Assembly: GCA_040755035.1 (NCBI GenBank)
Contig: JBFMBU010000030.1
Coordinates: 41,045 to 105,044 of the forward strand
Source: Thermodesulfobacteriota bacterium
GTDB taxonomy: Bacteria > Desulfobacterota > RBG-13-43-22
Length of the DNA: 64,000 bases
Direction of reading: 5' to 3'
In this document: positions 1 to 64,000 of the stretch, one piece after another
Position numbering within the stretch: the first letter of the stretch is position 1
Layout: every line of letters begins with the position of its first letter
Program-made: the position numbers and the translations under genes
The notes under the pieces: model-generated
Databases searched by the model: none
Seen by the model: only the letters and a program-made list of their open reading frames with translations
Told to the model about the DNA's origin: nothing

Positions 1-2187
1 GTTATCGCCAAGGAGCACAGCACCCATACCCTCGATACCGCCATCTTTTTCATGGATATGCGAACCTATGGAAAGGATTTTGAAAAATACTACAACCGGG
101 CCGAACAGGAACGGGGGATCCGTTTTGTCCGATCGCGCATCCATTCCATCGACCCCCTCCCTGAAAATGATAATCTTCTGATTCAATACGTAACGGAAAA
201 AGGGGAAGTCCTGCAAGAAGAATTTGATATGGTGGTCCTTTCCGTCGGATTGGAAACCGCACCGGAAGCCATTGCCCTGGCGGAAAAATTGGGCGTACCC
301 CTGGACAAAAATAATTTTGCCCGGGTCAGCAGTTTTTCACCGGTGACCACGGAAACCCCGGGGATTTACGCCTGTGGGGCCTTTGATGGACCCAAGGACA
401 TCCCTCAGGCGGTTATGGAGGCTTCAGCCGTTGCTTGCGCCGCTACCGAATCCCTGGCCGAGGCCAGAGGTCAACTCATCCGTCAGCAGGAGCTCCCTCC
501 GGAAATCGATGTTACCGGCCAGGAAATCCGGGTCGGGGTCTTTGTCTGCAACTGCGGCATCAATATCGGCGGTGTAGCCGATGTACCGGCTGTCCGGGAA
601 TATGCCCGTTCGTTGCCTCATGTCATCCATGTGGAGGACAACCTTTTTACCTGTTCCCAGGATACCCAGGAAAAAATGAAGGCGGTCATTCAGGAAAAAG
701 GGATCAACCGGGTGGTGGTGGCCTCCTGTTCGCCTCGCACCCACGAACCGCTTTTTCAGCAGACCATTCGGGAAGCGGGATTGAATCCCTATTTATTTGA
801 TATGGCCAACATCCGCGATCAGGACACCTGGGTCCACCAGGGAGATCATGAAGCGGCTACGGCCAAGGCCAAAGATCTGGTGCGCATGTCCGTGGCCCGG
901 GTTACCCTGCTTGAACCTTTGCATAAGGTCTCCTTCGGATTGACCAAGTCTGTACTGGTGGTCGGCGGTGGAGTGGCCGGGATGACCGCGGCCTCAAAAC
1001 TGGCCCAGCAGGGTTATCTCATTCATCTGCTGGAAAAAACCGACGCCCTTGGAGGCGTAGCCCTGAAGCTCCGCCATACCTGGAAGGGGGAAGACATCCA
1101 GGCCCATGTCAAAGCATTAGTGGCTGAGGTTACCAACCACCCCGGGATAACCGTCCATTTTAAGACTGAAGTGGTCAAATCTTCCGGCTTCGTCGGAAAT
1201 TTCACCACGATCCTCAACTGTCAAGGACAAACCGAGGAAATCCTGCACGGGGCCGTCATCTTGGCCACCGGCGGTCAGGAGTGGAAACCGGATGTCTATG
1301 CCTACGGCCAGGATCCCCGGATCATGACCGCCCTGGAACTGGACCAAGCTCTGGCCGCCGCTGACGATAGAGTAGCCAAATCCCAAACCGCGGTCTTCAT
1401 TCAGTGTGTCGGCTCCCGTGAGCCGGATCGGCCCTATTGCAGCAAGGTCTGCTGCACCCATAGTGTGGAAAGCGCCTTGAACTTGAAAAAATTAAATCCG
1501 AGCATGGATATTTATATCCTCTACCGGGATATGCGGACCTTCGGCGTTCGGGAGGACCTCTATCGAGAAGCCAGGAACCAGGGGATCTTTTTTATCCGCT
1601 ATGATCCGGAAAACAAACCGGAGGTCCAAACCGAAGGAGGGCATTTAACGGTTACCGTCATCGATCACGTCTTGGGTTTGCCGATAACCCTGACTCCGGA
1701 TTTGCTGACCCTGGCCTCAGCCATAATTCCCAATCCGGTTAAAGAGTTGACCGAGGCCTTCAAGGTCTCCCTGAACAACGAGGGATTCCTGTTGGAAGCC
1801 CATATGAAACTTCGTCCGGTCGATTTTGCCACGGATGGAATCTACCTCTGCGGTCTGGCCCATTATCCCAAACCAATGGACGAAAGCATCGCCCAGGCCC
1901 AGGCCGCTGCCGGAAGGGCTTTAACCCTCCTGGCCAAAGACACGATCAAGGTCGGCGGGGTGGTGGCCGTAGTCCAGGAAGATCTCTGCGCCGTCTGCCT
2001 GACCTGTGTCCGGGTCTGCCCCTTCCGGGTCCCGGTCATCGGCCAGCGGGGAGCGGCCGAGATTGATGTCAGCAAGTGCCAGGGCTGTGGGGTCTGTGTC
2101 TCTGAATGCCCGGCCAAGGCCATCAGTCTCCAACATTTTACGGACAAACAGGTGCTGGCCAAGGTCCAGGCCCTGATTGCGGCCTGA
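1..2187 (+). CDS. hdrA: HdrA-like FAD/FeS heterodisulfide-reductase subunit A family protein (5' end outside window)
   Basis: Open frame from nt 1. C-terminal tandem ferredoxin motifs CAVCLTCVRVCP and CQGCGVCVSECP, GxGxxG-like VVGGGVAGM, and the gene context (mvhD, metV, metF downstream). Confidence 0.8.
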   Translation, partial: VIAKEHSTHTLDTAIFFMDMRTYGKDFEKYYNRAEQERGIRFVRSRIHSIDPLPENDNLLIQYVTEKGEVLQEEFDMVVLSVGLETAPEAIALAEKLGVPLDKNNFARVSSFSPVTTETPGIYACGAFDGPKDIPQAVMEASAVACAATESLAEARGQLIRQQELPPEIDVTGQEIRVGVFVCNCGINIGGVADVPAVREYARSLPHVIHVEDNLFTCSQDTQEKMKAVIQEKGINRVVVASCSPRTHEPLFQQTIREAGLNPYLFDMANIRDQDTWVHQGDHEAATAKAKDLVRMSVARVTLLEPLHKVSFGLTKSVLVVGGGVAGMTAASKLAQQGYLIHLLEKTDALGGVALKLRHTWKGEDIQAHVKALVAEVTNHPGITVHFKTEVVKSSGFVGNFTTILNCQGQTEEILHGAVILATGGQEWKPDVYAYGQDPRIMTALELDQALAAADDRVAKSQTAVFIQCVGSREPDRPYCSKVCCTHSVESALNLKKLNPSMDIYILYRDMRTFGVREDLYREARNQGIFFIRYDPENKPEVQTEGGHLTVTVIDHVLGLPITLTPDLLTLASAIIPNPVKELTEAFKVSLNNEGFLLEAHMKLRPVDFATDGIYLCGLAHYPKPMDESIAQAQAAAGRALTLLAKDTIKVGGVVAVVQEDLCAVCLTCVRVCPFRVPVIGQRGAAEIDVSKCQGCGVCVSECPAKAISLQHFTDKQVLAKVQALIAA

Positions 2188-2190
2188 AAA

Positions 2191-2275
2191 CCGTTCGTCG
2201 TTCAGCGTTCAGCGTTCGGCGACAGACCAGAAATCCGAACACCCTACTCTAACGCCGAACGACGAACAACGAACG
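2191..2275. repeat. Imperfect long inverted repeat with triple tandem heptamer (cgttcag cgttcag cgttcgg) in the hdrA-mvhD intergenic region
   Basis: Left arm ccgttcgtcgttcagcgttcagcgttcggcg, right arm cgccgaacgacgaacaacgaacg, loop of about 30 nt. Flanked by A-runs rather than T-runs, so not a canonical terminator. Confidence 0.5.
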
Positions 2276-2349
2276 AAAAAATCATTATCCCTGGATTCTA
2301 CGAATAGCCAGAGGAGAAAAAAAATAGGGAGATCAAGGAGTAATAAAAC

Positions 2350-2778
2350 ATGTCCCAAGCTTTTGAACCAAGGATCGTGGCCTTTTGTTGTCAATATTGA
2401 GCCTATAGCGCGGCGGACCTGGCAGGTTCGATGCGACTGCAATATCCGACGAATATAAGGGTCATTATGGTTCCCTGCACCGGCCGTGTGGATGTAATAC
2501 ATCTGTTGGAGGCCATTGAGGAAGGTGCCGATGGCGTCTATGTGGCCGGTTGTTTGGAAGGGGACTGCCATTACATCAGCGGCAATCTGAAGGCTCGGAA
2601 GCGGGTGGAAAGGGTTAAGAAGATCCTCTCCGATCTGGGCCTGGAGGCGGAGCGGGTGGAGATGTACAACCTCTCCGCAGCCCAGGGCCCTCGCTTCGCC
2701 GAGATTGCCAGGGAAATGACGGAAAAGATTAAAAACCTGGGACCAAGCCCGGTGAGGGCTACCGCTAAGGCGGCCTAA
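2350..2778 (+). CDS. mvhD: MvhD-like (methyl-viologen-reducing hydrogenase delta subunit family) protein, putative selenoprotein with in-frame TGA (Sec) at 2398-2400
   Basis: The track ORF 2431..2778 aligns to MvhD from its QYPxNVRxI motif. The same frame upstream carries a good RBS (aaggag) and ATG 2350, and encodes MSQAFEPRIVAFCCQY-TGA-AYSAADLAG. That matches the conserved MvhD N-terminus ...FCCNWCSYGGADxAG with the third Cys codon replaced by TGA. Confidence 0.65.
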
Positions 2779-2818
2779 GGGACTGACAGAAGACCGATAC
2801 TGGATAAGGAGGAATACC

Positions 2819-3487
2819 ATGGTAGTGGCTGAACAAAAACCATTGAGTGAAATCCTGGAAATGGTCCAGCCGTATAAAAAAATCCTGGTGGCCGGTTGCA
2901 AGGGCTGTGTGACGGTCTGCAATGCCGGGGGGAAAAAAGAAGTGGAAATACTGGCCGCGGAACTGCGCATCGCTCGAAAAAAAGAAGGGATGGAAGGGGA
3001 TGTCCGGGAAATCACCCTGGAGCGGCAATGCGATCCGGAGTACATGGAACAGTTGGAGGAAGCCATCAGGGACCGGGATGCCGTACTTTCCATCGCCTGC
3101 AGTGTGGGGCCTCAATACATTGCCGGTCGTTTCCTTGATAAAATGGTCTTCCCCGGCCTGAATACCACCTTCATCGGCGGCTCACTGGAACATGGCGTTT
3201 TTGCTGAATTCTGTCAGGCCTGCGGGGCTTGCGGGATTCACAATTTCGGGGGATTATGCCCCATTGCCCGCTGTTCCAAAAGTCTGTTGAATGGTCCCTG
3301 CGGGGGGTCTTCCAGAGGCAAATGCGAGATCAGTAAAGAAGTGGATTGTGTTTGGCAGCTGATTTACGATCGTATGAGCCGTCTGGGGCAAATGGATCGC
3401 TTAACCAGGGTCATCCCCTGTAAGGATTGGACTACCAGCCGTGACGGCGGACCAAGGAAAACCATAAGGGAGGACTTGCGATTATGA
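2819..3487 (+). CDS. MetV-like methylene-THF reductase C-terminal-domain protein (Cys-rich, LNGPCGG motif)
   Basis: CxxC pairs, the LNGPCGGS motif, RBS aaggagg, and an ATGA overlap with metF. Confidence 0.75.
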   Translation: MVVAEQKPLSEILEMVQPYKKILVAGCKGCVTVCNAGGKKEVEILAAELRIARKKEGMEGDVREITLERQCDPEYMEQLEEAIRDRDAVLSIACSVGPQYIAGRFLDKMVFPGLNTTFIGGSLEHGVFAEFCQACGACGIHNFGGLCPIARCSKSLLNGPCGGSSRGKCEISKEVDCVWQLIYDRMSRLGQMDRLTRVIPCKDWTTSRDGGPRKTIREDLRL

Positions 3488-4407
3488 AATCAGGGAGTAA
3501 TTTGGAAAAGGTTCTCAGCGCCGGTCATTTTGCCGTAACCGGCGAATGCGGTCCTCCCAGGGGAGCTAATGCGCATGTGGTCCGGGAAAAAGCGGCCCAT
3601 TTAAAAGGGATTGTTGATTCGGTCAATATGACCGATAACCAGACGGCCGTAGTCCGTATGTCCAGTATGGCCGGTTGTTTGATTCTTCTCCAGGAGGGGC
3701 TGGAGCCGAACCTGCAGATGGTGGTCCGCGACCGGAACCGGATCGGCCTCCAAAGCGATATCCTGGGGGCATATGCCCTGGGAATTCGCAATATGCTTTG
3801 CCTCTCCGGCGACCACCAGAAATTCGGAGACCATCCTTCATCGAAAAATGTCTTTGATCTGGACTCCATGCAGTTGATTCAAACCGTTTACCGGATGCGG
3901 GAAGAGGGCAAGTTCATCAACGGTCAGGAAATCGATACTCCGCCGAAAATGTTCATCGGCGCGGCCGCTAACCCCTTTGCCGATCCGGCCGAATTCCGGG
4001 CCGTACGTCTGGGGAAAAAAGCAGCCTCCGGCGTCGATTTTGTACAAACCCAGTGCATCTTTAATCTGGACCGCTTTGAAAGATTTATGCAGCAGGTCAG
4101 AGACCTGGGGCTGGATGAAAAAGTATATATCCTGGGCGGGGTTACCCCGATGAAATCGGTCGGTATGGCCAATTATATGAAAAACCTGGTGCCGGGCATG
4201 GATGTGCCGGATGAGGTCATCAACCGCATGAAAGGCGTGGCCAAAAAAGATCAGGCCAAAGAAGGGATCGCCATCGCTGTGGAAACCATCCAACGACTGA
4301 AGGAGATGAAGGGGATCGCCGGGGTCCATATCATGGCCATCGAATGGGAGGAAAGGGTGCCGGAAATCACAGAAATGGCCGGGTTGCTTCCCAGACCCAA
4401 GGTATAA
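3484..4407 (+). CDS. metF: 5,10-methylenetetrahydrofolate reductase MetF
   Basis: Length 307 aa, MTHFR-like sequence, translationally coupled to the MetV-like gene. Confidence 0.85.
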   Translation: MKSGSNLEKVLSAGHFAVTGECGPPRGANAHVVREKAAHLKGIVDSVNMTDNQTAVVRMSSMAGCLILLQEGLEPNLQMVVRDRNRIGLQSDILGAYALGIRNMLCLSGDHQKFGDHPSSKNVFDLDSMQLIQTVYRMREEGKFINGQEIDTPPKMFIGAAANPFADPAEFRAVRLGKKAASGVDFVQTQCIFNLDRFERFMQQVRDLGLDEKVYILGGVTPMKSVGMANYMKNLVPGMDVPDEVINRMKGVAKKDQAKEGIAIAVETIQRLKEMKGIAGVHIMAIEWEERVPEITEMAGLLPRPKV

Positions 4408-4510
4408 TTTCGGAGGTTAGATTCCGGATTGCGGAATTAAAAATCGAAAATGCGTTGTGTCGGATATCAGGAAACCATTCTTGTAAACTAAACCGAGGTC
4501 CATAAAGAAC

Positions 4511-4540
4511 AAAAAAGCCGCCCGTAGGCGGCTTTTTTTT
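4511..4540. terminator. Bidirectional rho-independent terminator between metF (+) and cpoB (-)
   Basis: aaaaaa-GCCGCC-cgta-GGCGGC-tttttttt, a perfect 6-bp GC stem flanked by an A-run and a T-run. Confidence 0.7.
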
Positions 4541-4561
4541 CTTAGGAGGTCCGGGGGACGG

Positions 4562-5434
4562 CTACAGGGTTTTAATTTTCTGTTTGGCCTGTTTGGCCTG
4601 ATTGGATTTGGGGTATTCCTTAATGATTTTTTCCAGAAGCAAGCGGGCGCTGCCCTCATCTTTCAAACGTAAAAAGGACAAGGCTTGCTTAAACAAGGCC
4701 TCGGGAATCCATTTGCTTTTCGGATAGGACTTGATCAGTTTCTGGTAGGTGAGAATGGCCTCCTCCGATTCTTTCAGGCCATAAAGCGATTCACCGAGTC
4801 CAAATTGGGCCTCTTCAAGGTGCTTGCCCTTGGGGGCAGTCTTCAAATATTCTTCAAATTTTTTTCTGGCCCCCTCATAGGCCTGTTTTTTCAACAAGGC
4901 CTGGCCGGCTTCGAAAGTATCTTCTGCCGTCATCTTGACCGGCTCTTTTATTTCTTTGGGTTCTTCTTTGGTTTCCCGAGCGGTTTCTTTAGCTTTTTCC
5001 GGTTTGGGTCCCCCCTCTGTCGGAGAGGCCGGGGGAGCGGGGGGCTTCTCCAGTTTCTGCAGCCGGGCTTGTAATTCCTTTATTTCCTTGGCAATAGATT
5101 CACTGTATTGGGCTTGTTCTTTTTTTTGCTGGTGTTCCAGGGCCTCAATACGTCCCTGAAGTATCTGGAGTTGTACCTTCAGGGCTTCCTGCTGAGAAGT
5201 GGTGTTGGCCTGGTTTTGGAGGACCGGTTGTAGTTGGACCCCCACCCTTTTTTCCATTTGTTCCATGCGCTTGGACAAGGAAGCGTTATTTTCTTCAGTG
5301 GTTTCTTTGACCTGGTACATCGTCCTTTCCAGGCTCGAGGTCCTGTTGGCCAGGATGATGATATCCTCCCGGGCGGCACAGCCGAAAAGAAAAAGAAGCA
5401 CCCCTGTGCCAAGCAACCCGATTACTTTTTTCAC
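4562..5434 (-). CDS. cpoB: Tol-Pal system protein CpoB/YbgF (coiled-coil plus C-terminal TPR)
   Basis: Signal peptide, Q/E/K-rich coiled coil, C-terminal TPR-like YxKLIKxYPKS repeats, last gene of the tol-pal order. Confidence 0.7.
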   Translation of the reverse strand: MKKVIGLLGTGVLLFLFGCAAREDIIILANRTSSLERTMYQVKETTEENNASLSKRMEQMEKRVGVQLQPVLQNQANTTSQQEALKVQLQILQGRIEALEHQQKKEQAQYSESIAKEIKELQARLQKLEKPPAPPASPTEGGPKPEKAKETARETKEEPKEIKEPVKMTAEDTFEAGQALLKKQAYEGARKKFEEYLKTAPKGKHLEEAQFGLGESLYGLKESEEAILTYQKLIKSYPKSKWIPEALFKQALSFLRLKDEGSARLLLEKIIKEYPKSNQAKQAKQKIKTL

Positions 5435-5530
5435 GCTCCGCTCTCCTTCAAATATAATAAAATCTTCCTTGCCTGACTAAGGCCGGTTTCATCATCTGGT
5501 CCCTTCAACCCTCAGTCCTTTCCCGGATGG

Positions 5531-6121
5531 TCACTTCAACACAAAATGAGCCCGGCGGTTTTTAGTCCAGGCTTCCTCGCTCGACCTTGAATCCAGGGGT
5601 TTTTCTTTCCCGAAGCTGATGGTCGAAAGCCGTTCGGCGTTGATGCCCAGGGATACCATATATTGCATAACCGCATCAGCCCTTTTTTGCCCCAGGGCCA
5701 GGTTGTATTCGGCGCTTCCCCTTTCATCACAATGACCTTCAATCAGGGCCTTGGCCCCCGGGAACTGCTTCATCCACTGCGCCTTTTTGTCCAGATTTTT
5801 TTTGGCCTCATCGGAAAGGATATACTGGTCGAATTCAAAATAGACATCTTCGGATTCAAATCGGGCTTTATCCGAGGCCGTCTTCAATCGTCGGGCTTCT
5901 TCTTCCCGCAAAGCCTTTTCCCTTAATTCCTGTTCAGAAAGTTCCTGCTCCTTTATCCGGACCCTTTTTTTGGCCTTTTCCGCCTCCTCGTCAACTGAGG
6001 CAGGAGGTTTGGAAACAATACCCTGGCTCTTGATTTCTTTTTTACTGCAGGATAAAAGAAACATTCCCATGAGGAAGCATATAAGAATCCCCACTCCTAC
6101 CCCTGTTTTTTTACCATTCAC
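5531..6121 (-). CDS. pal: Peptidoglycan-associated lipoprotein Pal (OmpA-like C-terminal domain)
   Basis: Lipobox LLSC with a KK n-region if a GTG start at about 6121 is used (the track ATG at 6181 would put 37 aa before the signal peptide). OmpA-like motif GHCDERGSAEYNLALGQKRA. Confidence 0.8.
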   Translation of the reverse strand: MNGKKTGVGVGILICFLMGMFLLSCSKKEIKSQGIVSKPPASVDEEAEKAKKRVRIKEQELSEQELREKALREEEARRLKTASDKARFESEDVYFEFDQYILSDEAKKNLDKKAQWMKQFPGAKALIEGHCDERGSAEYNLALGQKRADAVMQYMVSLGINAERLSTISFGKEKPLDSRSSEEAWTKNRRAHFVLK

Positions 6122-6371
6122 CGTGCCTTCCTCCTTCTGAAAAAAGAATTTCCAACTCGAATCCCGATCAGGAAAAGCCATAGGTCCCTGTGGTCATGAT
6201 TACTCTTTAAAAAATCCTGTGGCCTAACAGGCTAAACCGTACACCTTTAAGATGATTTTTTCAACCCTTTTGACTTCTTGACTCCTTCCCAATTTTCTTC
6301 TCCATCACCTACATAATCGGCAAGGGCTTCGGTCCAAGCCATCGCCTATCGTAACGCATGATGCCCAGGGT

Positions 6372-7679
6372 TCATTTAGGTCCCCAGGAAGGACTGGTTT
6401 GTTCCCCCGGCTGGGAAGTAATCCTCCTTTGATTGGCCCCATTGGCATTCATAACAAAAATGGCCGATTTGCCCTGTCGGGTGGAGCTAAAGGCGATCAT
6501 CCAACCCTCCGGGGAAAAAGCAGGGGATTCATTGTTGCCCTGCTGGGTCAATCTTTGCGGCTCCCCTCCGGCAGGGGAAATGGTATAGATCTGAAACTGC
6601 CCCCCCGTCTTTCCGGCATAGGCAATCAGGTTCCCCTTTGGAGACCATACCGGACCGACGTTATATGTACCCTGGAAGGTCAATCGCCGCACTTCACGCG
6701 TATTCACATTAAGGATGTAAATTTGGGGGCTGCCGGAGCGGTTGGAGACAAAGGCCAACTGTCGGCCGTCCGGGGACCAGGCCGGGGAGACATCAATCCC
6801 CCAACTCTGGGTCAGTGTACTTAGTAGGGTCCCACTGCGGTTCAGTTGCAGGATCTGGGAATTGCCTTTGTGGTTTACTGCCAGGGCCAGGGATTCCCCA
6901 TTGGGATGCCAGGCCGGTGTGATATTAACTCCGGGCCGGTTGGAAATTCGACGCGATTGGTGATTGGGTAGGCTTAACAGGTACAAAGCCGGGGTACCGT
7001 CCTTATAGGAGGTGTAGGCGATCTCGTTCCCGAGAGGAGACCATCGAGGCGTAAGGGTGATGGAATTATGGTCGGTTGCTTGTTTGGAATTGGTCCCGTC
7101 AAAGTCGGAAATAAAAATTTCCTTATTGCCGCCGGAGGTGGAGATAAAGGTCAAGCGGGTTTGAAAAGGTCCGTGTTCCCCGGTAAGCAGAAAAAGGATT
7201 TCATCGGCAAAACGATGGACAGCCGCCGTATAATCCTTGGGAGCGACACGATATTCCCGACCCAGGATCATCTTTCCTTGAAGCAGATCAAAAAGTCGGA
7301 ACTCCAGGGTCGTTTGGGATACCTCGGAACGATAGGAACCCTTGACCAGCAAATCGGCCCCGGTCAGGGTCCAGGCGTTAAAATCAACGGTCCCCGGCTC
7401 CTCCGGCCGCCCCAGAAAACCCTTGGGGTCTATGATTTGAAAATATCCGGTAAAATCCAGGTCCCGCGTTAACAGGGCCGTCGCAGCAGTTCCCAGACCG
7501 GTTTCTCCGCTTCCCAGGTTTATTAATTCCGGGACTACGATCGGTATTTTTTTGGCCGTAGGAGAATCGATGTCTAAATAGACCCTGGCCCAGAGGGGGT
7601 TTTTTGCCGTCAGCAAAACAAAAATGAGGGCTAAGGAAAAAAAGATGGAAAAAATTGGCATTCGGATGGCTTTAGTCAT
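6372..7679 (-). CDS. tolB: TolB periplasmic beta-propeller protein
   Basis: Length 435 aa, signal peptide, repeated WSPDG/PxxSPDG propeller motifs. Confidence 0.9.
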   Translation of the reverse strand: MTKAIRMPIFSIFFSLALIFVLLTAKNPLWARVYLDIDSPTAKKIPIVVPELINLGSGETGLGTAATALLTRDLDFTGYFQIIDPKGFLGRPEEPGTVDFNAWTLTGADLLVKGSYRSEVSQTTLEFRLFDLLQGKMILGREYRVAPKDYTAAVHRFADEILFLLTGEHGPFQTRLTFISTSGGNKEIFISDFDGTNSKQATDHNSITLTPRWSPLGNEIAYTSYKDGTPALYLLSLPNHQSRRISNRPGVNITPAWHPNGESLALAVNHKGNSQILQLNRSGTLLSTLTQSWGIDVSPAWSPDGRQLAFVSNRSGSPQIYILNVNTREVRRLTFQGTYNVGPVWSPKGNLIAYAGKTGGQFQIYTISPAGGEPQRLTQQGNNESPAFSPEGWMIAFSSTRQGKSAIFVMNANGANQRRITSQPGEQTSPSWGPK

Positions 7680-8522
7680 TTAATTACCAGACAGTTCCTT
7701 GGAATAAAAGGTTAAAAAGATTTCGTGACTCCTTCTGGGATATCCCTCGGGTAAGGGAGGTAAAGGGTCGGATTTTTTTAAGGTCCGAAGCACCTCCTGA
7801 TCGAAGGCTTCAACACCCGATTTCCGTTCAAAGCGGGTATCTTCAATGCGACCGTTACGGCCGACCAGGATCATCACCACGGCCGAAATATCTTTCCGTT
7901 TCAGCAAACCTTCGGGCAAGACCCAGTTTCTTTTTATCCTGCTCAGCAGCGAGGCATAATAAAGCTGAAATTGAATCCCTGTCCCCTCCTGCCCCCCCCC
8001 GGAAGAGGAGGACACGTCCCCGGAAGCCAGGCCGCCTTTTCCCTGACCGGAGGTCAAAGCGGCCTTTTTTTTCTGTTCCAAATCGGACAGGGTCCTTTCC
8101 AGGGTTTGTTCGCGGGTTATCCGGTCTTCCATACGAGACAGGGTTTTTTCAAGATTTTTTTCCTGTTGGACTTTTTTTTTAATTTTCTCCAGTGCCTGAT
8201 CCAGGGATTTGGTGGGGTCTTCTTTGACCGGAAGCGATTTTTCAGCCGGCGGCCGGGGAAGCGTAATGGGGTTGGGCTTGGTCGGGGGTGCAGGAAGGGA
8301 GGTTTCCGCTTTTGGCGCACCACCGGCAGGACCGCCGGCGGGCAGAGAGACCAAATCGACCACATAAGTGGGTTCAATTCTATGGATGGCCCCGCCTCGG
8401 GGAAAAACATTCAAAAAAAAAGCCAGGGCCAGAAGGTGCAGGCCGAGAGAAATTACGACCATCCTGGACCATTGCTTCTCCCAGGAAGGTTCTTTCCAGG
8501 AGGACAAGACCTTGGCGCTCAT
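7680..8522 (-). CDS. tolA: TolA (TonB/TolA-family energy transducer)
   Basis: N-terminal TM, Pro-rich linker, K/E-rich helix, TonB/TolA-like C-terminal domain; positioned between tolR and tolB. Confidence 0.7.
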   Translation of the reverse strand: MSAKVLSSWKEPSWEKQWSRMVVISLGLHLLALAFFLNVFPRGGAIHRIEPTYVVDLVSLPAGGPAGGAPKAETSLPAPPTKPNPITLPRPPAEKSLPVKEDPTKSLDQALEKIKKKVQQEKNLEKTLSRMEDRITREQTLERTLSDLEQKKKAALTSGQGKGGLASGDVSSSSGGGQEGTGIQFQLYYASLLSRIKRNWVLPEGLLKRKDISAVVMILVGRNGRIEDTRFERKSGVEAFDQEVLRTLKKSDPLPPLPEGYPRRSHEIFLTFYSKELSGN

Positions 8523-8932
8523 TTTTTTTCTTCGCCTGATTCGGTTACCATCCCCAATTTTTCGATACCTGCGCCTTTTATATCCCCCATGACCTGTACC
8601 ACAAACCCATAGGGAAGGGACCGGTCGGCGCGCAGGAAGACCTCCCCTTCTTTTTTATTCTGATACAAAATTTTTAATTTTTCCCTAAGCTCCTCTCGAC
8701 TGACCCGGTATTGGTCTATAAAAATTTCCTGTTTCTTGTTCAGGGTGATCACCAACCGTTCCTCTTGCGAGGGAATGGCCTTGGCCTGGGTTTGGGGGAG
8801 TTGGACATCCATACCCTGCATCATCATCGGGGCCGCCACCATGAAAATGATCAGCAAGACCAACATGACGTCCACCAGGGGCGTCACGTTGATTTCCGAC
8901 ATTAATTTTCTGTCACCGCCGCCGACATCCAT
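8519..8932 (-). CDS. tolR: TolR (ExbD/TolR family)
   Basis: Length 137 aa, single TM, ExbD-like; 4-nt overlap with tolA. Confidence 0.85.
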   Translation of the reverse strand: MDVGGGDRKLMSEINVTPLVDVMLVLLIIFMVAAPMMMQGMDVQLPQTQAKAIPSQEERLVITLNKKQEIFIDQYRVSREELREKLKILYQNKKEGEVFLRADRSLPYGFVVQVMGDIKGAGIEKLGMVTESGEEKK

Positions 8933-8941
8933 CTTTTTCCC

Positions 8942-9688
8942 CTATTTTTTAAGACCCACTTTTTTATATTGGTCGCGTTCCACGATATTCAAAAAGTCAG
9001 AGGAGAAGTTGTTCATCTCCGATTCCAGGATCCGCACCTGACTGGAAAAATAGTTATAGGCAATGACCGAAGGAATAGCGGCCGCCAATCCGGCGGCCGT
9101 GGCGATGAGGGCCTCGGAAATGCCGGGTGCGACGACGGCCAGGCTGGCCCCGCCGCGCAAGCCGATGCTTTGGAAGGAATTCATGATCCCCCAGACGGTA
9201 CCGAAGAGGCCGATAAAGGGGGCGGTATTTCCGGTGGTGGCCAGGAAGGTCAGGGCGTAACCCAGTCGGGTGACCTGGGAATTCATGGCCGCCCGCAAGG
9301 CCCGGGGCAGATTTTCAAAGCGAACCAGGCTGGTGGTCATGATATCCGGCGATTCTTTCAACAGGGTTTCCTCGGTTTCCTGCTGGACCTTGTATAGGCG
9401 GCCCAGTTCCTGGTAACCGATGCGAAAGACCTCGGCCACCGGGCTGAATTTGAGGTCCTTGGATTCGTTATAGGCCACGGCCAGGCTTTTACTTTTCCAG
9501 AAGATCTCTTGAAAGAGATTCGTTTCCTTCCTGGCCCGGTGGATGATCCGATATTTCATAAATATGATGGACCAGGAGAGAATGGAAAAGGCCAGAAGCA
9601 AGAAGAGCACCAGCTTGACAACCGGCCCGGCGTTCCAGACCATGGAAAGGATTTCATTTTGATGAATGATCGAAGGCATGAGCTTCAC
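8942..9688 (-). CDS. tolQ: TolQ (MotA/TolQ/ExbB proton channel)
   Basis: Length 248 aa, 3 TM, MotA_ExbB-like. Confidence 0.85.
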   Translation of the reverse strand: MKLMPSIIHQNEILSMVWNAGPVVKLVLFLLLAFSILSWSIIFMKYRIIHRARKETNLFQEIFWKSKSLAVAYNESKDLKFSPVAEVFRIGYQELGRLYKVQQETEETLLKESPDIMTTSLVRFENLPRALRAAMNSQVTRLGYALTFLATTGNTAPFIGLFGTVWGIMNSFQSIGLRGGASLAVVAPGISEALIATAAGLAAAIPSVIAYNYFSSQVRILESEMNNFSSDFLNIVERDQYKKVGLKK

Positions 9689-9912
9689 TTCCTGTATGGT
9701 TTAGTGGTTCCTTTCCGAATAATTGAACTCAAATAAAAAAAGGAACCGTCGCCAAAGACTATGCAGTCAAGAAGCAGTCCCTTTTCGAATGAAAACCCGA
9801 ACAGGGTTTTATGGGACGCACCCCCCCGAATACTATGGAGGATAAGGGGGCACGGGCTGGGATGGGTGCCTATTAAAAAAGAGAAAGGAGTTTCCCCGAA
9901 GGTTGCGACGAT

Positions 9913-10353
9913 TTATTCTTCTTCTTCCTCTTCCTCCCCCTCTTCTTCTTCCGCCGGTTCCTCCCCTATGATTTCCTTAAGATATTCTTCGTATTCCTCG
10001 GCTGTAAGCAACTCATAATATTCCGTGGTCGACGGAACGTCTATTCGTACAATCCATCCGTCCTGATAAGGGTCCTCATTGAGTATTTCAGGGGAATCGA
10101 TGAGTTCCTGGTTGGCTTCCACAATTTCACCGCTCACCGGTGAAAATAGGTCAAGGACTTCGTCATGGGATTCTACGGAACCGAATGACTCGTCTTTGAC
10201 GACTTCATCCCCCTCTTCGGGGAGGTTAATTCCCGAAATATCACCCAGGTCTTCCTGGGCATAATCACTGATCCCGACCGTGATCCGATTATCTTCGTCC
10301 AAACGGGCCCAGATATGGTCCTTGCTGTATCTTAGCTCTTCTAAGATAACCAA
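9913..10353 (-). CDS. GcvH-like (glycine-cleavage H / lipoyl-domain fold) protein lacking the lipoyl-lysine, with a poly-Glu C-terminal tail
   Basis: Aligns gap-free to E. coli GcvH across the hairpin (LGD...PVSGEIV). The ESVK lipoylation motif is replaced by ESHD. C-terminus is EEPAEEEEGEEEEEEE. Confidence 0.75.
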   Translation of the reverse strand: MVILEELRYSKDHIWARLDEDNRITVGISDYAQEDLGDISGINLPEEGDEVVKDESFGSVESHDEVLDLFSPVSGEIVEANQELIDSPEILNEDPYQDGWIVRIDVPSTTEYYELLTAEEYEEYLKEIIGEEPAEEEEGEEEEEEE

Positions 10354-10596
10354 AATGTGCCCCCTTTTTCAAGTGTATTTGACTTCCCCATGAGCGACTT
10401 TTGTTTTTCTGCCGCTATTTTCGTATTATTCTGAGGTCTAATATAACCTAAAAAAATTAGCAAGTATTTTTTTATCAGGGATCCGTTTTTCTCTTCCTTA
10501 ACAAAAAAAACAGGAAAATGAGGGGAAACGGCCTGAAAAATGGCGATAATTTTCTTGACGGCCCCCCCCAAATTTATTAGGGGCTCGGTCTTACCC

Positions 10597-11079
10597 TCAG
10601 GATTCCTTCAGGGTCGCATAGCGGAAAAGCAGGTAGATAACACCCAGGGAAATTGCCGAATCGGCCACATTAAAGGCCGGCCAATGATAGGTTCCGATAA
10701 AAAAGTCCAGGAAATCAACCACCCCGCCGAAACGCATCCGGTCCACCAGATTACCCTGGGCACCGCCCAGAATTCCTCCCAGGGCCAAAAGGATCCCGGC
10801 CTTCTGCTGCGAATAACCAAAGGTGAAAATCAGGATTCCGACCATAGCCGCCACCGGAAACAAGAGCAGCAAGATATCCCGCCAAGCCGGGGCTGATCCC
10901 CCGAGGATCCCGAACGCCACCCCCTTATTTTGAATATGGACCAGATTGAAAAATCCGGAGATGACCGGTCGGGAGGAATAGAGAGGGAAATGGGAAACAA
11001 TATAGGCCTTGGTAATCATATCCAGGATAAAAACTACCAGGAAAGAAAGAACGAATAACCCGAATTTTTTTATGTTCAT
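10597..11079 (-). CDS. lspA: Lipoprotein signal peptidase II
   Basis: LspA-like with 4 TM and FNxAD-type motif (AFNVADSAI). Start taken at the internal Met MNIKKF, 11 nt after the ileS stop; conserved ileS-lspA order. Confidence 0.8.
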   Translation of the reverse strand: MNIKKFGLFVLSFLVVFILDMITKAYIVSHFPLYSSRPVISGFFNLVHIQNKGVAFGILGGSAPAWRDILLLLFPVAAMVGILIFTFGYSQQKAGILLALGGILGGAQGNLVDRMRFGGVVDFLDFFIGTYHWPAFNVADSAISLGVIYLLFRYATLKES

Positions 11080-11090
11080 GACACCCCTGA

Positions 11091-13886
11091 TTACACCATT
11101 GCTCCAATGGCCTGATGACAACGGGAACAGAGGGTGGGATGTTCCGGCAAACTTCCCACCTCGGTCCGAAAATTCCAGCACCGTTCGCATTTTTCCCCCA
11201 AGGCCTTTTCCACCCGGATGATCAGACCGGGGATTTCCGAACTGGAAACCCCCTCTAATGAAGCGGGACCTTTATGCAGCTCAACCTGGGAAACAATAAA
11301 CAGGGTCGGCAGAAAATCGATATAGGACCGAACAACCGAGCTCAGGGATTCCGGCAGGTCCAGGATTACCCGGGCATCCAGGGGATTACCGATCAGTTGA
11401 GAGCGGCGGGCCTGTTCCAGGGCCTTGGTGGCCTCGGCCCGCAGGGCCAGGAGGGTCGACCAGCGCTGATCCAGGGCCTCATCCTCTATGACGGTAAGGT
11501 TATCCGGAAATTGGGCCAGATGGACGCTTTCCACTTCTTTGTCCGCCGGGGGGAGAGAGGACCAGACTTCTTCAGCCGTGAAGGATAAAATGGGGGCCAT
11601 CAACCGGACCAGGGCCTTGAGGATAATGAGCAGGGCGGTTTGGGCTGATCTTCGTTCCCGGGACTTGGTGCCCGAAGTATAGAGCCGGTCTTTGAGGATA
11701 TCCAGATAGAAAGCACTCAGTTCATTGGTACAGAACTGGTAGAGGGTGTGGTAAACCACATGAAACTCAAAGCGTTCATAGGCCCGGCGAACCCGGCTGA
11801 TCACCTTTTGCATCTGCAGCAAGGCCCACTGGTCCAATTCTTCCATTTCCTTCAGGGGTACCTGATCCTGGGAAGATTCAAAATCGGAAATATTGCCCAA
11901 CAGGAAACGACAGGTGTTGCGGATGCGTCGATAGGCCTCGGTCAGTTGCTGGAGAATATTCTGGGAAATGCGTATATCATCCCGGTAGTCCTCGGCCGAA
12001 ACCCAAAGCCGTATGATTTCCGCACCATATTTTTTTATGACCTCTTCCGGGTTGATGACATTTCCCAGGGACTTGGACATTTTCTTCCCCTGCCCGTCAA
12101 CAAAGAAACCGTGGGTCAACACCGTCCCATAAGGGGCCTCGCCCCGGGTCCCGACGGCAGCCAGCAGGGAACTGTGAAACCAGCCCCGGTGTTGATCGCT
12201 TCCCTCCAGGTACAAATCGGCGGGCGCCCCGAGATAAGGACGGGCTTCCAGGACCGCCGCATAACTCACACCCGAGTCGAACCAGACATCCAGGATATCG
12301 GTTTCTTTGCGGAAGCGGGTCCCCTGGCAGTGGGGGCAAATGGTACCGGCAGGCACAAGCTGATCTTCCGATGAGGAAAACCAGATATCGGTCCCATGTT
12401 TTAAAACCAGGGATTCCAGATGGTTCAAGCTCTCTTTGGTCATGATCCAATTATTGCAGTTTTGACAGTAAAAGGCCGGGATGGGTACCCCCCAGGAACG
12501 CTGACGGGAAAGGCACCAATCCGGACGGTTTTCCATCATGCCCCGGATACGGTTCATGCCCCAGGCCGGCATCCAGGTCACCCGGTCGATTTCGGCCAAG
12601 GCCTTTTTCCGTAAGGAATTGGCTTCCATGGAAATAAACCATTGTTCTGTGGCCCGGAAGATGACCGGTTTTTTGCAGCGCCAGCAGTGGGGATAACTGT
12701 GCTCCAGAGATTCCTCACCTTTCAGGGCCTTTACCTGGCGCAGATGATCTTTAACCGCCTCATTGGCTTCAAAAACGTGTCGGCCGGCGAAAAATTCCAC
12801 TTCGGGGGTGAAATTTCCCCCGTCATCCACCGGGGAATAGATATCCAGGTGATAGCGGAGCCCGCTATCATAATCCTCCTGACCATGACCTGGTGCCGTA
12901 TGGACGATCCCGGTGCCGTCTTCCAGGGTTACATAAGTGGCTAAGATCATAATCGATTCCCGTTGATAAAGAGGATGACGGCTTTTTTTGCCTTCCAGGA
13001 ATTTGGGATCTATTCCGCAGAGGATTCGCGGGGAAGACCAGGAAAGTCTTTGACTGCATTTTTCCAATAATCCTTTGGCCAGAATAAAGACCTCGTCGCC
13101 CTGCTCGACAGCAACATAGTCATAATCCGGATGGAAGGCCAAGGCCAGGTTGGCCGGAATGGTCCAGGGAGTGGTAGTCCAAATAAGGACCGAAACCTTT
13201 TTGTCCCTCAGGGCAGGATATTCCTTGCTCAGATCGGAGAGGACCGGAAAAGCGACGAAAATAGAGGGAGAGGTATGGGGTTCATATTCCACTTCGGCCT
13301 CGGCCAGGGCCGTCCGGCAGGAACCGCACCAGTAAATGGGTTTTTTACTTTTATAGACGCTTCCCTGCAGAGCAAAGCGTCCGAACTCACGGATAATGAT
13401 CGCCTCATAAGCATTATCCATGGTCAGATAAGGATTGTCCCACTCCCCCAAAACCCCCAGTCGTTTAAACTCGTTACGCTGGATATCAATGAATTTCTCA
13501 GCATAAGCCCGGCAGCGCTGCCTGATTTCGGTCTGGGAAAGGGTCTTCCTCTTAGGCCCTAATTCCTTGTCTACCTGATGTTCTATCGGCAGCCCGTGAC
13601 AATCCCAACCCGGGACATAAGGGGCATCAAACCCGGACATCTGTTTGGATTTGATAATAATATCTTTTAAGGTCTTATTAAGGGCATGGCCGATATGAAT
13701 ATTTCCGTTGGCGTAAGGAGGACCGTCATGAAGGATGAATTTTTTTCGCCCGGCTGAAGCGCTCCGTATTTTTTGATATAATCCAATCTCTTCCCAGTGC
13801 TTCAACCATTCCGGTTCCTTCTGGGCCAGGTTGGCTTTCATGGGGAAGGCGGTTTTAGGCAGATTCAGGGTGTCTTTGTAATCCAT
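11091..13886 (-). CDS. ileS: Isoleucyl-tRNA synthetase
   Basis: HIGH motif ([11 protein letters not shown]), KMSKS motif, C-terminal Zn-finger CxxC; start taken at [12 protein letters not shown]. Confidence 0.9.
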
Positions 13887-14019
13887 AGGACCTCCGATAG
13901 AATGTTTCCTCTCTTCACTTATCATAACATAGAGATATGTCAAGGAGAAAGCGGGATTTTCTTTCCCATTTCTACTCCAGGACTTGCTTTTTGAGGGCTA
14001 ATCGTATAGTAAGAAAACC

Positions 14020-14772
14020 ATGGATCCCATACAAGGCATTGGTTTTGATTTATTCAACACCCTGATTACCGCCGACCCCGCAGCTTTAGGTGAAGCCATG
14101 CACCGCATGATCGGCAGTCTCCGGGCAAGCGGGATAGGCTTAGAAATGGAACCCTTTCAAAAGGCCTACCGCGAAGCGGCCATGAGGTTTGTGGCGGAAA
14201 GTAAGGCGGAAGGCAAAGAGACCCACAACCGTTTTTGGATAAGCGCTGCCTTGAGGACCTTAGGCCGGGACCTGGGACCTGAAGACACAGCGGTTGCCAA
14301 AGCGGTGGAGGCCTATTTTTCCACTTTTTTGGATTATTGCCGTCTGATCCCTCAAACCCTGGAAATGCTTGCCCTGCTGAAGGGGAAGTTTCGCCTCGGG
14401 CTTTTGTCTAATTTCACCCATGCCCCGGCAGTAGAAGGACTTCTGAACAAATTTGGCCTGACCCCTTTTTTTGACACGGTCCTGGTGTCCGGGGCCTTGG
14501 GCTTTAGAAAACCCCACCCCCTGGTTTTCGAAAAGTTGGTCCAGGACTTGAGTTTAGAAAGGAAGCATATACTCTATGTCGGCGATAGCCTGGACCCTGA
14601 TGTCACCGGAGCGGTCCAGGCCGGATTGCGGCCGGTATGGATGACCTATGTACAGGACCATCACCTGCCGGTTTTTCCTCCTTACAGCGTCCCTTCAGAG
14701 CAAACCTTTTCCCGGGAATTGCTCAGGGTCTCCAATTGGGAAGAATTCCTTAACCTGCTGGGGCTGGCCTGA
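14020..14772 (+). CDS. HAD-superfamily hydrolase
   Basis: N-terminal FDLFNTL motif and C-terminal YVGDSLDPD motif. Confidence 0.7.
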   Translation: MDPIQGIGFDLFNTLITADPAALGEAMHRMIGSLRASGIGLEMEPFQKAYREAAMRFVAESKAEGKETHNRFWISAALRTLGRDLGPEDTAVAKAVEAYFSTFLDYCRLIPQTLEMLALLKGKFRLGLLSNFTHAPAVEGLLNKFGLTPFFDTVLVSGALGFRKPHPLVFEKLVQDLSLERKHILYVGDSLDPDVTGAVQAGLRPVWMTYVQDHHLPVFPPYSVPSEQTFSRELLRVSNWEEFLNLLGLA

Positions 14773-14828
14773 TTTTTTCCCTAAGGGGGGCAGCATAATA
14801 ATTGTTTCAAAAGATGGGCTCACAAAAA

Positions 14829-14968
14829 GTCGAATGCTGTCATTTCGAAAAGGGAACCGACGAGAAATCTTTTCGGTCGATTTCATCGACCTTAACAGGA
14901 GATCGGCAAGTCGGTCGGGCCGTTCGACTTGGTCGAACTAAGAAACCGACCGGTCGAAATGACAAAAA
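14829..14968 (+). promoter_or_regulatory. GTCGA-rich nested-palindrome element in the leader of the radical-SAM operon; terminal 11-bp inverted repeat TGTCATTTCGA...TCGAAATGACA
   Basis: Seen directly: tgtcatttcga (about 14838-48) and tcgaaatgaca (about 14954-64), plus internal IRs ggtcgat/atcgacc and gttcgac/gtcgaac. Confidence 0.4.
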
Positions 14969-15020
14969 AGGATTTTCCGACTTTCTACGAAACCATCTTT
15001 AGAAGGGTTAATCGTAGACG

Positions 15021-15911
15021 ATGGTTGAGATCGAAGATGAAATGGAATATGAGGGGATGGTCATCCGGCCTCCCAGCGAGGCCTATAGCATCCTGCTCCA
15101 GGTTACGGTGGGCTGCTCCCATAACAAGTGTTCCTTTTGCGCCACGTATAAGGACAAACGCTTCCGTATAAAAACGAATGAAAGAATTTTAAAGGACATC
15201 CTTTTTGCCTCCCAATATTGCCGGAGGCAGGACAAGGTCTTTCTGATGGATGGGGATGCCCTGATCATCCCCCAAAAACGGCTGGTCTGGATTTTGGAAA
15301 GGATTAGAGAACACCTTCCCTGGGTGAAAAGGGTGGGACTTTACGCCAATGCCAAAAGCATTGGTATGAAAAGCGATGAAGATTTAAAAACCCTCAAGTC
15401 CCTCGGCTTGGGGATTGCTTACCTGGGAGTGGAAACCGGCCATCCCGAACTGCTTAAAAAAATCAACAAGGGAACCTCCAGAGAAAACCTGATCCTTCAG
15501 GGTAAACGGTTAAAAAAAGCGGGGATCAAACTATCGGTTACTGTTTTATTGGGAATCGGCGGCCAGGAACTAACGCGGGAACACGCCTTGGCCACGGGAT
15601 CTTTGCTCAGCGAAATGGATCCGGATTTCGTCGGGGCCCTGACGGTCATGGTTCTGCCCAACACCCCCCTGGGCAAACAACTGACCGAAGGCCAATTCAA
15701 GCCCCTGACCGTTCCCGAGATCCTGACCGAACTGGGGGAAATGGTGGCCGCCACCCGGCTTACCCGGGGATATTTTTATTCCAACCACGCCTCCAACTAC
15801 CTGCCCTTGAAAATAAAATATCCCGAAGGCCAAGAGGCGGCCTTACATCTGATCGAAAAAGCCATACAGGGCGGGGTGGGCCTGCGTCCGGAATGGCAGC
15901 GGGGATTATGA
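15021..15911 (+). CDS. Radical SAM protein with non-canonical Cx4Cx2C cluster motif (CSHNKCSFC)
   Basis: GCSHNKCSFCA motif, glycine-rich SAM-binding region. Alternative start at Met13 (about 15057) has the better RBS (gagggg). Confidence 0.8.
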   Translation: MVEIEDEMEYEGMVIRPPSEAYSILLQVTVGCSHNKCSFCATYKDKRFRIKTNERILKDILFASQYCRRQDKVFLMDGDALIIPQKRLVWILERIREHLPWVKRVGLYANAKSIGMKSDEDLKTLKSLGLGIAYLGVETGHPELLKKINKGTSRENLILQGKRLKKAGIKLSVTVLLGIGGQELTREHALATGSLLSEMDPDFVGALTVMVLPNTPLGKQLTEGQFKPLTVPEILTELGEMVAATRLTRGYFYSNHASNYLPLKIKYPEGQEAALHLIEKAIQGGVGLRPEWQRGL

Positions 15912-15997
15912 GATGAAGACTAAGCTAATTGACAGTGGCCGCAATAGTATCTACAATTGGTTTATTATCATATCTATCTAAAAGGAGAAAACAGACC

Positions 15998-16276
15998 ATG
16001 GCCAACGATCCAGAAATCGGACAAAAAGTGGTGGCAACCATCACCGGAGTAAAAGGCAAATGCAGCGCCGGGCATCAGGTGGGGGACACCTTTGAGATCA
16101 GTTGTCATAATCCCGCCGGCTTGTGCGGCTATTTTTACCATGACCTTTTCCCCAATCTTTCCACCTTCCAGTTCGGCGGCACCTTGCCCTGGTGGCAGGG
16201 CGACACGATTACGGCCCAGTGCCCGGATTCCTATAACCTGGTAACCATGAAGCTGGAAAGGTTGAAACGGGACTGA
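15998..16276 (+). CDS. Small Cys-rich protein resembling the TIGR04076 family
   Basis: About 93 aa from MANDPEIGQK, with conserved-looking GKCxAGH...GLCGYFYH...GGTLPWW...CPD blocks, immediately downstream of the radical SAM gene. Family recall is from memory, not a search. Confidence 0.55.
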   Translation: MANDPEIGQKVVATITGVKGKCSAGHQVGDTFEISCHNPAGLCGYFYHDLFPNLSTFQFGGTLPWWQGDTITAQCPDSYNLVTMKLERLKRD

Positions 16277-16456
16277 GAAAACCATCCTGAATCAGCGGTA
16301 AGCAGGTTTGCCCTTGACAGGAGTGAGCGATGTGTTGCGGGGGTATTATTCTATGTTGCTCTTTTTAACAGGCAACCCGTAACCGGCAGCAGGCAACATG
16401 GTGCCGTTGATCAGTCTGAAATACTGGTCAAAAAAAGGGAAATCTTTCAGGTCTTT

Positions 16457-17887
16457 TTAAAACCTTATTCTCACCCGATAGCGGAGTTTGCTTTCTTTGT
16501 CTTTGGGGACCGGAAGGTCAAAGGCAATGGTCGCCGCATCCTGCTTTTTATAAGGAAGGGATTGCTCCAGGACCTTCCAGTCCCCGGGCAACGGTTCGAT
16601 AATCCGGACCACCACATCTTCTTTCTTGTGATTTCGGATAGAAATTTCATAAGCGGACTCATAAGTATCTGAGGCCAGTTTTTCCCAATGGGTTTGTTTT
16701 CTTTCCGCCTTGAGGTCGAAGGCCTCCCCTAACTTCAAGCGCACCTTTTCATCCTTGGGGGTGTGATCGATAGTATCTTCTCCAATAAACTGCAGACTGC
16801 CCTCAGCGTCCCTTTTATAGGCCCTGACCGTGCCCTTGGGCAAAGGCATTCCCAAACGGTTTTCCTTGGCATTGATTAATTGGATATGGACCCCGACTTT
16901 TTGATTGGATAGCACCTCCCCCTGTCGGTTTCGGTAATAATACTGGGAACCGTAATAGGTGAATTCTTTGGTTACCGGAACCCGGTCCACGTTCAAGAGG
17001 CTGATCTGCTTGGTCTGGTTTTCCTTAAGGGTTGTTTTCCTCTCCAGGGTGTAGATATGATACTCGAAAAAAGAGTCTTCTTTGAACGGCGGGGCAGCCG
17101 CCTCTTTGGCCATGACCATGGCCTTTCGGGTTTTTACTAAATCTTCCTGCACCTGATGAATGTCTCCAGCCACCAGCTTTAATCCGGCATTCCGGTAGGC
17201 AGCTCCGCTTTTATTATCTATGGTCACCCAACCGGAAAGATCGGCCATAGTATCCTGAGCATTCAATACTAAAATATAATCCGACTTCCAGTTAATGCCC
17301 TTAGTCAGGTAAAGGGCTTCGATTTTCTGGGATTGGGTCATTCCATTATTTAAAAGCCAGACCAGGGTTGGTTTGGAGATGAGATCGGGAGGGATTTCAG
17401 GAAAAAGGATTCTCCCCGGATGATTGAAGGTGATGTCCTTTCCGATCTGAAAGACCGGCTGGTTGTCATTGTTGGCCAGCAGGACGGCGGAGACCATTTC
17501 CTCCCGTTCGGTATAGTAGTTCTTGGTGAAAAGTTTGACTTCCTTGCCCACATATTTATCCAGCAGTTTCCTGGGATTCAAGAGATCGTATTCATAATTC
17601 TGTTCCAGGACGGAAAAGGCCCCCGTATCTTGAAGGGATCGGATGGTGACGCTGGAGGGGATAATCTGTGCGGCTACATCCATAAACTTAAGTTCCTGCA
17701 CCCCTTTATCCAGGCGAACCTGCCTCTGGTCCTTGACCAACCCCAGATGGCTGTTGTAGACGGTCAACTCCAAAGCCACCTGATCTTCCTGGGTGGTGAT
17801 TTTTTTCTCCTGGGCCGGGAGTGGGACGGGAAGGAGAAGAAAAATAAAAAAAATAACCGCGATATTTTTTATCCAAGGCATATACAC
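16457..17887 (-). CDS. Secreted DUF4139/DUF4140-like (MuiA-like) protein
   Basis: Signal peptide; domain assignment is a recollection of the family and is low certainty. Confidence 0.45.
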   Translation of the reverse strand: MYMPWIKNIAVIFFIFLLLPVPLPAQEKKITTQEDQVALELTVYNSHLGLVKDQRQVRLDKGVQELKFMDVAAQIIPSSVTIRSLQDTGAFSVLEQNYEYDLLNPRKLLDKYVGKEVKLFTKNYYTEREEMVSAVLLANNDNQPVFQIGKDITFNHPGRILFPEIPPDLISKPTLVWLLNNGMTQSQKIEALYLTKGINWKSDYILVLNAQDTMADLSGWVTIDNKSGAAYRNAGLKLVAGDIHQVQEDLVKTRKAMVMAKEAAAPPFKEDSFFEYHIYTLERKTTLKENQTKQISLLNVDRVPVTKEFTYYGSQYYYRNRQGEVLSNQKVGVHIQLINAKENRLGMPLPKGTVRAYKRDAEGSLQFIGEDTIDHTPKDEKVRLKLGEAFDLKAERKQTHWEKLASDTYESAYEISIRNHKKEDVVVRIIEPLPGDWKVLEQSLPYKKQDAATIAFDLPVPKDKESKLRYRVRIRF

Positions 17888-18053
17888 CTCCTCGACTTCT
17901 CAATGGGTTGCGAATTCGTTAACGTTAAAGCGTTCAGTTGCGGTTGAGATCGGAAAATAGAAAGGATAATGACAAAAAGGGCAAGCAACCGTTAAAGGCG
18001 GATGGAATCCAAACCCCTTTAACCCCGGCCTTTGTCCTGCGGCTGTTACAGAA

Positions 18054-18830
18054 TTAAAAACGAAGCGACAAACCCAAATACGGTCCTCCGACCTTGACCT
18101 TGGCGTAATCCGGATCATTGCGGGCCTCAATATCCACCAATCTATACCCCCCGCTTATACTGAAATTTTTAAAGGGAATCACCTTAACTCCGGCCTCGGC
18201 CTCCCACATGGTTCCATACTTTCCGGCCGGCAGTCCGGAGACCTCGGCAAAAATATTCAGGTAGGGAAAGGGGTTGACATCCAGGGCCAGGCCCAGGGTG
18301 GGCAGCACCGCATAAAAGCTCCCTCCCTTATCAATGGGAGTGGCCAGGTCCGGGGCCGCCAGTGAAACCTCTCCCTGAACGCCTTTAAGTTCCACCAGGG
18401 TGCCGGCTTTGAATTTGCCCCCCTCCAGATTGATGAACTGGTAGGCCCAGCCCAAGCGCATATAATGCATCTTCAGGTCTGAGACCACCCGGATATTCGC
18501 TTCATAGGTTTCCCCGCCGAATTCCACCTTCCTTCTTAAGCGGGAGTCTCCCCCATAACTGACCGGGGTATAGGTGAAAGCCAGGCGGTTTGAAGGATTG
18601 AAAGAGAAAGTGAAACGACCGTAGGGAAAATTTTTATCCCCCACACCTAAATCGGATTTCAGATTGATATCCGTCCCCTGGTTGTTTTGGGTAAACTTGG
18701 TTTCAGCGGATAAGGTGGTGAACCAATACCGAGCGTCGAATTCAAAGGGAGTCTCTTGGGCCGTTACCACTGAAGCGGCCAAAAGCCCAAATCCGACAAT
18801 AACCCACAGCGTTTTTTTCCACATAACCAT
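18054..18830 (-). CDS. Outer-membrane beta-barrel protein
   Basis: Signal peptide (LLAASVVTAQE), alternating beta-strand pattern, C-terminal F. Confidence 0.6.
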   Translation of the reverse strand: MVMWKKTLWVIVGFGLLAASVVTAQETPFEFDARYWFTTLSAETKFTQNNQGTDINLKSDLGVGDKNFPYGRFTFSFNPSNRLAFTYTPVSYGGDSRLRRKVEFGGETYEANIRVVSDLKMHYMRLGWAYQFINLEGGKFKAGTLVELKGVQGEVSLAAPDLATPIDKGGSFYAVLPTLGLALDVNPFPYLNIFAEVSGLPAGKYGTMWEAEAGVKVIPFKNFSISGGYRLVDIEARNDPDYAKVKVGGPYLGLSLRF

Positions 18831-18986
18831 TCCTCCTTATTGATGAAAACTATTCAGGCCGAGCCCATCTCCCGTCACCGATCGGATTCAAGGGAGAAAA
18901 CGCTATCTCGGGCCAGAGGAATTCCATGAGAAGGTATAAATTTATTTTGTGTTAAAAAATTTTTTTTTGCAACATAAAAGTAGTCC

Positions 18987-19001
18987 GTTTCCATCCGGAA
19001 A
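18987..19001 (-). promoter_or_regulatory. Copy 1 of the recurrent motif GTTTCCATCCGGAA(A), about 155 nt upstream of the OMP/DUF4139 operon
   Basis: Exact 14-mer shared with 21585-21598 and 27111-27124. Confidence 0.4.
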
Positions 19002-19540
19002 AGATCTTTCCGAATGAAAATGAGTCGGTCCGTTTTTTGCCGCTCTTTACGGATACAACTATTATACCTGCATGGCCTCGTCAATTCTTTTTCAAAGGAA
19101 AGTTTGTGAATAATAACACTTGGTTCATTTATCCAGGATTTACACACTGTAAAAAAAATTGGCATATCCCCGGAGATAAATTTGCCTTTTAAATGATCAA
19201 TAAAGAGCGAAGAAGGTGAAGAAGAAAGGCACTTCTTTTCCTCCCAAATCACAGGGTTAAGAAAAAAAACAGAAAGTGACTCACCTGATTTTACTATTTT
19301 TATCCGAGCAAGTCGGTCTGGTATAATCTTTGCAAAAATAAACTGTAACCCATTCATTTTTAATCCCATTTGTAATCGGATGATGATACTATTTGAGAAA
19401 AGACCATCCCGGACCAGCCGGACCAAAAACGGAATTCCGAAAATACTTCATACGGTCCGGGTAAATTCCGTTTTTAGAAAAAATTCTATACGTAAGTTAC
19501 CGAGAGAGAAAAACGATAAAAATATACCCAGGAGGACATT

Positions 19541-21535
19541 ATGCCAGAAATCACTTCAATGATGGAAGAAACCAGGAAATTCCCCCCTTCCAAAGAATTC
19601 GTGGAACAGGCCCACATCAAAAGCCGAGAAGCTTATGAAGTCATGTGGAAGGAATCGGTCCAAAATCCCGAAAAATTCTGGGGTAATGTGGCCTCAGAGC
19701 TTTTCTGGTTTAAAAAATGGGACAAGGTGAATGAAGAAGATTTTAAAAACGCCAAGTTGCAATGGTTTATCGGCGGCAAGACCAATATTACTTATAACTG
19801 CCTCGACTACCAGATTGAAAAGGGTCGGGGGGATAAGACCGCCATCCTCTTCCAGGGGGAACCGGAAGAGGATGTTAAAAAGATCTCTTACAAGGATTTG
19901 TTGAGGGAGGTATCGAGGTTTGCCAATGTCCTGAAAAAGCGCGGCGTAAAAAAAGGGGACCGGGTGGCCATCTACCTGCCCATGATCGCCGAGCTACCCA
20001 TAGCCATGATGGCCTGCGCCCGCATCGGTGCCGTTCATACCATCGTCTTCGGCGGATTTTCAGCCGAGGCTTTAAGAGACCGTATCCTTGACGCCGGGGC
20101 CAAGGTCCTGATCACGGCCAACGGCTATTGGCGGGCCGGGCGGAAAGTCGGCTCCAAGGTCAATGCCGATGCCGCTGTCGGGTATTGCGCCAAACAGGGA
20201 CATACGGTGGAGACGGTCTTTATCGTCAAACGGCTTGAGGATTTTGACGTTTCCATGAACACCGGCCGAGACCTGTGGTGGGAGGAGGAAATGAATGCCT
20301 CCGATATCAGTGATACCTGTCCCGCCGAACCCATGGACGCGGAAGATCCCCTCTTTATCCTCTATACCTCCGGTTCAACCGGAAAACCCAAAGGGGTCCT
20401 TCATACCATCGGCGGTTATATGGTTTATACCTATCTGACTTTTAAGTATGTTTTTGACTATAAAGACCAAGATATTTATTGGTGTACGGCCGATATCGGC
20501 TGGGTGACCGGCCACTCCTATATCGTTTATGGTCCTCTGGCCAACGGCGCTACCTCCGTTGTCTTTGAAAGCGTTCCCACCTATCCCCAGCCGGACCGGT
20601 TCTGGCAGGTAGTGGAAAAATTCAAAGTCAACATCTTCTACACCGCTCCCACGGCCATCCGGGCCATCATGCGGGAAGGGGATAAATGGCCCATTGGCAG
20701 AGACCTTTCTTCTCTCCGTCTATTAGGCACGGTCGGGGAACCCATCAACCCCGAGGCCTGGATGTGGTATCACAAGGTGATCGGCAAGGAAAGATGCCCC
20801 ATAGTGGATACCTGGTGGCAAACCGAAACCGGCGGGATTTTACTCACCCCCCTGCCCGGGGCCTGGCCGACCAAACCCGGTTCGGCAACCCTGCCCTTTT
20901 TCGGTGTGGATCCGGTGGTTTTGAAAGGAAGAGGATCCGCCGACGAGCCGGCGAAGGAGGCCGGAGTCAATGAGGGAGGCGAGCTCTGTATCCGAAGATC
21001 CTGGCCCGGATTGATGCGGACGGTTTATGGAGAACCGGAGCGATTTTTTAATACCTATTTTGTCCAGCAACCCGGGTTTTATTTCTCCGGTGACGGCGCC
21101 CGGAAGGATGAGGACGGCTATTTCTGGCTCATGGGCCGAATCGATGATGTGGTCAATGTATCCGGACACCGGATCGGAACCGCTGAGGTGGAAAGCGCCC
21201 TGGTTTCTCATCCCCATGTGGCCGAAGCGGCAGTGGTCGGTTTCCCCCATGACATCAAAGGGGAAGACCTCTACGCTTATGTCATCCTTAAAGTGGGTTA
21301 TGAAGGGAGTGAGGAATTGAAAAAGGAACTGGTGGCTCATGTCCGGAAGGAGATCGGCCCCATCGCTTCACCGGGTAAACTGCAATTCGTTCCCGGTTTA
21401 CCGAAGACGAGGTCGGGCAAGATCATGCGCCGGATCCTTAGAAAAGTGGCCTCCGGTGAAATCAGCGCCTTAGGGGATACCACCACTCTGGCCGATCCGT
21501 CGGTTGTGGAAGAAATCGTCAAAGGAAGACTATAA
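19541..21535 (+). CDS. acs: Acetyl-CoA synthetase (AMP-forming)
   Basis: Length 664 aa; [14 protein letters not shown]-binding motif; Acs-like N- and C-termini. Confidence 0.9.
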
Positions 21536-21583
21536 ACAACTATCTATGGATTCGGAAGCAGGAATTATTTACCAAACCCAGTG

Positions 21584-21623
21584 AGTTTCCATCCGGAATT
21601 AAAATAATTTCCGGATGGAAACT
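21584..21623 (+). promoter_or_regulatory. Perfect 15-bp inverted repeat (agtttccatccggaa / ttccggatggaaact, 10-nt loop) ending 17 nt before the MFS start codon
   Basis: Seen directly; contains the recurrent 14-mer in both orientations. Confidence 0.5.
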
Positions 21624-21639
21624 ATAAGGAAAAAATACA

Positions 21640-22929
21640 ATGGCGGCACACCCAGAAAAAGAACCGGGAAAGGCCTGGTTGGTGGTCTTTGCCGGGACGG
21701 CGATCAATCTTTGCTTAGGGATGCTCTACGCCTGGAGCGTTTGGAAAAAGGCCCTGGTCGATAAAACCAAGGCCGATGCCGGAGAGGTCATGACCGGCAT
21801 CAATGCCGGTTGGGCCTATCTGACCGATACCCAGGGTACGGTAGCCTATTTCCTTTGCGGACTTATTTTTGCCGTATTCATGATTCCCGGGGGCCGGTTG
21901 CAGGACCGCTACGGTCCCAAAATCGGGGCCACCCTGGGCGGCCTTTCACTGGCGCTGGGTTGCATCATCGCCGGTTTGATGAAGAGTTATTTGGGACTGA
22001 TCCTCGGATTCGGTATTCTGGGAGGGATCGGTATGGGTTTGGGTTACGCGGCCCCGACCCCGGCAGCCCTTAAATGGTTTGGATCACACCGGCGGGGTTT
22101 GATCTCCGGAATCGTCGTCGGAGGTTATGGGGGTGCGGCCATTTATATCGCCCCTCTGGCCCAGTACTTAATTGAAAAATACGGCATCTCCGGCAGTTTC
22201 ATTGGTTTGGGGATCATCTTCGCCATCGTGGTCGTCATTGCCAGTCAGCTTTTATCCCAGCCGCCGGCCGGTTATGTACCGGTCGGACCTCCCCCGGGAA
22301 AGACGACCAAACAAAGTATGGCCGCCCAGTCAGAGGATTACGCCCCTACAGAAATGATGGCCAAATGGCAATATTACGCCCTGGTCCTGATGTTTATCGG
22401 CAGCGCCCAATCCGGACTCTTGGTTATCGCCAATGCCGCCCCCATCCTGGCCAAGACAGCCGGGAAACTGGAATTTTTTGCCCAGAACGCCTGGATCATC
22501 GCCGCTTATGGAGGGCTGATCAACGCCATGGGACGGGTGGGATCGGGGCTCTATTCGGACAAAATCGGCCGGGGCAATGCCTATACAGTCAACCTGCTTG
22601 TTTCAGCGGTTTTTTTACTGGCCACCCCTTTTATCATTCATATGGAAAGTATCCCCCTCTTATTCCTGGCCACCGGCGTGGCTTATTGGCAATACGGAGG
22701 AGGACTCTCCATTATGCCCGCTTTTACGGCTGATTTTTTCGGATCGAAAAATCTGGGGGTCAATTACGGACTGGTCTTTCTGGGGTGGGGCCTGGGATTC
22801 CTGATGCCTCTGATCGCCGGCTTCATTAAAGACAGCACCGGGTCCTACAACTTATCTTTCTATATCTCGGCGACTATTTTGATCGTGGCTGTTATTCTCT
22901 GCCGGCTTTTGAAGAAACCGGTTAAATAA
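21640..22929 (+). CDS. MFS transporter, oxalate/formate antiporter (OFA) family-like
   Basis: 12-TM MFS; OFA-like N-terminus (WLVVFAGTAINLCLGMLYAWSVW). Confidence 0.75.
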   Translation: MAAHPEKEPGKAWLVVFAGTAINLCLGMLYAWSVWKKALVDKTKADAGEVMTGINAGWAYLTDTQGTVAYFLCGLIFAVFMIPGGRLQDRYGPKIGATLGGLSLALGCIIAGLMKSYLGLILGFGILGGIGMGLGYAAPTPAALKWFGSHRRGLISGIVVGGYGGAAIYIAPLAQYLIEKYGISGSFIGLGIIFAIVVVIASQLLSQPPAGYVPVGPPPGKTTKQSMAAQSEDYAPTEMMAKWQYYALVLMFIGSAQSGLLVIANAAPILAKTAGKLEFFAQNAWIIAAYGGLINAMGRVGSGLYSDKIGRGNAYTVNLLVSAVFLLATPFIIHMESIPLLFLATGVAYWQYGGGLSIMPAFTADFFGSKNLGVNYGLVFLGWGLGFLMPLIAGFIKDSTGSYNLSFYISATILIVAVILCRLLKKPVK

Positions 22930-22985
22930 ACCGGCTCGGAGCAGGGAATTCAGGGTTCGGAGTAAACCGTCTGAACTCTGAACTC

Positions 22986-24119
22986 CTATAATTTATGTAA
23001 AGGGAAGACCACCTCCTTAATATAGCCCACCACCCGGCGGGCCTCCTGCAAGGTCTTTTCCTTAACCTCCCCCTCGCTTAAAAATGGGTAGTCGTAAAGA
23101 CTGCCCACCTCCATTTCCGGCCCGAACATCATCCCCCCCACCAAACCGGCAAACTCGTCTACAGGCACGACTTCGTTGAGGATGGCCCAGGCCAAGGTCC
23201 AGCAGCGTGCCGTCCGATAAAGATCATATCCTCCTCCACCTAATCCGATCACCCGGGGGCAGAGCTCACGAATGCTTCTTACGGTCTGCTGATAGCCGTT
23301 GTTGGTCAATTTCAGATGGGTGAGGGGATCGGATATCAAGGTATCGGCCCCCAGCTCGGCTACAATGAGGTCCGGGGCAAAGGCCCGGACCAAAGGCGGG
23401 ACAACGCCCTCAAAGGCCAAGGCGTAAACCTCGTCATCAGTGCCGGGCTCCAAAGGGATGTTGACCGTATAGCCCTTTCCTTCTCCGGCGCCGATTTCCG
23501 TTTCCCAACCGGACCAGGGATAAAGGGTCTTTCCGGTTTCATGCAGGGAAATGACCAAGACCCTGGGATCTTCGTAGAAGGCCTCCTGCACCCCGTTCCC
23601 ATGGTGGGCGTCGCAGTCGATATAAGCGATTTTCAGATCCGGTTTTTTTTGCAGGAGGTCAAGTAGGGAAATCGCGATATCGTTCAAATAGCAGAACCCT
23701 TCAACATGGTTGGGCATGGCATGATGGAAACCGCCGAATGGGTTAAAGGCCGAATCGGCCTCCCCCTCCAGAATGCGTCTGAGGGCCTCATGGGTCCCTC
23801 CGGCAGCCTGCAAGGACCAGTCAAAAATCCCGGGGAGGATGGGATTGTCCTTGGTGCCCAGGCCGAATTCCATCATCTCAATTTCAAATTCACCCCTTCC
23901 GGCTTTCTCCACGGCCTGAATCAAGGCCGGTGTGTGGAAAAGGGTAAGCAAACCCGTATCCAAGGGTTGGGGGTCGAGGATGGTCATCCAGGGATGGTTC
24001 ATGACCCCGTAACGGTTGCACAGATCATAGGTCTTGATGGCCCGTTCCGGCTTATAGGGGTGATCGTATCCGAAATCAAAATGCCCCATGTCACCGGAAT
24101 AAACAAAAATCGTTTTCAT
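22986..24119 (-). CDS. Histone-deacetylase-family protein (AcuC/acetoin-utilisation-type deacetylase)
   Basis: HDAC motifs GFCYLNDIA and DCDAHHGNG. Confidence 0.8.
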   Translation of the reverse strand: MKTIFVYSGDMGHFDFGYDHPYKPERAIKTYDLCNRYGVMNHPWMTILDPQPLDTGLLTLFHTPALIQAVEKAGRGEFEIEMMEFGLGTKDNPILPGIFDWSLQAAGGTHEALRRILEGEADSAFNPFGGFHHAMPNHVEGFCYLNDIAISLLDLLQKKPDLKIAYIDCDAHHGNGVQEAFYEDPRVLVISLHETGKTLYPWSGWETEIGAGEGKGYTVNIPLEPGTDDEVYALAFEGVVPPLVRAFAPDLIVAELGADTLISDPLTHLKLTNNGYQQTVRSIRELCPRVIGLGGGGYDLYRTARCWTLAWAILNEVVPVDEFAGLVGGMMFGPEMEVGSLYDYPFLSEGEVKEKTLQEARRVVGYIKEVVFPLHKL

Positions 24120-24231
24120 TCCTGCCCCTTGGTCCGGTTTCTGTTTCTTTTCATTTTAGCCCCCCGGTCTTTATTGCGGTGTCAGGTTCTGGGATTTTGA
24201 ATTATTGTTGGAGAAGGTATCTCCTTAGCCC

Positions 24232-24261
24232 GTATCTCGTTCCTCGTGTCTCGTATCTCGC
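24232..24261. repeat. Four tandem heptamers (tatctcg ttcctcg tgtctcg tatctcg)
   Basis: CTCG(T/C) phased every 7 nt, about 115-140 nt upstream of the deacetylase start. Confidence 0.4.
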
Positions 24262-24310
24262 AATCCAAAAACGTAAAACGGGCGACCTTCTTTCCGTTAA
24301 GGGCAAAGGA

Positions 24311-24676
24311 TTATCCCAATACGTCCCCGATGAGGGCCAAAAGCCTCTGGGGAGAAATCGGTTTGGATAAAAAAAGCGTGGCCCCCACCTCCAGTCCGTG
24401 TTTCTGATCTTCCTCTTGATTCTTAGCCGATAAAAAGATAATCGGCGTGTCCCGGCAAATGGACTTTTCTCGGATTTTGGAACAAAGTTCGAAGCCGTCC
24501 ATTTCCGGCATGACGATATCGAGGATCATCAAATCAAACCGTTCTTGATCCAGTTTCTTCAGGGCCTCGGACCCCCGGGAAAAGGTACTGACTTCAAAAT
24601 TCTGGGATTTGAGCAGTTCCTTCAGGGCCATGAGGACCAATTCATCATCATCGACTATAAGGATACGTTTTACCAT
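24311..24676 (-). CDS. Stand-alone response regulator receiver domain
   Basis: Length 121 aa; DD...D...K receiver signature (VDDDELV, LMILDIVMP). Confidence 0.85.
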   Translation of the reverse strand: MVKRILIVDDDELVLMALKELLKSQNFEVSTFSRGSEALKKLDQERFDLMILDIVMPEMDGFELCSKIREKSICRDTPIIFLSAKNQEEDQKHGLEVGATLFLSKPISPQRLLALIGDVLG

Positions 24677-24711
24677 TTCCTGACTCCTTCAAGGTGAAAA
24701 CCCGGGATTGA

Positions 24712-27081
24712 TCAAGTCCGCTGATGTTTTTGGATTAGCGGAAGCAGGACTTTTACCTCGGTTCCACTCCCGACCTGGCTTTTTATTTTTAACCGGCCCC
24801 CGTGGGCTTCCACGATCCCGAAGCAAAGGGAAAGACCCAGACCGGTACCTTTCCCCACCGGTTTGGTGCTGAAAAAAGGTTCAAGGACCTTGCTCAGGAT
24901 CACCTCCGGAATGCCTTCCCCGGTGTCCTTAACCGAGGCCACCACCATGGGCGGTTCTTCCTCAACACTTAAATAGGTTTCTATGGTTATTTCCTTGGCG
25001 CCTTTTACATTTTCCATGGCATCCCTGGCATTGGAAATCAGGTTCAGAAACACCTGTTCCAGCTGTCCGGTGTCCCCTTTGATCTTAGGCAAACCGGCCG
25101 CTAATTTCCGGGTAACCATGACATTGTGGTTCAAGAGTTGCTGACCGGTGAGCATCAGGGCATTTTCGATAGGCAGGTTGATATCTATTTCCTGGAAATC
25201 AGATTCCGTTTGTCGGGAAAACTCCCGCAGGTGGTTGACGATCTTTTCGATGCGCTCGTTACAGCGGCCGATAATTTCCAAACGTTCCCTATTAGGGCAC
25301 TCTTCATGCAGATGGTTCATAATCACATGAAAGATGGTCTGAGAAGCCATGAGCGGATTATTTAATTCATGAGCCACACCGGCCACCAGTTCTCCCAGGG
25401 CCCGCATCTTGGAGGCCTCGACTAAGTAAAACTGGGCCTCTTTCAATTTGGCTTCCAACCGTTTCTGGTCGGTAATATTTTTGAATATGCCGGAGGTGCC
25501 GATGACTTTTCCGTCTTCGTCACGTAAAAGGGAAGCGGAGGTTAAAATGGTCAGGACCTCGCCGCCTTTACTTTTGACTTCCATTTCATAATGCTCAATG
25601 CTTTCATCGGCCCCGAGGAGATTCATGATGTCCCAGGCTTCCTGGATCCCCCGGACGTAAATCCTGGAGATATGCTGCCCCAGCAGTTCGGTTTTAGGGT
25701 ATTCCAGCATCTCCTCCATGGCCCGGTTCATATAGATGATTTTGCCTTTGAGATCGGTGGTGACGATTCCGTCCACCGAACTTTCCATGATGTTTTCCAG
25801 AAATTCCTTGGTCTCCCGCAATTCTTTTTCCAGGGATTTTCTAACGGCGATATTACGGACGATCTCCACAAAACCTTCGATTTCCCCTGAAGACCCGGAA
25901 ATGACGGTCAGGGAGGAATGGGCCGGGAAGCGGGACCCGTTTTTCCGCACCCGCTCCATTTCCTGGTCGCCCAGACCCTCGGTCCGGATCCGCTGCTGAA
26001 AGTCTTTAACCAGATCCGGCCCGGCCATCGGTCGATAATAGGTGAGGTCGATATGTTGTTTTCCGACTACCTCATCCTTTTCCCAGCCGAAAAGTCTTTC
26101 CGCCCCCTTATTGAATTCGGTGATAAGCCCGCGGACATCGGTGGCCATGATGGCGTATTGGCTGGTGCTCTCCAGGATGCTGGTCAGGAACAGGGAAAGG
26201 GCCCGGTACTTTTCCCTGGATTCCTTCAGATCGCTCGTCCTCACCTCCACCAGATTTTCCAGATTGGTGGTGTAGTCCTGAATTTTGGAGGCCATAACAT
26301 TGAAGGACTCTCCCAGCAAGCCGATTTCATCCCTGCCCAGTATTTCAGCTCTATGGGAAAGGTCTCCGGCCGACATACGGGCGGTAACACGGGTAAGGTT
26401 GAGAATCGGTCTGGTCAAGAAGTTGGATAATACGACGGTCAGACCTACGGCCAGGCTGATGCTTAAAAATAGCAAAAGATAAATATATTTTTCCGAATCA
26501 TACAAGGAACGGAAAATTTCCTCCTCGTAAGCCCCAGCAGAAATGATCCAGTCCCAGGGTTGAAAATAGATGAACTTGGAGATCTTCTGGCGGGCCTGGG
26601 TTTCCCCTAATTCGGGGTTCATCCAGGGATATCGGATGGTCCCGATCTTGCCGTCCCCCAAGGACCGGGCTGCTTTGATCATGGCCCGGATGTACTGAAA
26701 GCCGGAAGTATCGGTGGAATCCAGGATGTTTTCACCCTCTTTGGCCGGATGAATGCGTAAGACCCCCCGGCTGTCTATGGTGTAGGCATAACCGGTCTCC
26801 CCCACCTTGATCCGGCTGATGGTCTCTTTCAAGACCCGGAAGACCCGGTCTTTGTCCGCTGTTGACCACTGCTCAGCCGGCAGCCGCTCCTCTTGAGCCT
26901 TACAGAGGGCATAGAGGTTGTCCACCAAATGTTCCAGATCGGCTTCAGAGGCCTTTTTCAAAGATTCGTGAAAGCGGCCCAACCCGAAATAAATGACCAC
27001 CAGAAGGGGGATCAGGACTAAAAACAAACTGGAGATAATCAGCTTTTTCCGTATCTTCCAGTCATGAAAGGCCAGGGGCAT
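24712..27081 (-). CDS. Sensor histidine kinase (periplasmic sensor, HAMP, PAS x2, HisKA, HATPase)
   Basis: H-box VAHELNNPL; N, G1 and G2 boxes; start taken at MPLAFHDWK, since the track start would add 41 aa before the TM. Confidence 0.85.
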   Translation of the reverse strand: MPLAFHDWKIRKKLIISSLFLVLIPLLVVIYFGLGRFHESLKKASEADLEHLVDNLYALCKAQEERLPAEQWSTADKDRVFRVLKETISRIKVGETGYAYTIDSRGVLRIHPAKEGENILDSTDTSGFQYIRAMIKAARSLGDGKIGTIRYPWMNPELGETQARQKISKFIYFQPWDWIISAGAYEEEIFRSLYDSEKYIYLLLFLSISLAVGLTVVLSNFLTRPILNLTRVTARMSAGDLSHRAEILGRDEIGLLGESFNVMASKIQDYTTNLENLVEVRTSDLKESREKYRALSLFLTSILESTSQYAIMATDVRGLITEFNKGAERLFGWEKDEVVGKQHIDLTYYRPMAGPDLVKDFQQRIRTEGLGDQEMERVRKNGSRFPAHSSLTVISGSSGEIEGFVEIVRNIAVRKSLEKELRETKEFLENIMESSVDGIVTTDLKGKIIYMNRAMEEMLEYPKTELLGQHISRIYVRGIQEAWDIMNLLGADESIEHYEMEVKSKGGEVLTILTSASLLRDEDGKVIGTSGIFKNITDQKRLEAKLKEAQFYLVEASKMRALGELVAGVAHELNNPLMASQTIFHVIMNHLHEECPNRERLEIIGRCNERIEKIVNHLREFSRQTESDFQEIDINLPIENALMLTGQQLLNHNVMVTRKLAAGLPKIKGDTGQLEQVFLNLISNARDAMENVKGAKEITIETYLSVEEEPPMVVASVKDTGEGIPEVILSKVLEPFFSTKPVGKGTGLGLSLCFGIVEAHGGRLKIKSQVGSGTEVKVLLPLIQKHQRT

Positions 27082-27110
27082 CGGTTTCGCTCTTTTTTGG
27101 AGTTCAGGTG

Positions 27111-27126
27111 GTTTCCATCCGGAAAG
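27111..27126 (-). promoter_or_regulatory. Copy 3 of the recurrent motif GTTTCCATCCGGAAAG, about 30 nt upstream of the kinase start in the divergent kinase intergenic region
   Basis: Exact 14-mer match. Confidence 0.4.
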
Positions 27127-27408
27127 GATTTTCCCGGACGAGAACGGGTAGGATCGACCGTCCCTTTTCCTTTGACCGGCCTTACGACGGCCGCCATTGG
27201 TCACAAATTGAATTGATTATATCTTAAGCCCGAAATAGAGATCAAGGAGAAAGAAGAATAAGAGGCCTGCGCAGGTAAGGCCCGGTCTTTTCCGAGATAG
27301 GGAGAAAGAAGATGGTCTTGGGTAAAGCAGTTGCTTTTTGAAGAAAAAGATAATAGAAAAATAAAGGAAGGAAAATGGCGCTGCCGGTAGCTGGAAAAGG
27401 ATAGAGGC

Positions 27409-29115
27409 ATGAAAAAGCAATCTCCAAAGCAAGGAGGCTACGGCCGATTGTATCGGAATTTTATTGCTTTGATTTTTCTTACTTCTCTGGCTCCTCATCT
27501 TCTGGTCGGCTGGGGGATTTACTACTATTTTTCCAACTGGTCCCATAACCGATTAAAACAATACTTCCAAAACCAGATCGAAGATCATCGCAAGATTGTG
27601 GATCTCTTTTTAAAGGAAAGGATTTCCGACCTGGAGATGGTGGTTTATACCCATGCACCGGAACAATTGGAAGGACGGCAAAATCTTGGGCGTATATTCG
27701 AAGCCCTGAATCGGGGGGGAAGGTATTTCGTTGACCTGGGAGTGATCACCGACCAGGGCCGTCATCAATCCTATGTGGGTCCTTACTCATTGATGGACAA
27801 GGACTACTCCCAAAGCGGCTGGTTCCGGGCTGTGATGCAACAAGGAGTTTTTATCAGCGATATGTTCCTCGGCTTTCGGAATTCACCCCATTTCATCATA
27901 GCCGTAACGGGGAATAGCGGGGGGCGGCGCTGGATACTGCGGGCCAGCGTGGATACCGACTATTTCCGTTCCCTGGTTGAAAGCGTTCGTATCGGACAAA
28001 CCGGAGAGGCCTTTCTGTTGAACAGCGCCGGGCTTTTTCAAACCCGCCCCCGCTTCAATGGGGATATTATGAAAAGAGCGCCTTACCCTTTGGATTCTTT
28101 TAAAAAATCCAGTGAAGCGCAAGTGATCGAGGGCGCCAAAGAGGAATCGGGCCGGAATCTTCCCCGCCTGGTTCTGGCCTATGCCTGGCTGAAAAATCCC
28201 CGCTGGATTTTAGTGGTCAAACAGGAATATAACGAAGCCTTTAAAGACATCAATCGGGCCAATTGGGCCACTTTGATTTTCCTTCATTTGAGTAGTGTGG
28301 GCATCATCCTTTTAACCGTCACGATCACCTATTTCATCATCCGCATGATCCGTCGGCGGGATCAAAAAAACCGGGAACTGAACGACCAGCTCGTTCAGGC
28401 CAGCAAGCTGGCTTCCATGGGGGAAATTTCGGCCAAGGTGGCCCATGAATTGAACAGCCCTCTGGGAGGGATTTTGATTTATGCCAATTTACTGTTGGAA
28501 GACATTCCCGCCGAAGACCCCAAGCAAAAAGACCTGAAGGAGATCATCGAGCAGACCCTGCGCTGCAAGGAAATCGTCAAAGATCTTTTGGAATTCAGCC
28601 GCAAATCCAATTACCAGCGGGTCCCCTGCAGTATCAATCAATCCATTCAGGAAACCGTCGATCTGTTAAGCAAGCAATCCCTGGTCCGAAGCCCTCTGTT
28701 TTCAGGTCCCATTGTCCAACCGGGAATTCGGGTAGTTATGGATATCGACCCGGACCTGCCTCTGATTTCCGCTGATTTCAACCGGCTGAATCAGGTCATG
28801 GTCAATCTGATCATCAATGCCGTAGACGCCATGGATGGAAAGGGGACCCTGACCTTGCGCACCTACCGGGACAAACCAAATCGGAAAGTGGTCTTGGAGG
28901 TCTCCGATACCGGCCAGGGGATCCCACCGGAAAACCGGGAAAGGATTTTTGAACCCTTTTTTACCACCAAGGAGGTCGGAAAAGGCACCGGTTTGGGGCT
29001 GTCCACGGTTTATGGGATCGTCAAAGAATTCGAAGGGACGATCGAGGTGCGCAGCGAAGTCAAGGAAGGGACCACTTTTATTGTTGCCTTTCCCCTGGGG
29101 GAAATTCCGGCCTGA
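27409..29115 (+). CDS. Sensor histidine kinase (periplasmic Cache-like domain, TM, HisKA, HATPase)
   Basis: H-box VAHELNSPL; HATPase motifs. Confidence 0.85.
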
Positions 29116-29222
29116 GAAGTAATTTTCTTGACAGAAAATACACCGGCTTATATTTTATTGGACGGCCGGTTATCTTTCCTGGTACCACTTAATAAAATAA
29201 CTTCAATCCCAAGGAGGCCCGC

Positions 29223-30416
29223 ATGTTCAAGAATGTTTTTATTCCTCACAAAGGATATTGGTCTTCACCTTTTTCCCGCTGGCAGATGTCCTTTCAAAAC
29301 ATCCATGCCATCGAGTTGGGCGCCCAGACCGCCAGGAAGTTCTTGGAACTGCGGGGGTGGTCACCGGATATTTTCGACGGTTGTGTCCTGGGCATGACCA
29401 TCGGCCAGCCGGCCTGGTTTTATTCCAATCCCTGGTTCTGCGGACTGTTGGGTAATGACCACATCGCCGGCCCAACCATTAGCCAGGCCTGCGCTACCAG
29501 CGCCACGGCCATTTACACCGGAGGATTATGGATCGAATCCGGCCATTATCAGAATGTGTTGGTGGCCACCATGGATCGCTGTTCCAACGGGCCTCACACC
29601 GTCTGGCCCAATCCCAACGGCCCGGGAGGAGAAGTGATCAGCGAAAACTGGAACATGGACAATTTCAACCGCGACCCCTACGCCGGTCAGGCTATGATCC
29701 GGACCTCGGAAAACGTGGCCTTGAAGTTCGGGGGGGTCAGCAAGGAAGAATCGGACGCCATGGCCATCCGTCGTTATGAGCAGTATTTAATGTCCCTGGC
29801 CGATGACCGGGCCTTTCAAAAGGAATATATGATTCCGGTGGAAACCCGGATTTCCAAAAAGAAAACCCTGGTCATCGAAGGGGATGAAGGCATCTCCCCT
29901 TGCACCCCTGAGGGATTGGCCCCGCTCAAACCGGTCCTGCCCGGCGGCTGCATCACCTTCGGGGCCCAAACCCATCCGGCTGACGGAAACGCCGGCCTGA
30001 TCGTCACCTTCCGGGAAAAGGCCAAGGAGTTGAGTCAGGACCAGTCCCTGTCCATCCAGTTGATCAGTTACGGCCGGGCCCGGGCGGAAAAGGCCCACAT
30101 GGCCGCTGCCGTTTCCCCGGCGGCCGAGATGGCCTTAAAAAACGCCGGGATCACGGTCAAAGACCTGCGGGCGGTAAAAACCCACAACCCCTTCACGGTC
30201 AATGATATTGTCATGGGAAAAGTAATGAACATCCCCGAGGCGATCTTCAATAATTACGGAAGCTCTTTGATTTTCGGGCATCCCCAGGGTCCCACCGGGG
30301 CCCGTTGTACCGTGGAACTGATAGAGGAGCTGATCAAGGTCGGCGGGGGATATGGGCTGTTTGCCGGGTGCGCCGCCGGGGACACGGCAGCGGCTTTGGT
30401 GGTCAAGGTCTATTGA
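29223..30416 (+). CDS. Thiolase-family protein (acetyl-CoA acyltransferase-like)
   Basis: N-terminal active-site QACATSA motif, C-terminal GHPQGPTGAR and GCAAGD motifs, RBS ccaaggagg. Confidence 0.7.
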   Translation: MFKNVFIPHKGYWSSPFSRWQMSFQNIHAIELGAQTARKFLELRGWSPDIFDGCVLGMTIGQPAWFYSNPWFCGLLGNDHIAGPTISQACATSATAIYTGGLWIESGHYQNVLVATMDRCSNGPHTVWPNPNGPGGEVISENWNMDNFNRDPYAGQAMIRTSENVALKFGGVSKEESDAMAIRRYEQYLMSLADDRAFQKEYMIPVETRISKKKTLVIEGDEGISPCTPEGLAPLKPVLPGGCITFGAQTHPADGNAGLIVTFREKAKELSQDQSLSIQLISYGRARAEKAHMAAAVSPAAEMALKNAGITVKDLRAVKTHNPFTVNDIVMGKVMNIPEAIFNNYGSSLIFGHPQGPTGARCTVELIEELIKVGGGYGLFAGCAAGDTAAALVVKVY

Positions 30417-32405
30417 TCAGGTTTCATCCAGGACCAGGCGTACCTTCCGGGCCAGAATGTTGACGGAAAAAGGTTTTTGAATAAAATTCATCTCTTTCTT
30501 TGAAATGCCGTGCCGGATCACGGCATCGTCGGTGTAACCCGACATAAAGATGACCTTCAAATCCGGCCGTAACGCTATCAGGTGATCCCTGAGTTCCCGT
30601 CCGCTCATGCCGGGCATTACCACATCGGTAATCAGGAGTTGAATGGGAGGGCTTTCCTGGTCTTTGAAGAACCGAAGGGCCTCCCGGCCCCCTTCGGTCA
30701 GCCAGACCTGATAGCCCAACTCCTGAAGGGTTTTCTTGATGATTTTACCCACTTCTTTTTCATCTTCGACCACCAGGATGGTTTCCGATCCTTGGAGCCG
30801 GGTCTGGGGATCGGCCACCATTTCTTCCGATTCGGGGGATTCCTCTATCCGGGGCAGGTAGAGGTCGAAGGTCGTTCCTTTGTATAATTCACTTTGAACC
30901 CAGATGTTCCCCCCACTTTGTTTGATGATCCCGTATATGGTGGAAAGCCCCAAGCCGGTTCCTTTCCCCAGCTCTTTGGTGGTAAAAAAGGGTTCAAACA
31001 GGCGGCTTTTAACCTCAGGCGGCATTCCTGAACCGGTATCAATCACCGACAGTTTGACATAGGGACCGGGGATAACGCCGGGATGGGTTTGGGCATAAGC
31101 CTGATCCAGCAAGGTGTTTTTGGTCTCTATAGTCAGTTTGCCTCCGTAAGGCATGGCATCCCTGGCGTTGACCGACAGATTGAGAATGACCTGTTCAATC
31201 TGGCCCGGGTCGGTTTTTACTTTACCCAAATCTTTCCCTAAGGAAAATATGATTTGAATATCCTCCCCCAGGATACGGGAAAGCATATTTTTCATATTAC
31301 CCAGTAATTCATTCAGATCCACCACCTTCATCTCCAGAAGTTGACGGCGACTGAAGGCCAACAGTTGTCGGGTCAGCTCAGAAGCCCGGTTTCCGGCCTG
31401 CTTGATCTGTTCGATTTCTTCCCCGATCGGCTCTCCTTGTTCAATTTTTAAGGCCGATAATTCACAATAGCCCTGGATGATGGTCAGCAGGTTGTTGAAA
31501 TCATGGGCCACCCCCCCGGCCAAACGCCCTATGGCCTCCATTTTTTGCGATTGTCGAAGCTGTTCCTCCAGGATATTTTTTTCCTTTTCCGCCAGCCGTC
31601 TTTCATCCAATTCCCTTTCCAACCGGATATTGGCCATGGCCAGGTCCTTGGTCCGTCTGCCTACCTCCTCCTCGAGGTGTTTTCGGTGCATTTCCAACTC
31701 CCGGTCCCGTTGTTGGATCTGGTCCAGCATTTCGTTGAACCCTTGTCCCAGGGCGCTTAGTTCATCCTCTTCAAACAGGGAGGCGCGCAAGTCATAATTC
31801 TTTTCTCGGGAAATGGTCCCCATCAACCGAACCAGGTTGCTTAACGGAGTGGTGATGGTGCGGTGCAATTGGGACAAAAGGAAATAGGCTGCCCCCAGGG
31901 ACAGGATAAGGACAATGGCAACCGTTACGCCATAACGGATGATCAAGAAATAGAATTTCCCCAAATCGGATTGAAGTCCGATTTTTCCGACAACCCTATT
32001 GTTGAAAAAAACGGGTTGCACCAGGGTCAGGGTATTGATCCCGAATTTGACCTCCCCTTCTTTAAGCGAGGGTTGTCTGTCCCCGGGTTTCGATCCCGGT
32101 CTTTGATAGACGGCGAAAACCTCTCCCTCCGGGGAATAGATGACGGCCAAACGGATATTGGGCCAGGATTGCAAGGTGGCAAGAGTTTCAGCCGCCGCCT
32201 TGGGGTCGTTAAATATCAAGGCTGAGGCCGAATGGGTGCCGATCGTCTTGGCCTGGACTCGGAGATCTTTGACCAGAGAATTGCGGGTGTCCAGGAGTTC
32301 TTTAACCAGCAGAGCCAAAAACGCCAAGCCCAGGGCCACGGTTGTGGTCAGCAGACCGATTCGGATCAGCTTTCCTTTGATGGATTTTTTTGATAATTTT
32401 AACAT
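30417..32405 (-). CDS. Hybrid sensor histidine kinase / response regulator
   Basis: TM, sensor domain, HAMP, H-box VAHDFNNLL, HATPase, C-terminal receiver (LVVEDEKEV...DVVMPGMSG). Confidence 0.85.
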   Translation of the reverse strand: MLKLSKKSIKGKLIRIGLLTTTVALGLAFLALLVKELLDTRNSLVKDLRVQAKTIGTHSASALIFNDPKAAAETLATLQSWPNIRLAVIYSPEGEVFAVYQRPGSKPGDRQPSLKEGEVKFGINTLTLVQPVFFNNRVVGKIGLQSDLGKFYFLIIRYGVTVAIVLILSLGAAYFLLSQLHRTITTPLSNLVRLMGTISREKNYDLRASLFEEDELSALGQGFNEMLDQIQQRDRELEMHRKHLEEEVGRRTKDLAMANIRLERELDERRLAEKEKNILEEQLRQSQKMEAIGRLAGGVAHDFNNLLTIIQGYCELSALKIEQGEPIGEEIEQIKQAGNRASELTRQLLAFSRRQLLEMKVVDLNELLGNMKNMLSRILGEDIQIIFSLGKDLGKVKTDPGQIEQVILNLSVNARDAMPYGGKLTIETKNTLLDQAYAQTHPGVIPGPYVKLSVIDTGSGMPPEVKSRLFEPFFTTKELGKGTGLGLSTIYGIIKQSGGNIWVQSELYKGTTFDLYLPRIEESPESEEMVADPQTRLQGSETILVVEDEKEVGKIIKKTLQELGYQVWLTEGGREALRFFKDQESPPIQLLITDVVMPGMSGRELRDHLIALRPDLKVIFMSGYTDDAVIRHGISKKEMNFIQKPFSVNILARKVRLVLDET

Positions 32406-32428
32406 GGTGTTATAGTTCAGTAGCCGCC

Positions 32429-32989
32429 TCAGGGGTTTTTGCTGATAATCCGGGCCAGCTTGAGTAGATGGGAACTGATCAGAATTCTGTTATTCCGCAC
32501 CGAATCCATATTGATTTCAAACCGGACCCTGTTCCTTTCCAGAAATAAGTTTATCATCACCCCTTGTTGCCCGAAACCATCGGTATCCCCAATGGTCACC
32601 AGCCCTTGAGTATGGGCCTGTTTGACTATTTGATTTATTCGGCCTTTTTCCGATGCGGCGATAAAAAGGATATGACCATCCTTAAAGTCCTGTCCGTAAC
32701 GGATCGGCCGGATGTTCCACTTCCGACCTAGAATTTTTTCCCCTTGAAAAGGGTCAAAGGCGTTCCCGAAGGGGTCTTCCCCCAGAATAAACAGGGTGAG
32801 GTTCATCCCTTGATTGGGCCGGAGCGGTAGATCGATAAATTGAAGAAAGTTATAAATAAAAGCGGCCTTGACCTGATATTGGGTCGGTTTGGTCTCTTGA
32901 GCGGAAACCGGCCATCCGTTCATTTCGAAACCAAGGGTCCCTATGAAAAGCAGGAGCAGAAGAATTGATTTTCGGATGTTTATAAACAT
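32429..32989 (-). CDS. YfiR-like / DUF4154 periplasmic protein
   Basis: Signal peptide; KAAFIYNFLQFI motif typical of DUF4154. Confidence 0.6.
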   Translation of the reverse strand: MFINIRKSILLLLLFIGTLGFEMNGWPVSAQETKPTQYQVKAAFIYNFLQFIDLPLRPNQGMNLTLFILGEDPFGNAFDPFQGEKILGRKWNIRPIRYGQDFKDGHILFIAASEKGRINQIVKQAHTQGLVTIGDTDGFGQQGVMINLFLERNRVRFEINMDSVRNNRILISSHLLKLARIISKNP

Positions 32990-32992
32990 GCC

Positions 32993-35074
32993 TTAAAAGC
33001 GATAAGTCACTTTCAAACGAAAAGTCCGGCCGTCCTGTTGGATGATATCCTGACGATGTTCGGCCCCGCCGGGATCTCCATAGGATTGATCCCCGAGGTT
33101 ATAGACACCGCCGGATATCTCCAGACCGGGGATCAGATTTTGCAGTAAAAGGGTGGCGTTCATAGTCAAAAAGCCGCCGGTGGCATTTCCGCCAAGGGTT
33201 TTACGCCGGCCCATATACCGTAATTCGGGACTGAAAAAGATTTTTTTCTGCAAAAGAGGGATACTCAGCCCGACCCGGGCCAGATGCTTGGGGGAGTTGG
33301 TCAGTTCCTCTCCGCTGACCTGGTTTATGGCCTCCTGCCAGGCGTAGCTTGCCTTGGCTTCAACGCCTTTCAGCCCCCTGATTTCCAATCCCAGTTCCAA
33401 CCCCTTGGCTTCGGTCTTATCGATATTTTGGTAAACCATCAAGCCGTCTTCAGGATCAATGGTTTGACTGATAAGATCATTAATCCTGTAATAATATAGA
33501 GAGGAGTGTCCTCGAAGGTACTTGCCAAGATATTGCTCCCAGATTAATTCATAGGTGGTAATGGTTTCTTTTTTTAGATCGGGATTGGGTTTGCTCGTAT
33601 TTCCCAGATCATGATAATAAAGTTCAAAGACGTTGGGGGTCCGAAAGGCTGTTCCATAGAGCAGTTTAAAAAAGGTCTTTTCCAGTGGATTAAAAATCAG
33701 GGCCAGACGTGGATTGACGGCCCCTCCAAAGGTTTTAAAATAGTCGTACCGTATCCCGGCATTCAGAATCAGGTTCTTTATTATGGAATATTCATCCTGG
33801 ATATACAAGGCCCCGTTCCAACTGCTCCTTTTGTCCTCGAGCAGCATCCGATAGGGTTCCTGATTATAGTTTTTTTGATCCTGTCGGAGATTGTTTGTAT
33901 ATTCCAGACCCAGGATCACTTTGTGTTTTTCAAAGAAGGTCTTGTTTATGCGGGATTCGATCCCCCACCATTGTCCCAATGAGGAATCTTTATTAACCAC
34001 CCCGGAATATAAATAATCTCCTTTATACTGATAATAATCATAAAAAATACGGGCGGTGACATCCGTTCCGTTTTTAAAACCGCGCTGATATTTCAAATCA
34101 AGGTAAGCCCGTCCGTCAAGGGTTTGATTGCCCGGATGGTTGAAATCTGTCCCGTAGTAACCCGTAGGAATGGTTTTTTCCCGTTTATTCCAGCCCCCCT
34201 GGAATTTGAAATCTTTAAAGGAAACGGTTGAAAAAATGTTGCAAAAACCTTCCCGGTCCACCCTTTCGGCCAGCCCATGGTTGCTGGAAGGGGAATCATA
34301 TTCTCTGAAATAAAGCCGCTCATTGCCCCCTGAGCTATAAAAGGACCCCGAAAGAAGCATCTCCATCTCGGTTAAGAATTTATTGCCATAAGTCAGTCGG
34401 CCTTTATAGGTTTTCAGGCTTCCGGCTTCGGTAGAGGCCTCCAATCCGTTAATGGATTTCCCGGGTCTGGTAATGACATGGATGGAGGCGAAAAAAGCGT
34501 TGCTGCCGTATAGGGATGAACCGGGGCCGCGGGTGAATTCGATGCGGTCGATCAGGTCGACGTCCAGGATAAACTCGTTACCCAGCAGCAAGCTGTCATA
34601 AATGTTATCATTGACTCGGTGCCCGTCGATCAATAAAAGGATGCGGGAATTATAATCCCCCGGTCGGCCGAATCCCCTGACCCCCAGGTAACTGTAGTTC
34701 CGGTCGTTGGTCACAAATACGCCCCGGACACTGCGCAAAATTTCCGCCAGGGACCTCCAGCCGTATTTTTTTATTTCATTGGCCGTCACGATGGAAACCG
34801 AAGAGGGGGCCTCGGTGATCTTCTGTTCAAATTTTGAGGCCCCATATACCCTGGCCACCTCGATTTCCATAAGTTGCTCCAGGGTCATCTTTTTTAAATC
34901 GACGATAGAGGGGACCTCCTGAGCTTGTAAGAATCCCGCCGGGATTAACAGGGAAAGGATAACAAAGCAAAAAATGGGAAAACATAACAAAAAAAAGGAT
35001 CTTATTACAAAAACCATCGCAAACATCGATCGCTCCGCCTGAAAACAAAACCTTTTGGCCTTTTGTAACCTCAC
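32993..35074 (-). CDS. TonB-dependent outer-membrane receptor
   Basis: Length 693 aa; plug and barrel domains; C-terminal ...LKVTYRF. Confidence 0.8.
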   Translation of the reverse strand: MRLQKAKRFCFQAERSMFAMVFVIRSFFLLCFPIFCFVILSLLIPAGFLQAQEVPSIVDLKKMTLEQLMEIEVARVYGASKFEQKITEAPSSVSIVTANEIKKYGWRSLAEILRSVRGVFVTNDRNYSYLGVRGFGRPGDYNSRILLLIDGHRVNDNIYDSLLLGNEFILDVDLIDRIEFTRGPGSSLYGSNAFFASIHVITRPGKSINGLEASTEAGSLKTYKGRLTYGNKFLTEMEMLLSGSFYSSGGNERLYFREYDSPSSNHGLAERVDREGFCNIFSTVSFKDFKFQGGWNKREKTIPTGYYGTDFNHPGNQTLDGRAYLDLKYQRGFKNGTDVTARIFYDYYQYKGDYLYSGVVNKDSSLGQWWGIESRINKTFFEKHKVILGLEYTNNLRQDQKNYNQEPYRMLLEDKRSSWNGALYIQDEYSIIKNLILNAGIRYDYFKTFGGAVNPRLALIFNPLEKTFFKLLYGTAFRTPNVFELYYHDLGNTSKPNPDLKKETITTYELIWEQYLGKYLRGHSSLYYYRINDLISQTIDPEDGLMVYQNIDKTEAKGLELGLEIRGLKGVEAKASYAWQEAINQVSGEELTNSPKHLARVGLSIPLLQKKIFFSPELRYMGRRKTLGGNATGGFLTMNATLLLQNLIPGLEISGGVYNLGDQSYGDPGGAEHRQDIIQQDGRTFRLKVTYRF

Positions 35075-35133
35075 CTTGTTATTATCGGCAAGTTAATTGA
35101 AAAAGTAAAATAAAAAACGGATCCATCTGCCGG

Positions 35134-36024
35134 TCAAAACCCGCCGACGACTTCAAAGGGATTGGATAATAGGCTCAGGGGCATTTGTTCGAAAGGGCGC
35201 TGACAGAACTCCAAACGCAGGCGGTAGCGGCCGGGCTTGAGGGCCTGGGGCAGGGTGAGATCGATTTGGCGGGAGGACTCCCGGTCCGGGATGGGCAGGC
35301 AGTCGTCGGTGGATAAAGTCTGAAGTTTGATCTCATTGGTCTTTTGGTTGTCCTCCGGATCGCTGATCAGGTCCGCCTGAGGGCGAATGCCGAACCCGAA
35401 GTTGCTTACCGAGGCCAGGGAAAGACGCAAGGGCCGACCGGGAAGGTATCGATCCAGATCGGTGGAAAGGTACATACGCCGGTTGTAATCGCTTTCCGTG
35501 CTATCCACCCCGGAAGTGGCCGCCTCCCAGAACCGGGGCCGGGCCGCATCCAGATGGATCTCCTTCCCGCCGTAATGTCCGACGCCGCAGCATTTTTTTT
35601 GCCGGATGAGCTCCCAGAACGCCTTCCCCTCAATTCCTTCGATAAAGAAATCCAAAGCCAATCCATCGATATGGGTGCTGGTCTTGGCCACGATACCCCC
35701 GGCTTTTTTCAGATCGGCATTATATTCCGGGCTGCGGTAGCCGGAGGTCAGAAAAATTATTTTCTCGGGAGCGACCAGATCAGAAAAATGGTCCAGCATA
35801 AAGAGTAAACGGGGAGAAATGTGATCCCCTTTCCTTTGGGGGATAAAACCGAAGACCTTATCGATTTCTTCCAGAGCGGACTCATTGAGGGAACCGTCAG
35901 GCAGCAGCAGATCAACCCGGGCTTCTTGTTTGGTTTTGACGCTCCGGATATGGAGTTGACCGTTGCCCATTAGAAAAAAGGGGCCGGCCGGGTTTGGGCC
36001 AAGGCCTGGAGCGGTGAAAACCAT
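35134..36024 (-). CDS. DUF882 / peptidase-M15-like (YcbK-type) protein; N-terminus possibly disrupted by a frameshift
   Basis: SGYRSPEYN...TSTHIDGLALDF motif. No signal peptide in this frame, but a signal-peptide-like ORF (35970..36233) overlaps in the +1 frame across an A6G4 homopolymer. Confidence 0.6.
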   Translation of the reverse strand: MVFTAPGLGPNPAGPFFLMGNGQLHIRSVKTKQEARVDLLLPDGSLNESALEEIDKVFGFIPQRKGDHISPRLLFMLDHFSDLVAPEKIIFLTSGYRSPEYNADLKKAGGIVAKTSTHIDGLALDFFIEGIEGKAFWELIRQKKCCGVGHYGGKEIHLDAARPRFWEAATSGVDSTESDYNRRMYLSTDLDRYLPGRPLRLSLASVSNFGFGIRPQADLISDPEDNQKTNEIKLQTLSTDDCLPIPDRESSRQIDLTLPQALKPGRYRLRLEFCQRPFEQMPLSLLSNPFEVVGGF

Positions 36025-36347
36025 AGGAAAGAAGTGAAAAAAAGCAGACCGAGAACAAGGGCCGGAAAGGGAAAACGGAAAAGGGGATGTCTGTTTTTTT
36101 CGGCCTGATGGAAAAACGGACTATTCCGGGCCTCCGGGGAGAATGACCTGATCTTCAAGCAGGTAACGCGAACGGATTTCCATTCCCGCAGGGTTACGTT
36201 TTGTTCCAATATTCCAGGCCCTTTCTTTTCCACCCGGTTATCTTAACTGATCGTTATCATAGGCAGATCCCGGTCTGCTGCCTTTTTGAAATAACCCTCT
36301 CCTTTTCTCCCCGGTTGATTATCCCCCTCCATCACAAGAGCAGCGCT

Positions 36348-36803
36348 TCAGGCCAGGGATCGGCTGTTTTTGATCAATCGTTTGGCCTGATCCACCAGGG
36401 CCTTTTTTTCTTCAGCGGAAAATCCGTCCAGCATGCCCTCCAGACGCCGGTCATGTTCCATTTCGATTTTTCTGAGGGTTTTCTTGCCCTGGGCCGTAAT
36501 TTCCAAAAGGGTGGCCCGCTCGTCCCGGGCGTCGGATTTTCTTAAGATAAATCCCCCCTTTTCCAGACGTTTGGCCAGGCCGGTCATATTGGCACCGGGA
36601 ACCAGCATAATACGGCTGACTTCGGTGATCCGACTTTGGCCGTTGGCCGAGGCGTCCAGGACCCTGAGGATATTGTATTGGGGAAAGGAGAGGTTATATT
36701 TTTTAAAAATCGCGGAAAAGACCCTTTTAAAAGTTTCCGCAGCCCTGATCACCCCCATCAGGACCTTTTCCTCTGGACTAAGATCGCTTCGATAACCGGC
36801 CAT
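36348..36803 (-). CDS. MarR-family transcriptional regulator
   Basis: wHTH MarR-like; start taken at MAGYRSD. Confidence 0.8.
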   Translation of the reverse strand: MAGYRSDLSPEEKVLMGVIRAAETFKRVFSAIFKKYNLSFPQYNILRVLDASANGQSRITEVSRIMLVPGANMTGLAKRLEKGGFILRKSDARDERATLLEITAQGKKTLRKIEMEHDRRLEGMLDGFSAEEKKALVDQAKRLIKNSRSLA

Positions 36804-37035
36804 GGTCTGCCGACTCCTTCCATAATTTTTACTCAGGCAGGGATTATAAGGTAATATAGCAAAAAAAACCTTTAATGGCAAGAAGTAAGAGCCTTGATAT
36901 TACATAAATTGATATTATATAAATTGACATAATTTGTATTTTTTGATAGGAAAACCAAGGTGAATAGATCATAATGAAAAGTCTTAAGACCGAGCCACCG
37001 GCGACCTTAACCCCTGCAACGGAAAGGGAACCACC

Positions 37036-39138
37036 ATGGAAGAAATAAGAAAAGTAAGGACCGTCTGCCGCAGCTGCCACGGCGGGTGCGGGGTAATGGC
37101 CACGGTTAAAAACAACCGGGTGGTCAAAATTGAAGGAGATCCGGATTCCCCCATCAGCTTCGGGACCTTATGCAGCAAGGGCATGGGCATCACTCAGATC
37201 GCCTACCATCCGGACCGCATCCTCCACCCTCTGAAAAAAACCCCCCGGGGTTGGGAGCGGATCACCTGGGATGAGGCCCTGGATACGATAGCGGCAAGTT
37301 TTAAAAAGGTTATCCGGGAATACGGGCCGGAATCCCTTTTCATCGGCCAGGGGACGGGCCGGGATTACGAAAGTCATTTTTCCCGCTTCGGCAATCTCCT
37401 GGGAACCCCCAATGTGTTGACCGCCGGACATATGTGTTATTTGTCCCGCATCGGGGCTTCTTTGATAACCTGCGGCCGTTTTCCGGTCTGCGATTATGAA
37501 GGGGAGCCGAAATGCATCGTCCTCTGGGCCGTCAATCCCTTATGGACCAATCCGGATGAATACAAGGGAGCCGGTTTCTGGCGGGCTTATAAGAAAGGGG
37601 CCAAATTGATCGTCATCGACCCCCGTAAAAATTTTTATACCCGGAAGGCCGACCTCTGGCTCAAACTCCGACCCGGTACCGACGCGGCTTTGGCCATGGG
37701 ATTTCACCAGGTCATCATCGAAGAAGAGCTTTACGACAAAGCGTTCGTAACCCATTACATTCACGGATGGGAAGCCTTCGTGGACAGGGTCAGGGACTAT
37801 CCCCTTTATAAAGTAGAACAGATCACCGGTGTGGATGAAGAGCTGATCCGGGAAGCGGCCAGGGTCTATGCCCGCACCAAACCCGCTGCCATTCATTGGG
37901 GGGTGCCGACCGAGCAGACCATCAACTGCACGGATTTCACCCGGGCGGCTATCGGACTCATGGCCTCCAGCGGTAATCTGGACGCCCCCGGAGGAAATGT
38001 CTTTCACGTTCCCCCCAAGGTCCGTAAGGTATCGGAATTTTCCCGCCATGACGCCCTCTCTCCACAGCAAAGGGCAAAAAGACTGGGGGGCGAGCAATAC
38101 AAATTGGCGGCCCGAATGGCCCTGATCACCCCCAAACCGGCCTGGGAAGCCATGCTGACCGGCAAACCTTATCCCCTTAAAGCCGGCATCTTTGTCGGCA
38201 CCAATCCGGTGATTACCGAGGCCAATGCCAAAACCATCTATGCCGCCCTGCAGAAACTTGATTTTTTGGCCGTCTCTGATTTCTTCCTCACCCCAACGGC
38301 TGAATTGGCTCATATCTTCCTGCCGGCCGGTACCTGGCTGGAGCAGAACCATATGGCCGAAAACTGGAAGTTTCACGGTTATGTCCTGGCCAGGCAAAAA
38401 GTAGTAGAGATCGGTGAATGCTGGCAGGATCATAAAATATTTCAAGAACTGGGCAAACGGATGGGGCAGGAATGGTGGGGCTCGGTGGAAGAGGCTTTGG
38501 ATTATCTTTTGGAACCTACGGGTTTGAACTGGGAACAATTCAAGGAAAAGGGCTGGCTCAAAGGAGAGATGGAATATTACAAATATCGTAAAGGAGGATT
38601 TTCCACCCCCACCCGCAAGGTGGAACTCTATTCCACCACTCTGGAAGACTGGGGCCATGACCCTTTACCTAAATTCACGGAGATTCCGGAAAGTCCTGTC
38701 TCCCGCCCCGACCTGGCCAAAGAGTATCCTTATATCCTCAATGCCGGATTAAGAACCCCGGTCTTTTTCCATTCCGCCAACCGTCAGGTCCCCTGGCTGC
38801 GGGAGATCCGCCCCGACCCGACGGTGGAGCTCCATCCGGATACGGCCAAAAACCATGGGATCAAAGAGGCCGATTGGATCTGGATTGAATCCCCCCGGGG
38901 TCGCGTCAAACAGAAAGTCAAACTCAATGAGGGTATCGATCCGGGCCTGGTGGTGGCCGAACACGGCTGGTGGTTCCCGGAAATCAAAGACCCCGGCCAT
39001 GGCTGGGATGTATCCAATATCAATGTCCTGACCGATGATTCTCATGAGTCCATGGATCCGGTCATGGGCGCGACCAACCTTCGGGTCTTATTATGTAACA
39101 TCGCCCCTTGCGACCAGGATCAGGAGGCCGGATTATGA
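37036..39138 (+). CDS. Molybdopterin (bis-MGD) oxidoreductase catalytic subunit, cytoplasmic (no Tat signal)
   Basis: N-terminal CRSCHGGCGV 4Fe-4S motif, MopB-type domains, 700 aa. Confidence 0.85.
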   Translation: MEEIRKVRTVCRSCHGGCGVMATVKNNRVVKIEGDPDSPISFGTLCSKGMGITQIAYHPDRILHPLKKTPRGWERITWDEALDTIAASFKKVIREYGPESLFIGQGTGRDYESHFSRFGNLLGTPNVLTAGHMCYLSRIGASLITCGRFPVCDYEGEPKCIVLWAVNPLWTNPDEYKGAGFWRAYKKGAKLIVIDPRKNFYTRKADLWLKLRPGTDAALAMGFHQVIIEEELYDKAFVTHYIHGWEAFVDRVRDYPLYKVEQITGVDEELIREAARVYARTKPAAIHWGVPTEQTINCTDFTRAAIGLMASSGNLDAPGGNVFHVPPKVRKVSEFSRHDALSPQQRAKRLGGEQYKLAARMALITPKPAWEAMLTGKPYPLKAGIFVGTNPVITEANAKTIYAALQKLDFLAVSDFFLTPTAELAHIFLPAGTWLEQNHMAENWKFHGYVLARQKVVEIGECWQDHKIFQELGKRMGQEWWGSVEEALDYLLEPTGLNWEQFKEKGWLKGEMEYYKYRKGGFSTPTRKVELYSTTLEDWGHDPLPKFTEIPESPVSRPDLAKEYPYILNAGLRTPVFFHSANRQVPWLREIRPDPTVELHPDTAKNHGIKEADWIWIESPRGRVKQKVKLNEGIDPGLVVAEHGWWFPEIKDPGHGWDVSNINVLTDDSHESMDPVMGATNLRVLLCNIAPCDQDQEAGL

Positions 39139-39587
39139 AAAACAAAACCCTGACCATTTATAAAGAAGATTGCTGCGGCTGTCATGCCTGTGAAGTGGCC
39201 TGTAAACAGGAACATCAGCTCGGGGTCGGCCCTCGCTTGATCCGGGTTAACGAAAAAACGCCTTTCTTTATTCCGATCTATTGTCACCACTGCGCCAAGC
39301 CGCCCTGTCGGGACGTCTGCCCGGTGGAGGCCATTTATCGAAATGACCAGGGGGTGGTCCTTATCAAAGAAGAAGACTGTATCGGCTGCCGGGAATGCCT
39401 GACCGCCTGTCCCTTCGGAGCCATGCAGTTTGATGAGGAAAAGGAGACGGCGGTTAAGTGCGACCTCTGCCTGGACCGGATTCAACAGGGACTGCCCCCG
39501 GCCTGCTCCCAGATCTGTCCCACCCGTTGTATTTTTTGGGGGGAAACGACGGTCCTTTTGGATAAGATGGCCGCTGAACAGGGATAA
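39135..39587 (+). CDS. 4x[4Fe-4S] ferredoxin-type electron-transfer subunit
   Basis: Four Cys clusters; ATGA overlap with the catalytic subunit. Confidence 0.8.
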   Translation: MKNKTLTIYKEDCCGCHACEVACKQEHQLGVGPRLIRVNEKTPFFIPIYCHHCAKPPCRDVCPVEAIYRNDQGVVLIKEEDCIGCRECLTACPFGAMQFDEEKETAVKCDLCLDRIQQGLPPACSQICPTRCIFWGETTVLLDKMAAEQG

Positions 39588-39674
39588 ATCTTTAAGGGTG
39601 GGCAAGAGAAAAGAAGGTGGTTTCTCAAAAATGATCGGGTCCTTCAACCCGGAACAGAGGTCTTAGTTGGCTTT

Positions 39675-39998
39675 TTATAGACTCCGCCCTGAACCCGACA
39701 ACCCTCCTGATTTTTTCAAAATACAACTCCCCGGGTCAAACCGGGCCGCTTTTTTGAAAAAGTGGTTGAAAAATACCGCTCCCAGACCGGCTACGAGGTA
39801 ATAGGCTTTCAGAATCGGTGTTCCATGGATCAGCCCCAAACAAAGAGCCGGTTCCGAAGTCACCTCCCGGATCCTTAAAATATGATAACCCGTATATTCA
39901 ATGCCTAAAAGCGTGGAAAAGTAAGCCAGCCAAACCAAAGACATAAGGGCGGCCACCAGAAATTCCAAAAAGTATTCAAGATAAGTTTTATCTGCCAT
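39675..39998 (-). CDS. Small membrane protein (about 3 TM), function unknown
   Basis: Hydrophobic segments; start taken at MADKTYLEYF. Confidence 0.35.
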   Translation of the reverse strand: MADKTYLEYFLEFLVAALMSLVWLAYFSTLLGIEYTGYHILRIREVTSEPALCLGLIHGTPILKAYYLVAGLGAVFFNHFFKKAARFDPGSCILKKSGGLSGSGRSL

Positions 39999-40206
39999 GA
40001 GCCTCTTGTTGCCTACCCCCGGTGACAATGCCAATCGGGCTTTTTGGCAGGCAGTGTACACTATTCAAAGGGTATTCCAAGATATCTTTCATACCGGATT
40101 CAGGTTAAAAATTCGGGCCGATTAATAAAACTTATGTAATTTAACTTGACAAGTTATTTTGTAAGTTGTATGTAAATATTTACAACTTACCCCTGGACCA
40201 AAGGTC

Positions 40207-40962
40207 ATGCTTAAAAAAATAAAGCGTGCTAACCTCAGTAATCCATCCGATCTACCTTTCCCGGTTTACTACCAGGTCGCTCAACTGATCCGCAATAATA
40301 TCATCAGCGGAACTTGGCTTCCAGGCAGCCGTCTTCCTTCCGAAAATGAATTGAAAGAAAAATATAAAGTCAGTCGGCCCACCATCCGGGTGGCCAAGTC
40401 TATTCTGACCAACGAAGGTTTTATTCACAGTGTCAGGGGTTCAGGCTGCTATATAAAAAACAAAGACACCTGGAAAACCCAGATCCCCACCGTGGATAAC
40501 CTGAATGATATCTTTTACCTCGGATCGAAGCTTTCCTTTAAAATCCTTGAATTCGGGATGGTGGCCAACTCCAAAGAAGTCAAGGAAAACCTCAAAAACG
40601 ATCAGGACCCTTTTGTCTTTCAGATAAAAGGGGTCCGTTGGAGGGAAGACCAACCCCTGTCCAGTGTCACTTATTATTTGCCCTATCGGTTCGGCTCTCG
40701 GATACCCCTGGAACAATTGGATGGAAACCCTTTTATCCCCCAATTTGAGCGCCTGGCCGGTATCCAGGTCATTGAAGGGACGACCAATATTTCCCTGGGA
40801 AAGGCTGATTTTGAAACCGCCGATCACCTGCAAATAAAAAAAGGGGCCCCTATCCTGGCGGTCAAGACCGTTTATCGGGATAATTCGAATCAACTGATTG
40901 AATTTATCATCACCCGTTACAAGGATAAAATACCCTATTCTTTCAGATCCAAAAGGTCTTAG
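40207..40962 (+). CDS. GntR-family transcriptional regulator (HTH plus UTRA effector domain)
   Basis: N-terminal GntR HTH (LPSENELKEKYKVSRPTIRVA) and UTRA-like C-terminus. Confidence 0.85.
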   Translation: MLKKIKRANLSNPSDLPFPVYYQVAQLIRNNIISGTWLPGSRLPSENELKEKYKVSRPTIRVAKSILTNEGFIHSVRGSGCYIKNKDTWKTQIPTVDNLNDIFYLGSKLSFKILEFGMVANSKEVKENLKNDQDPFVFQIKGVRWREDQPLSSVTYYLPYRFGSRIPLEQLDGNPFIPQFERLAGIQVIEGTTNISLGKADFETADHLQIKKGAPILAVKTVYRDNSNQLIEFIITRYKDKIPYSFRSKRS

Positions 40963-41117
40963 GAGATTTTCTTAACCTTCTCTTTTAAAGCATTCTTTCC
41001 GGTAGTGAAAAAAACCGGGGGCATAGGCGCCATTAGCCGGCTCTCTTTATTTAAAATTTCCTTTTAGTTTTTTACTGATACCGCGCTGGCAACGAAAAAA
41101 AGGCAAGGAGCGGCAAA

Positions 41118-42668
41118 ATGAGTTGGGAAAAGGAAGTTAAAGAAATCACCCGGCGGATGGAAATTTCCAAACAAATGGGGGGGCCGGAAAACGTGGCCCG
41201 CCATCATCAGTCCGGAAAATTGACGGTCAGGGAACGCATCGACCAGGTCCTCGATCAGGGGAGTTTTCGGGAGATCGGAGGCCTCACCGGCTCGGCCAAA
41301 TATGATGCCCAGGGGAACCTGCTGGATTTTACACCGGCCAATATAGTCATCGGCAGCGGTCGGATCAACCAGCGGAGGGTCGTGGTCTCCGGAGAAGACT
41401 TCACCATCCGGGGAGGTTCATCGGAGAGCACCGTTTCGGAAAAATGGATCTGGGCCGAACGCCTGGCCGCAGAGATGCAGATTCCTATGGTCCGTCTGGT
41501 GGATACGGCCGGAGGCAGCGTAAAACTGCTGGAGAAGGCGGGAGCAACCAAACTGCCGGGTTATCCCAACAATGATTCCCGGAACTTATTGGGCCTCATT
41601 CCGGTAGTGGCCGCAGCGCTTGGTTCTGTTGCCGGCCTGGGGGCGGCTCGAGTGGTGGGGGCCCATTTTTCAGTCATGGTCAAAGAAAAAAGCCAAGTCT
41701 TCGCCGCCGGACCTTTTGTCGTCACGCCGGCCACCGGAGAAAATCTGACCAAGGAGGATCTTGGGGGGTACAAAGTCCATACCAGGGGCAGCGGGGTCGT
41801 TGACAACGAGGCCGAGAGTGAAGCCGATGCCTTCATTCAGATCCGCACTTTTCTCTCTTTCATGCCCCAGAATGCCTTTCAGCTTCCTCCCCGGGAAATT
41901 CCCACCGATGATCCCAATCGAAGAGAGGAATCGCTTCTCTCGGCCATTCCCAATGACCGCCGAAAGAGTTACAACAGTCGCAAAATCCTCAAAGCGGTCT
42001 TTGATCACGATTCCCTTTTCGAAATCGGACGCTATCAAGGCCCTTCGATCATTTCCATGTTCGGGAGATTAAACGGCTATCCGGTTGGTATCATGGCCAG
42101 TGATCCCAACTATCTGGGAGGGGCCTTAACCGCCCAGGCTGCTGAAAAAATGACCCGTTTTGTGGACCTCTGCGACAGTTTTCATATTCCCATCGTAAAT
42201 TTCGTGGATCAGCCCGGGGTGATGATAGGACGGGAGGCGGAGAAACAGGGGACCATTCGAAAAGCGATCCGGGCCCTCGAGGCCATCGAACAGACCCAGA
42301 TACCCTGGGTGGCCATCCTGGTTCGAAAGGCCTTCGGTGTCGCCGGATCGGGTTATGGGCGGCAAAGGGACCTTAACCTGCGCTATGCCTGGCCCTCCGG
42401 CTTTTGGGGTTCGATTCCGGTCGAGGGAGGGGTGCAGGCCGCCTATTGGAAGGAAATTCAGGCCGCCGAAGACCCTGAGGCGCGATTGAAAGAACTGATC
42501 AAGTATTACCATGATTTTGAATCGCCTTTTCGGACAGCCGAGCGTTTCGGCGTTCAGGATATCATCGACCCCCGCGAAACCCGTCCGATCCTCTGCGATT
42601 GGGTGGAACAGGCATACGAAGTACTGCCCCGGCAACTCGGCCCGGTATTTCGAACCATGCGCTGCTGA
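41118..42668 (+). CDS. Acyl-CoA carboxyltransferase (propionyl-CoA carboxylase beta / methylmalonyl-CoA decarboxylase alpha family)
   Basis: Length 516 aa, two crotonase-like CT halves, oxyanion-hole glycines. Confidence 0.85.
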   Translation: MSWEKEVKEITRRMEISKQMGGPENVARHHQSGKLTVRERIDQVLDQGSFREIGGLTGSAKYDAQGNLLDFTPANIVIGSGRINQRRVVVSGEDFTIRGGSSESTVSEKWIWAERLAAEMQIPMVRLVDTAGGSVKLLEKAGATKLPGYPNNDSRNLLGLIPVVAAALGSVAGLGAARVVGAHFSVMVKEKSQVFAAGPFVVTPATGENLTKEDLGGYKVHTRGSGVVDNEAESEADAFIQIRTFLSFMPQNAFQLPPREIPTDDPNRREESLLSAIPNDRRKSYNSRKILKAVFDHDSLFEIGRYQGPSIISMFGRLNGYPVGIMASDPNYLGGALTAQAAEKMTRFVDLCDSFHIPIVNFVDQPGVMIGREAEKQGTIRKAIRALEAIEQTQIPWVAILVRKAFGVAGSGYGRQRDLNLRYAWPSGFWGSIPVEGGVQAAYWKEIQAAEDPEARLKELIKYYHDFESPFRTAERFGVQDIIDPRETRPILCDWVEQAYEVLPRQLGPVFRTMRC

Positions 42669-42689
42669 TCCGGTAGGAAATGGACGATA

Positions 42690-44243
42690 ATGAATCCCAA
42701 TTTGCTTTATACCTTTGCCCTTGAACGCTACCCGGAGCAGACCGCCATCATTTTCAACGAACAGCGGCTGACCTTTCGCCAGTTTCAGTGCCGCTCCAAT
42801 AAGCTCGGCAACGCCCTTCTGAATCTTGGACTTAAAAAGGGCCAAAAGGTGGCCGTTTTGTTGCAAAACAGCCTCGAACTGGCTGAAAGCCTGACCGGCA
42901 TATCCAAGGCCGGACTGGCTATCGTTCCCCTGAATGCCCGGCAAAGCGGTCCGGAACATGCCTATATTTTACATGATGCCGAGGCTGACGCCCTGATCGT
43001 CGGGGAATCCTTCTTTGAGGTTGTCGAACCCTTTTTATCCGATATCCCTCGCTTGAAACACCTCATCCGGGTAGGTGGGGGGAAAAATGGATTGGACTAC
43101 CACGAACTGGTTGATCCTCAATCAGAAACCCTCCCTGAAATAGAAGTCCAGGAAGAGGATATCGACCGTATTCATTATACCTCCGGGACCACGGGAAAAC
43201 CCAAAGGGGTGGTGGGAACCTTCGGGATTACTTATCATCGCCTGGTCAACGCCTGGATCAACCTGGATCAGCCGATAGGACCGGGCGATATCAATCTGAA
43301 CATCGGCCCCCTGACCCATGCCGCCGGGTTCATGATGAGCATCTACTCCCTGCGCGGGGCGGCCAATGTCATCCTGGATAAATTTGATATCGATCTGGTC
43401 CTGCAAACCATAGAAAAAGAAAAGGTGACCGCGGTCCTGTTCATTCCGACCATGATGAATATGATCCTGATGCATCCCCATTTGCATCGCTATGACCTGA
43501 GCAGCCTCAAGCGCATCTGGTACGGAACGGCGCCCATGGCCCCGGAAAAAATCAAGGAAGGGATCAAGATCTTCGGCAATATTTTTCGGCAAAATTACGG
43601 ATTAACCGAGGCCCCGCAGCCGATCCTTTTTTTAGGGCCCGAAGATCATATCATCGAAGGAACCGAGAAAGAAAAGAGACGGCTGGCTTCGGCCGGAAAA
43701 CCGGCCCTGGGGGTGGCGGTCAAAATCATCAAGGAGGATAATACGGAAATCAAACCCGGGGAAATCGGGGAGATCACCCTGCGGACCATCCAGGTGATGA
43801 AAGAATACTGGAAAAACCCCCAAGCCACGGCCGAAGCCTTCCGCGGGGGTTGGTTTCACACCGGAGATATGGCCACGGTCGACGATGACGGGTTCATCTA
43901 TATCATGGATCGCAAGCACGACATGATCATCAGCGGTGGTTTCAATATCTATCCCCGCGAGGTGGAGGACGCCATTATGACCCATCCCCTGGTGGCCGAA
44001 GCGGCGGTGATCGGTGTGCCGGATGAGGTTTGGGGGGAATCGGTCAAGGCCTTTGTGGTTTCCAAACCGGACAGTTCCGTCTCAACAGAGGAGATCATAG
44101 AAGTTTGCACAAGGCAACTGGCCGGCTATAAAAAACCCAAAAGCATTGAATTTGTAGACGACCTCCCCAAAAACGCCTATGGTAAAGTGCTCCGTAAAAA
44201 GCTGAAGGAACCTTTTTGGCAGGGACGGGAACGAAGGGTGTAG
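42690..44243 (+). CDS. AMP-dependent acyl-CoA synthetase/ligase
   Basis: YTSGTTGKPKGV motif; 517 aa. Confidence 0.85.
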   Translation: MNPNLLYTFALERYPEQTAIIFNEQRLTFRQFQCRSNKLGNALLNLGLKKGQKVAVLLQNSLELAESLTGISKAGLAIVPLNARQSGPEHAYILHDAEADALIVGESFFEVVEPFLSDIPRLKHLIRVGGGKNGLDYHELVDPQSETLPEIEVQEEDIDRIHYTSGTTGKPKGVVGTFGITYHRLVNAWINLDQPIGPGDINLNIGPLTHAAGFMMSIYSLRGAANVILDKFDIDLVLQTIEKEKVTAVLFIPTMMNMILMHPHLHRYDLSSLKRIWYGTAPMAPEKIKEGIKIFGNIFRQNYGLTEAPQPILFLGPEDHIIEGTEKEKRRLASAGKPALGVAVKIIKEDNTEIKPGEIGEITLRTIQVMKEYWKNPQATAEAFRGGWFHTGDMATVDDDGFIYIMDRKHDMIISGGFNIYPREVEDAIMTHPLVAEAAVIGVPDEVWGESVKAFVVSKPDSSVSTEEIIEVCTRQLAGYKKPKSIEFVDDLPKNAYGKVLRKKLKEPFWQGRERRV

Positions 44244-44291
44244 GCAGGAAGGTGGTCAGATACGATTTTGGCCTCAAAAAGAAGCCCTCTT

Positions 44292-44771
44292 ATGAAAAAA
44301 ATAAAAGCCCGAATCAAGCCTGACCTGATCGTTTATGGCATCCTCACTGCCTTTGCAGCCGTCATGCTTTTCCCTTCCCTAGACCTTGGATTAGGGGAAA
44401 AAGGAAACCTTGGACCGGGGCTTCTTCCTTTTATCGCCTCTATTTGTATTTTGGTCACAGGCTCTACGCTGGGCATTTCAAGTTTACTGAAAAAAGCAAG
44501 GGCCGGTCCTTCCCCTGAGAACGATGTCCTTGGCCGTAAAGAATGGCTCCAGGCTGCAGGAATTTTGTTCATTTTCTCCCTATGGCCCCTTTTGGTGGGA
44601 TTTGCCGGTTATATCTGGCCGACCCTTTTGGTGTCCTTCGGGTTGGCCAAAGCAGTTGGGTACAAATCCTGGAAGCAACCCGTCATATTCAGTGTGCTGA
44701 TTACCGCCTTTATCTGGCTTATTTTCGGAGTTCTATTTCATTTGGATTTGCCGTCAGGGTTTTCTTTTTAA
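44292..44771 (+). CDS. tctB: Tripartite tricarboxylate transporter small subunit TctB
   Basis: Four TM, about 160 aa, directly upstream of tctA. Confidence 0.6.
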   Translation: MKKIKARIKPDLIVYGILTAFAAVMLFPSLDLGLGEKGNLGPGLLPFIASICILVTGSTLGISSLLKKARAGPSPENDVLGRKEWLQAAGILFIFSLWPLLVGFAGYIWPTLLVSFGLAKAVGYKSWKQPVIFSVLITAFIWLIFGVLFHLDLPSGFSF

Positions 44772-44869
44772 ACCCCCTGGGGCCGGCCGAAGGCTGAACC
44801 TGGAATCCGACTTTAGAACCAAAGGTTTTCCTAACTACCCATTGGCTCGGTATCATTTGGGGAGGGATC

Positions 44870-46369
44870 GTGTCCGGAATAGAATATCTCTGGGATGGAT
44901 TTCAAGTCGCCCTTGCCCCGGCAAATTTTTTAATGTGTCTGGTCGGGGTGATCCTGGGAACTCTGGTAGGGGTGTTACCGGGGCTGGGCCCGATAGAGGC
45001 CATGGCCATTATGTTGCCGATCAGTATTCATTATGGGCCTCTGGCGGGACTGATCCTGCTGGCCGGGGTCTGGTATGGGGCCCAGTATGGTGGATCGACC
45101 ACCTCTATTCTGGTCAATATCCCCGGAGAAGCCTCCTCGGTGATTACCACTATTGAAGGGTATCAGATGACCAGAAAGGGCCGGGCCGGGGCGGCATTGG
45201 CTGTTTCGGCCGTCGGGTCCTTTTTTGCCGGTACTCTCGGAATTGTCATCCTGCAGTTATTTACCCCACCCTTAGCCGCTGCGGCCCTCTCCTTCGGGCC
45301 GCCGGAATATCTGGCCATCATGTTATTAGCTTTTGTCGCCCTTTCGACCCTTTCCGGGGATAATCCTTTTAAAGGAACCTTGATGATCGCCCTGGGAGCC
45401 TTTCTGAGCACGGTCGGAATAGACCGGATTGCCGGGGTTCAACGGTTTACCATGGGGATTCCGAATATGATGTACGGAATCCATTTTGTTCCTGTTGCCG
45501 TCGGCTTATTTGGAATTGCCGAGGTAATTCGGCTGGCACTGAAACCCTATACCCCCACCTCCCTCAAATCCGTCCGCTTCCGAGAACTCTATCCGAACCG
45601 GGAAGAAATCCGACGGTCCATTATCCCTATTATTCGCGGTTCTTTCATCGGCTCACTTTTCGGATTGTTGCCCGGCACACCTGCCGTTCTGGCCTCGTTC
45701 ACCTCGTACAGTGTTGAAAAAAGCCTTTCACCAAAAAAGGAGGAATTCGGCCATGGCGCCATCGAAGGCGTGGCCGGGCCGGAGTCAGCCAACAATTCGG
45801 CTGTGGTGCTGGCCCTGGTCCCTCTTCTCTGCTTGGGCATCCCTTTCGCCCCCGTGGCCGCACTGCTTCTGGCCGGCCTTCAATTGCACAATATAACTCC
45901 AGGTCCCTTGTTTATTCAGGAAAACCCTTCTATTTTTTGGGGTTTTGTCGCGGCCATGTACCTGGGAAACTTTCTTCTCCTGGTTTTGAATCTCCCCCTT
46001 GTCGGTCTTTTTGCCCGCGTGGCCACCCTCCGGCCCCGGGTATTAATACCTATTATCGGAATCCTCTGTTTATTAGGGGCCTACATGACCCGCATGGCCT
46101 TATTCGATGTCTGGGTCATGATCGCAGCAGGTATCGCCGGCTTTTTTCTGAACCACCTGGGATTTCCTTTGATCCCTCTAATTCTCGGAATGGTTCTCGG
46201 AAATATCTTGGAAGATAATCTCCGTGTGACCACCCAGTGGCTGAATGGAGACTTCGCTCTCCTCTTAACCCGTCCCATTGCCCTGGCCATCCTGGCCCTG
46301 ATACCCATTTATATCCTTTTCATCCGTTTGGCGGGTAAAAAGGTCCTTAGGAGCGGCATCAAGGACTAA
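44870..46369 (+). CDS. tctA: Tripartite tricarboxylate transporter large permease TctA
   Basis: Length 499 aa, polytopic, TctA-like. Confidence 0.85.
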   Translation: MSGIEYLWDGFQVALAPANFLMCLVGVILGTLVGVLPGLGPIEAMAIMLPISIHYGPLAGLILLAGVWYGAQYGGSTTSILVNIPGEASSVITTIEGYQMTRKGRAGAALAVSAVGSFFAGTLGIVILQLFTPPLAAAALSFGPPEYLAIMLLAFVALSTLSGDNPFKGTLMIALGAFLSTVGIDRIAGVQRFTMGIPNMMYGIHFVPVAVGLFGIAEVIRLALKPYTPTSLKSVRFRELYPNREEIRRSIIPIIRGSFIGSLFGLLPGTPAVLASFTSYSVEKSLSPKKEEFGHGAIEGVAGPESANNSAVVLALVPLLCLGIPFAPVAALLLAGLQLHNITPGPLFIQENPSIFWGFVAAMYLGNFLLLVLNLPLVGLFARVATLRPRVLIPIIGILCLLGAYMTRMALFDVWVMIAAGIAGFFLNHLGFPLIPLILGMVLGNILEDNLRVTTQWLNGDFALLLTRPIALAILALIPIYILFIRLAGKKVLRSGIKD

Positions 46370-46393
46370 TTAACGTTTTGAAACTCAGTTTGT

Positions 46394-46513
46394 TTGTGTC
46401 ATTTCCGGTCGATCGAGCCGCTCGACGGTGTCGAGCTTTTGAAAAGGCTCCTCGTCAGGAGCCGTAAGTCGATCCTTAGTAAAGGTCCCCCTGCGGAGAC
46501 CGGATCGAAACAC
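46394..46513 (+). other. Second GTCGA-rich palindromic intergenic element (related to 14829-14968), includes hairpin ggctcctcgtcaggagcc
   Basis: Shares the TGTCATTTC and CGGTCGAT blocks with the first element, a ccgg(a)tcgaaa near the 3' end, and multiple short IRs. Confidence 0.35.
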
Positions 46514-46667
46514 CTGGATGCAAGTTTGGAGCTCTTGCCAGGACCCCTTTTTTATAAAGGAGCTAAGGGTCCGGGATTGGACAACTCTTAAAAAAAGATC
46601 CCCAGTCCCTCTGGGTCAATATAAAAAAAGACACTTAAAACGTAAAAAACAAAAGGAGGTTTCAAAA

Positions 46668-47627
46668 ATGAAAAAATTTATTTTTGTTTTGATCCTGACT
46701 GTTTTTTGTTTCGGACTGTCGCAAACCGGGGTTTGGGCCTATCCGGAAAAACCGATCAAATTGATCATTGGCTATGAGGCCGGGAGCGCGACGGATCTGA
46801 TCGGGCGGACTTTTTTTAAACTTATGGAGAAAGAGCTGGGGCAGCCCTTTATGATTGTTAATAAACCAGGAGCCGCCAGTGCCCTGGCCTTAAGGGAACT
46901 CCTGGATGCCAAAGCCGACGGCTACACCCTGGGAATGAGCTGTTCGGTCAACGTGCTAAAAATTATGGGGCAGCTCCCCAAGACCCATCACGATTTTGAT
47001 GTGATCGGAATTCCTTTGCTCACCGGATCGGTATTAGCCGTACCGGCCAAAAGTCCTTTCCAATCCACAAAAGAGCTGGTCGATTATGCCCGGAGCAATC
47101 CGGAAAAACTCCGCCTGTCCACCACTTCAAAAGGAGCGGTGTTCTGGATTCACTCCCGGTACTTTGAACGACTGACTGGAGCCAAGTTCAACCTGATCAG
47201 CAACCCCGGCGGAGCCAGTTTCATCGCCACTCAATTAGGGGGAGCCCATGCCGACTTGGGATTTGCAGCCTACCGGCCTCTTCAGGGGCAGATAAAAGCC
47301 GGAAATATACGCCTGCTCGGGGTAACTACGGAAAAACGGGTGGCGGCCTTTCCCGATTTGCCGACCTTGAAAGAGCAGGGATACAACATGATTGTATCAG
47401 GCTGGGCCTCGATTCTGGCCCCCAAGGGTCTCCCGCCGGACATCTACAAAAAACTGGTTGCGGCCCATGCCAAATTGGTGGGAATAACGGAGTGGCAGGA
47501 TTTTTGTAATGCCACGGGGAGTGTCGGCTATCCGGAGTACACCGGGGAAGGGGCCATCAAATTTATGGATCAGGATGCCGAAATTCAAAAGCCGATCCTG
47601 GAGGAAATTGGAGCGGTAAAAAAATAA
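46668..47627 (+). CDS. tctC: TctC / Bug-family periplasmic substrate-binding protein
   Basis: Signal peptide; strong RBS aaaaggagg; Bug-like fold sequence. Confidence 0.8.
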   Translation: MKKFIFVLILTVFCFGLSQTGVWAYPEKPIKLIIGYEAGSATDLIGRTFFKLMEKELGQPFMIVNKPGAASALALRELLDAKADGYTLGMSCSVNVLKIMGQLPKTHHDFDVIGIPLLTGSVLAVPAKSPFQSTKELVDYARSNPEKLRLSTTSKGAVFWIHSRYFERLTGAKFNLISNPGGASFIATQLGGAHADLGFAAYRPLQGQIKAGNIRLLGVTTEKRVAAFPDLPTLKEQGYNMIVSGWASILAPKGLPPDIYKKLVAAHAKLVGITEWQDFCNATGSVGYPEYTGEGAIKFMDQDAEIQKPILEEIGAVKK

Positions 47628-47674
47628 CAGGATGTGGAAAAACTCATTTTTTAAGGAAAGGAATTGTTTTCCCA

Positions 47675-49210
47675 ATGAGCCACGCTGAAAAATTAGAACT
47701 TTTCGAAAAGAAGAGAAAACACCAGGTAGGCATGGGCGGGCCCAAGAAACTTGAGGCCCGCAAAGCCGCCGGGAAGCTGAACGTTCGGGAAAGGATCCAA
47801 TACTTTTTTGATCCAGGTTCATTTCAGGAGCTGGGGCTCTTTACCCATTCGGAATGGCCGGGGCAGGAAGAGCGTTCCCCCACCGACGGTAAACTCAGCG
47901 GCAGCGGTTTGGTCCAGGGGCGGACAGTGCTCACCGTTGCCAATGATATGACGGTCCTGGGGGCCTCCAGTGCCTCGACCAACATGAAAAAGATCGACTA
48001 CGTCCGATCCCTCAGTTGTGAAAAGGGGCTCCCTCTGGTCTTTCTGGGGGAATCGACCGGATCGCGCATGCCCGATTCCATGGGGGCCTTTGGCATGGGG
48101 CACGGCGGACAGAACCCGGCCCAGTACCGCCGGCTGCGGGAAGCCCCCTGGTTATCGGTGCTTCTTGGTCCCTGCTATGGCAGTTCAAGTTGGTACACGG
48201 CCTTGTCCGATATCAGTGTCATGCAAAAAGGTTCGATCATGGCCGTTTCCAGTCCCAAAGTGACCCAGCTGGCCACCGGGGAGAACACCCCTTCTGAAGC
48301 GTTGGGCGGCTGGAGGGTGCACGCGGAAATTACCGGAATGATCGACGCCGTCGGGGACAGCGAAGAACAATGTCTGGACCTGGCCAAACGGTTTTTAAGC
48401 TATCTGCCAACCAACGCGCAAGAACGCCCGCCGAAGACAGCGGTCCCGGAAGGATCGGGCCAGGATATGGACCGCATTTTAGAATTTCTTCCGGAACAGA
48501 CCTCCAAGGCCTATGATATGGAAAAAATCATCCGGACCATCATCGATCTCCAGTCTTTCCAGGAATTGAAAGCCCGGTTCGCCAGGCCCTGCATCACTGC
48601 TTTGGCCAGACTGAACGGGGAGGCGGTGGGGATCGTGGCCAATAATCCGCTCTATGGGGCCGGGGCCCTGACCGCTGACTGCTGTGACAAAATCACCGGT
48701 TTTCTGGTCCTCTGCGATTCCTACAATATCCCTATTATCCAGTTCGTGGATAATCCCGGGTTCATGATCGGAAAGGCCGGGGAATATAAAAAAGTCGTGG
48801 GAAAGATCATGAACTGGATGAATGCCCTTTCCCTGGTTACCGTTCCGGTTCTGACCGTGGTCATCGGAAAGACGTATGGCCAGGCCTATCTGAATATGGG
48901 GGGCGGGAAATATTCCAGTGCCTTTGTGGCCTGGCCCACGGCCGAAATCAGCTTTATGGGTCTCGAACCGGGAATCAATGTGGTCTACAATATAAAAAAG
49001 ACTGAAGACCCGGAAAAATTCCAGGAACTGCTCGATCAGATGGGGAAGGCTACCGAACCTTATGATGCCGCCGGTATTTTCGGGCTGACCGATGTCATCC
49101 ATCCGGCGGAAACCCGTGATTACCTGACAAAGATGCTGGATCTGCATTACAACCGTTTTTCCGGGGGGATCGGTCGCCATTTGCTCCACAACTGGCCGAC
49201 CACCTACTAA
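47675..49210 (+). CDS. Second acyl-CoA carboxyltransferase paralog
   Basis: Length 511 aa, CT family, paralog of 41118..42668. Confidence 0.85.
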   Translation: MSHAEKLELFEKKRKHQVGMGGPKKLEARKAAGKLNVRERIQYFFDPGSFQELGLFTHSEWPGQEERSPTDGKLSGSGLVQGRTVLTVANDMTVLGASSASTNMKKIDYVRSLSCEKGLPLVFLGESTGSRMPDSMGAFGMGHGGQNPAQYRRLREAPWLSVLLGPCYGSSSWYTALSDISVMQKGSIMAVSSPKVTQLATGENTPSEALGGWRVHAEITGMIDAVGDSEEQCLDLAKRFLSYLPTNAQERPPKTAVPEGSGQDMDRILEFLPEQTSKAYDMEKIIRTIIDLQSFQELKARFARPCITALARLNGEAVGIVANNPLYGAGALTADCCDKITGFLVLCDSYNIPIIQFVDNPGFMIGKAGEYKKVVGKIMNWMNALSLVTVPVLTVVIGKTYGQAYLNMGGGKYSSAFVAWPTAEISFMGLEPGINVVYNIKKTEDPEKFQELLDQMGKATEPYDAAGIFGLTDVIHPAETRDYLTKMLDLHYNRFSGGIGRHLLHNWPTTY

Positions 49211-49235
49211 GTCCCTCTAAAGAAAAGGAGAGAAT

Positions 49236-49343
49236 ATGGAAATGACGATATTGAGGAATACTGACGGGACCTTGAAGGGGATAAAGGTGGCGAAAAGGGA
49301 GTCGGTTGAGGCCGACCAGGTCTTGTTTATTATTGAATAGAAT
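49236..49343 (+). pseudogene. Remnant of a biotinyl (BCCP-like) domain, truncated immediately before the EAMKM biotin-attachment motif
   Basis: Strong RBS aaaggagag. The peptide ...GTLKGIKVAKRESVEADQVLFIIE-stop closely matches the biotinyl consensus ...GtvxkilVkeGDxVeaGQxLliiEAMKM. Confidence 0.45.
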
Positions 49344-49388
49344 TCCTGTTGTAGAATAAATTCTATCCACTTAGCCTTGAATTCTATT
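49336..49388. promoter_or_regulatory. 10-bp inverted repeat AATAGAATTC / GAATTCTATT flanking an inner palindrome TAGAAT-aa-ATTCTA
   Basis: Seen directly; overlaps the stop of the biotinyl remnant, about 45 nt upstream of the hydratase start. Confidence 0.4.
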
Positions 49389-49429
49389 CTTAAGGTGCTA
49401 TGCCTGTTTCAGGATTACGGGGGAGCGGC

Positions 49430-50206
49430 ATGAGTCTTTTGTATGAAAAAAAAGAAAAAATTGCGATCCTAACACTTAACCGTCCTGAGGTCCTTAATGC
49501 CATAAACCCGGATATGGCGGATAAACTGTTAAAGGCCTGGTTGGATTTCTCGAATGATCCTGAACTCTTGGTGCTGATCATAACCGGTGCGGGAGACAAG
49601 GCCTTTTGTGTCGGCGCGGATATCAAGGACCGGGATCAAACCGGGCAGGATCCCCATCTTTCCCAGTTCTGGGGAGCGGGATTGAAAACCCCTATGCGAG
49701 GGATTGAAGTCAATAAACCGGTAATCGCAGCGATTAACGGTTATTGTCTGGGTGGAGGATTGGAATTGGCCCTGGTTTGTGACATCCGTATCGCCTCTGA
49801 AAATGCCCGTTTCGGACAACCGGAAATTAAAAGAGGCATCTTCCCCGGTATGGGCGCCACACAAAGGCTTCCGCGGTCCATGCCCTACAATCTGGCGGCC
49901 GAGCTTCTGCTGACCGGTGAACAAATCGATGCCCGCGAGGCCTACCGAATCGGTTTAATCAACCGTGTCCTACCTCTTGAACAGTTGATGAAGGCCGCCT
50001 GGGCCCTGGCGGAAACCATCAGCGATAATGCCCCCTTGGCCCTGAGAGCGGCCAAAGAGGCTTTGCTCAGAAGTTATGATCTGCCCCTGGAGCAAGGGCT
50101 GCGGCTGGAAGGCCTGCTTCGAAAAATTATCGGGGAAACCGAGGATGCCGGGGAAGGCCAGCGTGCCTTTATAGAACGGAGAAAACCGGAATTTAAAAAC
50201 CGGTGA
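49430..50206 (+). CDS. Enoyl-CoA hydratase/isomerase (crotonase family)
   Basis: Crotonase-fold motifs (AAINGYCLGGGLELAL); RBS ggggag. Confidence 0.85.
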   Translation: MSLLYEKKEKIAILTLNRPEVLNAINPDMADKLLKAWLDFSNDPELLVLIITGAGDKAFCVGADIKDRDQTGQDPHLSQFWGAGLKTPMRGIEVNKPVIAAINGYCLGGGLELALVCDIRIASENARFGQPEIKRGIFPGMGATQRLPRSMPYNLAAELLLTGEQIDAREAYRIGLINRVLPLEQLMKAAWALAETISDNAPLALRAAKEALLRSYDLPLEQGLRLEGLLRKIIGETEDAGEGQRAFIERRKPEFKNR

Positions 50207-50577
50207 ATGAGACAGGCTTCTGGAATATCACCCCTCCCTCTGACCCCTTTACCCGCCCGGAAGCGTTTACACGGGTTCTTAAAAAATCTTCCCTGCCTTT
50301 TTAACCCCTTCTTCCAATTTCACCCTCTCAGACTCCTTTCCCGAAACTAGGCAGCACCCCGGTTTATTTCAAAACAGGCCATCCGGGAACCAATTCCTCA
50401 GAACAGGGAAGATAAAGGAGGCCACTGAGTTGACCGGCGCTTTCGAACCTGATATATCAAATAAGAAAAGAGGTTGTAAAAAAAATCCTGCGGGGAGGCT
50501 ATAAACGGTTAAAAAGAAGTAAGCGCGTTTACCGGGCCTGAGAGGGGAACTTGTTTCAAAAAATGAGGGAGGGGAAC

Positions 50578-51996
50578 ATGGAAGATCCATCCGAAGAGAA
50601 AAAAAGTGCGGACCCGTTCAAACCCTACCAGGGAAGGTTTGAAAGTTATCAGAAACTGCCGGAAAAAGGGCGTGACCCGAACGACCTTTTCCGGGAACTG
50701 ACGATCATGGCCGAAGAAGAAAACAGCCAATGGAAAACAGGCCGGATCTCGGGCACCTTTTATCATGGCGGGGACGAACACCGGGCCTTTCTGAACAAGG
50801 TTTTCTCCCTCTTCTCCCATGCCAATACCATCCAATTCGATTTGTGTCCGAGCATGTTCAAAATGGAAAGCGAAATCATCGCCATGACCGCGGCCATGCT
50901 TCATGCGGATGCGGTCAGGCATCATAATCCCTCGGACCAGGTCTGCGGAACCGTTACCTCCGGTGGCACGGAAAGCATCCTCATGGCCATGAAGGCCTAC
51001 CGGGACCGGGCCCGGGCCGAAAAAAATATCACCGTTCCGGAGATCATCGTTCCCCATACTGCCCATCCGGCCTTCGATAAGGCGGGAGAATATTTCGGCA
51101 TTAAAATGACTCATATCCCGGTTTCACCACCCGATTTCCTCGTAGATCCCCGCCTCGTGGAAGAGCGCATCACGGCCGACACCGTGGCCCTGGTCGGCAG
51201 CGCCGGCAATTACCCCTATGGACTGATCGACCCCCTAAATCGCCTGTCCGAGATCGCCCTCGCCCATGATATCTGGATGCATGTCGACGGCTGTCTGGGC
51301 GGCTTCATCCTGCCCTGGCTGGAAAAACTGGGTTACCCTATACCAACCTTTGACTTTCGCCTGCCGGGAGTCACTTCCATTTCGGCCGATACCCATAAAT
51401 ATGGATTCGCCCTGAAAGGGACCTCGGTGGTCCTCTACCGCAACAACACCTTCCGCCGCTATCAGTATTTTGCCGTTCCGGACTGGCCCGGGGGATTATA
51501 TGCCTCACCTACCACGGCCGGAAGCCGGTCCGGCGGCCTGACCGCCGCCACCTGGGCGGCCATGATTTATTTAGGGGAAGAGGGCTATTTGAAGGCCGCC
51601 AAAGCCCTGATGGAGGTGGCTGAGGCCATTAAGACCGGTATTAAGGAAATTCCGGAACTGGTCCTGATCGGTGACCCCACTTTCGTCATCAGTTTCCTCT
51701 CCGAAACCGTCGATGTCTATCATGTCAATGATTTCATGAAAACTCGAGGCTGGCGGTTTAATGTCCTGCAACTGCCCCAGGCCCTGCATTTCTGCCTGAC
51801 CCTGCCCCAGACCTCCGTCGATGGAATCGCTGAGCGGTTTATATCTGATTTGAAGGAAGGGGTGGGCTATGCCAAAAGGATGGCCGGAACCGTTGCCCAG
51901 ACTACGGCCCTCTACGGCCTGGCCGGGACCATGGAAGGCAATCAACAGGTGAGGGAAATGGTCCTGGGCGTCTTTGATTATTTATATTCGGTTTAA
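50578..51996 (+). CDS. Group II PLP-dependent decarboxylase/lyase (sphingosine-1-phosphate-lyase / glutamate-decarboxylase-like)
   Basis: SADTHKYGFALKGTSVVLYRN PLP-lysine motif; RBS gggagggg. Confidence 0.75.
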   Translation: MEDPSEEKKSADPFKPYQGRFESYQKLPEKGRDPNDLFRELTIMAEEENSQWKTGRISGTFYHGGDEHRAFLNKVFSLFSHANTIQFDLCPSMFKMESEIIAMTAAMLHADAVRHHNPSDQVCGTVTSGGTESILMAMKAYRDRARAEKNITVPEIIVPHTAHPAFDKAGEYFGIKMTHIPVSPPDFLVDPRLVEERITADTVALVGSAGNYPYGLIDPLNRLSEIALAHDIWMHVDGCLGGFILPWLEKLGYPIPTFDFRLPGVTSISADTHKYGFALKGTSVVLYRNNTFRRYQYFAVPDWPGGLYASPTTAGSRSGGLTAATWAAMIYLGEEGYLKAAKALMEVAEAIKTGIKEIPELVLIGDPTFVISFLSETVDVYHVNDFMKTRGWRFNVLQLPQALHFCLTLPQTSVDGIAERFISDLKEGVGYAKRMAGTVAQTTALYGLAGTMEGNQQVREMVLGVFDYLYSV

Positions 51997-52052
51997 TACG
52001 GCGACAATGCCTCCCTGGCTGCCGGATCCGGTAATCGATCCCCCGCCCTTCT

Positions 52053-53606
52053 TCATTTGCGGATGGTTTTGTTCAACCGTTCACAGATCTTTTTTTGCGA
52101 CCGGTAGTGGCGGACGAATTCGGAGAAAAGCTCATCATAAAGCTTGTGCCGAACCGGTTCAGGAAAGTACTCGGCCTTGATCCGGACCGCCCGGGGGATA
52201 TCTTCCATTTTAAGAATGTTCAGGGCCATGAAAGCCAGAAAGGCCGCACCCCGGACGTTGGCATAAATAGGATCTTTGACCTGCCGGATTTTCCTGTCCA
52301 GTACATCAGCCAAAATCTGGGCCCAGGGATCGGAATTGGCCCCTCCGCCGATGAAATTGAGGGAGGGGAAGGGCCTTTTCATAAAGGCCTCAATGGGATT
52401 GAGAAGCCATCTGGCGTTGAGGGCGATCCCTTCAAAAACCGCCCGGACCATATCCGCCCGGGTATTCTCCAGAGAGAGGTTGAAAAAAGAGGATCGGATG
52501 CAGGGATCTTCCACCGGGGTCCGTTCGCCATAGAGCCAGGGGGTGAAAATGACACCGTTGGCCCCTGCGGGGACCTCGGCGACGATGCGGTCCATCAGCC
52601 AGTAAACTTCGGTAACCTCCCCACCGTCCTTTGGCTCGGGCCAAGGGGGAAAAATATTTTCAGAAAGCCAGGCCAGACATTTCCCGGCGCTTTCCTGTTC
52701 TGAAAGGATGAGGTAGCGGCCGGAGATGGGGCTGGGAAAGGAACCGAAATTGTGGCCAAGGTCGGTTTTCTTAAAGGGGACAGGGGCGGAGATCCAGGAG
52801 GAATTGCCGATATACAGATGGCCTTCATAATCCCGGACGGCACCGGAGCCGATACCGGCGGAATGTACATCAGGGGTGCCTCCGATAACCGGGATCGAGG
52901 GCAACAGCCCTAATTCCAAGGCCACCTCTTTTTTTAACGGACCCAGGATATCCATGGCCTGGATCAGATCGGGCAGTTTTTCCCGCCTTAGGCCGGCTGT
53001 TTTTATCAATCGGTCGGAATAGGCGATTCGGTCGGGGTGGCGGTTGTCGGTCACCCAGTAAAGCAGGATGGAATCAAAAGTGGCGGCAAACCGGCCGGTC
53101 AGACAGAGATTGATGAAATCCTTGGGATCAAGAAATTTGAACGTTTCCCGATAAACCTCCGGGCGGTTTTTTTTGATCCAGAGGATATGACTCAGGGAGT
53201 CCTTCCCCGACCGGGCCGGAGCGCCTCCGGTGAGCCTCAACCAGGTCAGCAGTTTAAAAAGCGGGTAACCGCTGATCCTGATCATCCCTTTCAGGAATTC
53301 ACTCATGGCCTCGGCTCCCCGGCAATCCATCCAGATGATAGCCTTCATCAGGGGCCGGCCCAGGGAATCGACAGCGACGGTTCCGGACCACTGGGAAGTG
53401 ACGCTGACGGCCAGGATGTCTTCGGCCCGGACCCGGCTTTGGGCCAACACTTTTTTGGCCGTGGTCATGACAGCCTTCCACCAGCCCTCCGCATCCTGTT
53501 CGGCACCGCCGCCGGGAGAAAGGAGGACCGGGGTTGCTTCAAATTCACAGGCCAGGACATCACCGTACTTGGAGATCAAGGCCGTCTTCGGCCCCGATGT
53601 ACCCAA
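52053..53606 (-). CDS. FGGY-family carbohydrate kinase, possibly 5'-disrupted (no canonical in-frame start preserving the N-terminal motif)
   Basis: FGGY N- and C-domains. The upstream in-frame sequence still encodes EREKYILAIDLGTSGPK, but has no ATG or GTG before a stop. The track start is a TTG that would delete the conserved Asp. Confidence 0.65.
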   Translation of the reverse strand: MGTSGPKTALISKYGDVLACEFEATPVLLSPGGGAEQDAEGWWKAVMTTAKKVLAQSRVRAEDILAVSVTSQWSGTVAVDSLGRPLMKAIIWMDCRGAEAMSEFLKGMIRISGYPLFKLLTWLRLTGGAPARSGKDSLSHILWIKKNRPEVYRETFKFLDPKDFINLCLTGRFAATFDSILLYWVTDNRHPDRIAYSDRLIKTAGLRREKLPDLIQAMDILGPLKKEVALELGLLPSIPVIGGTPDVHSAGIGSGAVRDYEGHLYIGNSSWISAPVPFKKTDLGHNFGSFPSPISGRYLILSEQESAGKCLAWLSENIFPPWPEPKDGGEVTEVYWLMDRIVAEVPAGANGVIFTPWLYGERTPVEDPCIRSSFFNLSLENTRADMVRAVFEGIALNARWLLNPIEAFMKRPFPSLNFIGGGANSDPWAQILADVLDRKIRQVKDPIYANVRGAAFLAFMALNILKMEDIPRAVRIKAEYFPEPVRHKLYDELFSEFVRHYRSQKKICERLNKTIRK

Positions 53607-53679
53607 GTCGATAGCCAGAATGTATTTTTCTCGTTCGGTCAGCTGCTTTCCCTTTCCCTGAATTCGGTCCCGGGTGAAT

Positions 53680-53812
53680 GATCCGTCCTCAATCCCCCTT
53701 TTTCCGCCGGGAAAGGTTTTTGGCCAGGGTGGTTTTCCCGACTTGCCTGGGGCCGAGCAAGGCTACGGAAGGGAAAGGATTGGGCCTGCGGGATAGTAAT
53801 TTTTTCAGTTTT
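53680..53812 (-). pseudogene. 44-aa N-terminal remnant of a P-loop AAA ATPase (COG1373/DUF4143-like)
   Basis: MNKRKLKKLLSRRPNPFPSVALLGPRQVGKTTLAKNL then a stop. Confidence 0.5.
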
Positions 53813-54023
53813 CTTTTGTTCATTCTTTACTTTTTAGAAAGTAATTTCTATTTTACAAGAAAAGAATAGAACTCGAGACAACGATTGTCTGCCGCTATCA
53901 ATTTTGCCTAAAACGAACTATCGCCCCTTTTCAGAACCCACAGGTAGAATCATTTTCCTTTCAGTTCAATGGATTGCCCTGGCCCGACCCCTTTTACAGC
54001 CGTTCCTGACTGGAAATAACGGG

Positions 54024-54416
54024 TTAATAAGAAACCGGCAGGATGTCTGTTTGTGAAAAATCTTCTCCTTTGAACAGGAGAGGTTCCCCGGCATATTTCG
54101 CCAGAGCATAGGCACAGCAATCCCCAATATTCAGACCGGCCGGATGATTCCCTTTTCCGTAATGGCGCCAGGCCACTCGGGCTATTTCGGACTGATCGGG
54201 ATTCATGGATACGATTTCCATCTGGGTTCGGTGGAGCAGCAGATCAAGTTCCCGCCCCCCGGGTTCACCCTTTTTAGCTTCGATGACGATAGCCGTTTCC
54301 AGCCAATTAATAACACTGATTATACGACGTGGATCATTCGCGATGGCCTGGGCAAAGCGCCCGGCTTCCATTTCATCCAGCAGAAGGGCAATAAGTGCTG
54401 AAGAGTCTATGACCAT
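54024..54416 (-). CDS. vapC: PIN-domain toxin VapC
   Basis: PIN acidic residues; 130 aa; overlaps the vapB stop. Confidence 0.85.
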   Translation of the reverse strand: MVIDSSALIALLLDEMEAGRFAQAIANDPRRIISVINWLETAIVIEAKKGEPGGRELDLLLHRTQMEIVSMNPDQSEIARVAWRHYGKGNHPAGLNIGDCCAYALAKYAGEPLLFKGEDFSQTDILPVSY

Positions 54417-54670
54417 TATTCCGGAACCCCTTCCTGATTATAATTCAGAATTTGCTCCGCATTCCTGGAATCTTTGTCAGGGATACGACCGCACCGGTGG
54501 GCTATCTTCAACATTTCTCCTGCAAGGTCCACAGGTTCTTTTTTCCCCTGAATTCGTAGCAGGCGGTCTTCTAAGGCATTAATAATGGCCTGGGTAATAG
54601 TCTGCCCACTTTTTGCAGCCAATTCCCTGGCTAATTTTTCAGCCCTGGGGTTATGTATACTTAAGGGCAT
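54416..54670 (-). CDS. vapB: VapB/FitA-like antitoxin
   Basis: Length 84 aa; FitA-like N-terminus; coupled to vapC. Confidence 0.75.
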   Translation of the reverse strand: MPLSIHNPRAEKLARELAAKSGQTITQAIINALEDRLLRIQGKKEPVDLAGEMLKIAHRCGRIPDKDSRNAEQILNYNQEGVPE

Positions 54671-54822
54671 ATTATTCTCCTATTAGTATATTTTATTTAT
54701 TTTTTTATATATTATATAATTAAACCTGTCAAGAGAATTAGAGAAATGAAAACAAGCTCAGAAGAAGAGGTTTTCTCCAGAAAATAGAAAAGGAAAATAT
54801 GTAAAGGTTAAGAGGTGTTAAT

Positions 54823-54899
54823 GATCGCCCATATGGAGCCATTGCAAGATCGTTTAATGGCGCCACCTCGTGATCGCCTATTGGAGCCACTTAAAGTCG
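54823..54899 (+). repeat. Two imperfect about-30-bp direct repeats (gatcgcccatatggagccattgcaagatcg / gatcgcctattggagccacttaaagtcg)
   Basis: Seen directly, between the vapBC promoter region and higBA. Confidence 0.4.
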
Positions 54900-55172
54900 C
54901 CAAAGGGTCTCGTATAAGGGGACATTCGTTCTGAAAGTGCTTTGCAAAAAAAGACAGTCAATCAAAAGAAAAGAGTCGATGATCTTGGAGGAATTGCGGT
55001 CGTTAGTTGATGGTCTGGATTGAAATGGTTTTCCGATAACTGTGGCGAAGGGGCCACACCCGTTTCCATTCGGAACGGGTTGATTAAACCCTTCCAAGGC
55101 ACCCTTAATATTAACTCCCGCCTCTATCGATTCTCACTTGACAATAATATCCTTTTGAGATATTACTTCATC

Positions 55173-55454
55173 ATGATCAAGAAGTTCAAATGCAAGGAAA
55201 CCGAGAAGCTATTTAACGGGCGGTTTTCTTCAAAATTACCGCAAACGATTCAACGATCAGCGGCCATCAAATTGAAAATGATTAATGCCGCAACTCGGCT
55301 GGAAACCTTGCGTATTCCTCCGTCTAATAATCTGGAAGTATTGCAAAGAGAAAGAGAGGGGCAATATAGTATCCGGATCAATAAACAATGGCGTATTTGT
55401 TTTGTTTGGAAAAACGGTGATGCTTTTGATGTAGAAATTGTTGATTACCATTGA
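55173..55454 (+). CDS. higB: HigB toxin (RelE/ParE superfamily)
   Basis: MIKKFKCKETEKLF...NGDAFDVEIVDYH, a classic HigB. Confidence 0.9.
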   Translation: MIKKFKCKETEKLFNGRFSSKLPQTIQRSAAIKLKMINAATRLETLRIPPSNNLEVLQREREGQYSIRINKQWRICFVWKNGDAFDVEIVDYH

Positions 55455-55771
55455 AAGGTGACATCATGAAAAAACGTGATTTTCCCCCCATCCATCCCGG
55501 CGAAATCCTTTTGCAGGAATTCTTGATACCCTTGGGAATCAGCCAGTATCGCCTGGCCAAAGATATTGGCGTAACACCTCGTCGAATTAACGAAATCGTA
55601 AACGGCCGGCGGGCCATTAGCGCCGACACAGCCATCCGACTGGGGCGCTTTTTCAATATGGAGGTTAATTTCTGGCTAAATCTTCAATCCCATTATGATA
55701 TGGAAATGGCTTTTGATGTTCTTCAAGACAGGTTAGAAACCGAAGTTCGCCCCTTTTCTCGTGCGGCTTGA
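55451..55771 (+). CDS. higA: HigA antitoxin (XRE-family HTH)
   Basis: HPGEIL...RLAKDIGV...VNGRRAIS HTH; 4-nt overlap with higB. Confidence 0.9.
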   Translation: MKGDIMKKRDFPPIHPGEILLQEFLIPLGISQYRLAKDIGVTPRRINEIVNGRRAISADTAIRLGRFFNMEVNFWLNLQSHYDMEMAFDVLQDRLETEVRPFSRAA

Positions 55772-56129
55772 CATCCATGATAAGTAAAGTCAAGGGGAAA
55801 ATGGAGGTTTCCCCTGACCATCCGGAATACCTATCTCCCGGCGGTTTATCTACATCAATCTGCCGACACTTGATCTTTTTATTCGGACTTTTGGGTCGCC
55901 GTTTATTGATCAGGCGACCAGACATCCATTTGCTGTAATGAGGTCTGATAAGGCTTCTTTTACACCCTATCGTCAATGACCTCTAAAGGAGATTGAGTTT
56001 AGGTCAACCCGCCGGCCTCGAAACACAATACCGTTGCATGGCCCTTTTGACCTGCATAGTCCCCAGGACGGCAAGGTCCGGCGGGAAGATCTTTCTTTTG
56101 GCAAATCTATTTAACGCTGCTTTGGAATT

Positions 56130-57590
56130 CTAAGTGGGTACCCCTTTATCCGGTTGTAATTTTTTAAATTCACTAGCGGCTGCGATAATGGGCTTCTAAC
56201 CGGCTCGTCGGAGGAGCCGCCTACCACTATTGGGAGGACCCGGGGGAAACCCGGAAACGCCTATCTAAGGTTCCTTCCTCAGGCGGCCTGCCTTTCTCCC
56301 AGAAGTTGGAGACCGGTTTGTTGTTTGTCCACGGCTAGCATATAGGCCACCAGCTTCCTGGCTACAGCCAAGGTGGCCCTGTTTGGGGTCCCTTTTTGTA
56401 ACTCCCGTTCATGCAAGATAGCCAGTGGGCGGTTCCAGCGCGGCGCAAGTTTTGCAGCCTCAATGAGTATGGTTTGCAAATGTTTGTTCCGTTTTTTGGA
56501 AATCGGTCCCCGCTGTTCTTTGGCGGCCGATTCCCGTTGAGCACTGCAAAGGCCACAATAGCTGACTGCTTGGCGGATGGAACCAAATCGTCCTGGCTCA
56601 CCGACCTCCAGTACCCAGGTCAAAGCCGTCAGTTCACCAATCCCCCGAATGCCCATAAGACCTTCCATCCGATCCCTTATCAAATCGTTATGGCGCAAGG
56701 CTTCCACCAGCCTTTTCTGGCAGGAAGAAAATATCTCATAGTTGGACCGGCTCAGCTTCAGAGGCTCCTTGACCGATGGAGGGATTTCTTCCACCCGTTC
56801 CAGAAACTCACGGAAATATTTTTTACCGTGAATCCGTTTCTTGCTGTAGGTTACTCCAACTTCCATCAGTAGCCCGGTCATCTTGTTCTGCATCTTGACG
56901 GCCGTCCGAACTATATGGTTTCGATATCGTAAGATCCGTCGCAGTTCCCTTATCTCTTCCGGTAGCATATGACATTCCGGAAGAAGATCAACCCGCAGCA
57001 AATCGACTATGCGCTCGGCATCGGCCCGGTCGTTCTTTTTCTTGGCCGCTGTTATGGCTCTTAACATCTCAGGATGAGCTACTTTGAGATCAACTGCATG
57101 TGGCTTCAGAAAATCGTAAACCCAGCCAGTGAATATCGTCGCTTCCATCGCCCCAACCCAAGGCCCCGGCAACCCTTTTCCCCATTCCAACAAAGATGAC
57201 CTGCTGGCTTCAATCCTCCCCTGGTTATATAACCTTCCAGTATTTGTTTTAATACAATAAGCGATTATCCTCTTGTGAATATCCAGCCCAATATAGTAAA
57301 CTCTTTTCATGGAAACCTCTTTCTGGTTTGGTTCTGAGCGAGAACGCTCGTCTCCGCTGCTTGTCTCTTTAAGCATTTTCCACCACCTGGAGGTTTCCTG
57401 CAACTCCTTTTACTTATGCATTCAAACACAATAAGTAATTTCAAAACAATTGAGTAATGGTTTTAAGGAATTGAGCGAATAGGAGAAAAAAGGCGCAACA
57501 GATGAGAGAAAGCGGTCAGAAGCCACATAACCAAATCACTCAACCGGACGGCGGGTTGAGCCCGCCGCCGGTTAGCTCGCCGTTCGGAAT
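56130..57590 (-). mobile_element. IS110-family insertion sequence (boundaries approximate)
   Basis: IS110-type transposase gene with about 280-nt upstream and about 150-nt downstream non-coding flanks, and a GC hairpin at about 57544-57571. No terminal IRs, as is typical for IS110. Confidence 0.45.
56279..57310 (-). CDS. IS110-family transposase
   Basis: N-terminal MKRVYYIGLDIHK (DEDD_Tnp_IS110) and C-terminal Transposase_20-like HTH; RBS aagagg. Confidence 0.85.
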   Translation of the reverse strand: MKRVYYIGLDIHKRIIAYCIKTNTGRLYNQGRIEASRSSLLEWGKGLPGPWVGAMEATIFTGWVYDFLKPHAVDLKVAHPEMLRAITAAKKKNDRADAERIVDLLRVDLLPECHMLPEEIRELRRILRYRNHIVRTAVKMQNKMTGLLMEVGVTYSKKRIHGKKYFREFLERVEEIPPSVKEPLKLSRSNYEIFSSCQKRLVEALRHNDLIRDRMEGLMGIRGIGELTALTWVLEVGEPGRFGSIRQAVSYCGLCSAQRESAAKEQRGPISKKRNKHLQTILIEAAKLAPRWNRPLAILHERELQKGTPNRATLAVARKLVAYMLAVDKQQTGLQLLGERQAA

Positions 57591-57596
57591 TGAAAA

Positions 57597-57803
57597 ATGA
57601 GATTCGATATCTATGGAAAATTTCAACTCCAGGTTGAACGGGAGGATGGAAAGTGGCGAGCATATAAAATTGGAAATGGTTTGCGCATTCCCCTCCATAA
57701 TTTAATAATTCCTTCAGAGGTGTCCCCTGAGGATTTACCCGCCTTCTTAGATGATGTTTTTCACGAGGCGGCAACTCCAGAGAAGAAGGTATTTGAAATA
57801 TGA
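57597..57803 (+). CDS. Small conserved hypothetical protein (68 aa)
   Basis: ORF only; the sequence looks like a recurring small protein family, identity unknown. Confidence 0.4.
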   Translation: MRFDIYGKFQLQVEREDGKWRAYKIGNGLRIPLHNLIIPSEVSPEDLPAFLDDVFHEAATPEKKVFEI

Positions 57804-57942
57804 GCCTCGCTAAAGTGAGCTTGATGGCTGCCTACCCTGTCATTTCCGGAATCCAGGGCGAAGCCCCATGTCCAGACCGGCCCTTCAAAGCACCCTGGCC
57901 TTTGCTGAATTCTTGTTAAAAAATATGGGGAGGTAAAAATCC

Positions 57943-58530
57943 ATGAAAACCCCATTATTGACAACTAAACGATTGATTTTGAAACCGATCGCTCTGTCGG
58001 ATGCACCAGCGATTCAAAAGTATTTTAACAATTGGAATATTATTAAAAATCTGACTACTGACGTTCCCTGGCCCTATCCTGATGATGGCGCTGAATATTT
58101 TTTGAAAAATATTGCCTTGCCCAAAGTGGCGGAAGGAGCTTCATTACTGTGGGGCATTCATATTAAAAATGGCCCGGACGAACCGGTTGGAATTATTGAA
58201 TATCGGTTTAATAACGATTTGGGTCGAGGGAATCGAGGCTTCTGGCTTGCCGAACCTTTTTGGGGAAAGGGATATATGACCGAAGCGGTTACAGCCGTAC
58301 AAGACCACCTATTTTTTGAACTGGGCATCAATCGTATCATTGTTTTAAATGCGAAAAGTAATAGCGGCTCACGTCGCGTAAAAGAAAAAACGGGTGCGAA
58401 ATTTATTAGTCATTGTAAACTTGAGCATAGAAGTGGTGAGACAGAATCCGAGAAATGGGAAATCACCTTTGAATCCTGGGCAATTATTCGAGGGAAATCT
58501 TTAACGGAAAGGGGGGCGTCCCCTATATAG
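57943..58530 (+). CDS. GNAT N-acetyltransferase (RimJ/RimL-like)
   Basis: MKTPLLTTKRLILKPI...; GNAT motif A GKGYMTEAV. Confidence 0.85.
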   Translation: MKTPLLTTKRLILKPIALSDAPAIQKYFNNWNIIKNLTTDVPWPYPDDGAEYFLKNIALPKVAEGASLLWGIHIKNGPDEPVGIIEYRFNNDLGRGNRGFWLAEPFWGKGYMTEAVTAVQDHLFFELGINRIIVLNAKSNSGSRRVKEKTGAKFISHCKLEHRSGETESEKWEITFESWAIIRGKSLTERGASPI

Positions 58531-58805
58531 TGACTATTGAATCTCCCTCTGTGAATCTAAGTTTTGGGCCGCGACTGCTTGTTGATTCGTTTGGATTAAG
58601 GTCTCAGAAAAAGATGTTTGGGGTCTATACCGCCCCCATTTGGATGATATTTTCGGCCTGGTAGTCCGGCCCAAAAAATTCCAGATCCCGGAGGAAATCA
58701 ATCTGGCCAAAGTAAACCGTTGGAAGGCCTGCTGGCCCAAGCTTCGTAATATACCTTGGTAAGCGGATTTTCAATTAAAGACAACCAACATTTTAAAAAA
58801 TTTTC

Positions 58806-59143
58806 ATGCCGGCCGGGAGAGATATGACTTTTCAGGAAATGCAGAAAGGGGTTTTAGCGGTCGCCGACACCTATGGAAAGCGGTTCGGCATTACAATTGA
58901 CCAGAACTTTGCTTTACTCAAGCTCTACGAAGAAGTGGGGGAATATGCCCAGGCGGTTTTGATTCAATTAAAAAAAGCACAACTGAAAAAATAAGATCGG
59001 ACGAAGAAACCAGGGTACTGCTGGTTGAAGAACTGGCTGATATTATCGGACTGGTCCGTGTGAATGCTAAGCTTTTCGGGATAGACTTGGAAAAGGCTAT
59101 TAAGGAAAAATGGCTCGATCGGGCTTACGCAAACTTGGATTAA
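58806..59143 (+). pseudogene. MazG-like nucleotide pyrophosphohydrolase interrupted by a -1 frameshift in an A6 run (about 58986-58991)
   Basis: The N-terminal part ends ...LKKAQLKK-stop. The 3' part continues in the -1 frame as IRSDEETRVLLVEELADIIGL...; one extra A restores a single ORF with the EExxE...EELxD motifs. Confidence 0.6.
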
Positions 59144-59177
59144 AGAGGGTAACTGAATGCGGTCAAGAGGTTATGGA

Positions 59178-59468
59178 TCAAAATGAAATCCATCGCCCTT
59201 TGTTTAATTGAATTTTTTGTTGTGATCCGGAATTTAAAAAAATCTGCTCATTCGAGTATGTTCCCCGCTTTAACCAAAAACTCTTTTTCAATTCCATCAA
59301 TGACCAGTCACGCTTTTCGTCAAAAGGGATGCTGTTTCGCAACTCCCGGGTATATAACCATACCGGCCCGCTCCTCTCTTTTTCCGGATCGGCAAGAAGT
59401 AAGGCATAACCGGGATAAAACTGGTAATCCCCCAGCACCACCCATCCAGATTTAATCCGGCAAATCAC
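59178..59468 (-). CDS. Hypothetical protein (96 aa)
   Basis: ORF only. Confidence 0.3.
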   Translation of the reverse strand: MICRIKSGWVVLGDYQFYPGYALLLADPEKERSGPVWLYTRELRNSIPFDEKRDWSLMELKKSFWLKRGTYSNEQIFLNSGSQQKIQLNKGRWISF

Positions 59469-59569
59469 CTAAGGATTCTTTCCGGCCCGGGCCAGTTCAA
59501 CCCTTTTTTCCACCAATGTTTTCATATTTCCCTTGCGTATAAAAAAATATTGAAGGGCAGGGGCTGTTA

Positions 59570-60019
59570 TCACGGAAGATGTAAGATATCTTCGAGATCT
59601 TTGTGTCTCCCGGCAGCCTGTTTATTCTTTTTAAGATCCGGAAGGGAAATCAGATTGACTTGAATTCCTTCGATCTCTGCCACCTCTCTATTGGAAAAAC
59701 ATTCCTTGAAATCAACTCCGGAAGCATCGGTAATCACTTCCAGTCGAACCGGCGGTACCCCCATCCGGATTACCTTTTTCATTTCCAAAAAAAGGTCTTC
59801 GTAAACAATATCTCTCGGCACCCCAAAGGCCTGAAAGGCGGAAGTTATCTTCTTGGCATTTGTTTCGCTGCGTTCTATCCAAATGTCCATATCACCGGTC
59901 GATCTCGGGTACCCGTGATATCCAACGGCATACCCGCCGACCAGAAGATATTTGACCTCAAAAAAGGTCAGCAGTCTCAAGAAATCTTTGAAGTCTGGAT
60001 GTAGCTCTATCCTGGCCAT
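59570..60019 (-). CDS. Minimal nucleotidyltransferase-fold protein
   Basis: GGYAVGYHGYPRSTGDMDIWI (GS...DxD NTase motif); C-terminal GRHKDLEDI. Confidence 0.55.
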   Translation of the reverse strand: MARIELHPDFKDFLRLLTFFEVKYLLVGGYAVGYHGYPRSTGDMDIWIERSETNAKKITSAFQAFGVPRDIVYEDLFLEMKKVIRMGVPPVRLEVITDASGVDFKECFSNREVAEIEGIQVNLISLPDLKKNKQAAGRHKDLEDILHLP

Positions 60020-60185
60020 AGATCATCCTTCTATTGATTTCGACAGCTTCAATCCTTTCCAGAGGACTCTTGGTGCCCCAATAACGCTTTTCTTCGGCAA
60101 TTTCGTCTAGAGAAGCGATTTGGATTATTTCTTTTTTCAGACTTGGAAGTTTGTCCATTTCTCCACCTCCTTTAAGATATACCAC
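59958..60185 (-). CDS. Small hypothetical protein upstream of, and overlapping, the nucleotidyltransferase gene
   Basis: ORF only; 62-nt overlap with the downstream gene. Confidence 0.25.
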   Translation of the reverse strand: MVYLKGGGEMDKLPSLKKEIIQIASLDEIAEEKRYWGTKSPLERIEAVEINRRMIYGQDRATSRLQRFLETADLF

Positions 60186-60595
60186 TCTTTTTTTAAAAAA
60201 AGAAAGTGCTGCGGAAGGATGCGCAGGTTCGCTGAAGTGGACCTCCAGATCTTGAGGAGTAGTGTATTAAGAACATTAAGGTTAATTATAACTTAACCGG
60301 TTAATTTGTCAATAAAATGATAAAAAGAAAAAAAGACAAAGTCAAAGAGAAAACCAGGTCAAGAACCGATCGATTAATCTGGAAAAACATCATAGATCTC
60401 TTGGATCAGTGACGGTGAACTTAGGTACCATCGGTCTGGGATTCTCCTCCAGTTCTATGACGCATGGAATAAGGTCATCTTTTTTTTAACGGTCTCCCCG
60501 AGAAGCGTTACTATTGAAACCATAATATCCGACCATTTGCTCTCTCTGATCCGGAATATTGGAGATCATGGCCGTTCACCTTGTTAGGGAAAAGA

Positions 60596-61667
60596 GGGAC
60601 GTTGGTTCTAAAACAACTTGACAAAAGGGGAAAGAAGGGATAATCTCTCAATATGCCAAGACAACCAAGACTTGATACAACCGGTGCATTGCATCATATT
60701 ATGGGGCGGGGGATTGAAGGGAAAGAGGTATTTGCCGACCAGAAGGATTGTGAGGATTTTCTTCGCCGGCTTAAGGATCTTTGTGAGAATGAGGCCTTAA
60801 GTATTTATGCCTGGGCCTTGATGGACAACCACTTTCATCTTTTGGCCAGGACTGGAAGGTTATCTCTATCTGAAAGTATGCGGAAGCTTTTAACCGGCTA
60901 TGTGGTCAACTATAACCGCCGACATAAAAGATATGGCCATCTTTTTCAAAACCGATTTAAATCCATTCTATGTGAAGATGATCCTTACCTATTGGAGTTG
61001 ACGCGATATATACATCTGAATCCTATCAGGGCCGGGGTAGTTAAGGATATGAAGTCGTTGAGTAGATATGAAAGGTGCGGCCATTCGGCTATTATGGGGG
61101 TTATTAATCGTTCTTGGCAGGATCGGGACACGATTTTGTTCTATTTTGGCAAGAAACGGAAAGCTGCGATTGGAAAATATGAGCAATTTGTCAAGGATGG
61201 GATTAAGGCTGGAGGCCGGCCGGAACTTGTGGGAGGAGGGCTGATTCGGAGCCTTGGGGGATGGTCCCAGGTTCTTTCGCTAAAAAGGACCGGGAAAAAG
61301 ATATTTTCAGATGAACGAATATTAGGGGGAAGTGATTTTGTAAAAGAGGCGATCAAGGATGCAGAGGAAAAAGAAAGGGAGACACTGCGATTAAATCTAA
61401 AGATATCCGATATTGCCTCATGGGCAGAAAAGATAAGCCAGGGAGAGGGCGTTGATAAATCCGAATTACGTTCAGGGATAAGGAAAAGAGAGGTGGTAAA
61501 AGCTCGAAAGATATTTTGCCAGTTGACGGTAAAAAAGATGGGGTATTCCGGAGCAGAGGTTGCTCGATTTCTTGGCATCACAACTTCGGCTGTAAATCGT
61601 TTGGCCGTCTCAGAGGAGTTACCGGAAATAATGAAATATCTTTAAGTTGTTTTGGAACCAACGTCCC
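60596..61667 (+). mobile_element. About 1.07-kb unit: Y1 (HUH) IS200/RAYT-like transposase-DnaA_C fusion gene flanked by 24-bp terminal inverted repeats (gggacgttggttctaaaacaactt / aagttgttttggaaccaacgtccc)
   Basis: IRs seen directly with 1 mismatch; the right IR overlaps the stop codon. Confidence 0.6.
60653..61645 (+). CDS. REP-associated-tyrosine-transposase-like (IS200-like Y1, HxH plus YIHLNPIRAG motifs) fused to a DnaA-C-terminal-like HTH domain
   Basis: DNHFHLL HUH motif, RYIHLNPIRAGVV Tyr motif, and a C-terminal HTH (GYSGAEVARFLGITTSAV). Confidence 0.8.
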   Translation: MPRQPRLDTTGALHHIMGRGIEGKEVFADQKDCEDFLRRLKDLCENEALSIYAWALMDNHFHLLARTGRLSLSESMRKLLTGYVVNYNRRHKRYGHLFQNRFKSILCEDDPYLLELTRYIHLNPIRAGVVKDMKSLSRYERCGHSAIMGVINRSWQDRDTILFYFGKKRKAAIGKYEQFVKDGIKAGGRPELVGGGLIRSLGGWSQVLSLKRTGKKIFSDERILGGSDFVKEAIKDAEEKERETLRLNLKISDIASWAEKISQGEGVDKSELRSGIRKREVVKARKIFCQLTVKKMGYSGAEVARFLGITTSAVNRLAVSEELPEIMKYL

Positions 61668-61696
61668 ATTATGACAAGAGGAAATAACATCGAGGG

Positions 61697-62899
61697 ATGG
61701 ACTCAAAAGATCGATTTCAGGCCTTAGATACCGATGATGGAAAAGACAACACCGGCCAAATGGTCGGCGTTGGTATCATGTCCTTTATTCTTTTCCTCAG
61801 TACATTGGTTGGTCTACCTGTTCTGCCTGCTCTGGCTATAGAGCTTGGTGCAGGTCCAACCGGCGCAGCATTTGTAGTTTCCGCCGCCTTGATGACCGTT
61901 GTTTCCGTCCAATTCTTTGCCGGCGTTTTGGCCGATCGTTACTCAAAACGGAGGTTAATCCTGATCGGGGCTTTAATGGGAGCCATATCGTCTCTATTGT
62001 GTGTGTTTGCCAATCATTGGACGCAGTTAGCGGCACTTCGTATTCTTGGAGGTATCGCCGATGCCATAGCCATGCCGGCTTTGTTGGCCACAACAGCATC
62101 CTTGGGAAAAAATACCCCGGGTAAATTTTTCGGCATTTTGCGCGGCAGCCAGGGTTTGTCTTTTGTAATAGGGCCAGCGCTGGGTGCGGCATTTTCTCTC
62201 CGCTCCCTGCGGACCCCTTTTTTTGTCGATGGGGTTTTATCATTAATAGCTTTCTTCGTGGCCATGAGATTGCTTGCCGGAACAGAAAAAGCTAAGTCGG
62301 AGCACAACCTCCGCGTATTTCAATCGCTTCGAACGACCCTTTCAACTCCCCGATTTTTTCTTTTCCTTCTGATGGGTATCTCTGGCTTGTTCGGTTTTGG
62401 AGTCCTATCCTGCTTTATCCCGATAAAATCGCTGCTTGTCGGTTTGGAGGCTTGGCAGATCGGTTTGATTTTGACTGGAGGGGCACTAAGCTTCTCCAGT
62501 GTTTCCTTCATTATAGGGACGCTTTCTGATAAATTCGGCCGAAGGGTGTTTGTAATTATATCTCAGGTAATTATGGTCATAGGCTGTACCGGACTTGCCC
62601 TCCATAACACCTTTTCCCTGTTACTGATCTATTATTGTATTTTTTGCGTAGGCGAGGCCACAACCTTTTTGTTAAGTTTTGTATATGCAGCCGAAATCTT
62701 TTCTAAGGAAAATATCGGCACTTCGATGGGGGTCTTTGACTCCTTAATGGACCTTTCACTTTTGATAGCGCCTTTATTGGCTCTTTCCGTCCATAAGGTC
62801 TCCGGAAATATTCCTTTGGTTATCATGCTGGGTTCAATACCTGCTGTTTTTACCTTGGTAGGTTTAATATTTTGGCTACCCCGCGAGAAGACTGGTTAA
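61697..62899 (+). CDS. MFS transporter
   Basis: 12 TM; MFS loop motif (DRYSKRRLIL). Confidence 0.8.
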   Translation: MDSKDRFQALDTDDGKDNTGQMVGVGIMSFILFLSTLVGLPVLPALAIELGAGPTGAAFVVSAALMTVVSVQFFAGVLADRYSKRRLILIGALMGAISSLLCVFANHWTQLAALRILGGIADAIAMPALLATTASLGKNTPGKFFGILRGSQGLSFVIGPALGAAFSLRSLRTPFFVDGVLSLIAFFVAMRLLAGTEKAKSEHNLRVFQSLRTTLSTPRFFLFLLMGISGLFGFGVLSCFIPIKSLLVGLEAWQIGLILTGGALSFSSVSFIIGTLSDKFGRRVFVIISQVIMVIGCTGLALHNTFSLLLIYYCIFCVGEATTFLLSFVYAAEIFSKENIGTSMGVFDSLMDLSLLIAPLLALSVHKVSGNIPLVIMLGSIPAVFTLVGLIFWLPREKTG

Positions 62900-63063
62900 C
62901 TACACGGAGAAAATGGGCAGGTTGTAAATTATAAATTTTTCCTTTGCAGGGGGCGGCGTAATAGGGGGTAATCCAGCCGGGAAAATCCCTATTGGCAAAA
63001 AAGCCCCTTTGTTCCTCTTATGTCAATATTATTTCGGAACCCTTAATATTTTAAGGAGAAATT

Positions 63064-64000
63064 TTGAAATACCGGGTAGATATCGCCACCGCTAATAAAG
63101 CGAAATCCGACCTGTCGACTTTTATTGACGGAAAGGATAATCGGCTTCTGAATAAAGTGGGGGCCTTTGCCTCCCTCTTTTCTCTCGATCTTTCCCGGTT
63201 TAAGGAACCGGTTCTGGTTCTGAAAACGGAGGAGCCAGGTAGTAAACAGGTCCTGGCTTTCCAACAGGACCGGATTGAATCGGTTTGTTTTGACATGATC
63301 CATCACCTGATTAATGATTGCATAGTCATGGGGGCCGAGCCTCTGGCCGTTCAAGACCTCATTGTTTGTGGAAAAATGGACCCCGGAATTGTCAAAAGAG
63401 TTGTCTCAGCCTGTGCGGCTGCCTGCCAGGCCCAGGGGTGTGTGCTGACCGGGGGAGAAACCACCGAACAGCCGGACGTGGTTCCCTCCGGAACCTATAT
63501 TTTGGGTTCCAGTATTGTCGGGATTGTGGAACGAAGCCGTATTATCGACGGATCGAAAATCCGGGCCGGTGACGTGGTGATAGGAGTCGGCTCGTCGGGA
63601 TTACATACCAACGGATATACGCTAATCAGGGATTTGCTGGCTCGAAATGAAAGGTTGGCTGAGAAGTGTGTAGGGCAAATCACCTTCCTGGATGCCGTGT
63701 TAGAACCTCATCGGTGCTACTATCAGTCTCTTAAGGGTTTATTCGAGGCAGAGAGCTTGCGTGGACTTGCGCACATTACCGGCGGCGGGGTCAAGGAGAA
63801 CCTGAATCGAATACTGCCCGCCAATGTCGATGCCGAGATAGACTTAAGTGCCTATCGAGTGCCGGAGATATTCAGCGTAATAAAACAGGAATCACGGCTC
63901 TCAGATGATGATATGCTGCACACCTTCAATATGGGGGTGGGCCTGATCGCAGTTTGCTCCCCTGATCTGGCCTCTGATGTCTTGGGGCATTTAAATGATT
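63064..64000 (+). CDS. purM: Phosphoribosylformylglycinamidine cyclo-ligase PurM (AIR synthetase), 3' end outside window; TTG start
   Basis: Not in the ORF track (no stop in window). Own translation gives LKYRVDIATANKAKSD...MGAEPLAVQDL...GGETTEQPD...HITGGG, with RBS aaggag 5 nt upstream. Confidence 0.8.
   Translation, partial: MKYRVDIATANKAKSDLSTFIDGKDNRLLNKVGAFASLFSLDLSRFKEPVLVLKTEEPGSKQVLAFQQDRIESVCFDMIHHLINDCIVMGAEPLAVQDLIVCGKMDPGIVKRVVSACAAACQAQGCVLTGGETTEQPDVVPSGTYILGSSIVGIVERSRIIDGSKIRAGDVVIGVGSSGLHTNGYTLIRDLLARNERLAEKCVGQITFLDAVLEPHRCYYQSLKGLFEAESLRGLAHITGGGVKENLNRILPANVDAEIDLSAYRVPEIFSVIKQESRLSDDDMLHTFNMGVGLIAVCSPDLASDVLGHLND

Follow-up and report, generated by a model that had tools for sequence, protein, structure and literature searches.

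Introduction

The FrhD/MvhD/VhuD family (PF02662) is counted among the prokaryotic selenoprotein families, with selenocysteine (Sec, U) placed in a CxxU motif (2026 review, PMC13188914). In 2006, Zhang, Romero, Salinas and Gladyshev reported 19 bacterial Sec-containing FrhD genes, which made FrhD the third-largest family; eight Sec-FrhD copies were present in Syntrophobacter fumaroxidans, and conversions in both directions, Sec to Cys and Cys to Sec, were described with three events of each kind (PMC1794560). The locus presented here lies in a 64-kb stretch of DNA, which was analysed as a whole and is hereafter called the window. Its MvhD-type gene resembles the FrhD genes of 2006 in its Pfam family, in the CxxU motif and in the repeated Sec/Cys interchange among relatives (about two switches in the present group). 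In contrast to the operon glpC-hdrA-frhD-frhG-frhA of that study, which is hydrogenase-linked, the window locus is tied to metV-metF instead.

Desulfobacterium autotrophicum HRM2 possesses four Sec-containing mvhD genes (mvhD1, 2, 3 and 5) beside hdrA or hdrL, together with the full sel machinery, and its genome paper describes the HdrL type as a fusion of HdrA with a glutamate-synthase-like NAD(P)H module (PMC2702500). The organism shares both the protein family and the phylum with the window, and there too the small mvhD gene stands directly past an HdrA/HdrL-type gene, HdrL matching the 1479-aa partner protein of locus L001, one of the relatives compared below. Several of the partner hdrA and hdrL genes of D. 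autotrophicum encode selenoproteins, whereas no in-frame TGA was found in the hdrL genes of the window group, in which the ORF runs uninterrupted for about 1480 aa in eight relatives.

Two further homologs have been studied structurally. BamF, from the class II benzoyl-CoA reductase of Geobacter metallireducens, carries Sec19 at the place of the extra-cysteine residue of MvhD (cryo-EM, bioRxiv 10.64898/2026.04.10.717634). Like the window protein it is a bacterial MvhD homolog, one that adapts an HdrA-type bifurcating flavoprotein, and its Sec19 can be matched to position 17 of the window protein via the published residue equivalence. Nevertheless, BamF is more than 100 residues longer, contains two Rossmann domains and a winged helix, and serves aromatic-ring reduction rather than C1 metabolism. 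The archaeal VhuD of Methanococcales (PDB 9sfi/9t1s) contains two Sec residues. The first (X14) aligns exactly with codon 17 of the window gene, and the second falls at the position of C68 in the window protein; the archaeal SECIS element lies in the 3'-UTR, as opposed to the in-frame hairpin described here. An assignment of the window protein to VhuD proper was tried and rejected (NF045873, 162.6 bits, below the cut-off of 215), leaving it as a bacterial relative of the MvhD type. In the paper on the 8-MDa complex of M. maripaludis, Sec197 of HdrA is discussed, while the role of the VhuD Sec residues is not described.

Sec-containing MvhD/FrhD proteins of Deltaproteobacteria have thus been catalogued since 2006, and the locus reported here is an annotation fix with conceptually nothing new. 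What this residue does is already being addressed by structural work on BamF and VhuD, and its function in cluster-to-flavin transfer is debated. The predominance of Sec at a non-ligand cysteine, an invariant SECIS core and a correlation of Q/M versus K with the Sec and Cys forms may be of mild specialist interest.

Results

An MvhD-type gene with an in-frame TGA

The features of the locus are collected in Table 1. By direct reading, the frame from ATG 2350 gives MSQAFEPRIVAFCCQY-TGA(2398-2400)-AYSAADLAGSMRL... and ends with TAA at 2776-2778, the residues after the TGA in the mvhD frame being AYSAADLAGSMRLQYP... The mechanical ORF list opens mvhD at ATG 2431 and yields 115 aa. When Cys was put for the stop, the 142-aa product matched PF02662 (FlpD) over profile positions 1-123 of 123 (E 1e-52), with a score of 177.8 bits against a cut-off of 22.3. 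Because this match runs from end to end, the 16 codons 5' of the TGA are part of the domain.

The first-pass annotation of this DNA had noticed that the ORF track starts at 2431 and had proposed that the true frame begins at ATG 2350 behind a ribosome-binding site, a proposal that the AAGGAG sequence and the full-length PF02662 match bear out. It had further taken the in-frame TGA to stand in for the third Cys in the CCxxC motif of MvhD, and the TGA is indeed present there, giving C14-Q-Y-U17, a motif of the CxxU type.

Taken together, the sequence comparisons indicate that 2350-2778 very probably encodes a 142-residue MvhD-type [2Fe-2S] electron-transfer protein in which the UGA at codon 17 is read as selenocysteine. 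The same reading, put forward earlier as a probable selenoprotein, is supported by the Sec/Cys pair among orthologs, the restriction of the stop to TGA, coding conservation on both sides of it, a SECIS hairpin and an RNA constraint specific to the TGA-bearing genes. The 142-aa selenoprotein should hence be taken as the correct annotation, as against the 115-aa fragment, which is without a conserved cysteine. The same truncation error touches dozens of database clusters.

Table 1. Coordinates of the features at the mvhD locus (positions within the window)
Feature	Position	Strand	Remarks
hdrL-type gene, 3' half, 728 codons	1..2187	+	GltD/NfnB-like NAD(P)H module fused to HdrA-like module; runs off the left window end
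Shine-Dalgarno-like AAGGAG	2334..2339	+	8-13 nt before ATG 2350; read from sequence
mvhD-type gene, full length	2350..2778	+	142 codons plus stop, predicted Sec at codon 17; replaces the 115-aa call
In-frame TGA, taken as Sec codon U17 of C14-x-x-U17	2398..2400	+	homologous-codon counts and PDB chain alignment
Extended hairpin	2406..2439	+	core plus lower stem 2406-2412 / 2432-2439; RNAfold
SECIS core	2414..2430	+	stem C-G, G-C, G·U, A-U, C-G, C-G, U-A; loop GGC 2421-2423
metV (DUF5981, MTHFR C-terminal-like)	2819..3487	+	PF12225, E 2.3e-35
metF (methylenetetrahydrofolate reductase)	3484..4407	+	PF02219, E 1.4e-37
Palindromic terminator-like site	4511-4538		past metF

The homologous codon is TGA or a Cys codon

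With the full-length product as query, thousands of homologs were obtained, and the best 120 of them were used (about 141 aa, 96-100% query coverage). The column of the TGA holds Cys in 118 of these 120, within the motif FCCKYCAYAAADLAGS; the two exceptions are W in P0114 and R in P0048. One of the conditions named as refuting the original call, a start of all orthologs at the downstream Met, did not apply. When the 115-aa ORF served as the query instead, every cluster at 77-96% identity was only 114-119 aa long, which indicates that the gene calls of the nearest relatives are cut at the same Met.

The codon was read directly in the DNA of 80 species-representative genomes, all from Desulfobacterota and including 'delta proteobacterium', Desulfobacula, Desulfarculaceae, Syntrophobacterales, Desulfocarbo indianensis and others. 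TGA was found in 62 of them, TGC in 10 and TGT in 8. The question whether orthologs carry Cys or TGA at this codon, which had been raised with the original call, is thus answered by a Sec/Cys pair, TGA in 62 genomes versus TGC or TGT in 18. Neither TAA nor TAG occurs at the site in any of 81 sequences. In a rough NJ tree, about two Sec-to-Cys switches are needed and Sec stands at the root, in agreement with the conversions published for the family. Sec appears to be ancestral in the metVF-linked mvhD group and to have been kept in about three quarters of the species.

Within the 12 codons before the TGA, codon positions 1 and 2 are fixed at F, E, P, I, A, F, C, C and Y, while the entropy of the third positions amounts to 0.8-1.9 bits. 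This pattern of substitution indicates that the 16 codons ahead of the TGA have been evolving as part of a coding sequence. As a side observation, the residue two places upstream of codon 17 appears to correlate with the form of the protein, as Q or M with Sec and as K with Cys.

These data bear on the possibility that the TGA is a genuine stop, be it in a pseudogene, through an assembly error, or ahead of an N-terminally truncated 115-aa MvhD starting at ATG 2431. Gene callers do predict exactly such a 115-aa protein, both here and for dozens of relatives, and the 64-kb window holds no Sec machinery. Against this, the TGA is retained in 62 species-level genomes behind 16 codons under purifying selection, and the site is never another stop codon. 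A 115-aa product would also be without C14, which is conserved in every solved MvhD structure. Met28, the residue encoded by ATG 2431, is invariant in the full-length Cys-type proteins as well, and it is therefore an internal residue and no start; moreover, ATG 2431 has no Shine-Dalgarno motif and is placed directly past the 3' arm of the hairpin. Because the stop is TGA only, is kept across 62 species and is flanked by purifying selection on both sides, pseudogene, assembly error and reinitiation can be set aside, and we regard a genuine stop as highly improbable.

A SECIS hairpin conserved in the TGA-bearing genes

The published model of the bacterial SECIS (bSECIS) element requires a loop of 3-9 nt on a stem of 4-16 bp, a G in the first two loop positions, a UGA-to-loop distance of 16-37 nt and an MFE <= -7.5 kcal/mol, with N1-G-[G|U]-N-N2 as the typical loop pattern (PMC13188914, Fig. 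2 legend). The first-pass annotation had found no convincing SECIS by eye and was wrong in this respect, as the hairpin listed in Table 1 agrees with that model on all four points: its stem comprises 6-7 bp, its GGC loop begins 20 nt past the UGA, and the dG of the extended hairpin is -15.4 kcal/mol (RNAfold; z -2.46 for 2405-2445). The U-GGC-A loop is an exact fit to the typical pattern.

The 15-mer GGACCTGGCAGGTTC (2415-2429), which sits 17 nt past the T of the TGA, recurs exactly and at a fixed offset in 62/62 TGA loci and the window, and in 0/18 Cys loci. At the third codon positions +17, +20, +23, +26 and +29, the entropy is 0 in 60 distinct TGA genes, versus 1.88, 0.96, 1.42, 1.75 and 1.97 bits, respectively, in the 18 Cys genes. 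Meanwhile, the flanking third positions of the TGA genes stay free (1.7-1.9 bits). The Cys orthologs code for the same A-D-L-A-G-S peptide in the same operon with variable synonymous codons, and they can hence serve as a natural control. The comparison points to an RNA-level constraint on the hairpin that goes beyond the need of the peptide and acts only in the TGA-bearing genes. By their lineage labels, the loci with this nucleotide-invariant core belong to Desulfobacterales, Syntrophobacterales, Desulfarculaceae and Desulfatiglandales.

Run on 60 sequences, RNAalifold gave a consensus of 6 invariant pairs and the GGC loop. Among 57 distinct sequences, 18 have CG as the closing pair and 15 have GC, while in the other 24 these two bases do not pair. 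No compensatory covariation was seen inside the core across the TGA sequences; as the core never varies and only the closing pair switches, there is no covariation in it to be counted. A conserved lower or outer helix was considered and rejected as chance, its mean longest length across the 60 sequences being 4.83 bp versus 4.64 bp after shuffling, with equal values in the Cys genes. Apparent register-shifted lower stems had been noticed by eye (ACTCGG/CCGAGT in some clades, TGCAG/CTGCA in Desulfobacula); they belong to this rejected outer helix. No other copy of the SECIS core occurs in the window at <=2 mismatches. Rfam gave no match, either for the whole window at the gathering threshold or for 2300-2560 at E up to 10. 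The absent match is to be expected, as covariance models give poor coverage of bacterial SECIS elements.

The hairpin also helps to judge whether the UGA might be read as Cys or Trp, by near-cognate decoding, by Cys-tRNA(Sec) at scarce selenium or under a reassigned code, in which case the protein would often be selenium-free. Under selenium limitation, the Sec machinery can use thiophosphate to place Cys at UGA, and the homologs with W (P0114) and R (P0048) at this column might be seen in the same light. TGA, however, ends 21 of the 45 Pfam-supported ORFs in the window, and the genetic code is therefore not reassigned. An invariant, TGA-specific hairpin is predicted by SelB-dependent decoding and not by simple read-through. 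The sequence QH-W-AYS of P0114 equals the Sec-type context of locus L009 (QH-TGA-AYS), which suggests that a TGA was translated there with the wrong table. The chance that a standard amino acid regularly occupies position 17 accordingly seems slim, and decoding as Sec remains the preferred reading.

That the 15-mer is kept for a cause other than Sec, for instance codon-usage bias or the binding of a protein or sRNA, with the hairpin merely incidental, is hardly credible: the core does lack internal covariation and the encoded DLAGS peptide is itself invariant, but the Cys orthologs vary at all five synonymous sites despite an identical peptide and operon, the 15-mer goes strictly with the TGA, and the geometry is that of the bSECIS model.

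Sec is predicted to replace a probable non-ligand cysteine

The PDB chains of MvhD align with the window protein without gaps from residue 2-8 onward. Position 17 of the window protein aligns with Cys16 of 9sw2_D (M. marburgensis MvhD), for which the register was checked by His68 and Asp71, both of which fall at their published numbering. The same position matches Cys17 in 7bkb_F and, in 9sfi_K, the non-standard residue X14. All solved MvhD chains share five Cys positions (14, 17, 43, 68 and 73 in the numbering of the window protein), each of which is kept in the window protein, position 17 as U. Cys is not found throughout at position 13, where 7bkb_F has Ile and 9sfi_K has Val.

Cys16 of MvhD has been described as a conserved additional cysteine (PMC13580544), and recent structural papers present it as a non-ligand cysteine beside the [2Fe-2S] cluster. 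The first-pass annotation, which had put the TGA at a cluster cysteine, needs to be corrected accordingly, since by the published text and the alignment the residue is probably an additional, non-ligand one. We infer that C14, C43, C68 and C73 are the ligands of the [2Fe-2S] cluster and that U17 is an adjacent redox-active residue. Binding of the cluster as such is predicted from homology to 5odc_D, 7bkb_F and 9sw2_D only.

Operon context

In the window, mvhD, metV and metF are adjacent and an HdrA-type flavoprotein gene lies upstream. The distance from the end of the hdrL ORF to the mvhD ATG is 163 nt, and the HdrA-type neighbour is kept in at least 75 of the 80 loci. A complete hdrL ortholog was available in L001, where it encodes 1479 aa with Fer4_20 and Pyr_redox_2 followed by an HdrA-like FAD domain and Fer4, and where fhs (formate-THF ligase) lies upstream of it. 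The order hdrL-mvhD-metV-metF was found in 59/62 Sec loci and 16/18 Cys loci, most exceptions being at contig ends. Since this order is common to both, the Sec and Cys forms are orthologs.

No hdrB or hdrC was found next to the cluster, as judged from the window neighbours and from L001 with its fhs upstream of hdrL; the partner is an HdrL-type fusion. Hydrogenase genes were likewise not found at the locus. Past metF, the window continues with a TPR/YfiO-like gene and, on the other strand, with OmpA-family and TolB genes. Judged by gene content, the context of the locus is fhs–hdrL–mvhD–metV–metF, which corresponds to the Wood-Ljungdahl pathway's methyl branch. The HdrL-type protein is presumed to be the redox partner of MvhD.

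Sec machinery in the lineage

None of selA, selB, selD and selC was found in the 64-kb window when all 55 ORFs of >=100 aa were compared with Pfam/NCBIfam and tRNA genes were sought with ARAGORN. An AIRS/AIRS_C ORF at 63055 was considered as selD and rejected, because it is purM (TIGR00878, 256.6 bits vs 236.35). In locus L063, tRNA-Sec, selB (TIGR00475, 279.9 bits, cut-off 242.25) and a YedE selenium transporter gene stand immediately past metF, while its own mvhD is of the Cys type. When SelB and YedE of L063 were searched against all loci and the window, only L063 itself was recovered, plus a partial match in L056, and both are Cys-type loci. By these matches, Sec machinery does occur within the lineage. 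The Sec call would imply Sec decoding in the organism of the window and a requirement for selenium in its Wood-Ljungdahl methyl branch.

Proposed mechanism

Following the established bacterial mechanism, the SelB·GTP·Sec-tRNA(Sec) complex would bind the hairpin with the GGC loop during a ribosomal pause at the UGA and would in this way outcompete RF2. Once incorporated, U17 may serve as a selenol/selenenylsulfide relay between the one-electron chemistry of the cluster and the two-electron chemistry of the flavin in the HdrA-type partner. Judging from the gene context, MvhD might connect MetV-MetF with HdrL, the fusion protein that binds NAD(P)H.

The exchange of Q or M for K together with the Sec-to-Cys switch could provide a positive charge to activate the thiol. 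We offer only tentatively, and with more doubt than confidence, the view that the metVF-linked MvhD group of Desulfobacterota is a clean natural experiment on the use of Sec at a non-ligand position. If it were true, the group would lend comparative support to the selenol/thiol relay between cluster and flavin that the structural papers of 2026 left open, and would extend the relay idea to a bacterial methylene-THF reductase. On the practical side, the 15-mer GGACCTGGCAGGTTC can be used as a marker for the ortholog group of metVF-linked mvhD genes.

Variation around the Sec/Cys position

Across the window mvhD gene and its 80 Desulfobacterota orthologs, the residue encoded two codons before the Sec/Cys position (window codon 15, 2392-2394) was observed to follow the Sec/Cys state. 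Of 60 Sec genes, 49 encode Q here and 9 encode M; 17 of the 18 Cys genes encode K. The pattern is broken by L041, a Cys-type locus with Q that lies on a separate tree branch, and by L057, a Sec-type locus with K. The lysine of the Cys forms may reflect activation of the thiol by Lys; alternatively, the pattern may arise from a codon-context effect on UGA decoding.

Two database homologs of the mvhD product carry other residues at the Sec/Cys column itself, namely W in P0114 (FCCQHWAYS) and R in P0048 (FCCKYRAYA). The sequence context around the W is Sec-type, and the residue probably comes from reading a TGA with the wrong translation table.

In the archaeal VhuD chain 9sfi_K, the second non-standard residue (residue 65), presumably Sec, aligns with window C68 (2551-2553), which we infer to be one of four [2Fe-2S] ligand cysteines. 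The cluster of archaeal VhuD may therefore be Se-ligated, whereas the bacterial protein of the window retains Cys at this position.

The L063 genome, whose mvhD carries TGT, encodes a tRNA-Sec, selB and a selenium transporter in one block (12430-15899), and L056, likewise Cys-type, shows a partial selB-like match at the contig end.

Non-coding elements of the operon

The hdrL-mvhD spacer (window 2192-2276) contains a long imperfect inverted repeat made of approximately 7-nt tandem units (GTTCAGC/GTTCGGC ... GCCGAAC/GACGAAC), with arms of 25 nt that are 84% complementary. The fold energy of the spacer is about -35 kcal/mol (z -3.8). Hairpins with the same repeat-built architecture occupy this spacer in the close relatives L001-L010 (z -2.2 to -7.8), although their sequences are quite unlike that of the window, and such hairpins are mostly absent from more distant clades. 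The intercistronic hairpin could act in processing, stability or attenuation and in this way set the ratio of hdrL to mvhD-metVF. Downstream, the palindrome between metF and a converging TPR/YfiO-like gene looks like a bidirectional intrinsic terminator ending the operon.

Other features of the window

One gene encodes a molybdopterin oxidoreductase similar to formate dehydrogenase alpha and PhsA, with scores below every NCBIfam cut-off. It was rejected as a second selenoprotein candidate because its ORF is uninterrupted, without any in-frame TGA. Mobile-element and toxin-antitoxin genes are clustered at 54024-61645, interspersed with several short ORFs that gave no Pfam match.

Coordinates of features in the window and in the L063 genome
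Feature	Location	Remark
Palindrome AAAAAAGCCGCC...GGCGGCTTTTTT	window 4511-4538	12-bp stem, A/T runs flanking both sides
Molybdopterin oxidoreductase	window 36988-39138	716-aa ORF
PIN-domain gene	window 54024-54437	
HigB-like toxin and HTH antitoxin	window 55011-55771	
IS110-family transposase	window 56279-57409	
IS200-like Y1 transposase domain	window 60644-61645	
tRNA-Sec	L063 12430-12521	block immediately 3' of metF
selB	L063 12549-14462	same block
YedE-family selenium transporter	L063 14769-15899	same block

Follow-up and report, generated by a model that had tools for sequence, protein, structure and literature searches.

A lysine-less H-protein homologue with an acidic tail, encoded upstream of tolQ in a Thermodesulfobacteriota genome

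What remains for a carrier protein to do once it has lost the lysine that holds its lipoyl arm? The question is raised by a gene in a 64-kb stretch of Thermodesulfobacteriota DNA (hereafter the window), whose product matches the H protein of the glycine cleavage system (GcvH) over its full length (Pfam GCV_H, 6.9e-40) and passes the curated cut-offs of the family profiles PF01597 (136 bits, cut-off 22), TIGR00527 (136.2 bits, cut-off 115.85) and NF002270 (149.9 bits, cut-off 117). The protein, identical to GenBank entry MEW6184576.1, shares 44% identity with E. coli GcvH and aligns without gaps to its structures 3a7a/3a8i over residues 5-126, and its residue numbers are those of the mature E. 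coli protein. The features of the gene and its surroundings are collected in Table 1.

Table 1. Positions in the window of the GcvH-like gene, its sequence features and its neighbours
Feature	Positions	Strand	Basis
CDS of lysine-less GcvH-like protein, 146 aa, TTG start, stop included	9913..10353	minus	ORF list
His63-Asp64 (codons CAT GAC) at the place of canonical Val63 and lipoyl-Lys64, hairpin tip	10162..10167	minus	sequence, alignment, model
Ile14 codon, in place of canonical Glu14	10312..10314	minus	alignment
Acidic C-terminal tail, residues 128-146, IIGEEPAEEEEGEEEEEEE	9916..9972	minus	translation
Ribosome-binding site AAAGGGGG, six bases before TTG start	10360..10367	minus	conserved in 19/19 aligned upstream regions
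Conserved 14-mer GGTTATATTAGACC, holds TATATT -10-like hexamer	10435..10448	minus	upstream alignment
ileS, first gene of conserved ileS-lspA(-lgt)-gcvH-like run	11091..13943	minus	TIGR00392 960.7 bits, synteny
lspA (signal peptidase II), upstream neighbour	10597..11190	minus	TIGR00077 109.6 bits, cut-off 73.95
tolQ, downstream neighbour, heads tolQ-tolR-tolA-tolB-pal-ybgF	8942..9688	minus	TIGR02796 235.3 bits, cut-off 221

Lys64 is present in 100% of 95 canonical sequences, and is lost and variable in the family of the window protein. The codon GAC at 10162-10164 encodes Asp64 within ESHD, which aligns to ESVK of the E. coli protein, and the same column is recovered in a MAFFT alignment of 120 homologues, in an alignment of 150 diverse GcvH sequences and in a structure model, bearing out the original prediction that aspartate occupies the lipoyl-lysine site. 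Among the residues at least 80% conserved in the 95 canonical proteins, exactly P4, E14, V40, V63, K64 and S67 have been lost, while H13, W15, G27, Q33, G37, P45, E61, P72, G75, N81, P88, N92, PY95-96, GW99-100 and Y121 are shared. Glu14, 97% conserved in canonical sequences, is A, I, V or T in the lysine-less family; Ser67 is leucine in the window protein and variable in the family; Glu12 has become aspartate and Asp68 is retained. Glu-14, Ser-67 and Lys-64 are arm and pocket residues of the H protein, and Glu-14 is one of the two carboxylates (Glu-12/Glu-14) that lock the aminomethyl group in the canonical protein (PMC7733448). The aminomethyl-binding pocket (Glu12/Glu14, Ser67, Asp68) is thus incomplete in the window protein, and a lipoyl-lysine at the hairpin tip is missing from it and from the proteins of 18 orthologous genomes. 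The alignments and the model support the view that the protein would not be lipoylatable at the canonical site and would not act as a glycine-cleavage carrier, as had been proposed; the loss extends from K64 to Glu14, Val40, Val63 and Ser67.

An AlphaFold model built on the 150-sequence alignment (pLDDT 85.4) predicts a canonical H-protein fold with a disordered poly-Glu tail. The model superposes on solved H proteins with TM scores of 0.92-0.96 and an rmsd of about 1 Å, reaching TM 0.96 with 1onl in Foldseek, and H63-D64-E65 form the tip of the 56-62/66-70 hairpin, in keeping with the first reading of the sequence. An earlier model from 30 close homologues only reached a pLDDT of 56.9 and was set aside. 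The acidic tail that had been described is confirmed, 13 of its 19 residues being acidic, and residues 131-146 have a pLDDT below 50 and are predicted to be disordered. All orthologues possess such a tail, which varies in length and in GAA/GAG composition. The whole-protein net charge is -42, against a canonical mean of -22; an acidic character as such is therefore nothing novel, canonical GcvH having it too. Canonical GcvH/GCSH (PF01597, TIGR00527) therefore resembles the window protein in fold, in the curated cut-offs passed and in conserved motifs, and differs in having Lys64, Glu14, Val40, Val63 and Ser67, in lacking the poly-Glu tail of 16-19 residues, in its charge (about -22) and in its gcvT/gcvP operon.

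Loss of the lysine together with presence of the tail is seen in all 18 orthologous species-level genomes and in about 80 metagenomic clusters at 90% identity, which, with the GenBank entry, rules out a sequencing artefact. Conservation extends to the absence of lysine and not, as had been considered, to its exchange for aspartate: residue 64 is N, G, D, L, I or R among orthologues. The TTG start is retained in 18/18 species genomes. The dN/dS ratio has a median of 0.066 over 117 usable pairs and lies between 0.03 and 0.08 (about 0.05) for the window gene against its orthologues, values estimated while synonymous sites were close to saturation. At positions 14 and 62-66 the non-synonymous divergence amounts to 0.38, compared with 0.078 over the remaining positions, and the positions of Glu14, Val40, Val63 and Ser67 are now the most variable of the whole protein. 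Because the lysine is absent throughout the relatives, yet purifying selection acts strongly on the remainder of the protein, the gene is, as judged from these sequences, a functional, non-lipoylatable derivative of the H protein.

The same traits go together more widely. Among the 150 diverse GcvH sequences, 37 are lysine-less, of which 36 are without Glu/Asp14 and 27 have an acidic tail; the 113 lysine-bearing ones keep Glu/Asp14 in 95 cases and have such a tail in eight. The lysine-less lineages were grouped by a neighbour-joining tree, which is crude. The Syntrophus version is lysine-less with a tail that is almost absent, so tail and lysine loss are separable.

It is moderately probable that the window protein is a "dead" H protein, folded yet unable to be lipoylated or to carry the aminomethyl group, and preserved by strong purifying selection for a task that does not involve lipoate; the best guess is a polyanionic binding protein that works independently of lipoate. 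Away from the arm and pocket, the fold and the surface are conserved, as is the disordered poly-Glu tail, and the gene stands outside any gcv operon. In this genome the protein would be an orphan, left over from a glycine cleavage system since lost, and not a spare copy. With its strongly acidic surface and its flexible, polyanionic tail it may bind other proteins or cations, and it could serve as an adaptor or regulator instead of a carrier. The scaffold or chaperone-like role first suggested from the tail is likewise conjectural. A swinging-arm carrier without its arm, strongly constrained across deep lineages, probably has a protein-binding function. The recurrent neighbours, lspA-lgt upstream and fabD, a CobB sirtuin or a GNAT gene downstream, may point to acyl-group, lipid or lipoprotein clients; because neighbours differ between lineages, these hints from gene context are weak.

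A broader reading, which is tentative and on balance rather unlikely, is that of an old, widespread and unrecognised Thermodesulfobacteriota family that acquired a new lipoate-independent housekeeping role after loss of glycine cleavage. Lysine-less, Glu14-less and mostly acid-tailed H proteins occur in soil and groundwater lineages, in all cultured Thermodesulfobacteria examined and in Syntrophus. If this reading were true, the polyanionic tail could, for example, have taken over from the lipoyl arm as the active element and bind basic clients from lipid, lipoprotein or acyl-lysine metabolism, such as FabD, Lgt/LspA substrates or CobB.

The original prediction called the protein a paralog, a term that does not suit the present results. 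Canonical gcvH, gcvT, gcvP and lipoate genes were not found within the 64-kb window, nor were gcvT/gcvP or lipoate ligase/synthase genes found in 18 orthologous loci of up to about 20 kb. A radical-SAM gene at 15021-15911 was considered as a lipoyl synthase and rejected, as it matches no LipA model. The closest canonical relatives lie within gcvT-gcvH(-gcvP) operons and the lysine-less ones never do. Among cultured organisms, lysine-less H proteins are found in Thermodesulfatator, Thermosulfurimonas, Thermodesulfobacterium, Caldimicrobium and Syntrophus aciditrophicus, in all of which Glu14 is also missing, and in Thermosuluriphilus; the Thermodesulfobacteria versions with full-length sequence have the acidic tail. 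A 2026 study on the reductive glycine pathway tallied such lysine-less proteins as GCSH and used that of Thermodesulfatator as a query, and its Supplementary Table 6 gives zero matches to GCST or GCSP for eight of these cultured genomes (PMC12827605). As these eight cultured relatives are without T and P proteins, an orphan is more likely than a second copy, and "orphan" is the better-fitting term. A literature search on lysine-less H proteins or the Syntrophus protein returned nothing specific.

The missing partners also tell against a decoy or regulatory subunit that would compete with lipoylated GcvH, or with a lipoyl domain, for the P, T and L proteins or for lipoyl ligase/synthase. Plant BADC (biotin-attachment-domain-containing) proteins, lysine-less paralogues of BCCP that coexist with functional BCCP and its enzyme, are a conserved "dead carrier" and the nearest known kind, sharing a swinging-arm carrier domain that is conserved although the lysine for its prosthetic group is gone. 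Salie et al. in 2016 are said to have described lysine-less BADC proteins tuning plant acetyl-CoA carboxylase by such competition. The window protein, too, is without the lysine although its domain is otherwise conserved (dN/dS about 0.05, constraint being relaxed at the hairpin tip), and it still folds as an H protein and has many of the canonical residues at its surface (TM about 0.95; 44% identity to E. coli GcvH). However, BADC belongs to a different superfamily branch (biotinyl versus H protein), and the partner enzymes appear to be absent from the relatives of the window family: the eight cultured genomes of Supplementary Table 6 offer no T or P protein as a target for regulation, just as canonical gcvH, gcvT, gcvP and lipoate genes are absent from the window. 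Moreover, the residues near the arm, where clients dock, are those that have turned variable. A decoy is thus considered unlikely.

The original prediction also placed the gene directly upstream of tolQ. This is correct for the window, and synteny is kept throughout the clade; a CobB-type sirtuin gene, however, separates the two in 12 of 18 relatives, starting 7-17 bp past the stop codon of the GcvH-like gene in the loci inspected. Wherever the contig reaches far enough among the 18 species loci, the genes run ileS-lspA(-lgt)-gcvH-like-(sirtuin)-tolQRAB-pal-ybgF, and lspA(-lgt) lies upstream in 16 of 16 loci with that region covered (of 18), as well as in three more distant lineages. In the window, gaps of 243 bp and 224 bp separate the GcvH-like gene from lspA and tolQ, respectively. 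The TIGR00077 match of lspA begins at residue 41, and its true start is probably downstream of 11190. The tol-pal cluster extends to 4562; TolR, TolB, Pal and YbgF score above cut-off and the TolA-like protein below. Adjacency to tolQ is lineage-specific, more distant lysine-less lineages having no tol linkage except P0086; in more distant relatives the downstream gene is fabD, a GNAT gene or resB.

This arrangement could suggest that the protein is a partner, regulator or target of lysine-acyl modifying enzymes, for example an adaptor or substrate mimic working with the CobB-type sirtuin. The sirtuin of the relatives is a canonical CobB-type deacylase (NF001753, 286 bits; also NF040867), it is encoded beside the GcvH-like gene in the P0086 lineage too, and a GNAT acetyltransferase fills its slot in a lysine-bearing relative. 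A precedent tying sirtuins to H-like proteins outside glycine cleavage is GcvH-L of the SirTM/macrodomain/LplA2 operon in Streptococcus and Staphylococcus, which has kept the lysine and receives lipoate from LplA2 before the SirTM-class sirtuin ADP-ribosylates it (PMC4518038). Most relatives in the window family share the link to a sirtuin, but the family is lysine-less, its sirtuin is of CobB type and not of the SirTM class, and the lysine, SirTM sirtuin, macrodomain and LplA2 of the GcvH-L module, or any ligase gene, were not found in the loci searched; similarity to the GcvH-L structure 5a35 is weak (22% identity). The sirtuin has also gone from the locus in the window and in five relatives, and L013 keeps remnants only, yet the H-like gene is equally conserved there. 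No sirtuin gene was found across the 64-kb window and no sirtuin remnants in the gap before tolQ, other lineages have fabD or resB downstream, and the protein contains no more than three lysines. This role, too, is unlikely.

A part in the Tol-Pal system or in lipoprotein maturation, with the gene co-transcribed with tolQRAB-pal-ybgF in the slot of proteobacterial ybgC, would agree with the shared gene order, with lspA-lgt remaining upstream in the three more distant lineages and with the lack of a clear intrinsic terminator between the gene and tolQ in the window. It is nonetheless quite improbable. The 18 species are close relatives (IleS 74-85% identical), so the order may reflect inheritance only, and more distant lysine-less relatives do not adjoin tol genes. 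No signal peptide or membrane segment is apparent by eye in the protein sequence. Several sirtuin-less loci have a hairpin and U-run directly after the stop codon, and the gene lies more than 220 bp from both neighbours with a conserved upstream element of its own. This element is the 14-mer GGTTATATTAGACC, preceded by AAAAAA-ACTTGC(C/T)AAT, which has one exact copy in the window (0.2 expected with up to two mismatches) and occurs once in 14 of the 18 orthologous loci, each time ahead of the GcvH-like gene. It is presumed to be the gene's own promoter or leader element. The 5' leader is otherwise unconserved apart from the ribosome-binding site, which makes a riboswitch unlikely; Rfam at gathering thresholds, a tRNA scan and a promoter/terminator consensus scan around the gene gave nothing informative. 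A CCAAT...ATTGG palindrome-like element is present in some upstream regions and was discarded as unconserved across loci.

It is highly improbable that the protein is still a prosthetic-group carrier, modified at K53, K11 or K126 or on its C-terminal glutamates. K53 and K126 are invariant in the family, and in LysW-type proteins C-terminal Glu tails act as carrier arms. The Thermodesulfatator orthologue has a RimK/LysX-type ATP-grasp gene at a distance of 2 kb; as a tail modifier this gene was rejected, being found in one lineage, on the opposite strand and beside compatible-solute-type genes. K53, the lysine of VVKDES, had been named as one that might prove to occupy the hairpin tip, but alignment and model place it off the tip, three residues ahead of the first hairpin strand and at the strand end opposite. 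A lysine is found in this column in 24% of canonical GcvH, presumably including human GCSH, and in these proteins K64 is the sole lipoylation site. The lysine at the hairpin tip is what lipoyl and octanoyl transferases recognise. K53 was rejected as a substitute lipoylation site, being far from the tip and a lysine in those canonical proteins as well, and the sequence and length of the tail are unconserved.

That the gene is a decaying relic, a pseudogene or an assembly error is hardly credible: the catalytic lysine is gone and glycine cleavage partners are missing in the eight cultured relatives tabulated in the 2026 study, but a dN/dS of about 0.05 contradicts loss of function, the intact reading frame, start codon, ribosome-binding site and upstream element are conserved in 19 genomes, with about 80 metagenomic clusters besides, and the structure model is confident and native-like.

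The preferred reading, a folded H protein that has left lipoate behind, has consequences for annotation. Thresholds of NCBIfam and Pfam mis-name lysine-less proteins "glycine cleavage system protein GcvH", and pathway inference that needs an H protein can be misled by them. Curated offshoots thought to act outside glycine cleavage exist in the chlamydial TIGR03077 ("not_gcvH") and the Desulfovibrio-type NF045810 ("GcvH-related protein"). The window protein scores 58.5 against the former (cut-off 144) and 47.6 against the latter (cut-off 150), and ten diverse lysine-less relatives are also far below both cut-offs; the lysine-less acid-tailed group is therefore without a curated family of its own. 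The cultured hosts Thermodesulfatator indicus, Thermosulfurimonas and Syntrophus aciditrophicus make the protein experimentally approachable.

The losses may have followed an order, Glu14 going first and the lysine later and repeatedly, which would make the family a case of carrier protein repurposing. A GcvH subfamily without Glu14 in Syntrophales and Desulfomonile resembles the window family in having a small or hydrophobic residue at this position and genes outside gcv operons, and differs in its 43% identity to the window protein, its lack of a long acidic tail and its retention of the lysine in 101 of 120 sequences. Within this subfamily the lysine has been lost repeatedly, being replaced by N in the genus Syntrophus and by R, D or S in others.

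The GcvH-like protein of the window is read here, with moderate confidence for the reading as a whole, as a dead, orphan and functional H protein that would work without a prosthetic group, its acidic surface and disordered tail making protein-protein or polyanion-cation contacts. Most of the weight of this reading lies on its being dead, orphan and functional, not on the contact mechanism.

Pfam GCV_H covers the protein end to end (6.9e-40), the NCBIfam GcvH models are passed (NF002270, 149.9 against a cut-off of 117; TIGR00527, 136.2 against 115.85), and an identical GenBank entry (MEW6184576.1) is titled 'MAG: glycine cleavage system protein GcvH [Thermodesulfobacteriota bacterium]'. phmmer aligns residues 5-126 with the identically numbered stretch of E. 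coli GcvH (3a7a/3a8i) and opens no gap, so that the numbering is that of the mature E. coli protein, and E. coli ESVK64 becomes ESHD64, confirming the original observation of Asp at the lipoyl-lysine position. AlphaFold gave a poor model with close homologues only, and a 150-sequence alignment was used instead; the resulting model (mean pLDDT 85.4, about 90 across residues 1-130, disorder in residues 131-146) matches Thermus 1onl (Foldseek TM 0.96, rmsd 0.9 A) and E. coli 3ab9 (TM 0.95). Its lipoyl-arm hairpin comprises strands 56-62 and 66-70 with H63-D64-E65 at the tip, and no profile or structural alignment places a lysine there. K53 (the lysine of VVKDES), named beforehand as a possible refutation, precedes the first strand at the end away from the tip, and its column holds Lys in 24% of canonical GcvH.

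Comparison of 19 family members with 95 canonical sequences having Lys64 and Glu/Asp14 revealed the loss of P4, E14, V40, V63, K64 and S67, each at least 80% conserved in the canonical set; E14, V40, K64 and S67 are now variable within the family. Glu-12 and Glu-14 lock the aminomethyl nitrogen inside the H-protein cavity, and the aminomethyl release path passes Ser-67 and Asp-68 (Zhang et al., PMC7733448). The losses besides K64 therefore indicate dismantling of the aminomethyl-carrier apparatus beyond the attachment site. Lipoylation at the canonical site is impossible for the window protein and the aminomethyl pocket is gone; missing Lys64 and lost pocket residues together support the earlier view that this is no glycine-cleavage H protein, and the gene lies outside any gcv operon.

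Features of the window, with positions and strand
Feature	Position	Strand	Remark
HdrA-like flavoprotein (4Fe-4S domains), MetF-type methylenetetrahydrofolate reductase, small upstream ORF	52-2187, 2819-3487, 3484-4407		
tolQ, tolR, tolA-like, tolB, pal, ybgF/cpoB		minus	224-bp gap downstream of GcvH-like gene
GcvH-like CDS	9913-10353	minus	146-codon ORF, Pfam GCV_H match
TTG start codon	10351-10353	minus	six bases 3' of AAAGGGGG
Conserved 14-mer GGTTATATTAGACC	10435-10448	minus	exact copy, once in window
lspA	10597-11190	minus	above curated cut-off; 243-bp gap to GcvH-like gene
ileS	11091-13943	minus	above curated cut-off
Acetyl-CoA synthetase, zinc-dependent HDAC/AcuC-type deacetylase	19541-21535, 22986-24119		<14 kb from sirtuin-less locus
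PIN-domain toxin, HigB-like toxin, IS110-family, IS200/Y1-type transposases	54024-54416, 55020-55454, 56279-57403, 60653-61645		mobile/selfish element cluster

H proteins lacking both the lysine and Glu14 occur in the cultured Thermodesulfatator indicus, T. atlanticus and T. autotrophicus, Thermosulfurimonas dismutans, T. marina and strain F29, Thermodesulfobacterium commune and T. geofontis, Caldimicrobium thiodismutans, Thermosulfuriphilus ammonigenes and Syntrophus aciditrophicus. Eight of the rows in Supplementary Table 6 of a 2026 reductive glycine pathway study, in which T. indicus WP_013906762.1 served as GCSH query (PMC12827605), cover three Thermodesulfatator and two Thermodesulfobacterium species, T. 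dismutans, T. marina and S. aciditrophicus, and all report GCSH as present and 'No hit' for GCST, GCSP, GCSP-alpha and GCSP-beta. The GCSH sequences aligned there are these lysine-less proteins, and the study does not remark upon the missing lipoyl-lysine. Since these eight genomes show no T or P partner proteins, the lysine-less H protein is an orphan in them rather than the paralogue of a functional GcvH, so that the earlier term 'paralog' is wrong or unproven; by analogy, the protein of the window MAG would be an orphan too. A BADC-like decoy of a canonical system is improbable, T and P proteins being absent in relatives. The HdrA-like and MetF-type genes of the window form an arrangement typical of Wood-Ljungdahl-type C1 metabolism, which fits an anaerobe for which glycine cleavage may be dispensable.

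Sampling one genome per GTDB species, a scan yielded 18 orthologous loci, all from uncultured Thermodesulfobacteriota or 'delta proteobacterium' MAGs of soil, peat and groundwater, and the order ileS-lspA-GcvH-like-tol holds in each where the contig is sufficiently long, with two variable inserts. All window neighbours save the TolA-like protein exceed curated cut-offs. The longest lspA ORF overlaps the ileS 3' end by 100 nt, and its LspA match starts only at residue 41, so the true start is probably an internal codon. The first insert, lgt (prolipoprotein diacylglyceryl transferase), separates lspA from the GcvH-like gene in L006-L008 and L011-L018 and occupies the same position in the lysine-bearing outgroup L020/L035; no lgt stands there in the window (10354-10596), L003, L005, L009 or L010, and L004 has only short lgt-like fragments. 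The second, a CobB-type NAD-dependent deacylase (sirtuin), is present in 12 of the 18 loci (L001-L003, L005, L008-L010, L012, L014-L017) and, where inspected, starts 7-17 bp past the stop codon of the GcvH-like gene (for example L005:10446-11192). In L016 (L016:10466-11180) the sirtuin gene is broken into two frames, L013 (L013:10449-10708) retains only remnants, and five further loci and the window lack it cleanly, with none detectable in the whole 64-kb window, which looks like gene loss caught at several stages. A role as sirtuin partner, which this close spacing might favour, is unlikely given that the window locus itself has lost the sirtuin gene. The window also encodes acetyl-CoA synthetase, a classic lysine acetylation target, and an AcuC-type deacetylase.

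The gene had been placed directly upstream of tolQ; the tol-pal order stands, but direct adjacency fails wherever the sirtuin intervenes, and the link was over-read. A Tol-Pal or lipoprotein accessory is quite unlikely, this linkage being limited to close relatives. An element of the form AAAAAA-ACTTGC(C/T)AAT (A-run first) precedes GGTTATATTAGACC, which has one exact copy per locus in 14 loci (L002-L007, L010, L011, L013-L018), in each case 80-320 nt ahead of the GcvH-like start codon; it is probably a promoter or leader specific to this gene. In the window the gene is not followed by a convincing terminator, so read-through into tolQ may occur. The TTG start and the conserved AAAGGGGG ribosome-binding site recur in 19/19 orthologues (window, L001-L018), and conservation of this weak start may reflect a tuned expression level.

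The tail (residues 128-146, IIGEEPAEEEEGEEEEEEE) contributes to 49 acidic against 7 basic residues in the window protein (net charge -42); mean net charge is -37 in the family and -22 in canonical GcvH. Family tails are acidic without exception, differ in length and sequence, and often have I or V embedded behind 'GEEP/GEEQ'. Those of Thermodesulfobacteria carry a conserved aromatic motif, EEEEFDFEEEE, EEEEEFFFEEEE (P0314, P0316, P0324, P0343 and P0375, from Thermosulfurimonas and Thermodesulfatator), and a RimK/LysX-type ATP-grasp gene (L046:12417-13253) lies 2 kb off on the opposite strand in a Thermodesulfatator locus. That the protein is modified at an alternative site, or that the tail is itself a carrier, is very improbable.

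Lys64 is absent from all 18 orthologues (N 6, L 5, G 3, D 2, I 1, R 1), so that its loss is conserved and the Asp is not, and all 18 have the acidic tail and TTG start. About 80 further metagenomic 90%-identity clusters match this pattern, P0043 excepted, which has Lys at 64. Median dN/dS (Nei-Gojobori, codons 1-127) is 0.066, with synonymous sites near saturation, and 0.03-0.08 for the window gene; non-synonymous divergence is 0.38 at positions 14 and 62-66 versus 0.078 elsewhere. Such strong constraint everywhere but the former active site is the mark of changed function, not decay, and the gene, being conserved, is presumably expressed. A relic or artefact, contradicted by this selection analysis, is extremely unlikely.

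Profile searching across 1.84 billion representatives, with further word-indexed searches, located lysine-less H proteins outside the window-protein clade as well. Of 150 diverse sequences, 37 are lysine-less; Glu/Asp14 is missing from 36 of them and an acidic tail is present in 27 (17/18 and 11/18 with the query family excluded), whereas 95 of the 113 lysine-bearing sequences keep Glu/Asp14 and 8 have the tail. P0087, P0088 and L020 are intermediates, with lysine present, Glu14 absent and an even longer acidic tail.

Residue 64 and gene order at loci of the wider family
Protein	Position 64	Gene order
P0086 (63% identity)	Arg	ileS-lspA-H-sirtuin-tolQRA
P0088	Lys	ileS-lspA-lgt-H-GNAT
P0089	Glu	lspA-lgt-H-fabD-POR
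P0105	Arg	H-fabD-POR
P0343 (identical to T. indicus protein; locus from MAG contig)	Gln	moaA-H-fabD
P0125, P0091	Glu, Asn	hydrolase-H-resB-ccsA
P0408 (identical to S. aciditrophicus protein; locus from MAG contig)	Asn	pepP-H-rpsU

Unlike these genes, the nearest canonical relatives (P0100, P0095) lie in gcvT-gcvH(-gcvP) operons. The recurring neighbours lspA-lgt, fabD, CobB and GNAT, none of them universal, all handle acyl or lipid groups and may hint at a client pathway. In Syntrophales, a common 132-aa Glu14-less subfamily (P0408-P0527) keeps the lysine in 101/120; losses fall in the genus Syntrophus (Asn) and in a handful of further members (Arg, Asp, Ser), which indicates repeated, independent loss. 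Because these Glu14-less proteins mostly retain lysine, the sequences suggest that Glu14 was lost first and lysine later and repeatedly, an order with which a neighbour-joining tree, too crude for proof, is consistent.

Of ten diverse lysine-less proteins, eight pass a GcvH cut-off, and all ten stay below the curated 'not_gcvH' and 'GcvH-related' families. The GcvH-like protein belongs to a known family as an uncurated variant, and public databases mis-name it: NCBIfam cut-offs accept lysine-less proteins, and the table of PMC12827605 likewise scored them as GCSH. Cultured hosts exist for testing. Elsewhere in the window, toxin and transposase genes form a mobile or selfish element cluster (54024-61645).

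Follow-up and report, generated by a model that had tools for sequence, protein, structure and literature searches.

Introduction

Tagged palindromes that bracket recombined modules are known from the Neisseria intergenic mosaic elements, in which RS units are flanked by dRS3, and from the enterobacterial BIMEs. REPINs and GTAG-tagged REPs, in turn, act as single-stranded DNA and are mobilised by RAYT (IS200-like Y1) transposases.

The Neisseria mosaic elements and the BIMEs are also cited in the work on the Neisseria NTS, CGTCATTCCCGCGMAVGCGGGAATCYRG, a sequence that contains dRS3 (Chenal 2025, PMC11893778). It is solely in the single-stranded form, and neither as dsDNA nor as RNA, that the NTS is recognised and cleaved; one of the strands is affected, and the cut falls a few nucleotides upstream of the unit. 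SsnA is a 94-aa single-domain GIY-YIG nuclease; its cleavage is governed by the GTC located 5' of the palindrome, while binding is governed by the C that follows the palindrome, the base that matters most for it. In many phyla, ssn genes are flanked by Ssn-related motifs (SRMs) (PMC11893778). A second, comparable group is that of the CGTC-tagged REPs, whose unpaired tag CGTC is often TGTC (also CCTC), whose stems begin with A-T and consist of 8-9 perfect base pairs closed by 4-5-nt loops, and which end in a short unpaired 3-nt tail, CCA (Di Nocera, De Gregorio and Rocco 2013, PMC3733652). They occur mostly as inverted dimers with spacers of 20-100 bp, some of them with stem-loops of their own, and they are intergenic, have no dedicated transposase and were listed for five phyla. 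Where they lie within genes, their translations include VIPAKAGI and SFPRKRES (PMC3733652), which match GTCATTCCCGCGAAAGCGGGAATC, a sequence closely analogous to GTCATTTCGAGCGAAGCGAGAAATC.

Here, we analyse a palindromic segment in a 64-kb window, i.e. the whole stretch of 64,000 nucleotides under study, and judge it probable that we are dealing with a REP-type, non-coding mosaic repeat, whose family would be a variant form of both the CGTC/TGTC-tagged REPs and the Ssn-related motifs. The copy in the window is solitary and partly decayed.

Results

Anatomy of the segment

The initial annotation placed a 127-bp segment with 11-nt terminal inverted repeats ahead of a radical-SAM gene, and both the segment and its position are borne out. 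Namely, TGTCATTTCGA (14838-14848) and TCGAAATGACA (14954-14964) form an exact pair of 11-nt inverted repeats, 105 nt apart, and the two arms together with the 105 nt between them make up the 127 bp (14838-14964). The segment lies within the 248-bp spacer between a HAD-family hydrolase gene and a radical-SAM gene (Table 1), the product of the latter showing 100% identity to a Thermodesulfobacteriota MAG protein at NCBI. Two of the three internal inverted repeats described there are exact, i.e. GGTCGAT/ATCGACC (14875-81 / 14885-91, a hairpin GGTCGAT-TTC-ATCGACC at 14875-14891) and GTTCGAC/GTCGAAC, while the third, ccgacgag/ttcggtcg, is complementary over 5 nt only (ACCGA/TCGGT). The hairpin GTTCGAC-TTG-GTCGAAC and the palindrome CGACCGGTCG are both formed in the predicted folds of either strand. 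A stable structure beyond chance is predicted, with RNA fold z-scores of -2.9 for the + strand and -3.7 for the - strand relative to shuffles. The density of GTCGA/TCGAC reaches its window maximum here, with 6 in 150 bp vs 4 at the runner-up. A lone 11-nt inverted repeat in 64 kb is unremarkable; it is the whole ensemble that is remarkable. Moreover, the real palindromic unit extends beyond the 127 bp first described: an outer pair of arms (14806-14832 / 14978-15004) is 27 nt long and 78% complementary, and the stretch 14806-15004 matches its own reverse complement with an nhmmer E of 8.8e-6.

Table 1. Coordinates of the segment, its parts, its neighbours and related sites in the window.
Feature	Position	Strand	Basis
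HAD-family hydrolase gene, 250 aa, 5' neighbour	14020-14772	+	Pfam PF00702, E = 3.5e-18
Whole lineage-specific block, imperfect palindrome of ~199 bp	14806-15004	.	outer arms, self-reverse-complement match, relatives
Left hairpin unit, complete	14838-14870	+	family-consensus match TGTCATTTCGA...GAGAAATCT; generic tagged-hairpin scan
Repeat module, 35 nt, TCGGTCGATTTCATCGACCTTAACAGGAGATCGGC	14873-14907	+	near-identical copies in three metagenome contigs
Right hairpin unit, irregular	14879-14964	-	generic tagged-hairpin scan; exact inverted head copy
Inner hairpin GTTCGAC-TTG-GTCGAAC, arms exact	14922-14938 (14922-28 / 14932-38)	.	sequence
Palindrome CGACCGGTCG near inner hairpin	14947-14956	.	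sequence
Radical-SAM protein gene, 296 aa, 3' neighbour	15021-15911	+	Pfam PF04055, E = 8.6e-18
Probable decayed relative	46397-46556	+	enriched head 9-mer; matches in L176, L180, L140
Possible collapsed NTS-type unit, TGTC-ATTTCC/GGAAT-CCAG	57838-57856	+	sequence; enriched head 9-mer

Within this palindrome, two hairpin units stand inverted to each other, with their TGTC tags facing outwards, and bracket lineage-specific repeat modules. The left unit consists of the TGTC tag (14838-41), ATTTC (14842-46), GA (14847-48), a 13-nt inner part that includes the mini-hairpin GG-GAA-CC (14852-58), and a 3' half made up of GA (14862-63), GAAAT (14864-68) and C (14869). The right unit, read on the bottom strand, runs from TGTC (14964-61) through ATTTC (14960-56), GA and a 66-nt inner insert to GA-T-GAAAT-C; its 3' half, GATGAAATC, is the bottom strand of 14887-14879 and has one mismatch relative to the consensus GAGAAATC. 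Neither blastn-short nor nhmmer found a second copy, so that the 64-kb window has a single clear one. Tagged hairpins of the generic kind show no enrichment there (21 vs 16.8 expected).

Comparison with related genomes

The same order of HAD-hydrolase and radical-SAM genes is found in the loci of relatives that were compared, i.e. L001/L002, whose radical-SAM orthologues share 95% amino acid identity with that of the window, and L003, L124/L125 and L126 (about 84%). In four relatives, the spacer between the two genes is 92, 113 or 152 bp long, and that of L126 has 402 bp, vs 248 bp in the window; both the heads and the inner module are absent from the spacers of L001, L002, L003, L124, L125 and L126. 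Local alignment with shuffle controls was used here, global alignment being misleading, and it confines the similarity of the window spacer with L001 and L003 to 14773-14805. This similarity ends exactly where the big palindrome begins, which therefore delimits a lineage-specific block at approximately 14806-15004. Among the relatives compared, only the source lineage carries this block between the two genes; the copy was presumably either acquired or retained in that lineage only. No promoter-like or terminator-like site was found at the segment. The proposed Rfam scan gave no match at the gathering score over the whole window, nor any at E<=10 for 14700-15100.

A repeat family behind the 11-nt ends

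As judged by sequence, the ends of the segment belong to a family found across many phyla. Scanning one genome per species with the pattern TGTCATTTCG-N90-120-CGAAATGACA, we obtained inverted head pairs in at least 120 contigs, while about 17 matches would be expected by chance (our own estimate, assuming uniform base composition). These pairs come from Bacteroidota, Bacillota, Chloroflexota, Pseudomonadota, Planctomycetota, Acidobacteriota, Patescibacteria, Hydrogenedentota, Thermodesulfobacteriota and others. The inverted pairing of the units is required by the design of the search, and extra copies per locus are seen besides; several genomes contain many copies. Elements share a common architecture, not imposed by the scan pattern, in which TGTCATTTCGA, a short GC-rich insert and GAGAAATC are followed by a variable centre and then by GATTTCTC, an insert and TCGAAATGACA. 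The unit of the family can be written as TGTC-ATTTC-GA-[mini-hairpin]-GA-GAAAT-C, and the 11-nt ends of our segment are the heads of such units. Among the matches listed, position 11 of the arm is A in 321 of 333 arms, GAGAAAT follows within 60 nt in 271 of 321 arms, even though it lies outside the search pattern, and a C stands directly 3' of GAGAAAT in 269 of these 271 units, which is likewise not imposed by the search. G2, T3 and C4 are invariant in the family alignment, but they are fixed by the selection pattern. The left unit in the window has all of these features, and its 13-nt inner length is shared with 16 units of the family.

The elements are intergenic: 24 of 133 copies fall inside crude open reading frames, vs 83% of random positions, and convergent gene pairs are over-represented around them. 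Heads are often reiterated in tandem at the ends of the element (L019, L060, L061 and L079). No target-site duplications were seen at 130 family elements, and no direct repeats flank the window copy. In 7 of the 130 elements, vs about 1% expected, the palindrome continues past the tags, as it does in the window. A search of PLSDB plasmids with the element gave no match, Rfam returned only an unrelated match, Flavo-1, on fifteen family loci, and a literature search by the sequence strings of the unit and their variants returned primers only.

The unit as a hairpin

The hairpin of the unit is supported by covariation. From the family we aligned 52 distinct 27-nt units, complementarity not being a criterion of their selection, and found that the structure ....(((((..((...))..))))).. 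accounts for 93.1% of cells as paired. Cells in which both sides are changed number 49 vs 12.4 in shuffles, with none of 500 shuffles reaching 49, and five of the seven pairs show compensatory change. If the partner is slid by 1-3 columns as a control, pairing falls to 11-62%. The pair 5-25 is AU in all 52 units and the pair 6-24 is UA in 48 of them, while two conserved G.A/A.G oppositions sit between the two helices of the unit. Among the inserts, 7-mers that follow the scheme xy-GNA-y'x' are the most common (51 of 69 inner 7-mers), with stems CC/GG, GC/GC or AC/GT. Deviations from the usual stem obey the same rule: among matches other than TTTC, 35 of 86 are fully complementary, vs about 0.3 expected, and eight alternative stem 4-mers are fully complementary. 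Variant stem halves obtained as by-catch include ATCCT/AGGAT, ATTCC/GGAAT, ATTCT/AGAAT, ATGCT/AGCAT, ATCCC/GGGAT, ATCTC/GAGAT and ATGTC/GACAT.

With standard DNA energy parameters, the canonical unit is weak (-1.9 kcal/mol, z of +0.4), whereas the Neisseria NTS reaches -9 kcal/mol and a z of -5.5 in the same calculation; for the left unit of the window, these parameters yield no fold. Sheared tandem G.A pairs and GNA triloops, as in d(GCGAAGC), lend DNA an unusual stability, which the standard parameters leave out of account. The stability of the unit, with its G.A pairs and GNA loop, may accordingly be understated by such calculations.

GIY-YIG genes beside the family

An all-against-all comparison of open reading frames in the 120 loci listed gave one small recurrent cluster adjoining the elements, and no recurrent transposase or other protein besides it within up to 8 kb; in particular, no cluster of Y1-like proteins was present in these loci. 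The cluster consists of 96-111-aa reading frames with a single GIY-YIG domain (PF01541, E between 1e-9 and 2e-17), for which PDB and NCBIfam provided no informative name. They occur in four of the 120 loci listed and directly beside units in three of these (L077, L010 and L038), while about 0.2 such genes would be expected in 120 loci of 8 kb (our estimate, at roughly one gene per genome). In L077, the start codon lies 2 nt downstream of a complete unit, and the stop is followed by an array of heads. The family is, in other words, linked to small GIY-YIG genes, which are candidate nucleases of the Ssn type. The 64-kb window itself contains no GIY-YIG gene detectable by tblastn at 1e-3.

The published SRM pattern, HGTCWYN(0-2)YYVSBRHN(0-5)WNVSBRGN(0-2)RNCYNB, has no matches in the window. 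As a regular expression, it matches NTS and NTSvar and misses both the canonical TGTCATTTCGA units and the two units of the window, the family failing this degenerate pattern because of its G.A pairs. Several traits of the SRMs are kept. The HGTC tag 5' of the palindrome is present as TGTC on the + strand (14838-41) and on the - strand (14964-61), and C directly follows the palindrome both in the family and in the window (at 14869, and on the bottom strand as the complement of g14879). There is also a hairpin with conserved pairing, but with two G.A mismatches in its stem.

The interior module and the second element

The 35-nt module in the interior of the segment comprises the hairpin GGTCGAT-TTC-ATCGACC, a linker TTAACAGGAG and the start of the second hairpin. 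A metagenome scan with the 17-mer GGTCGATTTCATCGACC was unspecific, true relatives making up 3 of 120 among the contigs listed; these are L140, L180 and L176, with copies at 100%, 97% and 97% identity, respectively. The 64-kb window has no further copy. The genes beside the module are mutually unrelated, namely a radical-SAM gene, one for a 128-aa protein, a toxin-antitoxin pair and a PAS/LuxR regulator. In L140, L176 and L180 the module has no TGTC heads, so heads and module may be joined in the window by accident.

A related element had been proposed at 46394-46513. Direct similarity between the two (14800-15010 vs 46380-46560) is not significant (nhmmer E of about 1-3), and what stands of the proposal is the head TGTCATTTC and the recurrence in the same three contigs. 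Behind this head (46397-46405), with which the second element starts, come the hairpin GCTCGAC-GGT-GTCGAGC, a TTTT and a 3' part that ends in GCCAGGACCCCTTTTTTA. Parts of it match L176 (40 nt, 82%), L180 (28 nt, 89%) and L140 (55 nt, 76%), which are the sole significant matches among the 120 metagenome contigs listed and the very contigs that carry the 35-nt module. Given the common head and the same three contigs, both elements can be regarded as different assortments of one lineage-specific set of modules. TGTCATTTC itself occurs four times in the window vs 0.65 expected, with none of 100 shuffles reaching four, and all four copies are intergenic, as judged from the listings of open reading frames and from reading the sequence.

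Discussion

How does the family compare with the systems described before? It shares with the SRMs and the NTS a [C/T]GTC tag directly 5' of a hairpin, a stem that starts with A-T, a C right after the palindrome, and an oriented, strand-asymmetric motif with many intergenic copies in many phyla, and in L077, L010 and L038 its units flank single-domain GIY-YIG genes of about 100 aa that are candidate ssn genes. Unlike them, it has a stem of the form ATTTC-GA...GA-GAAAT, in which two G.A mismatches occur in tandem and which encloses either xy-GNA-y'x' or a longer insert; it goes unmatched by the published pattern, and it is weak by standard DNA energies. Furthermore, the window has a single copy and no ssn-like gene. 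With the CGTC-tagged REPs the likeness lies in the TGTC tag, the A-T at the start of the stem and a short tail, and also in the inverted dimers (here a requirement of the search), the intergenic position, the want of a linked transposase and the spread over several phyla. The differences concern the stem, which in the family consists of 5 bp, two G.A oppositions and 2 bp, the loop, which is a 3-nt GNA or an insert of up to about 60 nt, and the tail, which is C-T-[T/C] and not CCA. In addition, Thermodesulfobacteriota, Chloroflexota, Patescibacteria and others seen here are outside the five phyla of the CGTC-tagged REP paper (PMC3733652).

Two further comparisons are more distant in kind. As in the Neisseria mosaics and BIMEs, modules recur together, since L140, L176 and L180 contain the 3' part of the second element along with the 35-nt module; unlike in those systems, the window has a single mosaic and no array, and its modules are lineage-specific. 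As with REPINs and GTAG-tagged REPs, inverted doublets form a larger hairpin and are intergenic and present in many copies, whereas the tag is TGTC and not GTAG, no Y1 transposase recurs, and the linked gene is one for a putative GIY-YIG nuclease.

If the segment is a repeat of this type, the element would most likely act at the level of DNA. Namely, once the TGTC-tagged strand becomes single-stranded, the unit would fold, and in genomes with a cognate small GIY-YIG Ssn nuclease the folded unit would be bound, and cleavage of the strand would occur a few bases 5' to the tag. That an Ssn nuclease recognises the single-stranded DNA of the unit is suggested by analogy with the NTS. Such repeats may be selfish or domesticated DNA, spreading and decaying as such, and in a genome with no cognate nuclease the element would be neutral DNA. 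Its effect on the radical-SAM gene, if any, would be a by-product, exerted through a stable stem-loop in a read-through transcript; any effect at the level of RNA is conceivable in these terms. One may go a step further and ask whether the unit is a distinct, uncatalogued class of Ssn-related hairpins, defined by tandem G.A and GNA in place of a perfect palindrome, found in some fifteen phyla, Patescibacteria among them, and served by its own clade of small GIY-YIG nucleases. We put this forward tentatively, as a possibility on the doubtful side.

The readings that compete with a tagged repeat start from features that are genuinely there. Riboswitches and cis-regulatory leaders also lie upstream of a gene and have a stable predicted fold, and a riboswitch-like leader was among the suggestions made initially. 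This one is not supported, for the segment is not conserved with the gene, being absent from the orthologous spacers, has no Rfam match, and its core is found elsewhere beside unrelated genes. A broader version, in which the 35-nt module and the adjacent hairpins form a lineage-specific cis-regulatory RNA or sRNA, such as an SD-like or GGA protein-binding leader, draws on the near-invariance of hairpin 1 and the linker TTAACAGGAG in four loci, on the second hairpin, whose sequence in L180 differs from that in the window while its pairing persists (through one compensatory pair and, on the + strand, two G-T pairs), on the location of the module 110-190 nt upstream of a same-strand gene in both assessable cases, and on the predicted fold (z of -2.9). 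The four copies known are, on the other hand, so nearly identical that covariation among them is of no use, the genes beside the module are unrelated to each other, the module is missing upstream of the orthologous radical-SAM genes, and neither promoter-like or terminator-like sites nor Rfam hits at E<=10 accompany it, so that we consider a regulatory RNA unlikely. An array of operators, in which the GTCGA palindromes would bind a dimeric transcription factor controlling the radical-SAM gene, could point to several short perfect palindromes upstream of that gene; this earlier suggestion is not supported, as the half-sites differ from one another (GGTCGAT, GTTCGAC and CGACC) and lack conservation in orthologous spacers. 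Moreover, the repeat family and the module suffice to explain these sequences, the palindromes following from the repeat consensus (TTTCGA, CCGG/TCGA). We give it hardly any credence. As an aside, a hammerhead or other ribozyme, for which there are CUGA/GAAA-like strings, was rejected since the core motifs are absent.

Mobility by other means has to be weighed as well. Of the three options suggested initially, a repeat element is the one left standing, although not in the form of a classical MITE. The annotated likeness to a MITE holds insofar as the ends belong to a repeat family of many phyla, and fails insofar as target-site duplications and a linked transposase are lacking. A classical MITE, i.e. 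a deletion derivative of an insertion sequence with a DDE transposase and TGTCATTTCGA as terminal inverted repeats, would account for the exactness of the 11-nt repeats, for the tandem heads at element ends (L019, L060, L061 and L079), for the presence of the element in the source lineage and its absence from relatives, and for the TG...CA termini, which presumably resemble the ends of IS3, IS21, Tn7 and Tn5053 elements. Yet the count of target-site duplications at 130 elements is zero, no transposase family recurs in the 8-kb loci listed, the palindrome often extends outside the termini, and each arm is a covarying hairpin, a property dispensable for terminal repeats to which a transposase binds; a MITE is therefore, in our opinion, highly improbable. 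TGT...ACA termini are the end type of Tn7/Tn5053/IS21-like elements, and such ends were likewise set aside, coming here with neither target-site duplications nor a transposase. Finally, the palindrome might have arisen by local inverted duplication or template switching and resemble the family by chance. Nothing in the family corresponds to the outer arms, and the family-wide enrichment of palindromic flanks (7/130 vs about 1%) suggests that palindromes grow in place. Against this stand two exact heads and GAGAAATCT at the distance typical of the family, for which we estimate a chance below 1e-4 per window, as well as the enrichment of the head 9-mer and the recurrence of the interior module in other contigs, and a purely local origin strikes us as barely credible.

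Reading the segment as a tagged mosaic repeat removes a false lead, as the radical-SAM gene is left with no riboswitch-like leader and the palindromes become those of a decaying repeat missing from close relatives. The family is common in genomes and metagenomes, yet it is missed by the sole published search pattern for Ssn-related hairpins. Should the linked GIY-YIG proteins cut single-stranded DNA at this non-canonical hairpin, they would widen the range of site-specific single-stranded DNA nucleases available as tools, and a very frequent source of spurious small open reading frames and intergenic hairpins would be explained as well. And if the units do form a class of their own, the window would capture TGTC heads in the course of building Neisseria-like mosaic elements in Thermodesulfobacteriota. 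Classical NTS-like units are also present in several of the same family loci. The possible NTS-type unit of the window lies in an intergenic spacer and has lost its loop but retains the tag and the CCAG tail, both of which fit the consensus of the NTS (PMC11893778).

Occurrence of the hairpin-repeat family

The hairpin-repeat element, an inverted pair of TGTC-tagged hairpin units, belongs to a family that is essentially chromosomal. The pattern formed by two paired heads, the 5' ends of the repeat units, was found in only 5 of 2.9 million IMG/VR viral contigs (L247-L251), and a search of IMG/VR with the canonical 27-nt unit pattern returned no match. In Rfam, a Parcubacteria copy of the element (L065, 4323-4440) matches MIR9408 (RF04125) with 54.7 bits and E = 1.9e-8, a score under the gathering score. 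MIR9408 is a plant microRNA family and the matching sequence is bacterial, and it may be that this family includes, or is similar to, bacterial repeat sequence.

Variant units and accompanying modules

Classical units resembling the Neisseria Transformation Sequence (NTS), a tagged hairpin cut by the Ssn GIY-YIG nuclease, e.g. CGTCATTCCCGCGAAAGCGGGAATCCAG, share loci with units of the TGTCATTTCGA class (L038, L043, L077, L080, L099 and L114), L080 being a Thermodesulfobacteriota single-cell genome that carries both at one locus. What is more, at one end of some elements the head TGTCATTTCGA, together with approximately 10-20 nt, is present in 3-5 tandem copies with a period of approximately 18-31 bp, a reiteration that might have arisen from slippage, or from repeated cleavage and repair. 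Other small hairpins are present in the orthologous spacers between the HAD-hydrolase and radical-SAM genes of two relatives, L001 and L126, and the one in L001 resembles a collapsed head pair and might be a remnant of the window's element.

Positions of motifs, hairpins and repeat modules in the window and in other loci
Feature	Locus	Position	Strand
Small hairpin ATCATTTTTTC...GCGAAATGAT, orthologous spacer	L001	4945-4985	
Small hairpin TTTTCATTGCGGT...ACCGCAATGAAAA, orthologous spacer	L126	1260-1300	
Tandem TGTCATTTCGA heads	L019, L060, L061, L077, L079	element ends	
GTTTCCATCCGGAA copy	window	18987-19000	
GTTTCCATCCGGAA copy	window	21585-21598	
GTTTCCATCCGGAA copy	window	21609-21622	(-)
GTTTCCATCCGGAA copy	window	27111-27124	
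AGCTCTYGCCAGRACCCCTTTTTTA module	window	46528-46556	
AGCTCTYGCCAGRACCCCTTTTTTA module	L180	1916-1943	
AGCTCTYGCCAGRACCCCTTTTTTA module	L140	210-264	

The motif GTTTCCATCCGGAA, with four exact copies in the window, occurs there six times at up to 2 mismatches, compared with 1.2 expected, a count reached in none of 100 shuffles. Its inverted pairs sit in spacers shortly upstream of genes, as in AGTTTCCATCCGGAA-N10-TTCCGGATGGAAACT, approximately 20 nt 5' of the start codon at 21641. In two metagenome contigs, L176 and L140, the motif also adjoins the 35-nt module of the window element. Such a motif could serve as an operator or be an additional repeat module. The second window element carries on its 3' side a further repeat module, AGCTCTYGCCAGRACCCCTTTTTTA, which contains a terminator-like stem and a T-run; L180 and L140 carry this module too, in the sequence flanking their 35-nt module.

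Finally, an intergenic spacer of the window contains TGTCATTTCCGGAATCCAG (57838-57856), followed by a GGGC-GAA-GCCC mini-hairpin. This sequence looks like an NTS-type unit that lacks the loop and retains the tag and the CCAG tail.

Follow-up and report, generated by a model that had tools for sequence, protein, structure and literature searches.

The spacing Cx4Cx2C between the cysteines of a radical SAM (rSAM) motif has been documented in OxsB (PMC9204698) and in archaeal Elp3 (PMC2996862), and this and other spacings are recorded for whole rSAM subgroups in RadicalSAM.org, for example Megacluster-4-11 (PMC9477430). The variant motif is therefore a known phenomenon at the family level. For TIGR04076, a family of small uncharacterised proteins, published functions are guesses only: the member encoded beside islAB in Bilophila was linked to redox or iron-cluster metabolism by annotation only, and the islAB cluster that it adjoins includes a radical-activating rSAM enzyme (PMC8667426). 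Our literature search found no characterised member of TIGR04076 or of the Cx4Cx2C rSAM family described below. Genes of these two families lie side by side in the window, a 64-kb stretch of DNA. A first-pass annotation had interpreted them as an uncharacterised two-gene rSAM system, a candidate for protein maturation or peptide modification, preceded by a structured leader. We found that the identities it gave to the parts hold, but that the two-gene system does not.

The two genes belong to a run of three on the plus strand. The run begins with a HAD-superfamily hydrolase of 250 aa (14020–14772), assigned by the Pfam models PF00702 and PF13419, both above their cut-offs; every NCBIfam equivalog model stayed below its own cut-off. 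The single-domain rSAM protein (296 aa, 15021–15911) follows after a spacer of ~250 nt, and the TIGR04076 family protein (92 aa, 15998–16276) after a second spacer of 86 nt. For the latter ORF, the best start is the ATG at 15998, which is preceded by a AAAGGAGA ribosome-binding site, and the stop lies at 16276; the length of 93 aa originally given for it includes the stop codon. Read-through co-transcription of all three genes is possible. Upstream of the run lies IleRS on the minus strand, and a DUF4139 gene converges on it from downstream. This convergent gene encodes a DUF4139/DUF4140 protein of 476 aa (16457–17887, minus strand) with weak similarity to the MuiA family and an apparent signal peptide, and it is syntenic in three related loci (L085, L086 and L091). 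A TIGR04219-like outer-membrane beta-barrel protein (18054–18830, minus strand) is likewise encoded downstream in convergent orientation.

Residues 30–40 of the rSAM protein read VGCSHNKCSFC, which places C32, C37 and C40 in the Cx4Cx2C arrangement (CSHNKCSFC; codons at 15114–15140, plus strand) reported by the first-pass annotation, a variant of the canonical Cx3Cx2C; the three cysteines are predicted to ligate the [4Fe-4S] cluster to which SAM binds. The sole Pfam match of the protein was the generic Radical_SAM model PF04055 (65.5 bits against a cut-off of 29.5, residues 27–182), and no B12-binding, SPASM/twitch or RRE domain was detected with Pfam. Among NCBIfam models, the best match was HpnJ with 44 bits against a cut-off of 577.6, followed by PhpK, MnmL/YtqA, HemW and, further down, Elp3, all far below their cut-offs. 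Since every NCBIfam score fell so far short, no characterised family claims the protein, as had been supposed from the start.

The protein belongs to a family of stand-alone proteins of ~290 aa with at least 8,000 members (all candidates scored were matches), which is represented by 475 clusters at 50% identity when an E value of 1e-30 or lower is applied. Of 270 homologues retrieved, 259 have the Cx4Cx2C motif; the 11 exceptions are mostly fragments truncated at the N terminus. When 51 diverse homologues (35–83% identical to the query) were aligned (alignment A1), the cysteine triad was invariant in all 51, and C32, C37 and C40 were the only conserved cysteines. Further blocks shared by the family are RPPSEA before the motif, FLxDGDA, YxGxExG, NHASNYL and a C-terminal RPExxRGL. 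We take Cx4Cx2C to be a trait of a large family of stand-alone rSAM proteins rather than a local oddity, unusual but, given the documented cases, not new. In at least 90% of members, the RPExxRGL tail (residues 288–296 in the window's protein) retains R294 and L296, mostly at the extreme C terminus. Conservation at the very end of a protein is unusual; this tail may serve as a docking motif or extend into the active site. In distant clusters of the family, the names given by the sources are merely generic (e.g., 'radical SAM superfamily enzyme YgiQ'), and the extensions of longer homologues contained no Pfam domain. One protein of 443 aa (P0361) joins the N-terminal half of the rSAM protein to the C-terminal part of a pyruvate kinase, an apparent fusion that is probably a chimera of assembly or gene calling.

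The structural model shows the rSAM protein (296 aa) as one barrel domain, in keeping with the partial or full (beta/alpha) barrel of the superfamily. In structural comparisons, the highest score was obtained for MgmA (18.2), followed by RimO (17.3), MiaB (16.8), MqnE (15.9) and Elp3 (15.5), at sequence identities of 12–20%, and a profile search of PDB sequences returned OxsB, Elp3 and MgmA at E values of ~1e-9 to 1e-10. The protein is similar to the catalytic cores of class B enzymes, methylthiotransferases and Elp3-type enzymes, but lacks their B12 domain, second cluster, GNAT and TRAM. Compared with the class B cobalamin-dependent enzymes MgmA (PDB 9CCB), OxsB (5UL2), HpnJ and PhpK, identity within the rSAM core is 15–17%, whereas the Rossmann-like cobalamin-binding domain is missing and the motif begins at residue 32 of only 296; the NCBIfam matches to HpnJ and PhpK span nothing but the rSAM cores (HpnJ: profile positions 200–386 of 472). 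RimO and MiaB differ from the window's protein by an N-terminal UPF0004 domain, which carries the second cluster, and by TRAM, whereas the latter has just three conserved cysteines. In contrast to the tRNA-modifying enzymes Elp3 and MnmL (YtqA), it has no GNAT/acetyltransferase domain; the sequence match covers only part of the barrel, and the Elp3 model TIGR01211 gives 21 bits where its cut-off is 350. B12-dependent methylation is ruled out by the missing cobalamin domain and by scores far below the family cut-offs. A role as a glycyl-radical activase was considered and rejected: there was no activase model among the NCBIfam matches at E ≤ 0.01, and no glycyl radical enzyme was evident in the surrounding ORFs.

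The small protein encoded downstream, described as TIGR04076-like in the first-pass annotation, passes the curated NCBIfam cut-off of that family (E = 8.5e-15; 55.1 bits against 33), with residues 10–90 aligned to positions 3–90 of the 91-position model. It had no Pfam match and no relative among solved structures. Its motifs GKCSAGH, GLCGYFYH and CPD, which had been pointed out as conserved Cys/His blocks, are not a product of chance: C22, H26, H37, C43, H48 and C75 are invariant among the homologues, and C36 is nearly so (30/31). The homologues are conserved over their full length at 72–92% identity, and the close ones are labelled 'TIGR04076 family protein' by their sources; compared with this family, the window's protein is a plain member that shows no difference. 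In total, 315 matches to the TIGR04076 subfamily were obtained, compared with the thousands for the rSAM family. An apparent internal repeat, GDTFEISCHNP (residues 29–39) and GDTITAQCPDS (residues 68–78) with one cysteine per half, fits the JGI label 'uncharacterized repeat protein'.

The proposal of a two-gene system failed on co-conservation, which we examined from both sides. On the rSAM side, we sampled one genome per species and collected 80 orthologue loci (53–80% identity, up to 6 kb per side), almost all of them from Desulfobacterota and 76 with at least 500 nt of downstream DNA; the search was run with a narrower alignment (A2), as the 51-sequence alignment was too divergent. By tblastn, TIGR04076 was found in none of the 80 loci (0/76 with sufficient downstream DNA), and all four positive controls, the TIGR04076 carriers L001–L004, were detected. 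The HAD, DUF4139 and IleRS neighbours were equally missing from the 80 rSAM loci of other species genomes. On the TIGR04076 side, 80 metagenome loci with homologues 69–91% identical to the window's protein were examined, 58 of them with at least 600 nt upstream. The rSAM gene was present in a single one (1/80, or 1/58 with enough upstream DNA), namely L091, a fully syntenic close relative of the window. Two TIGR04076 homologues on long contigs (74–77% identical) adjoin an SDR gene, or genes for an aldo-keto reductase and a glyoxalase, and no rSAM gene lies within 6 kb on either side of them. A Pfam census of 128 immediate TIGR04076 neighbours was led by class I methyltransferase (8), DUF169 (6), EamA (5) and GNAT (5), with Radical_SAM outside the 25 commonest families. 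SDR, aldo-keto reductase or glyoxalase genes were also seen near TIGR04076 in L001, L004 and L088. Across the loci L091–L170, the subfamily combines extreme conservation (72–92% in many lineages) with the lack of a fixed neighbour.

The neighbours of the rSAM gene itself are variable, the commonest in the 80 loci being transketolase (23/80), while a small UPF0016-like membrane protein was encoded nearby in 12/80. Contexts of distant family members were read from the loci L171–L174, L178–L180 and L181–L182. One such gene, from an organism abundant in metagenomes, follows a CBS-domain gene at a distance of 4 nt, with DUF1846 further upstream, and its protein occurs in 1,640 blocks of the metagenome collection. 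Another is flanked by an Aminotran_5 gene and by rlmN, which overlaps it, with spoU and miaA nearby, and a third by genes for a Zn-peptidase and an enoyl-CoA hydratase.

Among close relatives, the pair is retained. TIGR04076 adjoins the rSAM gene in relatives whose rSAM protein is 95% (L086/L087), 86% (L091), 84% (L085) and 81% (L088–L090) identical to ours. It does not adjoin in L175 (81%), L005 (80%), L176 (78%) or the more distant P0075 (69%); in L176, a HAD and a metallo-beta-lactamase gene lie upstream of the rSAM gene and nothing lies downstream. Because the pair is present at 81–95% rSAM identity and broken in three relatives at 78–81%, the arrangement is confined to one narrow lineage of Thermodesulfobacteriota, which is Desulfobacca-like according to the names of the homologues. 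The HAD gene adjoins the rSAM gene in L085, L086, L088 and L091, and is one gene away in L176. The outer flanks of the trio vary, with IleRS, MBOAT or a CoA-binding protein upstream and DUF4139 or AP_endonuc_2 downstream. That the trio is kept in close relatives despite these differing flanks could reflect a functional link specific to the lineage.

The spacer between the HAD and rSAM genes contains a nested imperfect hairpin (14806–15004, ~200 nt) formed by four inverted-repeat pairs (I1, I2, I4 and I3), with a folding energy of −79.4 kcal/mol (z = −3.0) that is better than that of all 200 shuffled sequences. Its proposed role as the leader of a conserved system was not borne out, as it is not conserved and has no Rfam match. 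At gathering scores, Rfam had no match in the whole window, and at E ≤ 5 the region 14700–16500 gave none but a chance CRISPR-DR match at E = 5. In L086/L087, the relatives with 95% rSAM identity, the corresponding spacer measures 92 nt; its first ~40 nt are shared with the window and the hairpin is missing. In the other relatives, L085, L088 and L091 among them, the spacers span 111–402 nt and show no sequence relationship to that of the window. No second copy of the hairpin was found within the 64-kb window. By these sequence comparisons, the hairpin is an insertion specific to the lineage rather than a regulatory leader that has been conserved. Its absence from a relative with a 95% identical rSAM protein suggests that it was inserted recently, as a palindromic or MITE-like element.

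The 86-nt spacer 5′ of the TIGR04076 gene contains a sigma-70-like promoter, TTGACA-17-TACAAT (15929–15957, plus strand), recognised by consensus match only (11/12 positions). L086 (TTGACA-17-TACAAT) and L085 (TTGACA-17-TACTAT) have these hexamers too, at identical spacing. As they are kept there although the spacers are otherwise divergent, the TIGR04076 gene seems to have its own promoter in the window's clade. Upstream of TIGR04076 genes in general, sigma-70-type sites showed no enrichment over shuffled sequences, and the promoter argument is therefore limited to that clade.

Since both families almost always occur apart, we consider it likely that the rSAM and TIGR04076 genes are independent and have come to lie together through local synteny in one narrow lineage, rather than forming a system. 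The main competing explanation, which we judge to be unlikely, is a lineage-specific module in which the HAD, rSAM and TIGR04076 proteins work together within the window's clade. There, for example, the rSAM protein might have the Cys/His protein as its metal or Fe-S redox partner, chaperone or carrier, and a phosphorylated substrate or product might be handled by the HAD phosphatase. The three genes share one strand, at least four loci with rearranged outer flanks (the window, L085, L086 and L088) and also L091 retain the trio, and the redox or iron-cluster role guessed for the islAB-adjacent protein of Bilophila, by annotation only, would suit such a partnership (PMC8667426). However, all trio loci are close relatives (81–95% rSAM identity), among which shared ancestry alone can explain the synteny, and relatives at 78–81% identity no longer have the pair. 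The overwhelming separation of the two families elsewhere and the promoter-like site between the two genes also argue against a module. Moreover, with at least 8,000 members against 315 TIGR04076 matches, the rSAM family is far the larger, so most of its members cannot depend on such a partner. A narrower version, in which the trio was recently assembled and the rSAM enzyme has in TIGR04076 either a dedicated partner (metal or Fe-S) or a protein substrate, is somewhat less probable again; if true, it would offer a first way into the function of two large families that have none assigned.

Far less probable than either is a RiPP or protein-maturation locus, in which the rSAM enzyme would modify the nearby-encoded TIGR04076 protein or a small unannotated ORF. 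An rSAM gene paired with a small Cys-rich ORF looks, on the surface, like a sactipeptide- or ranthipeptide-type locus, and MgmA, the nearest match in structure, acts on a protein. Yet the maturase or peptide-modification role put forward in the first-pass annotation finds no counterpart in the enzyme, which has three conserved cysteines, no detected SPASM/twitch or RRE domain, and a match to PF04055 alone. Nor does the presumed substrate behave like a precursor: TIGR04076 proteins are conserved over their full length, the opposite of a leader/core peptide, and occur without the rSAM gene in 57 of 58 informative loci. A search for precursor-like ORFs led to six candidates (17–66 aa) in three spacers, none with a significant or syntenic counterpart in four close relatives, and the largest of them sits in the non-conserved hairpin. 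No transporter or protease was prominent among the commonest rSAM neighbour clusters. We give just as little credence to a riboswitch or leader-controlled operon, in which the upstream RNA would sense a ligand and control rSAM and TIGR04076 together. The hairpin's stability relative to shuffled sequences speaks for a structured RNA, but it matches no Rfam family even at the relaxed threshold, is missing from the 95% relative and was not seen upstream of the rSAM gene in the five related loci examined, whose spacers differ in sequence or length. A long palindrome of this kind also looks more like an inserted repeat element than a ligand-binding fold.

If the two genes are independent, as we favour, each protein would have its own function. 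By analogy with the superfamily, one [4Fe-4S] cluster would be bound by C32, C37 and C40 of the rSAM protein, with SAM on its fourth iron; reduction would lead to cleavage of SAM to a 5′-deoxyadenosyl radical, which would take a hydrogen atom from the substrate. This substrate may be a molecule common in cells, be it RNA, protein or another macromolecule, or a general metabolite, rather than a dedicated peptide from a neighbouring gene. This is a best guess, offered with low confidence; it is based on a family that is widespread, consists of single-domain proteins and has no fixed partner, and on nearest structural relatives that modify RNA or proteins. As the protein carries no auxiliary cluster, cobalamin domain or peptide-recognition domain and its family has no conserved operon partner, a common substrate seems most likely. 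The overlap with rlmN and the proximity of spoU and miaA in one distant member are a weak hint at RNA modification. For the TIGR04076 protein, in turn, with its seven conserved Cys/His residues, the most likely property is binding of a metal or an Fe-S cluster. Its gene would be served by a promoter of its own in the window's lineage, and elsewhere it stands beside many unrelated genes.

Both genes are thus ordinary members of catalogued, uncharacterised families, and their apparent system is probably an accident of local gene order. More generally, a small Cys-rich ORF beside an rSAM gene is insufficient evidence for a maturase/precursor pair. The lasting value of the locus lies in the families that it represents, above all a very large (at least 8,000 members) and strongly conserved Cx4Cx2C rSAM family with its RPExxRGL end, whose lack of a fixed operon partner points to a general cellular substrate.
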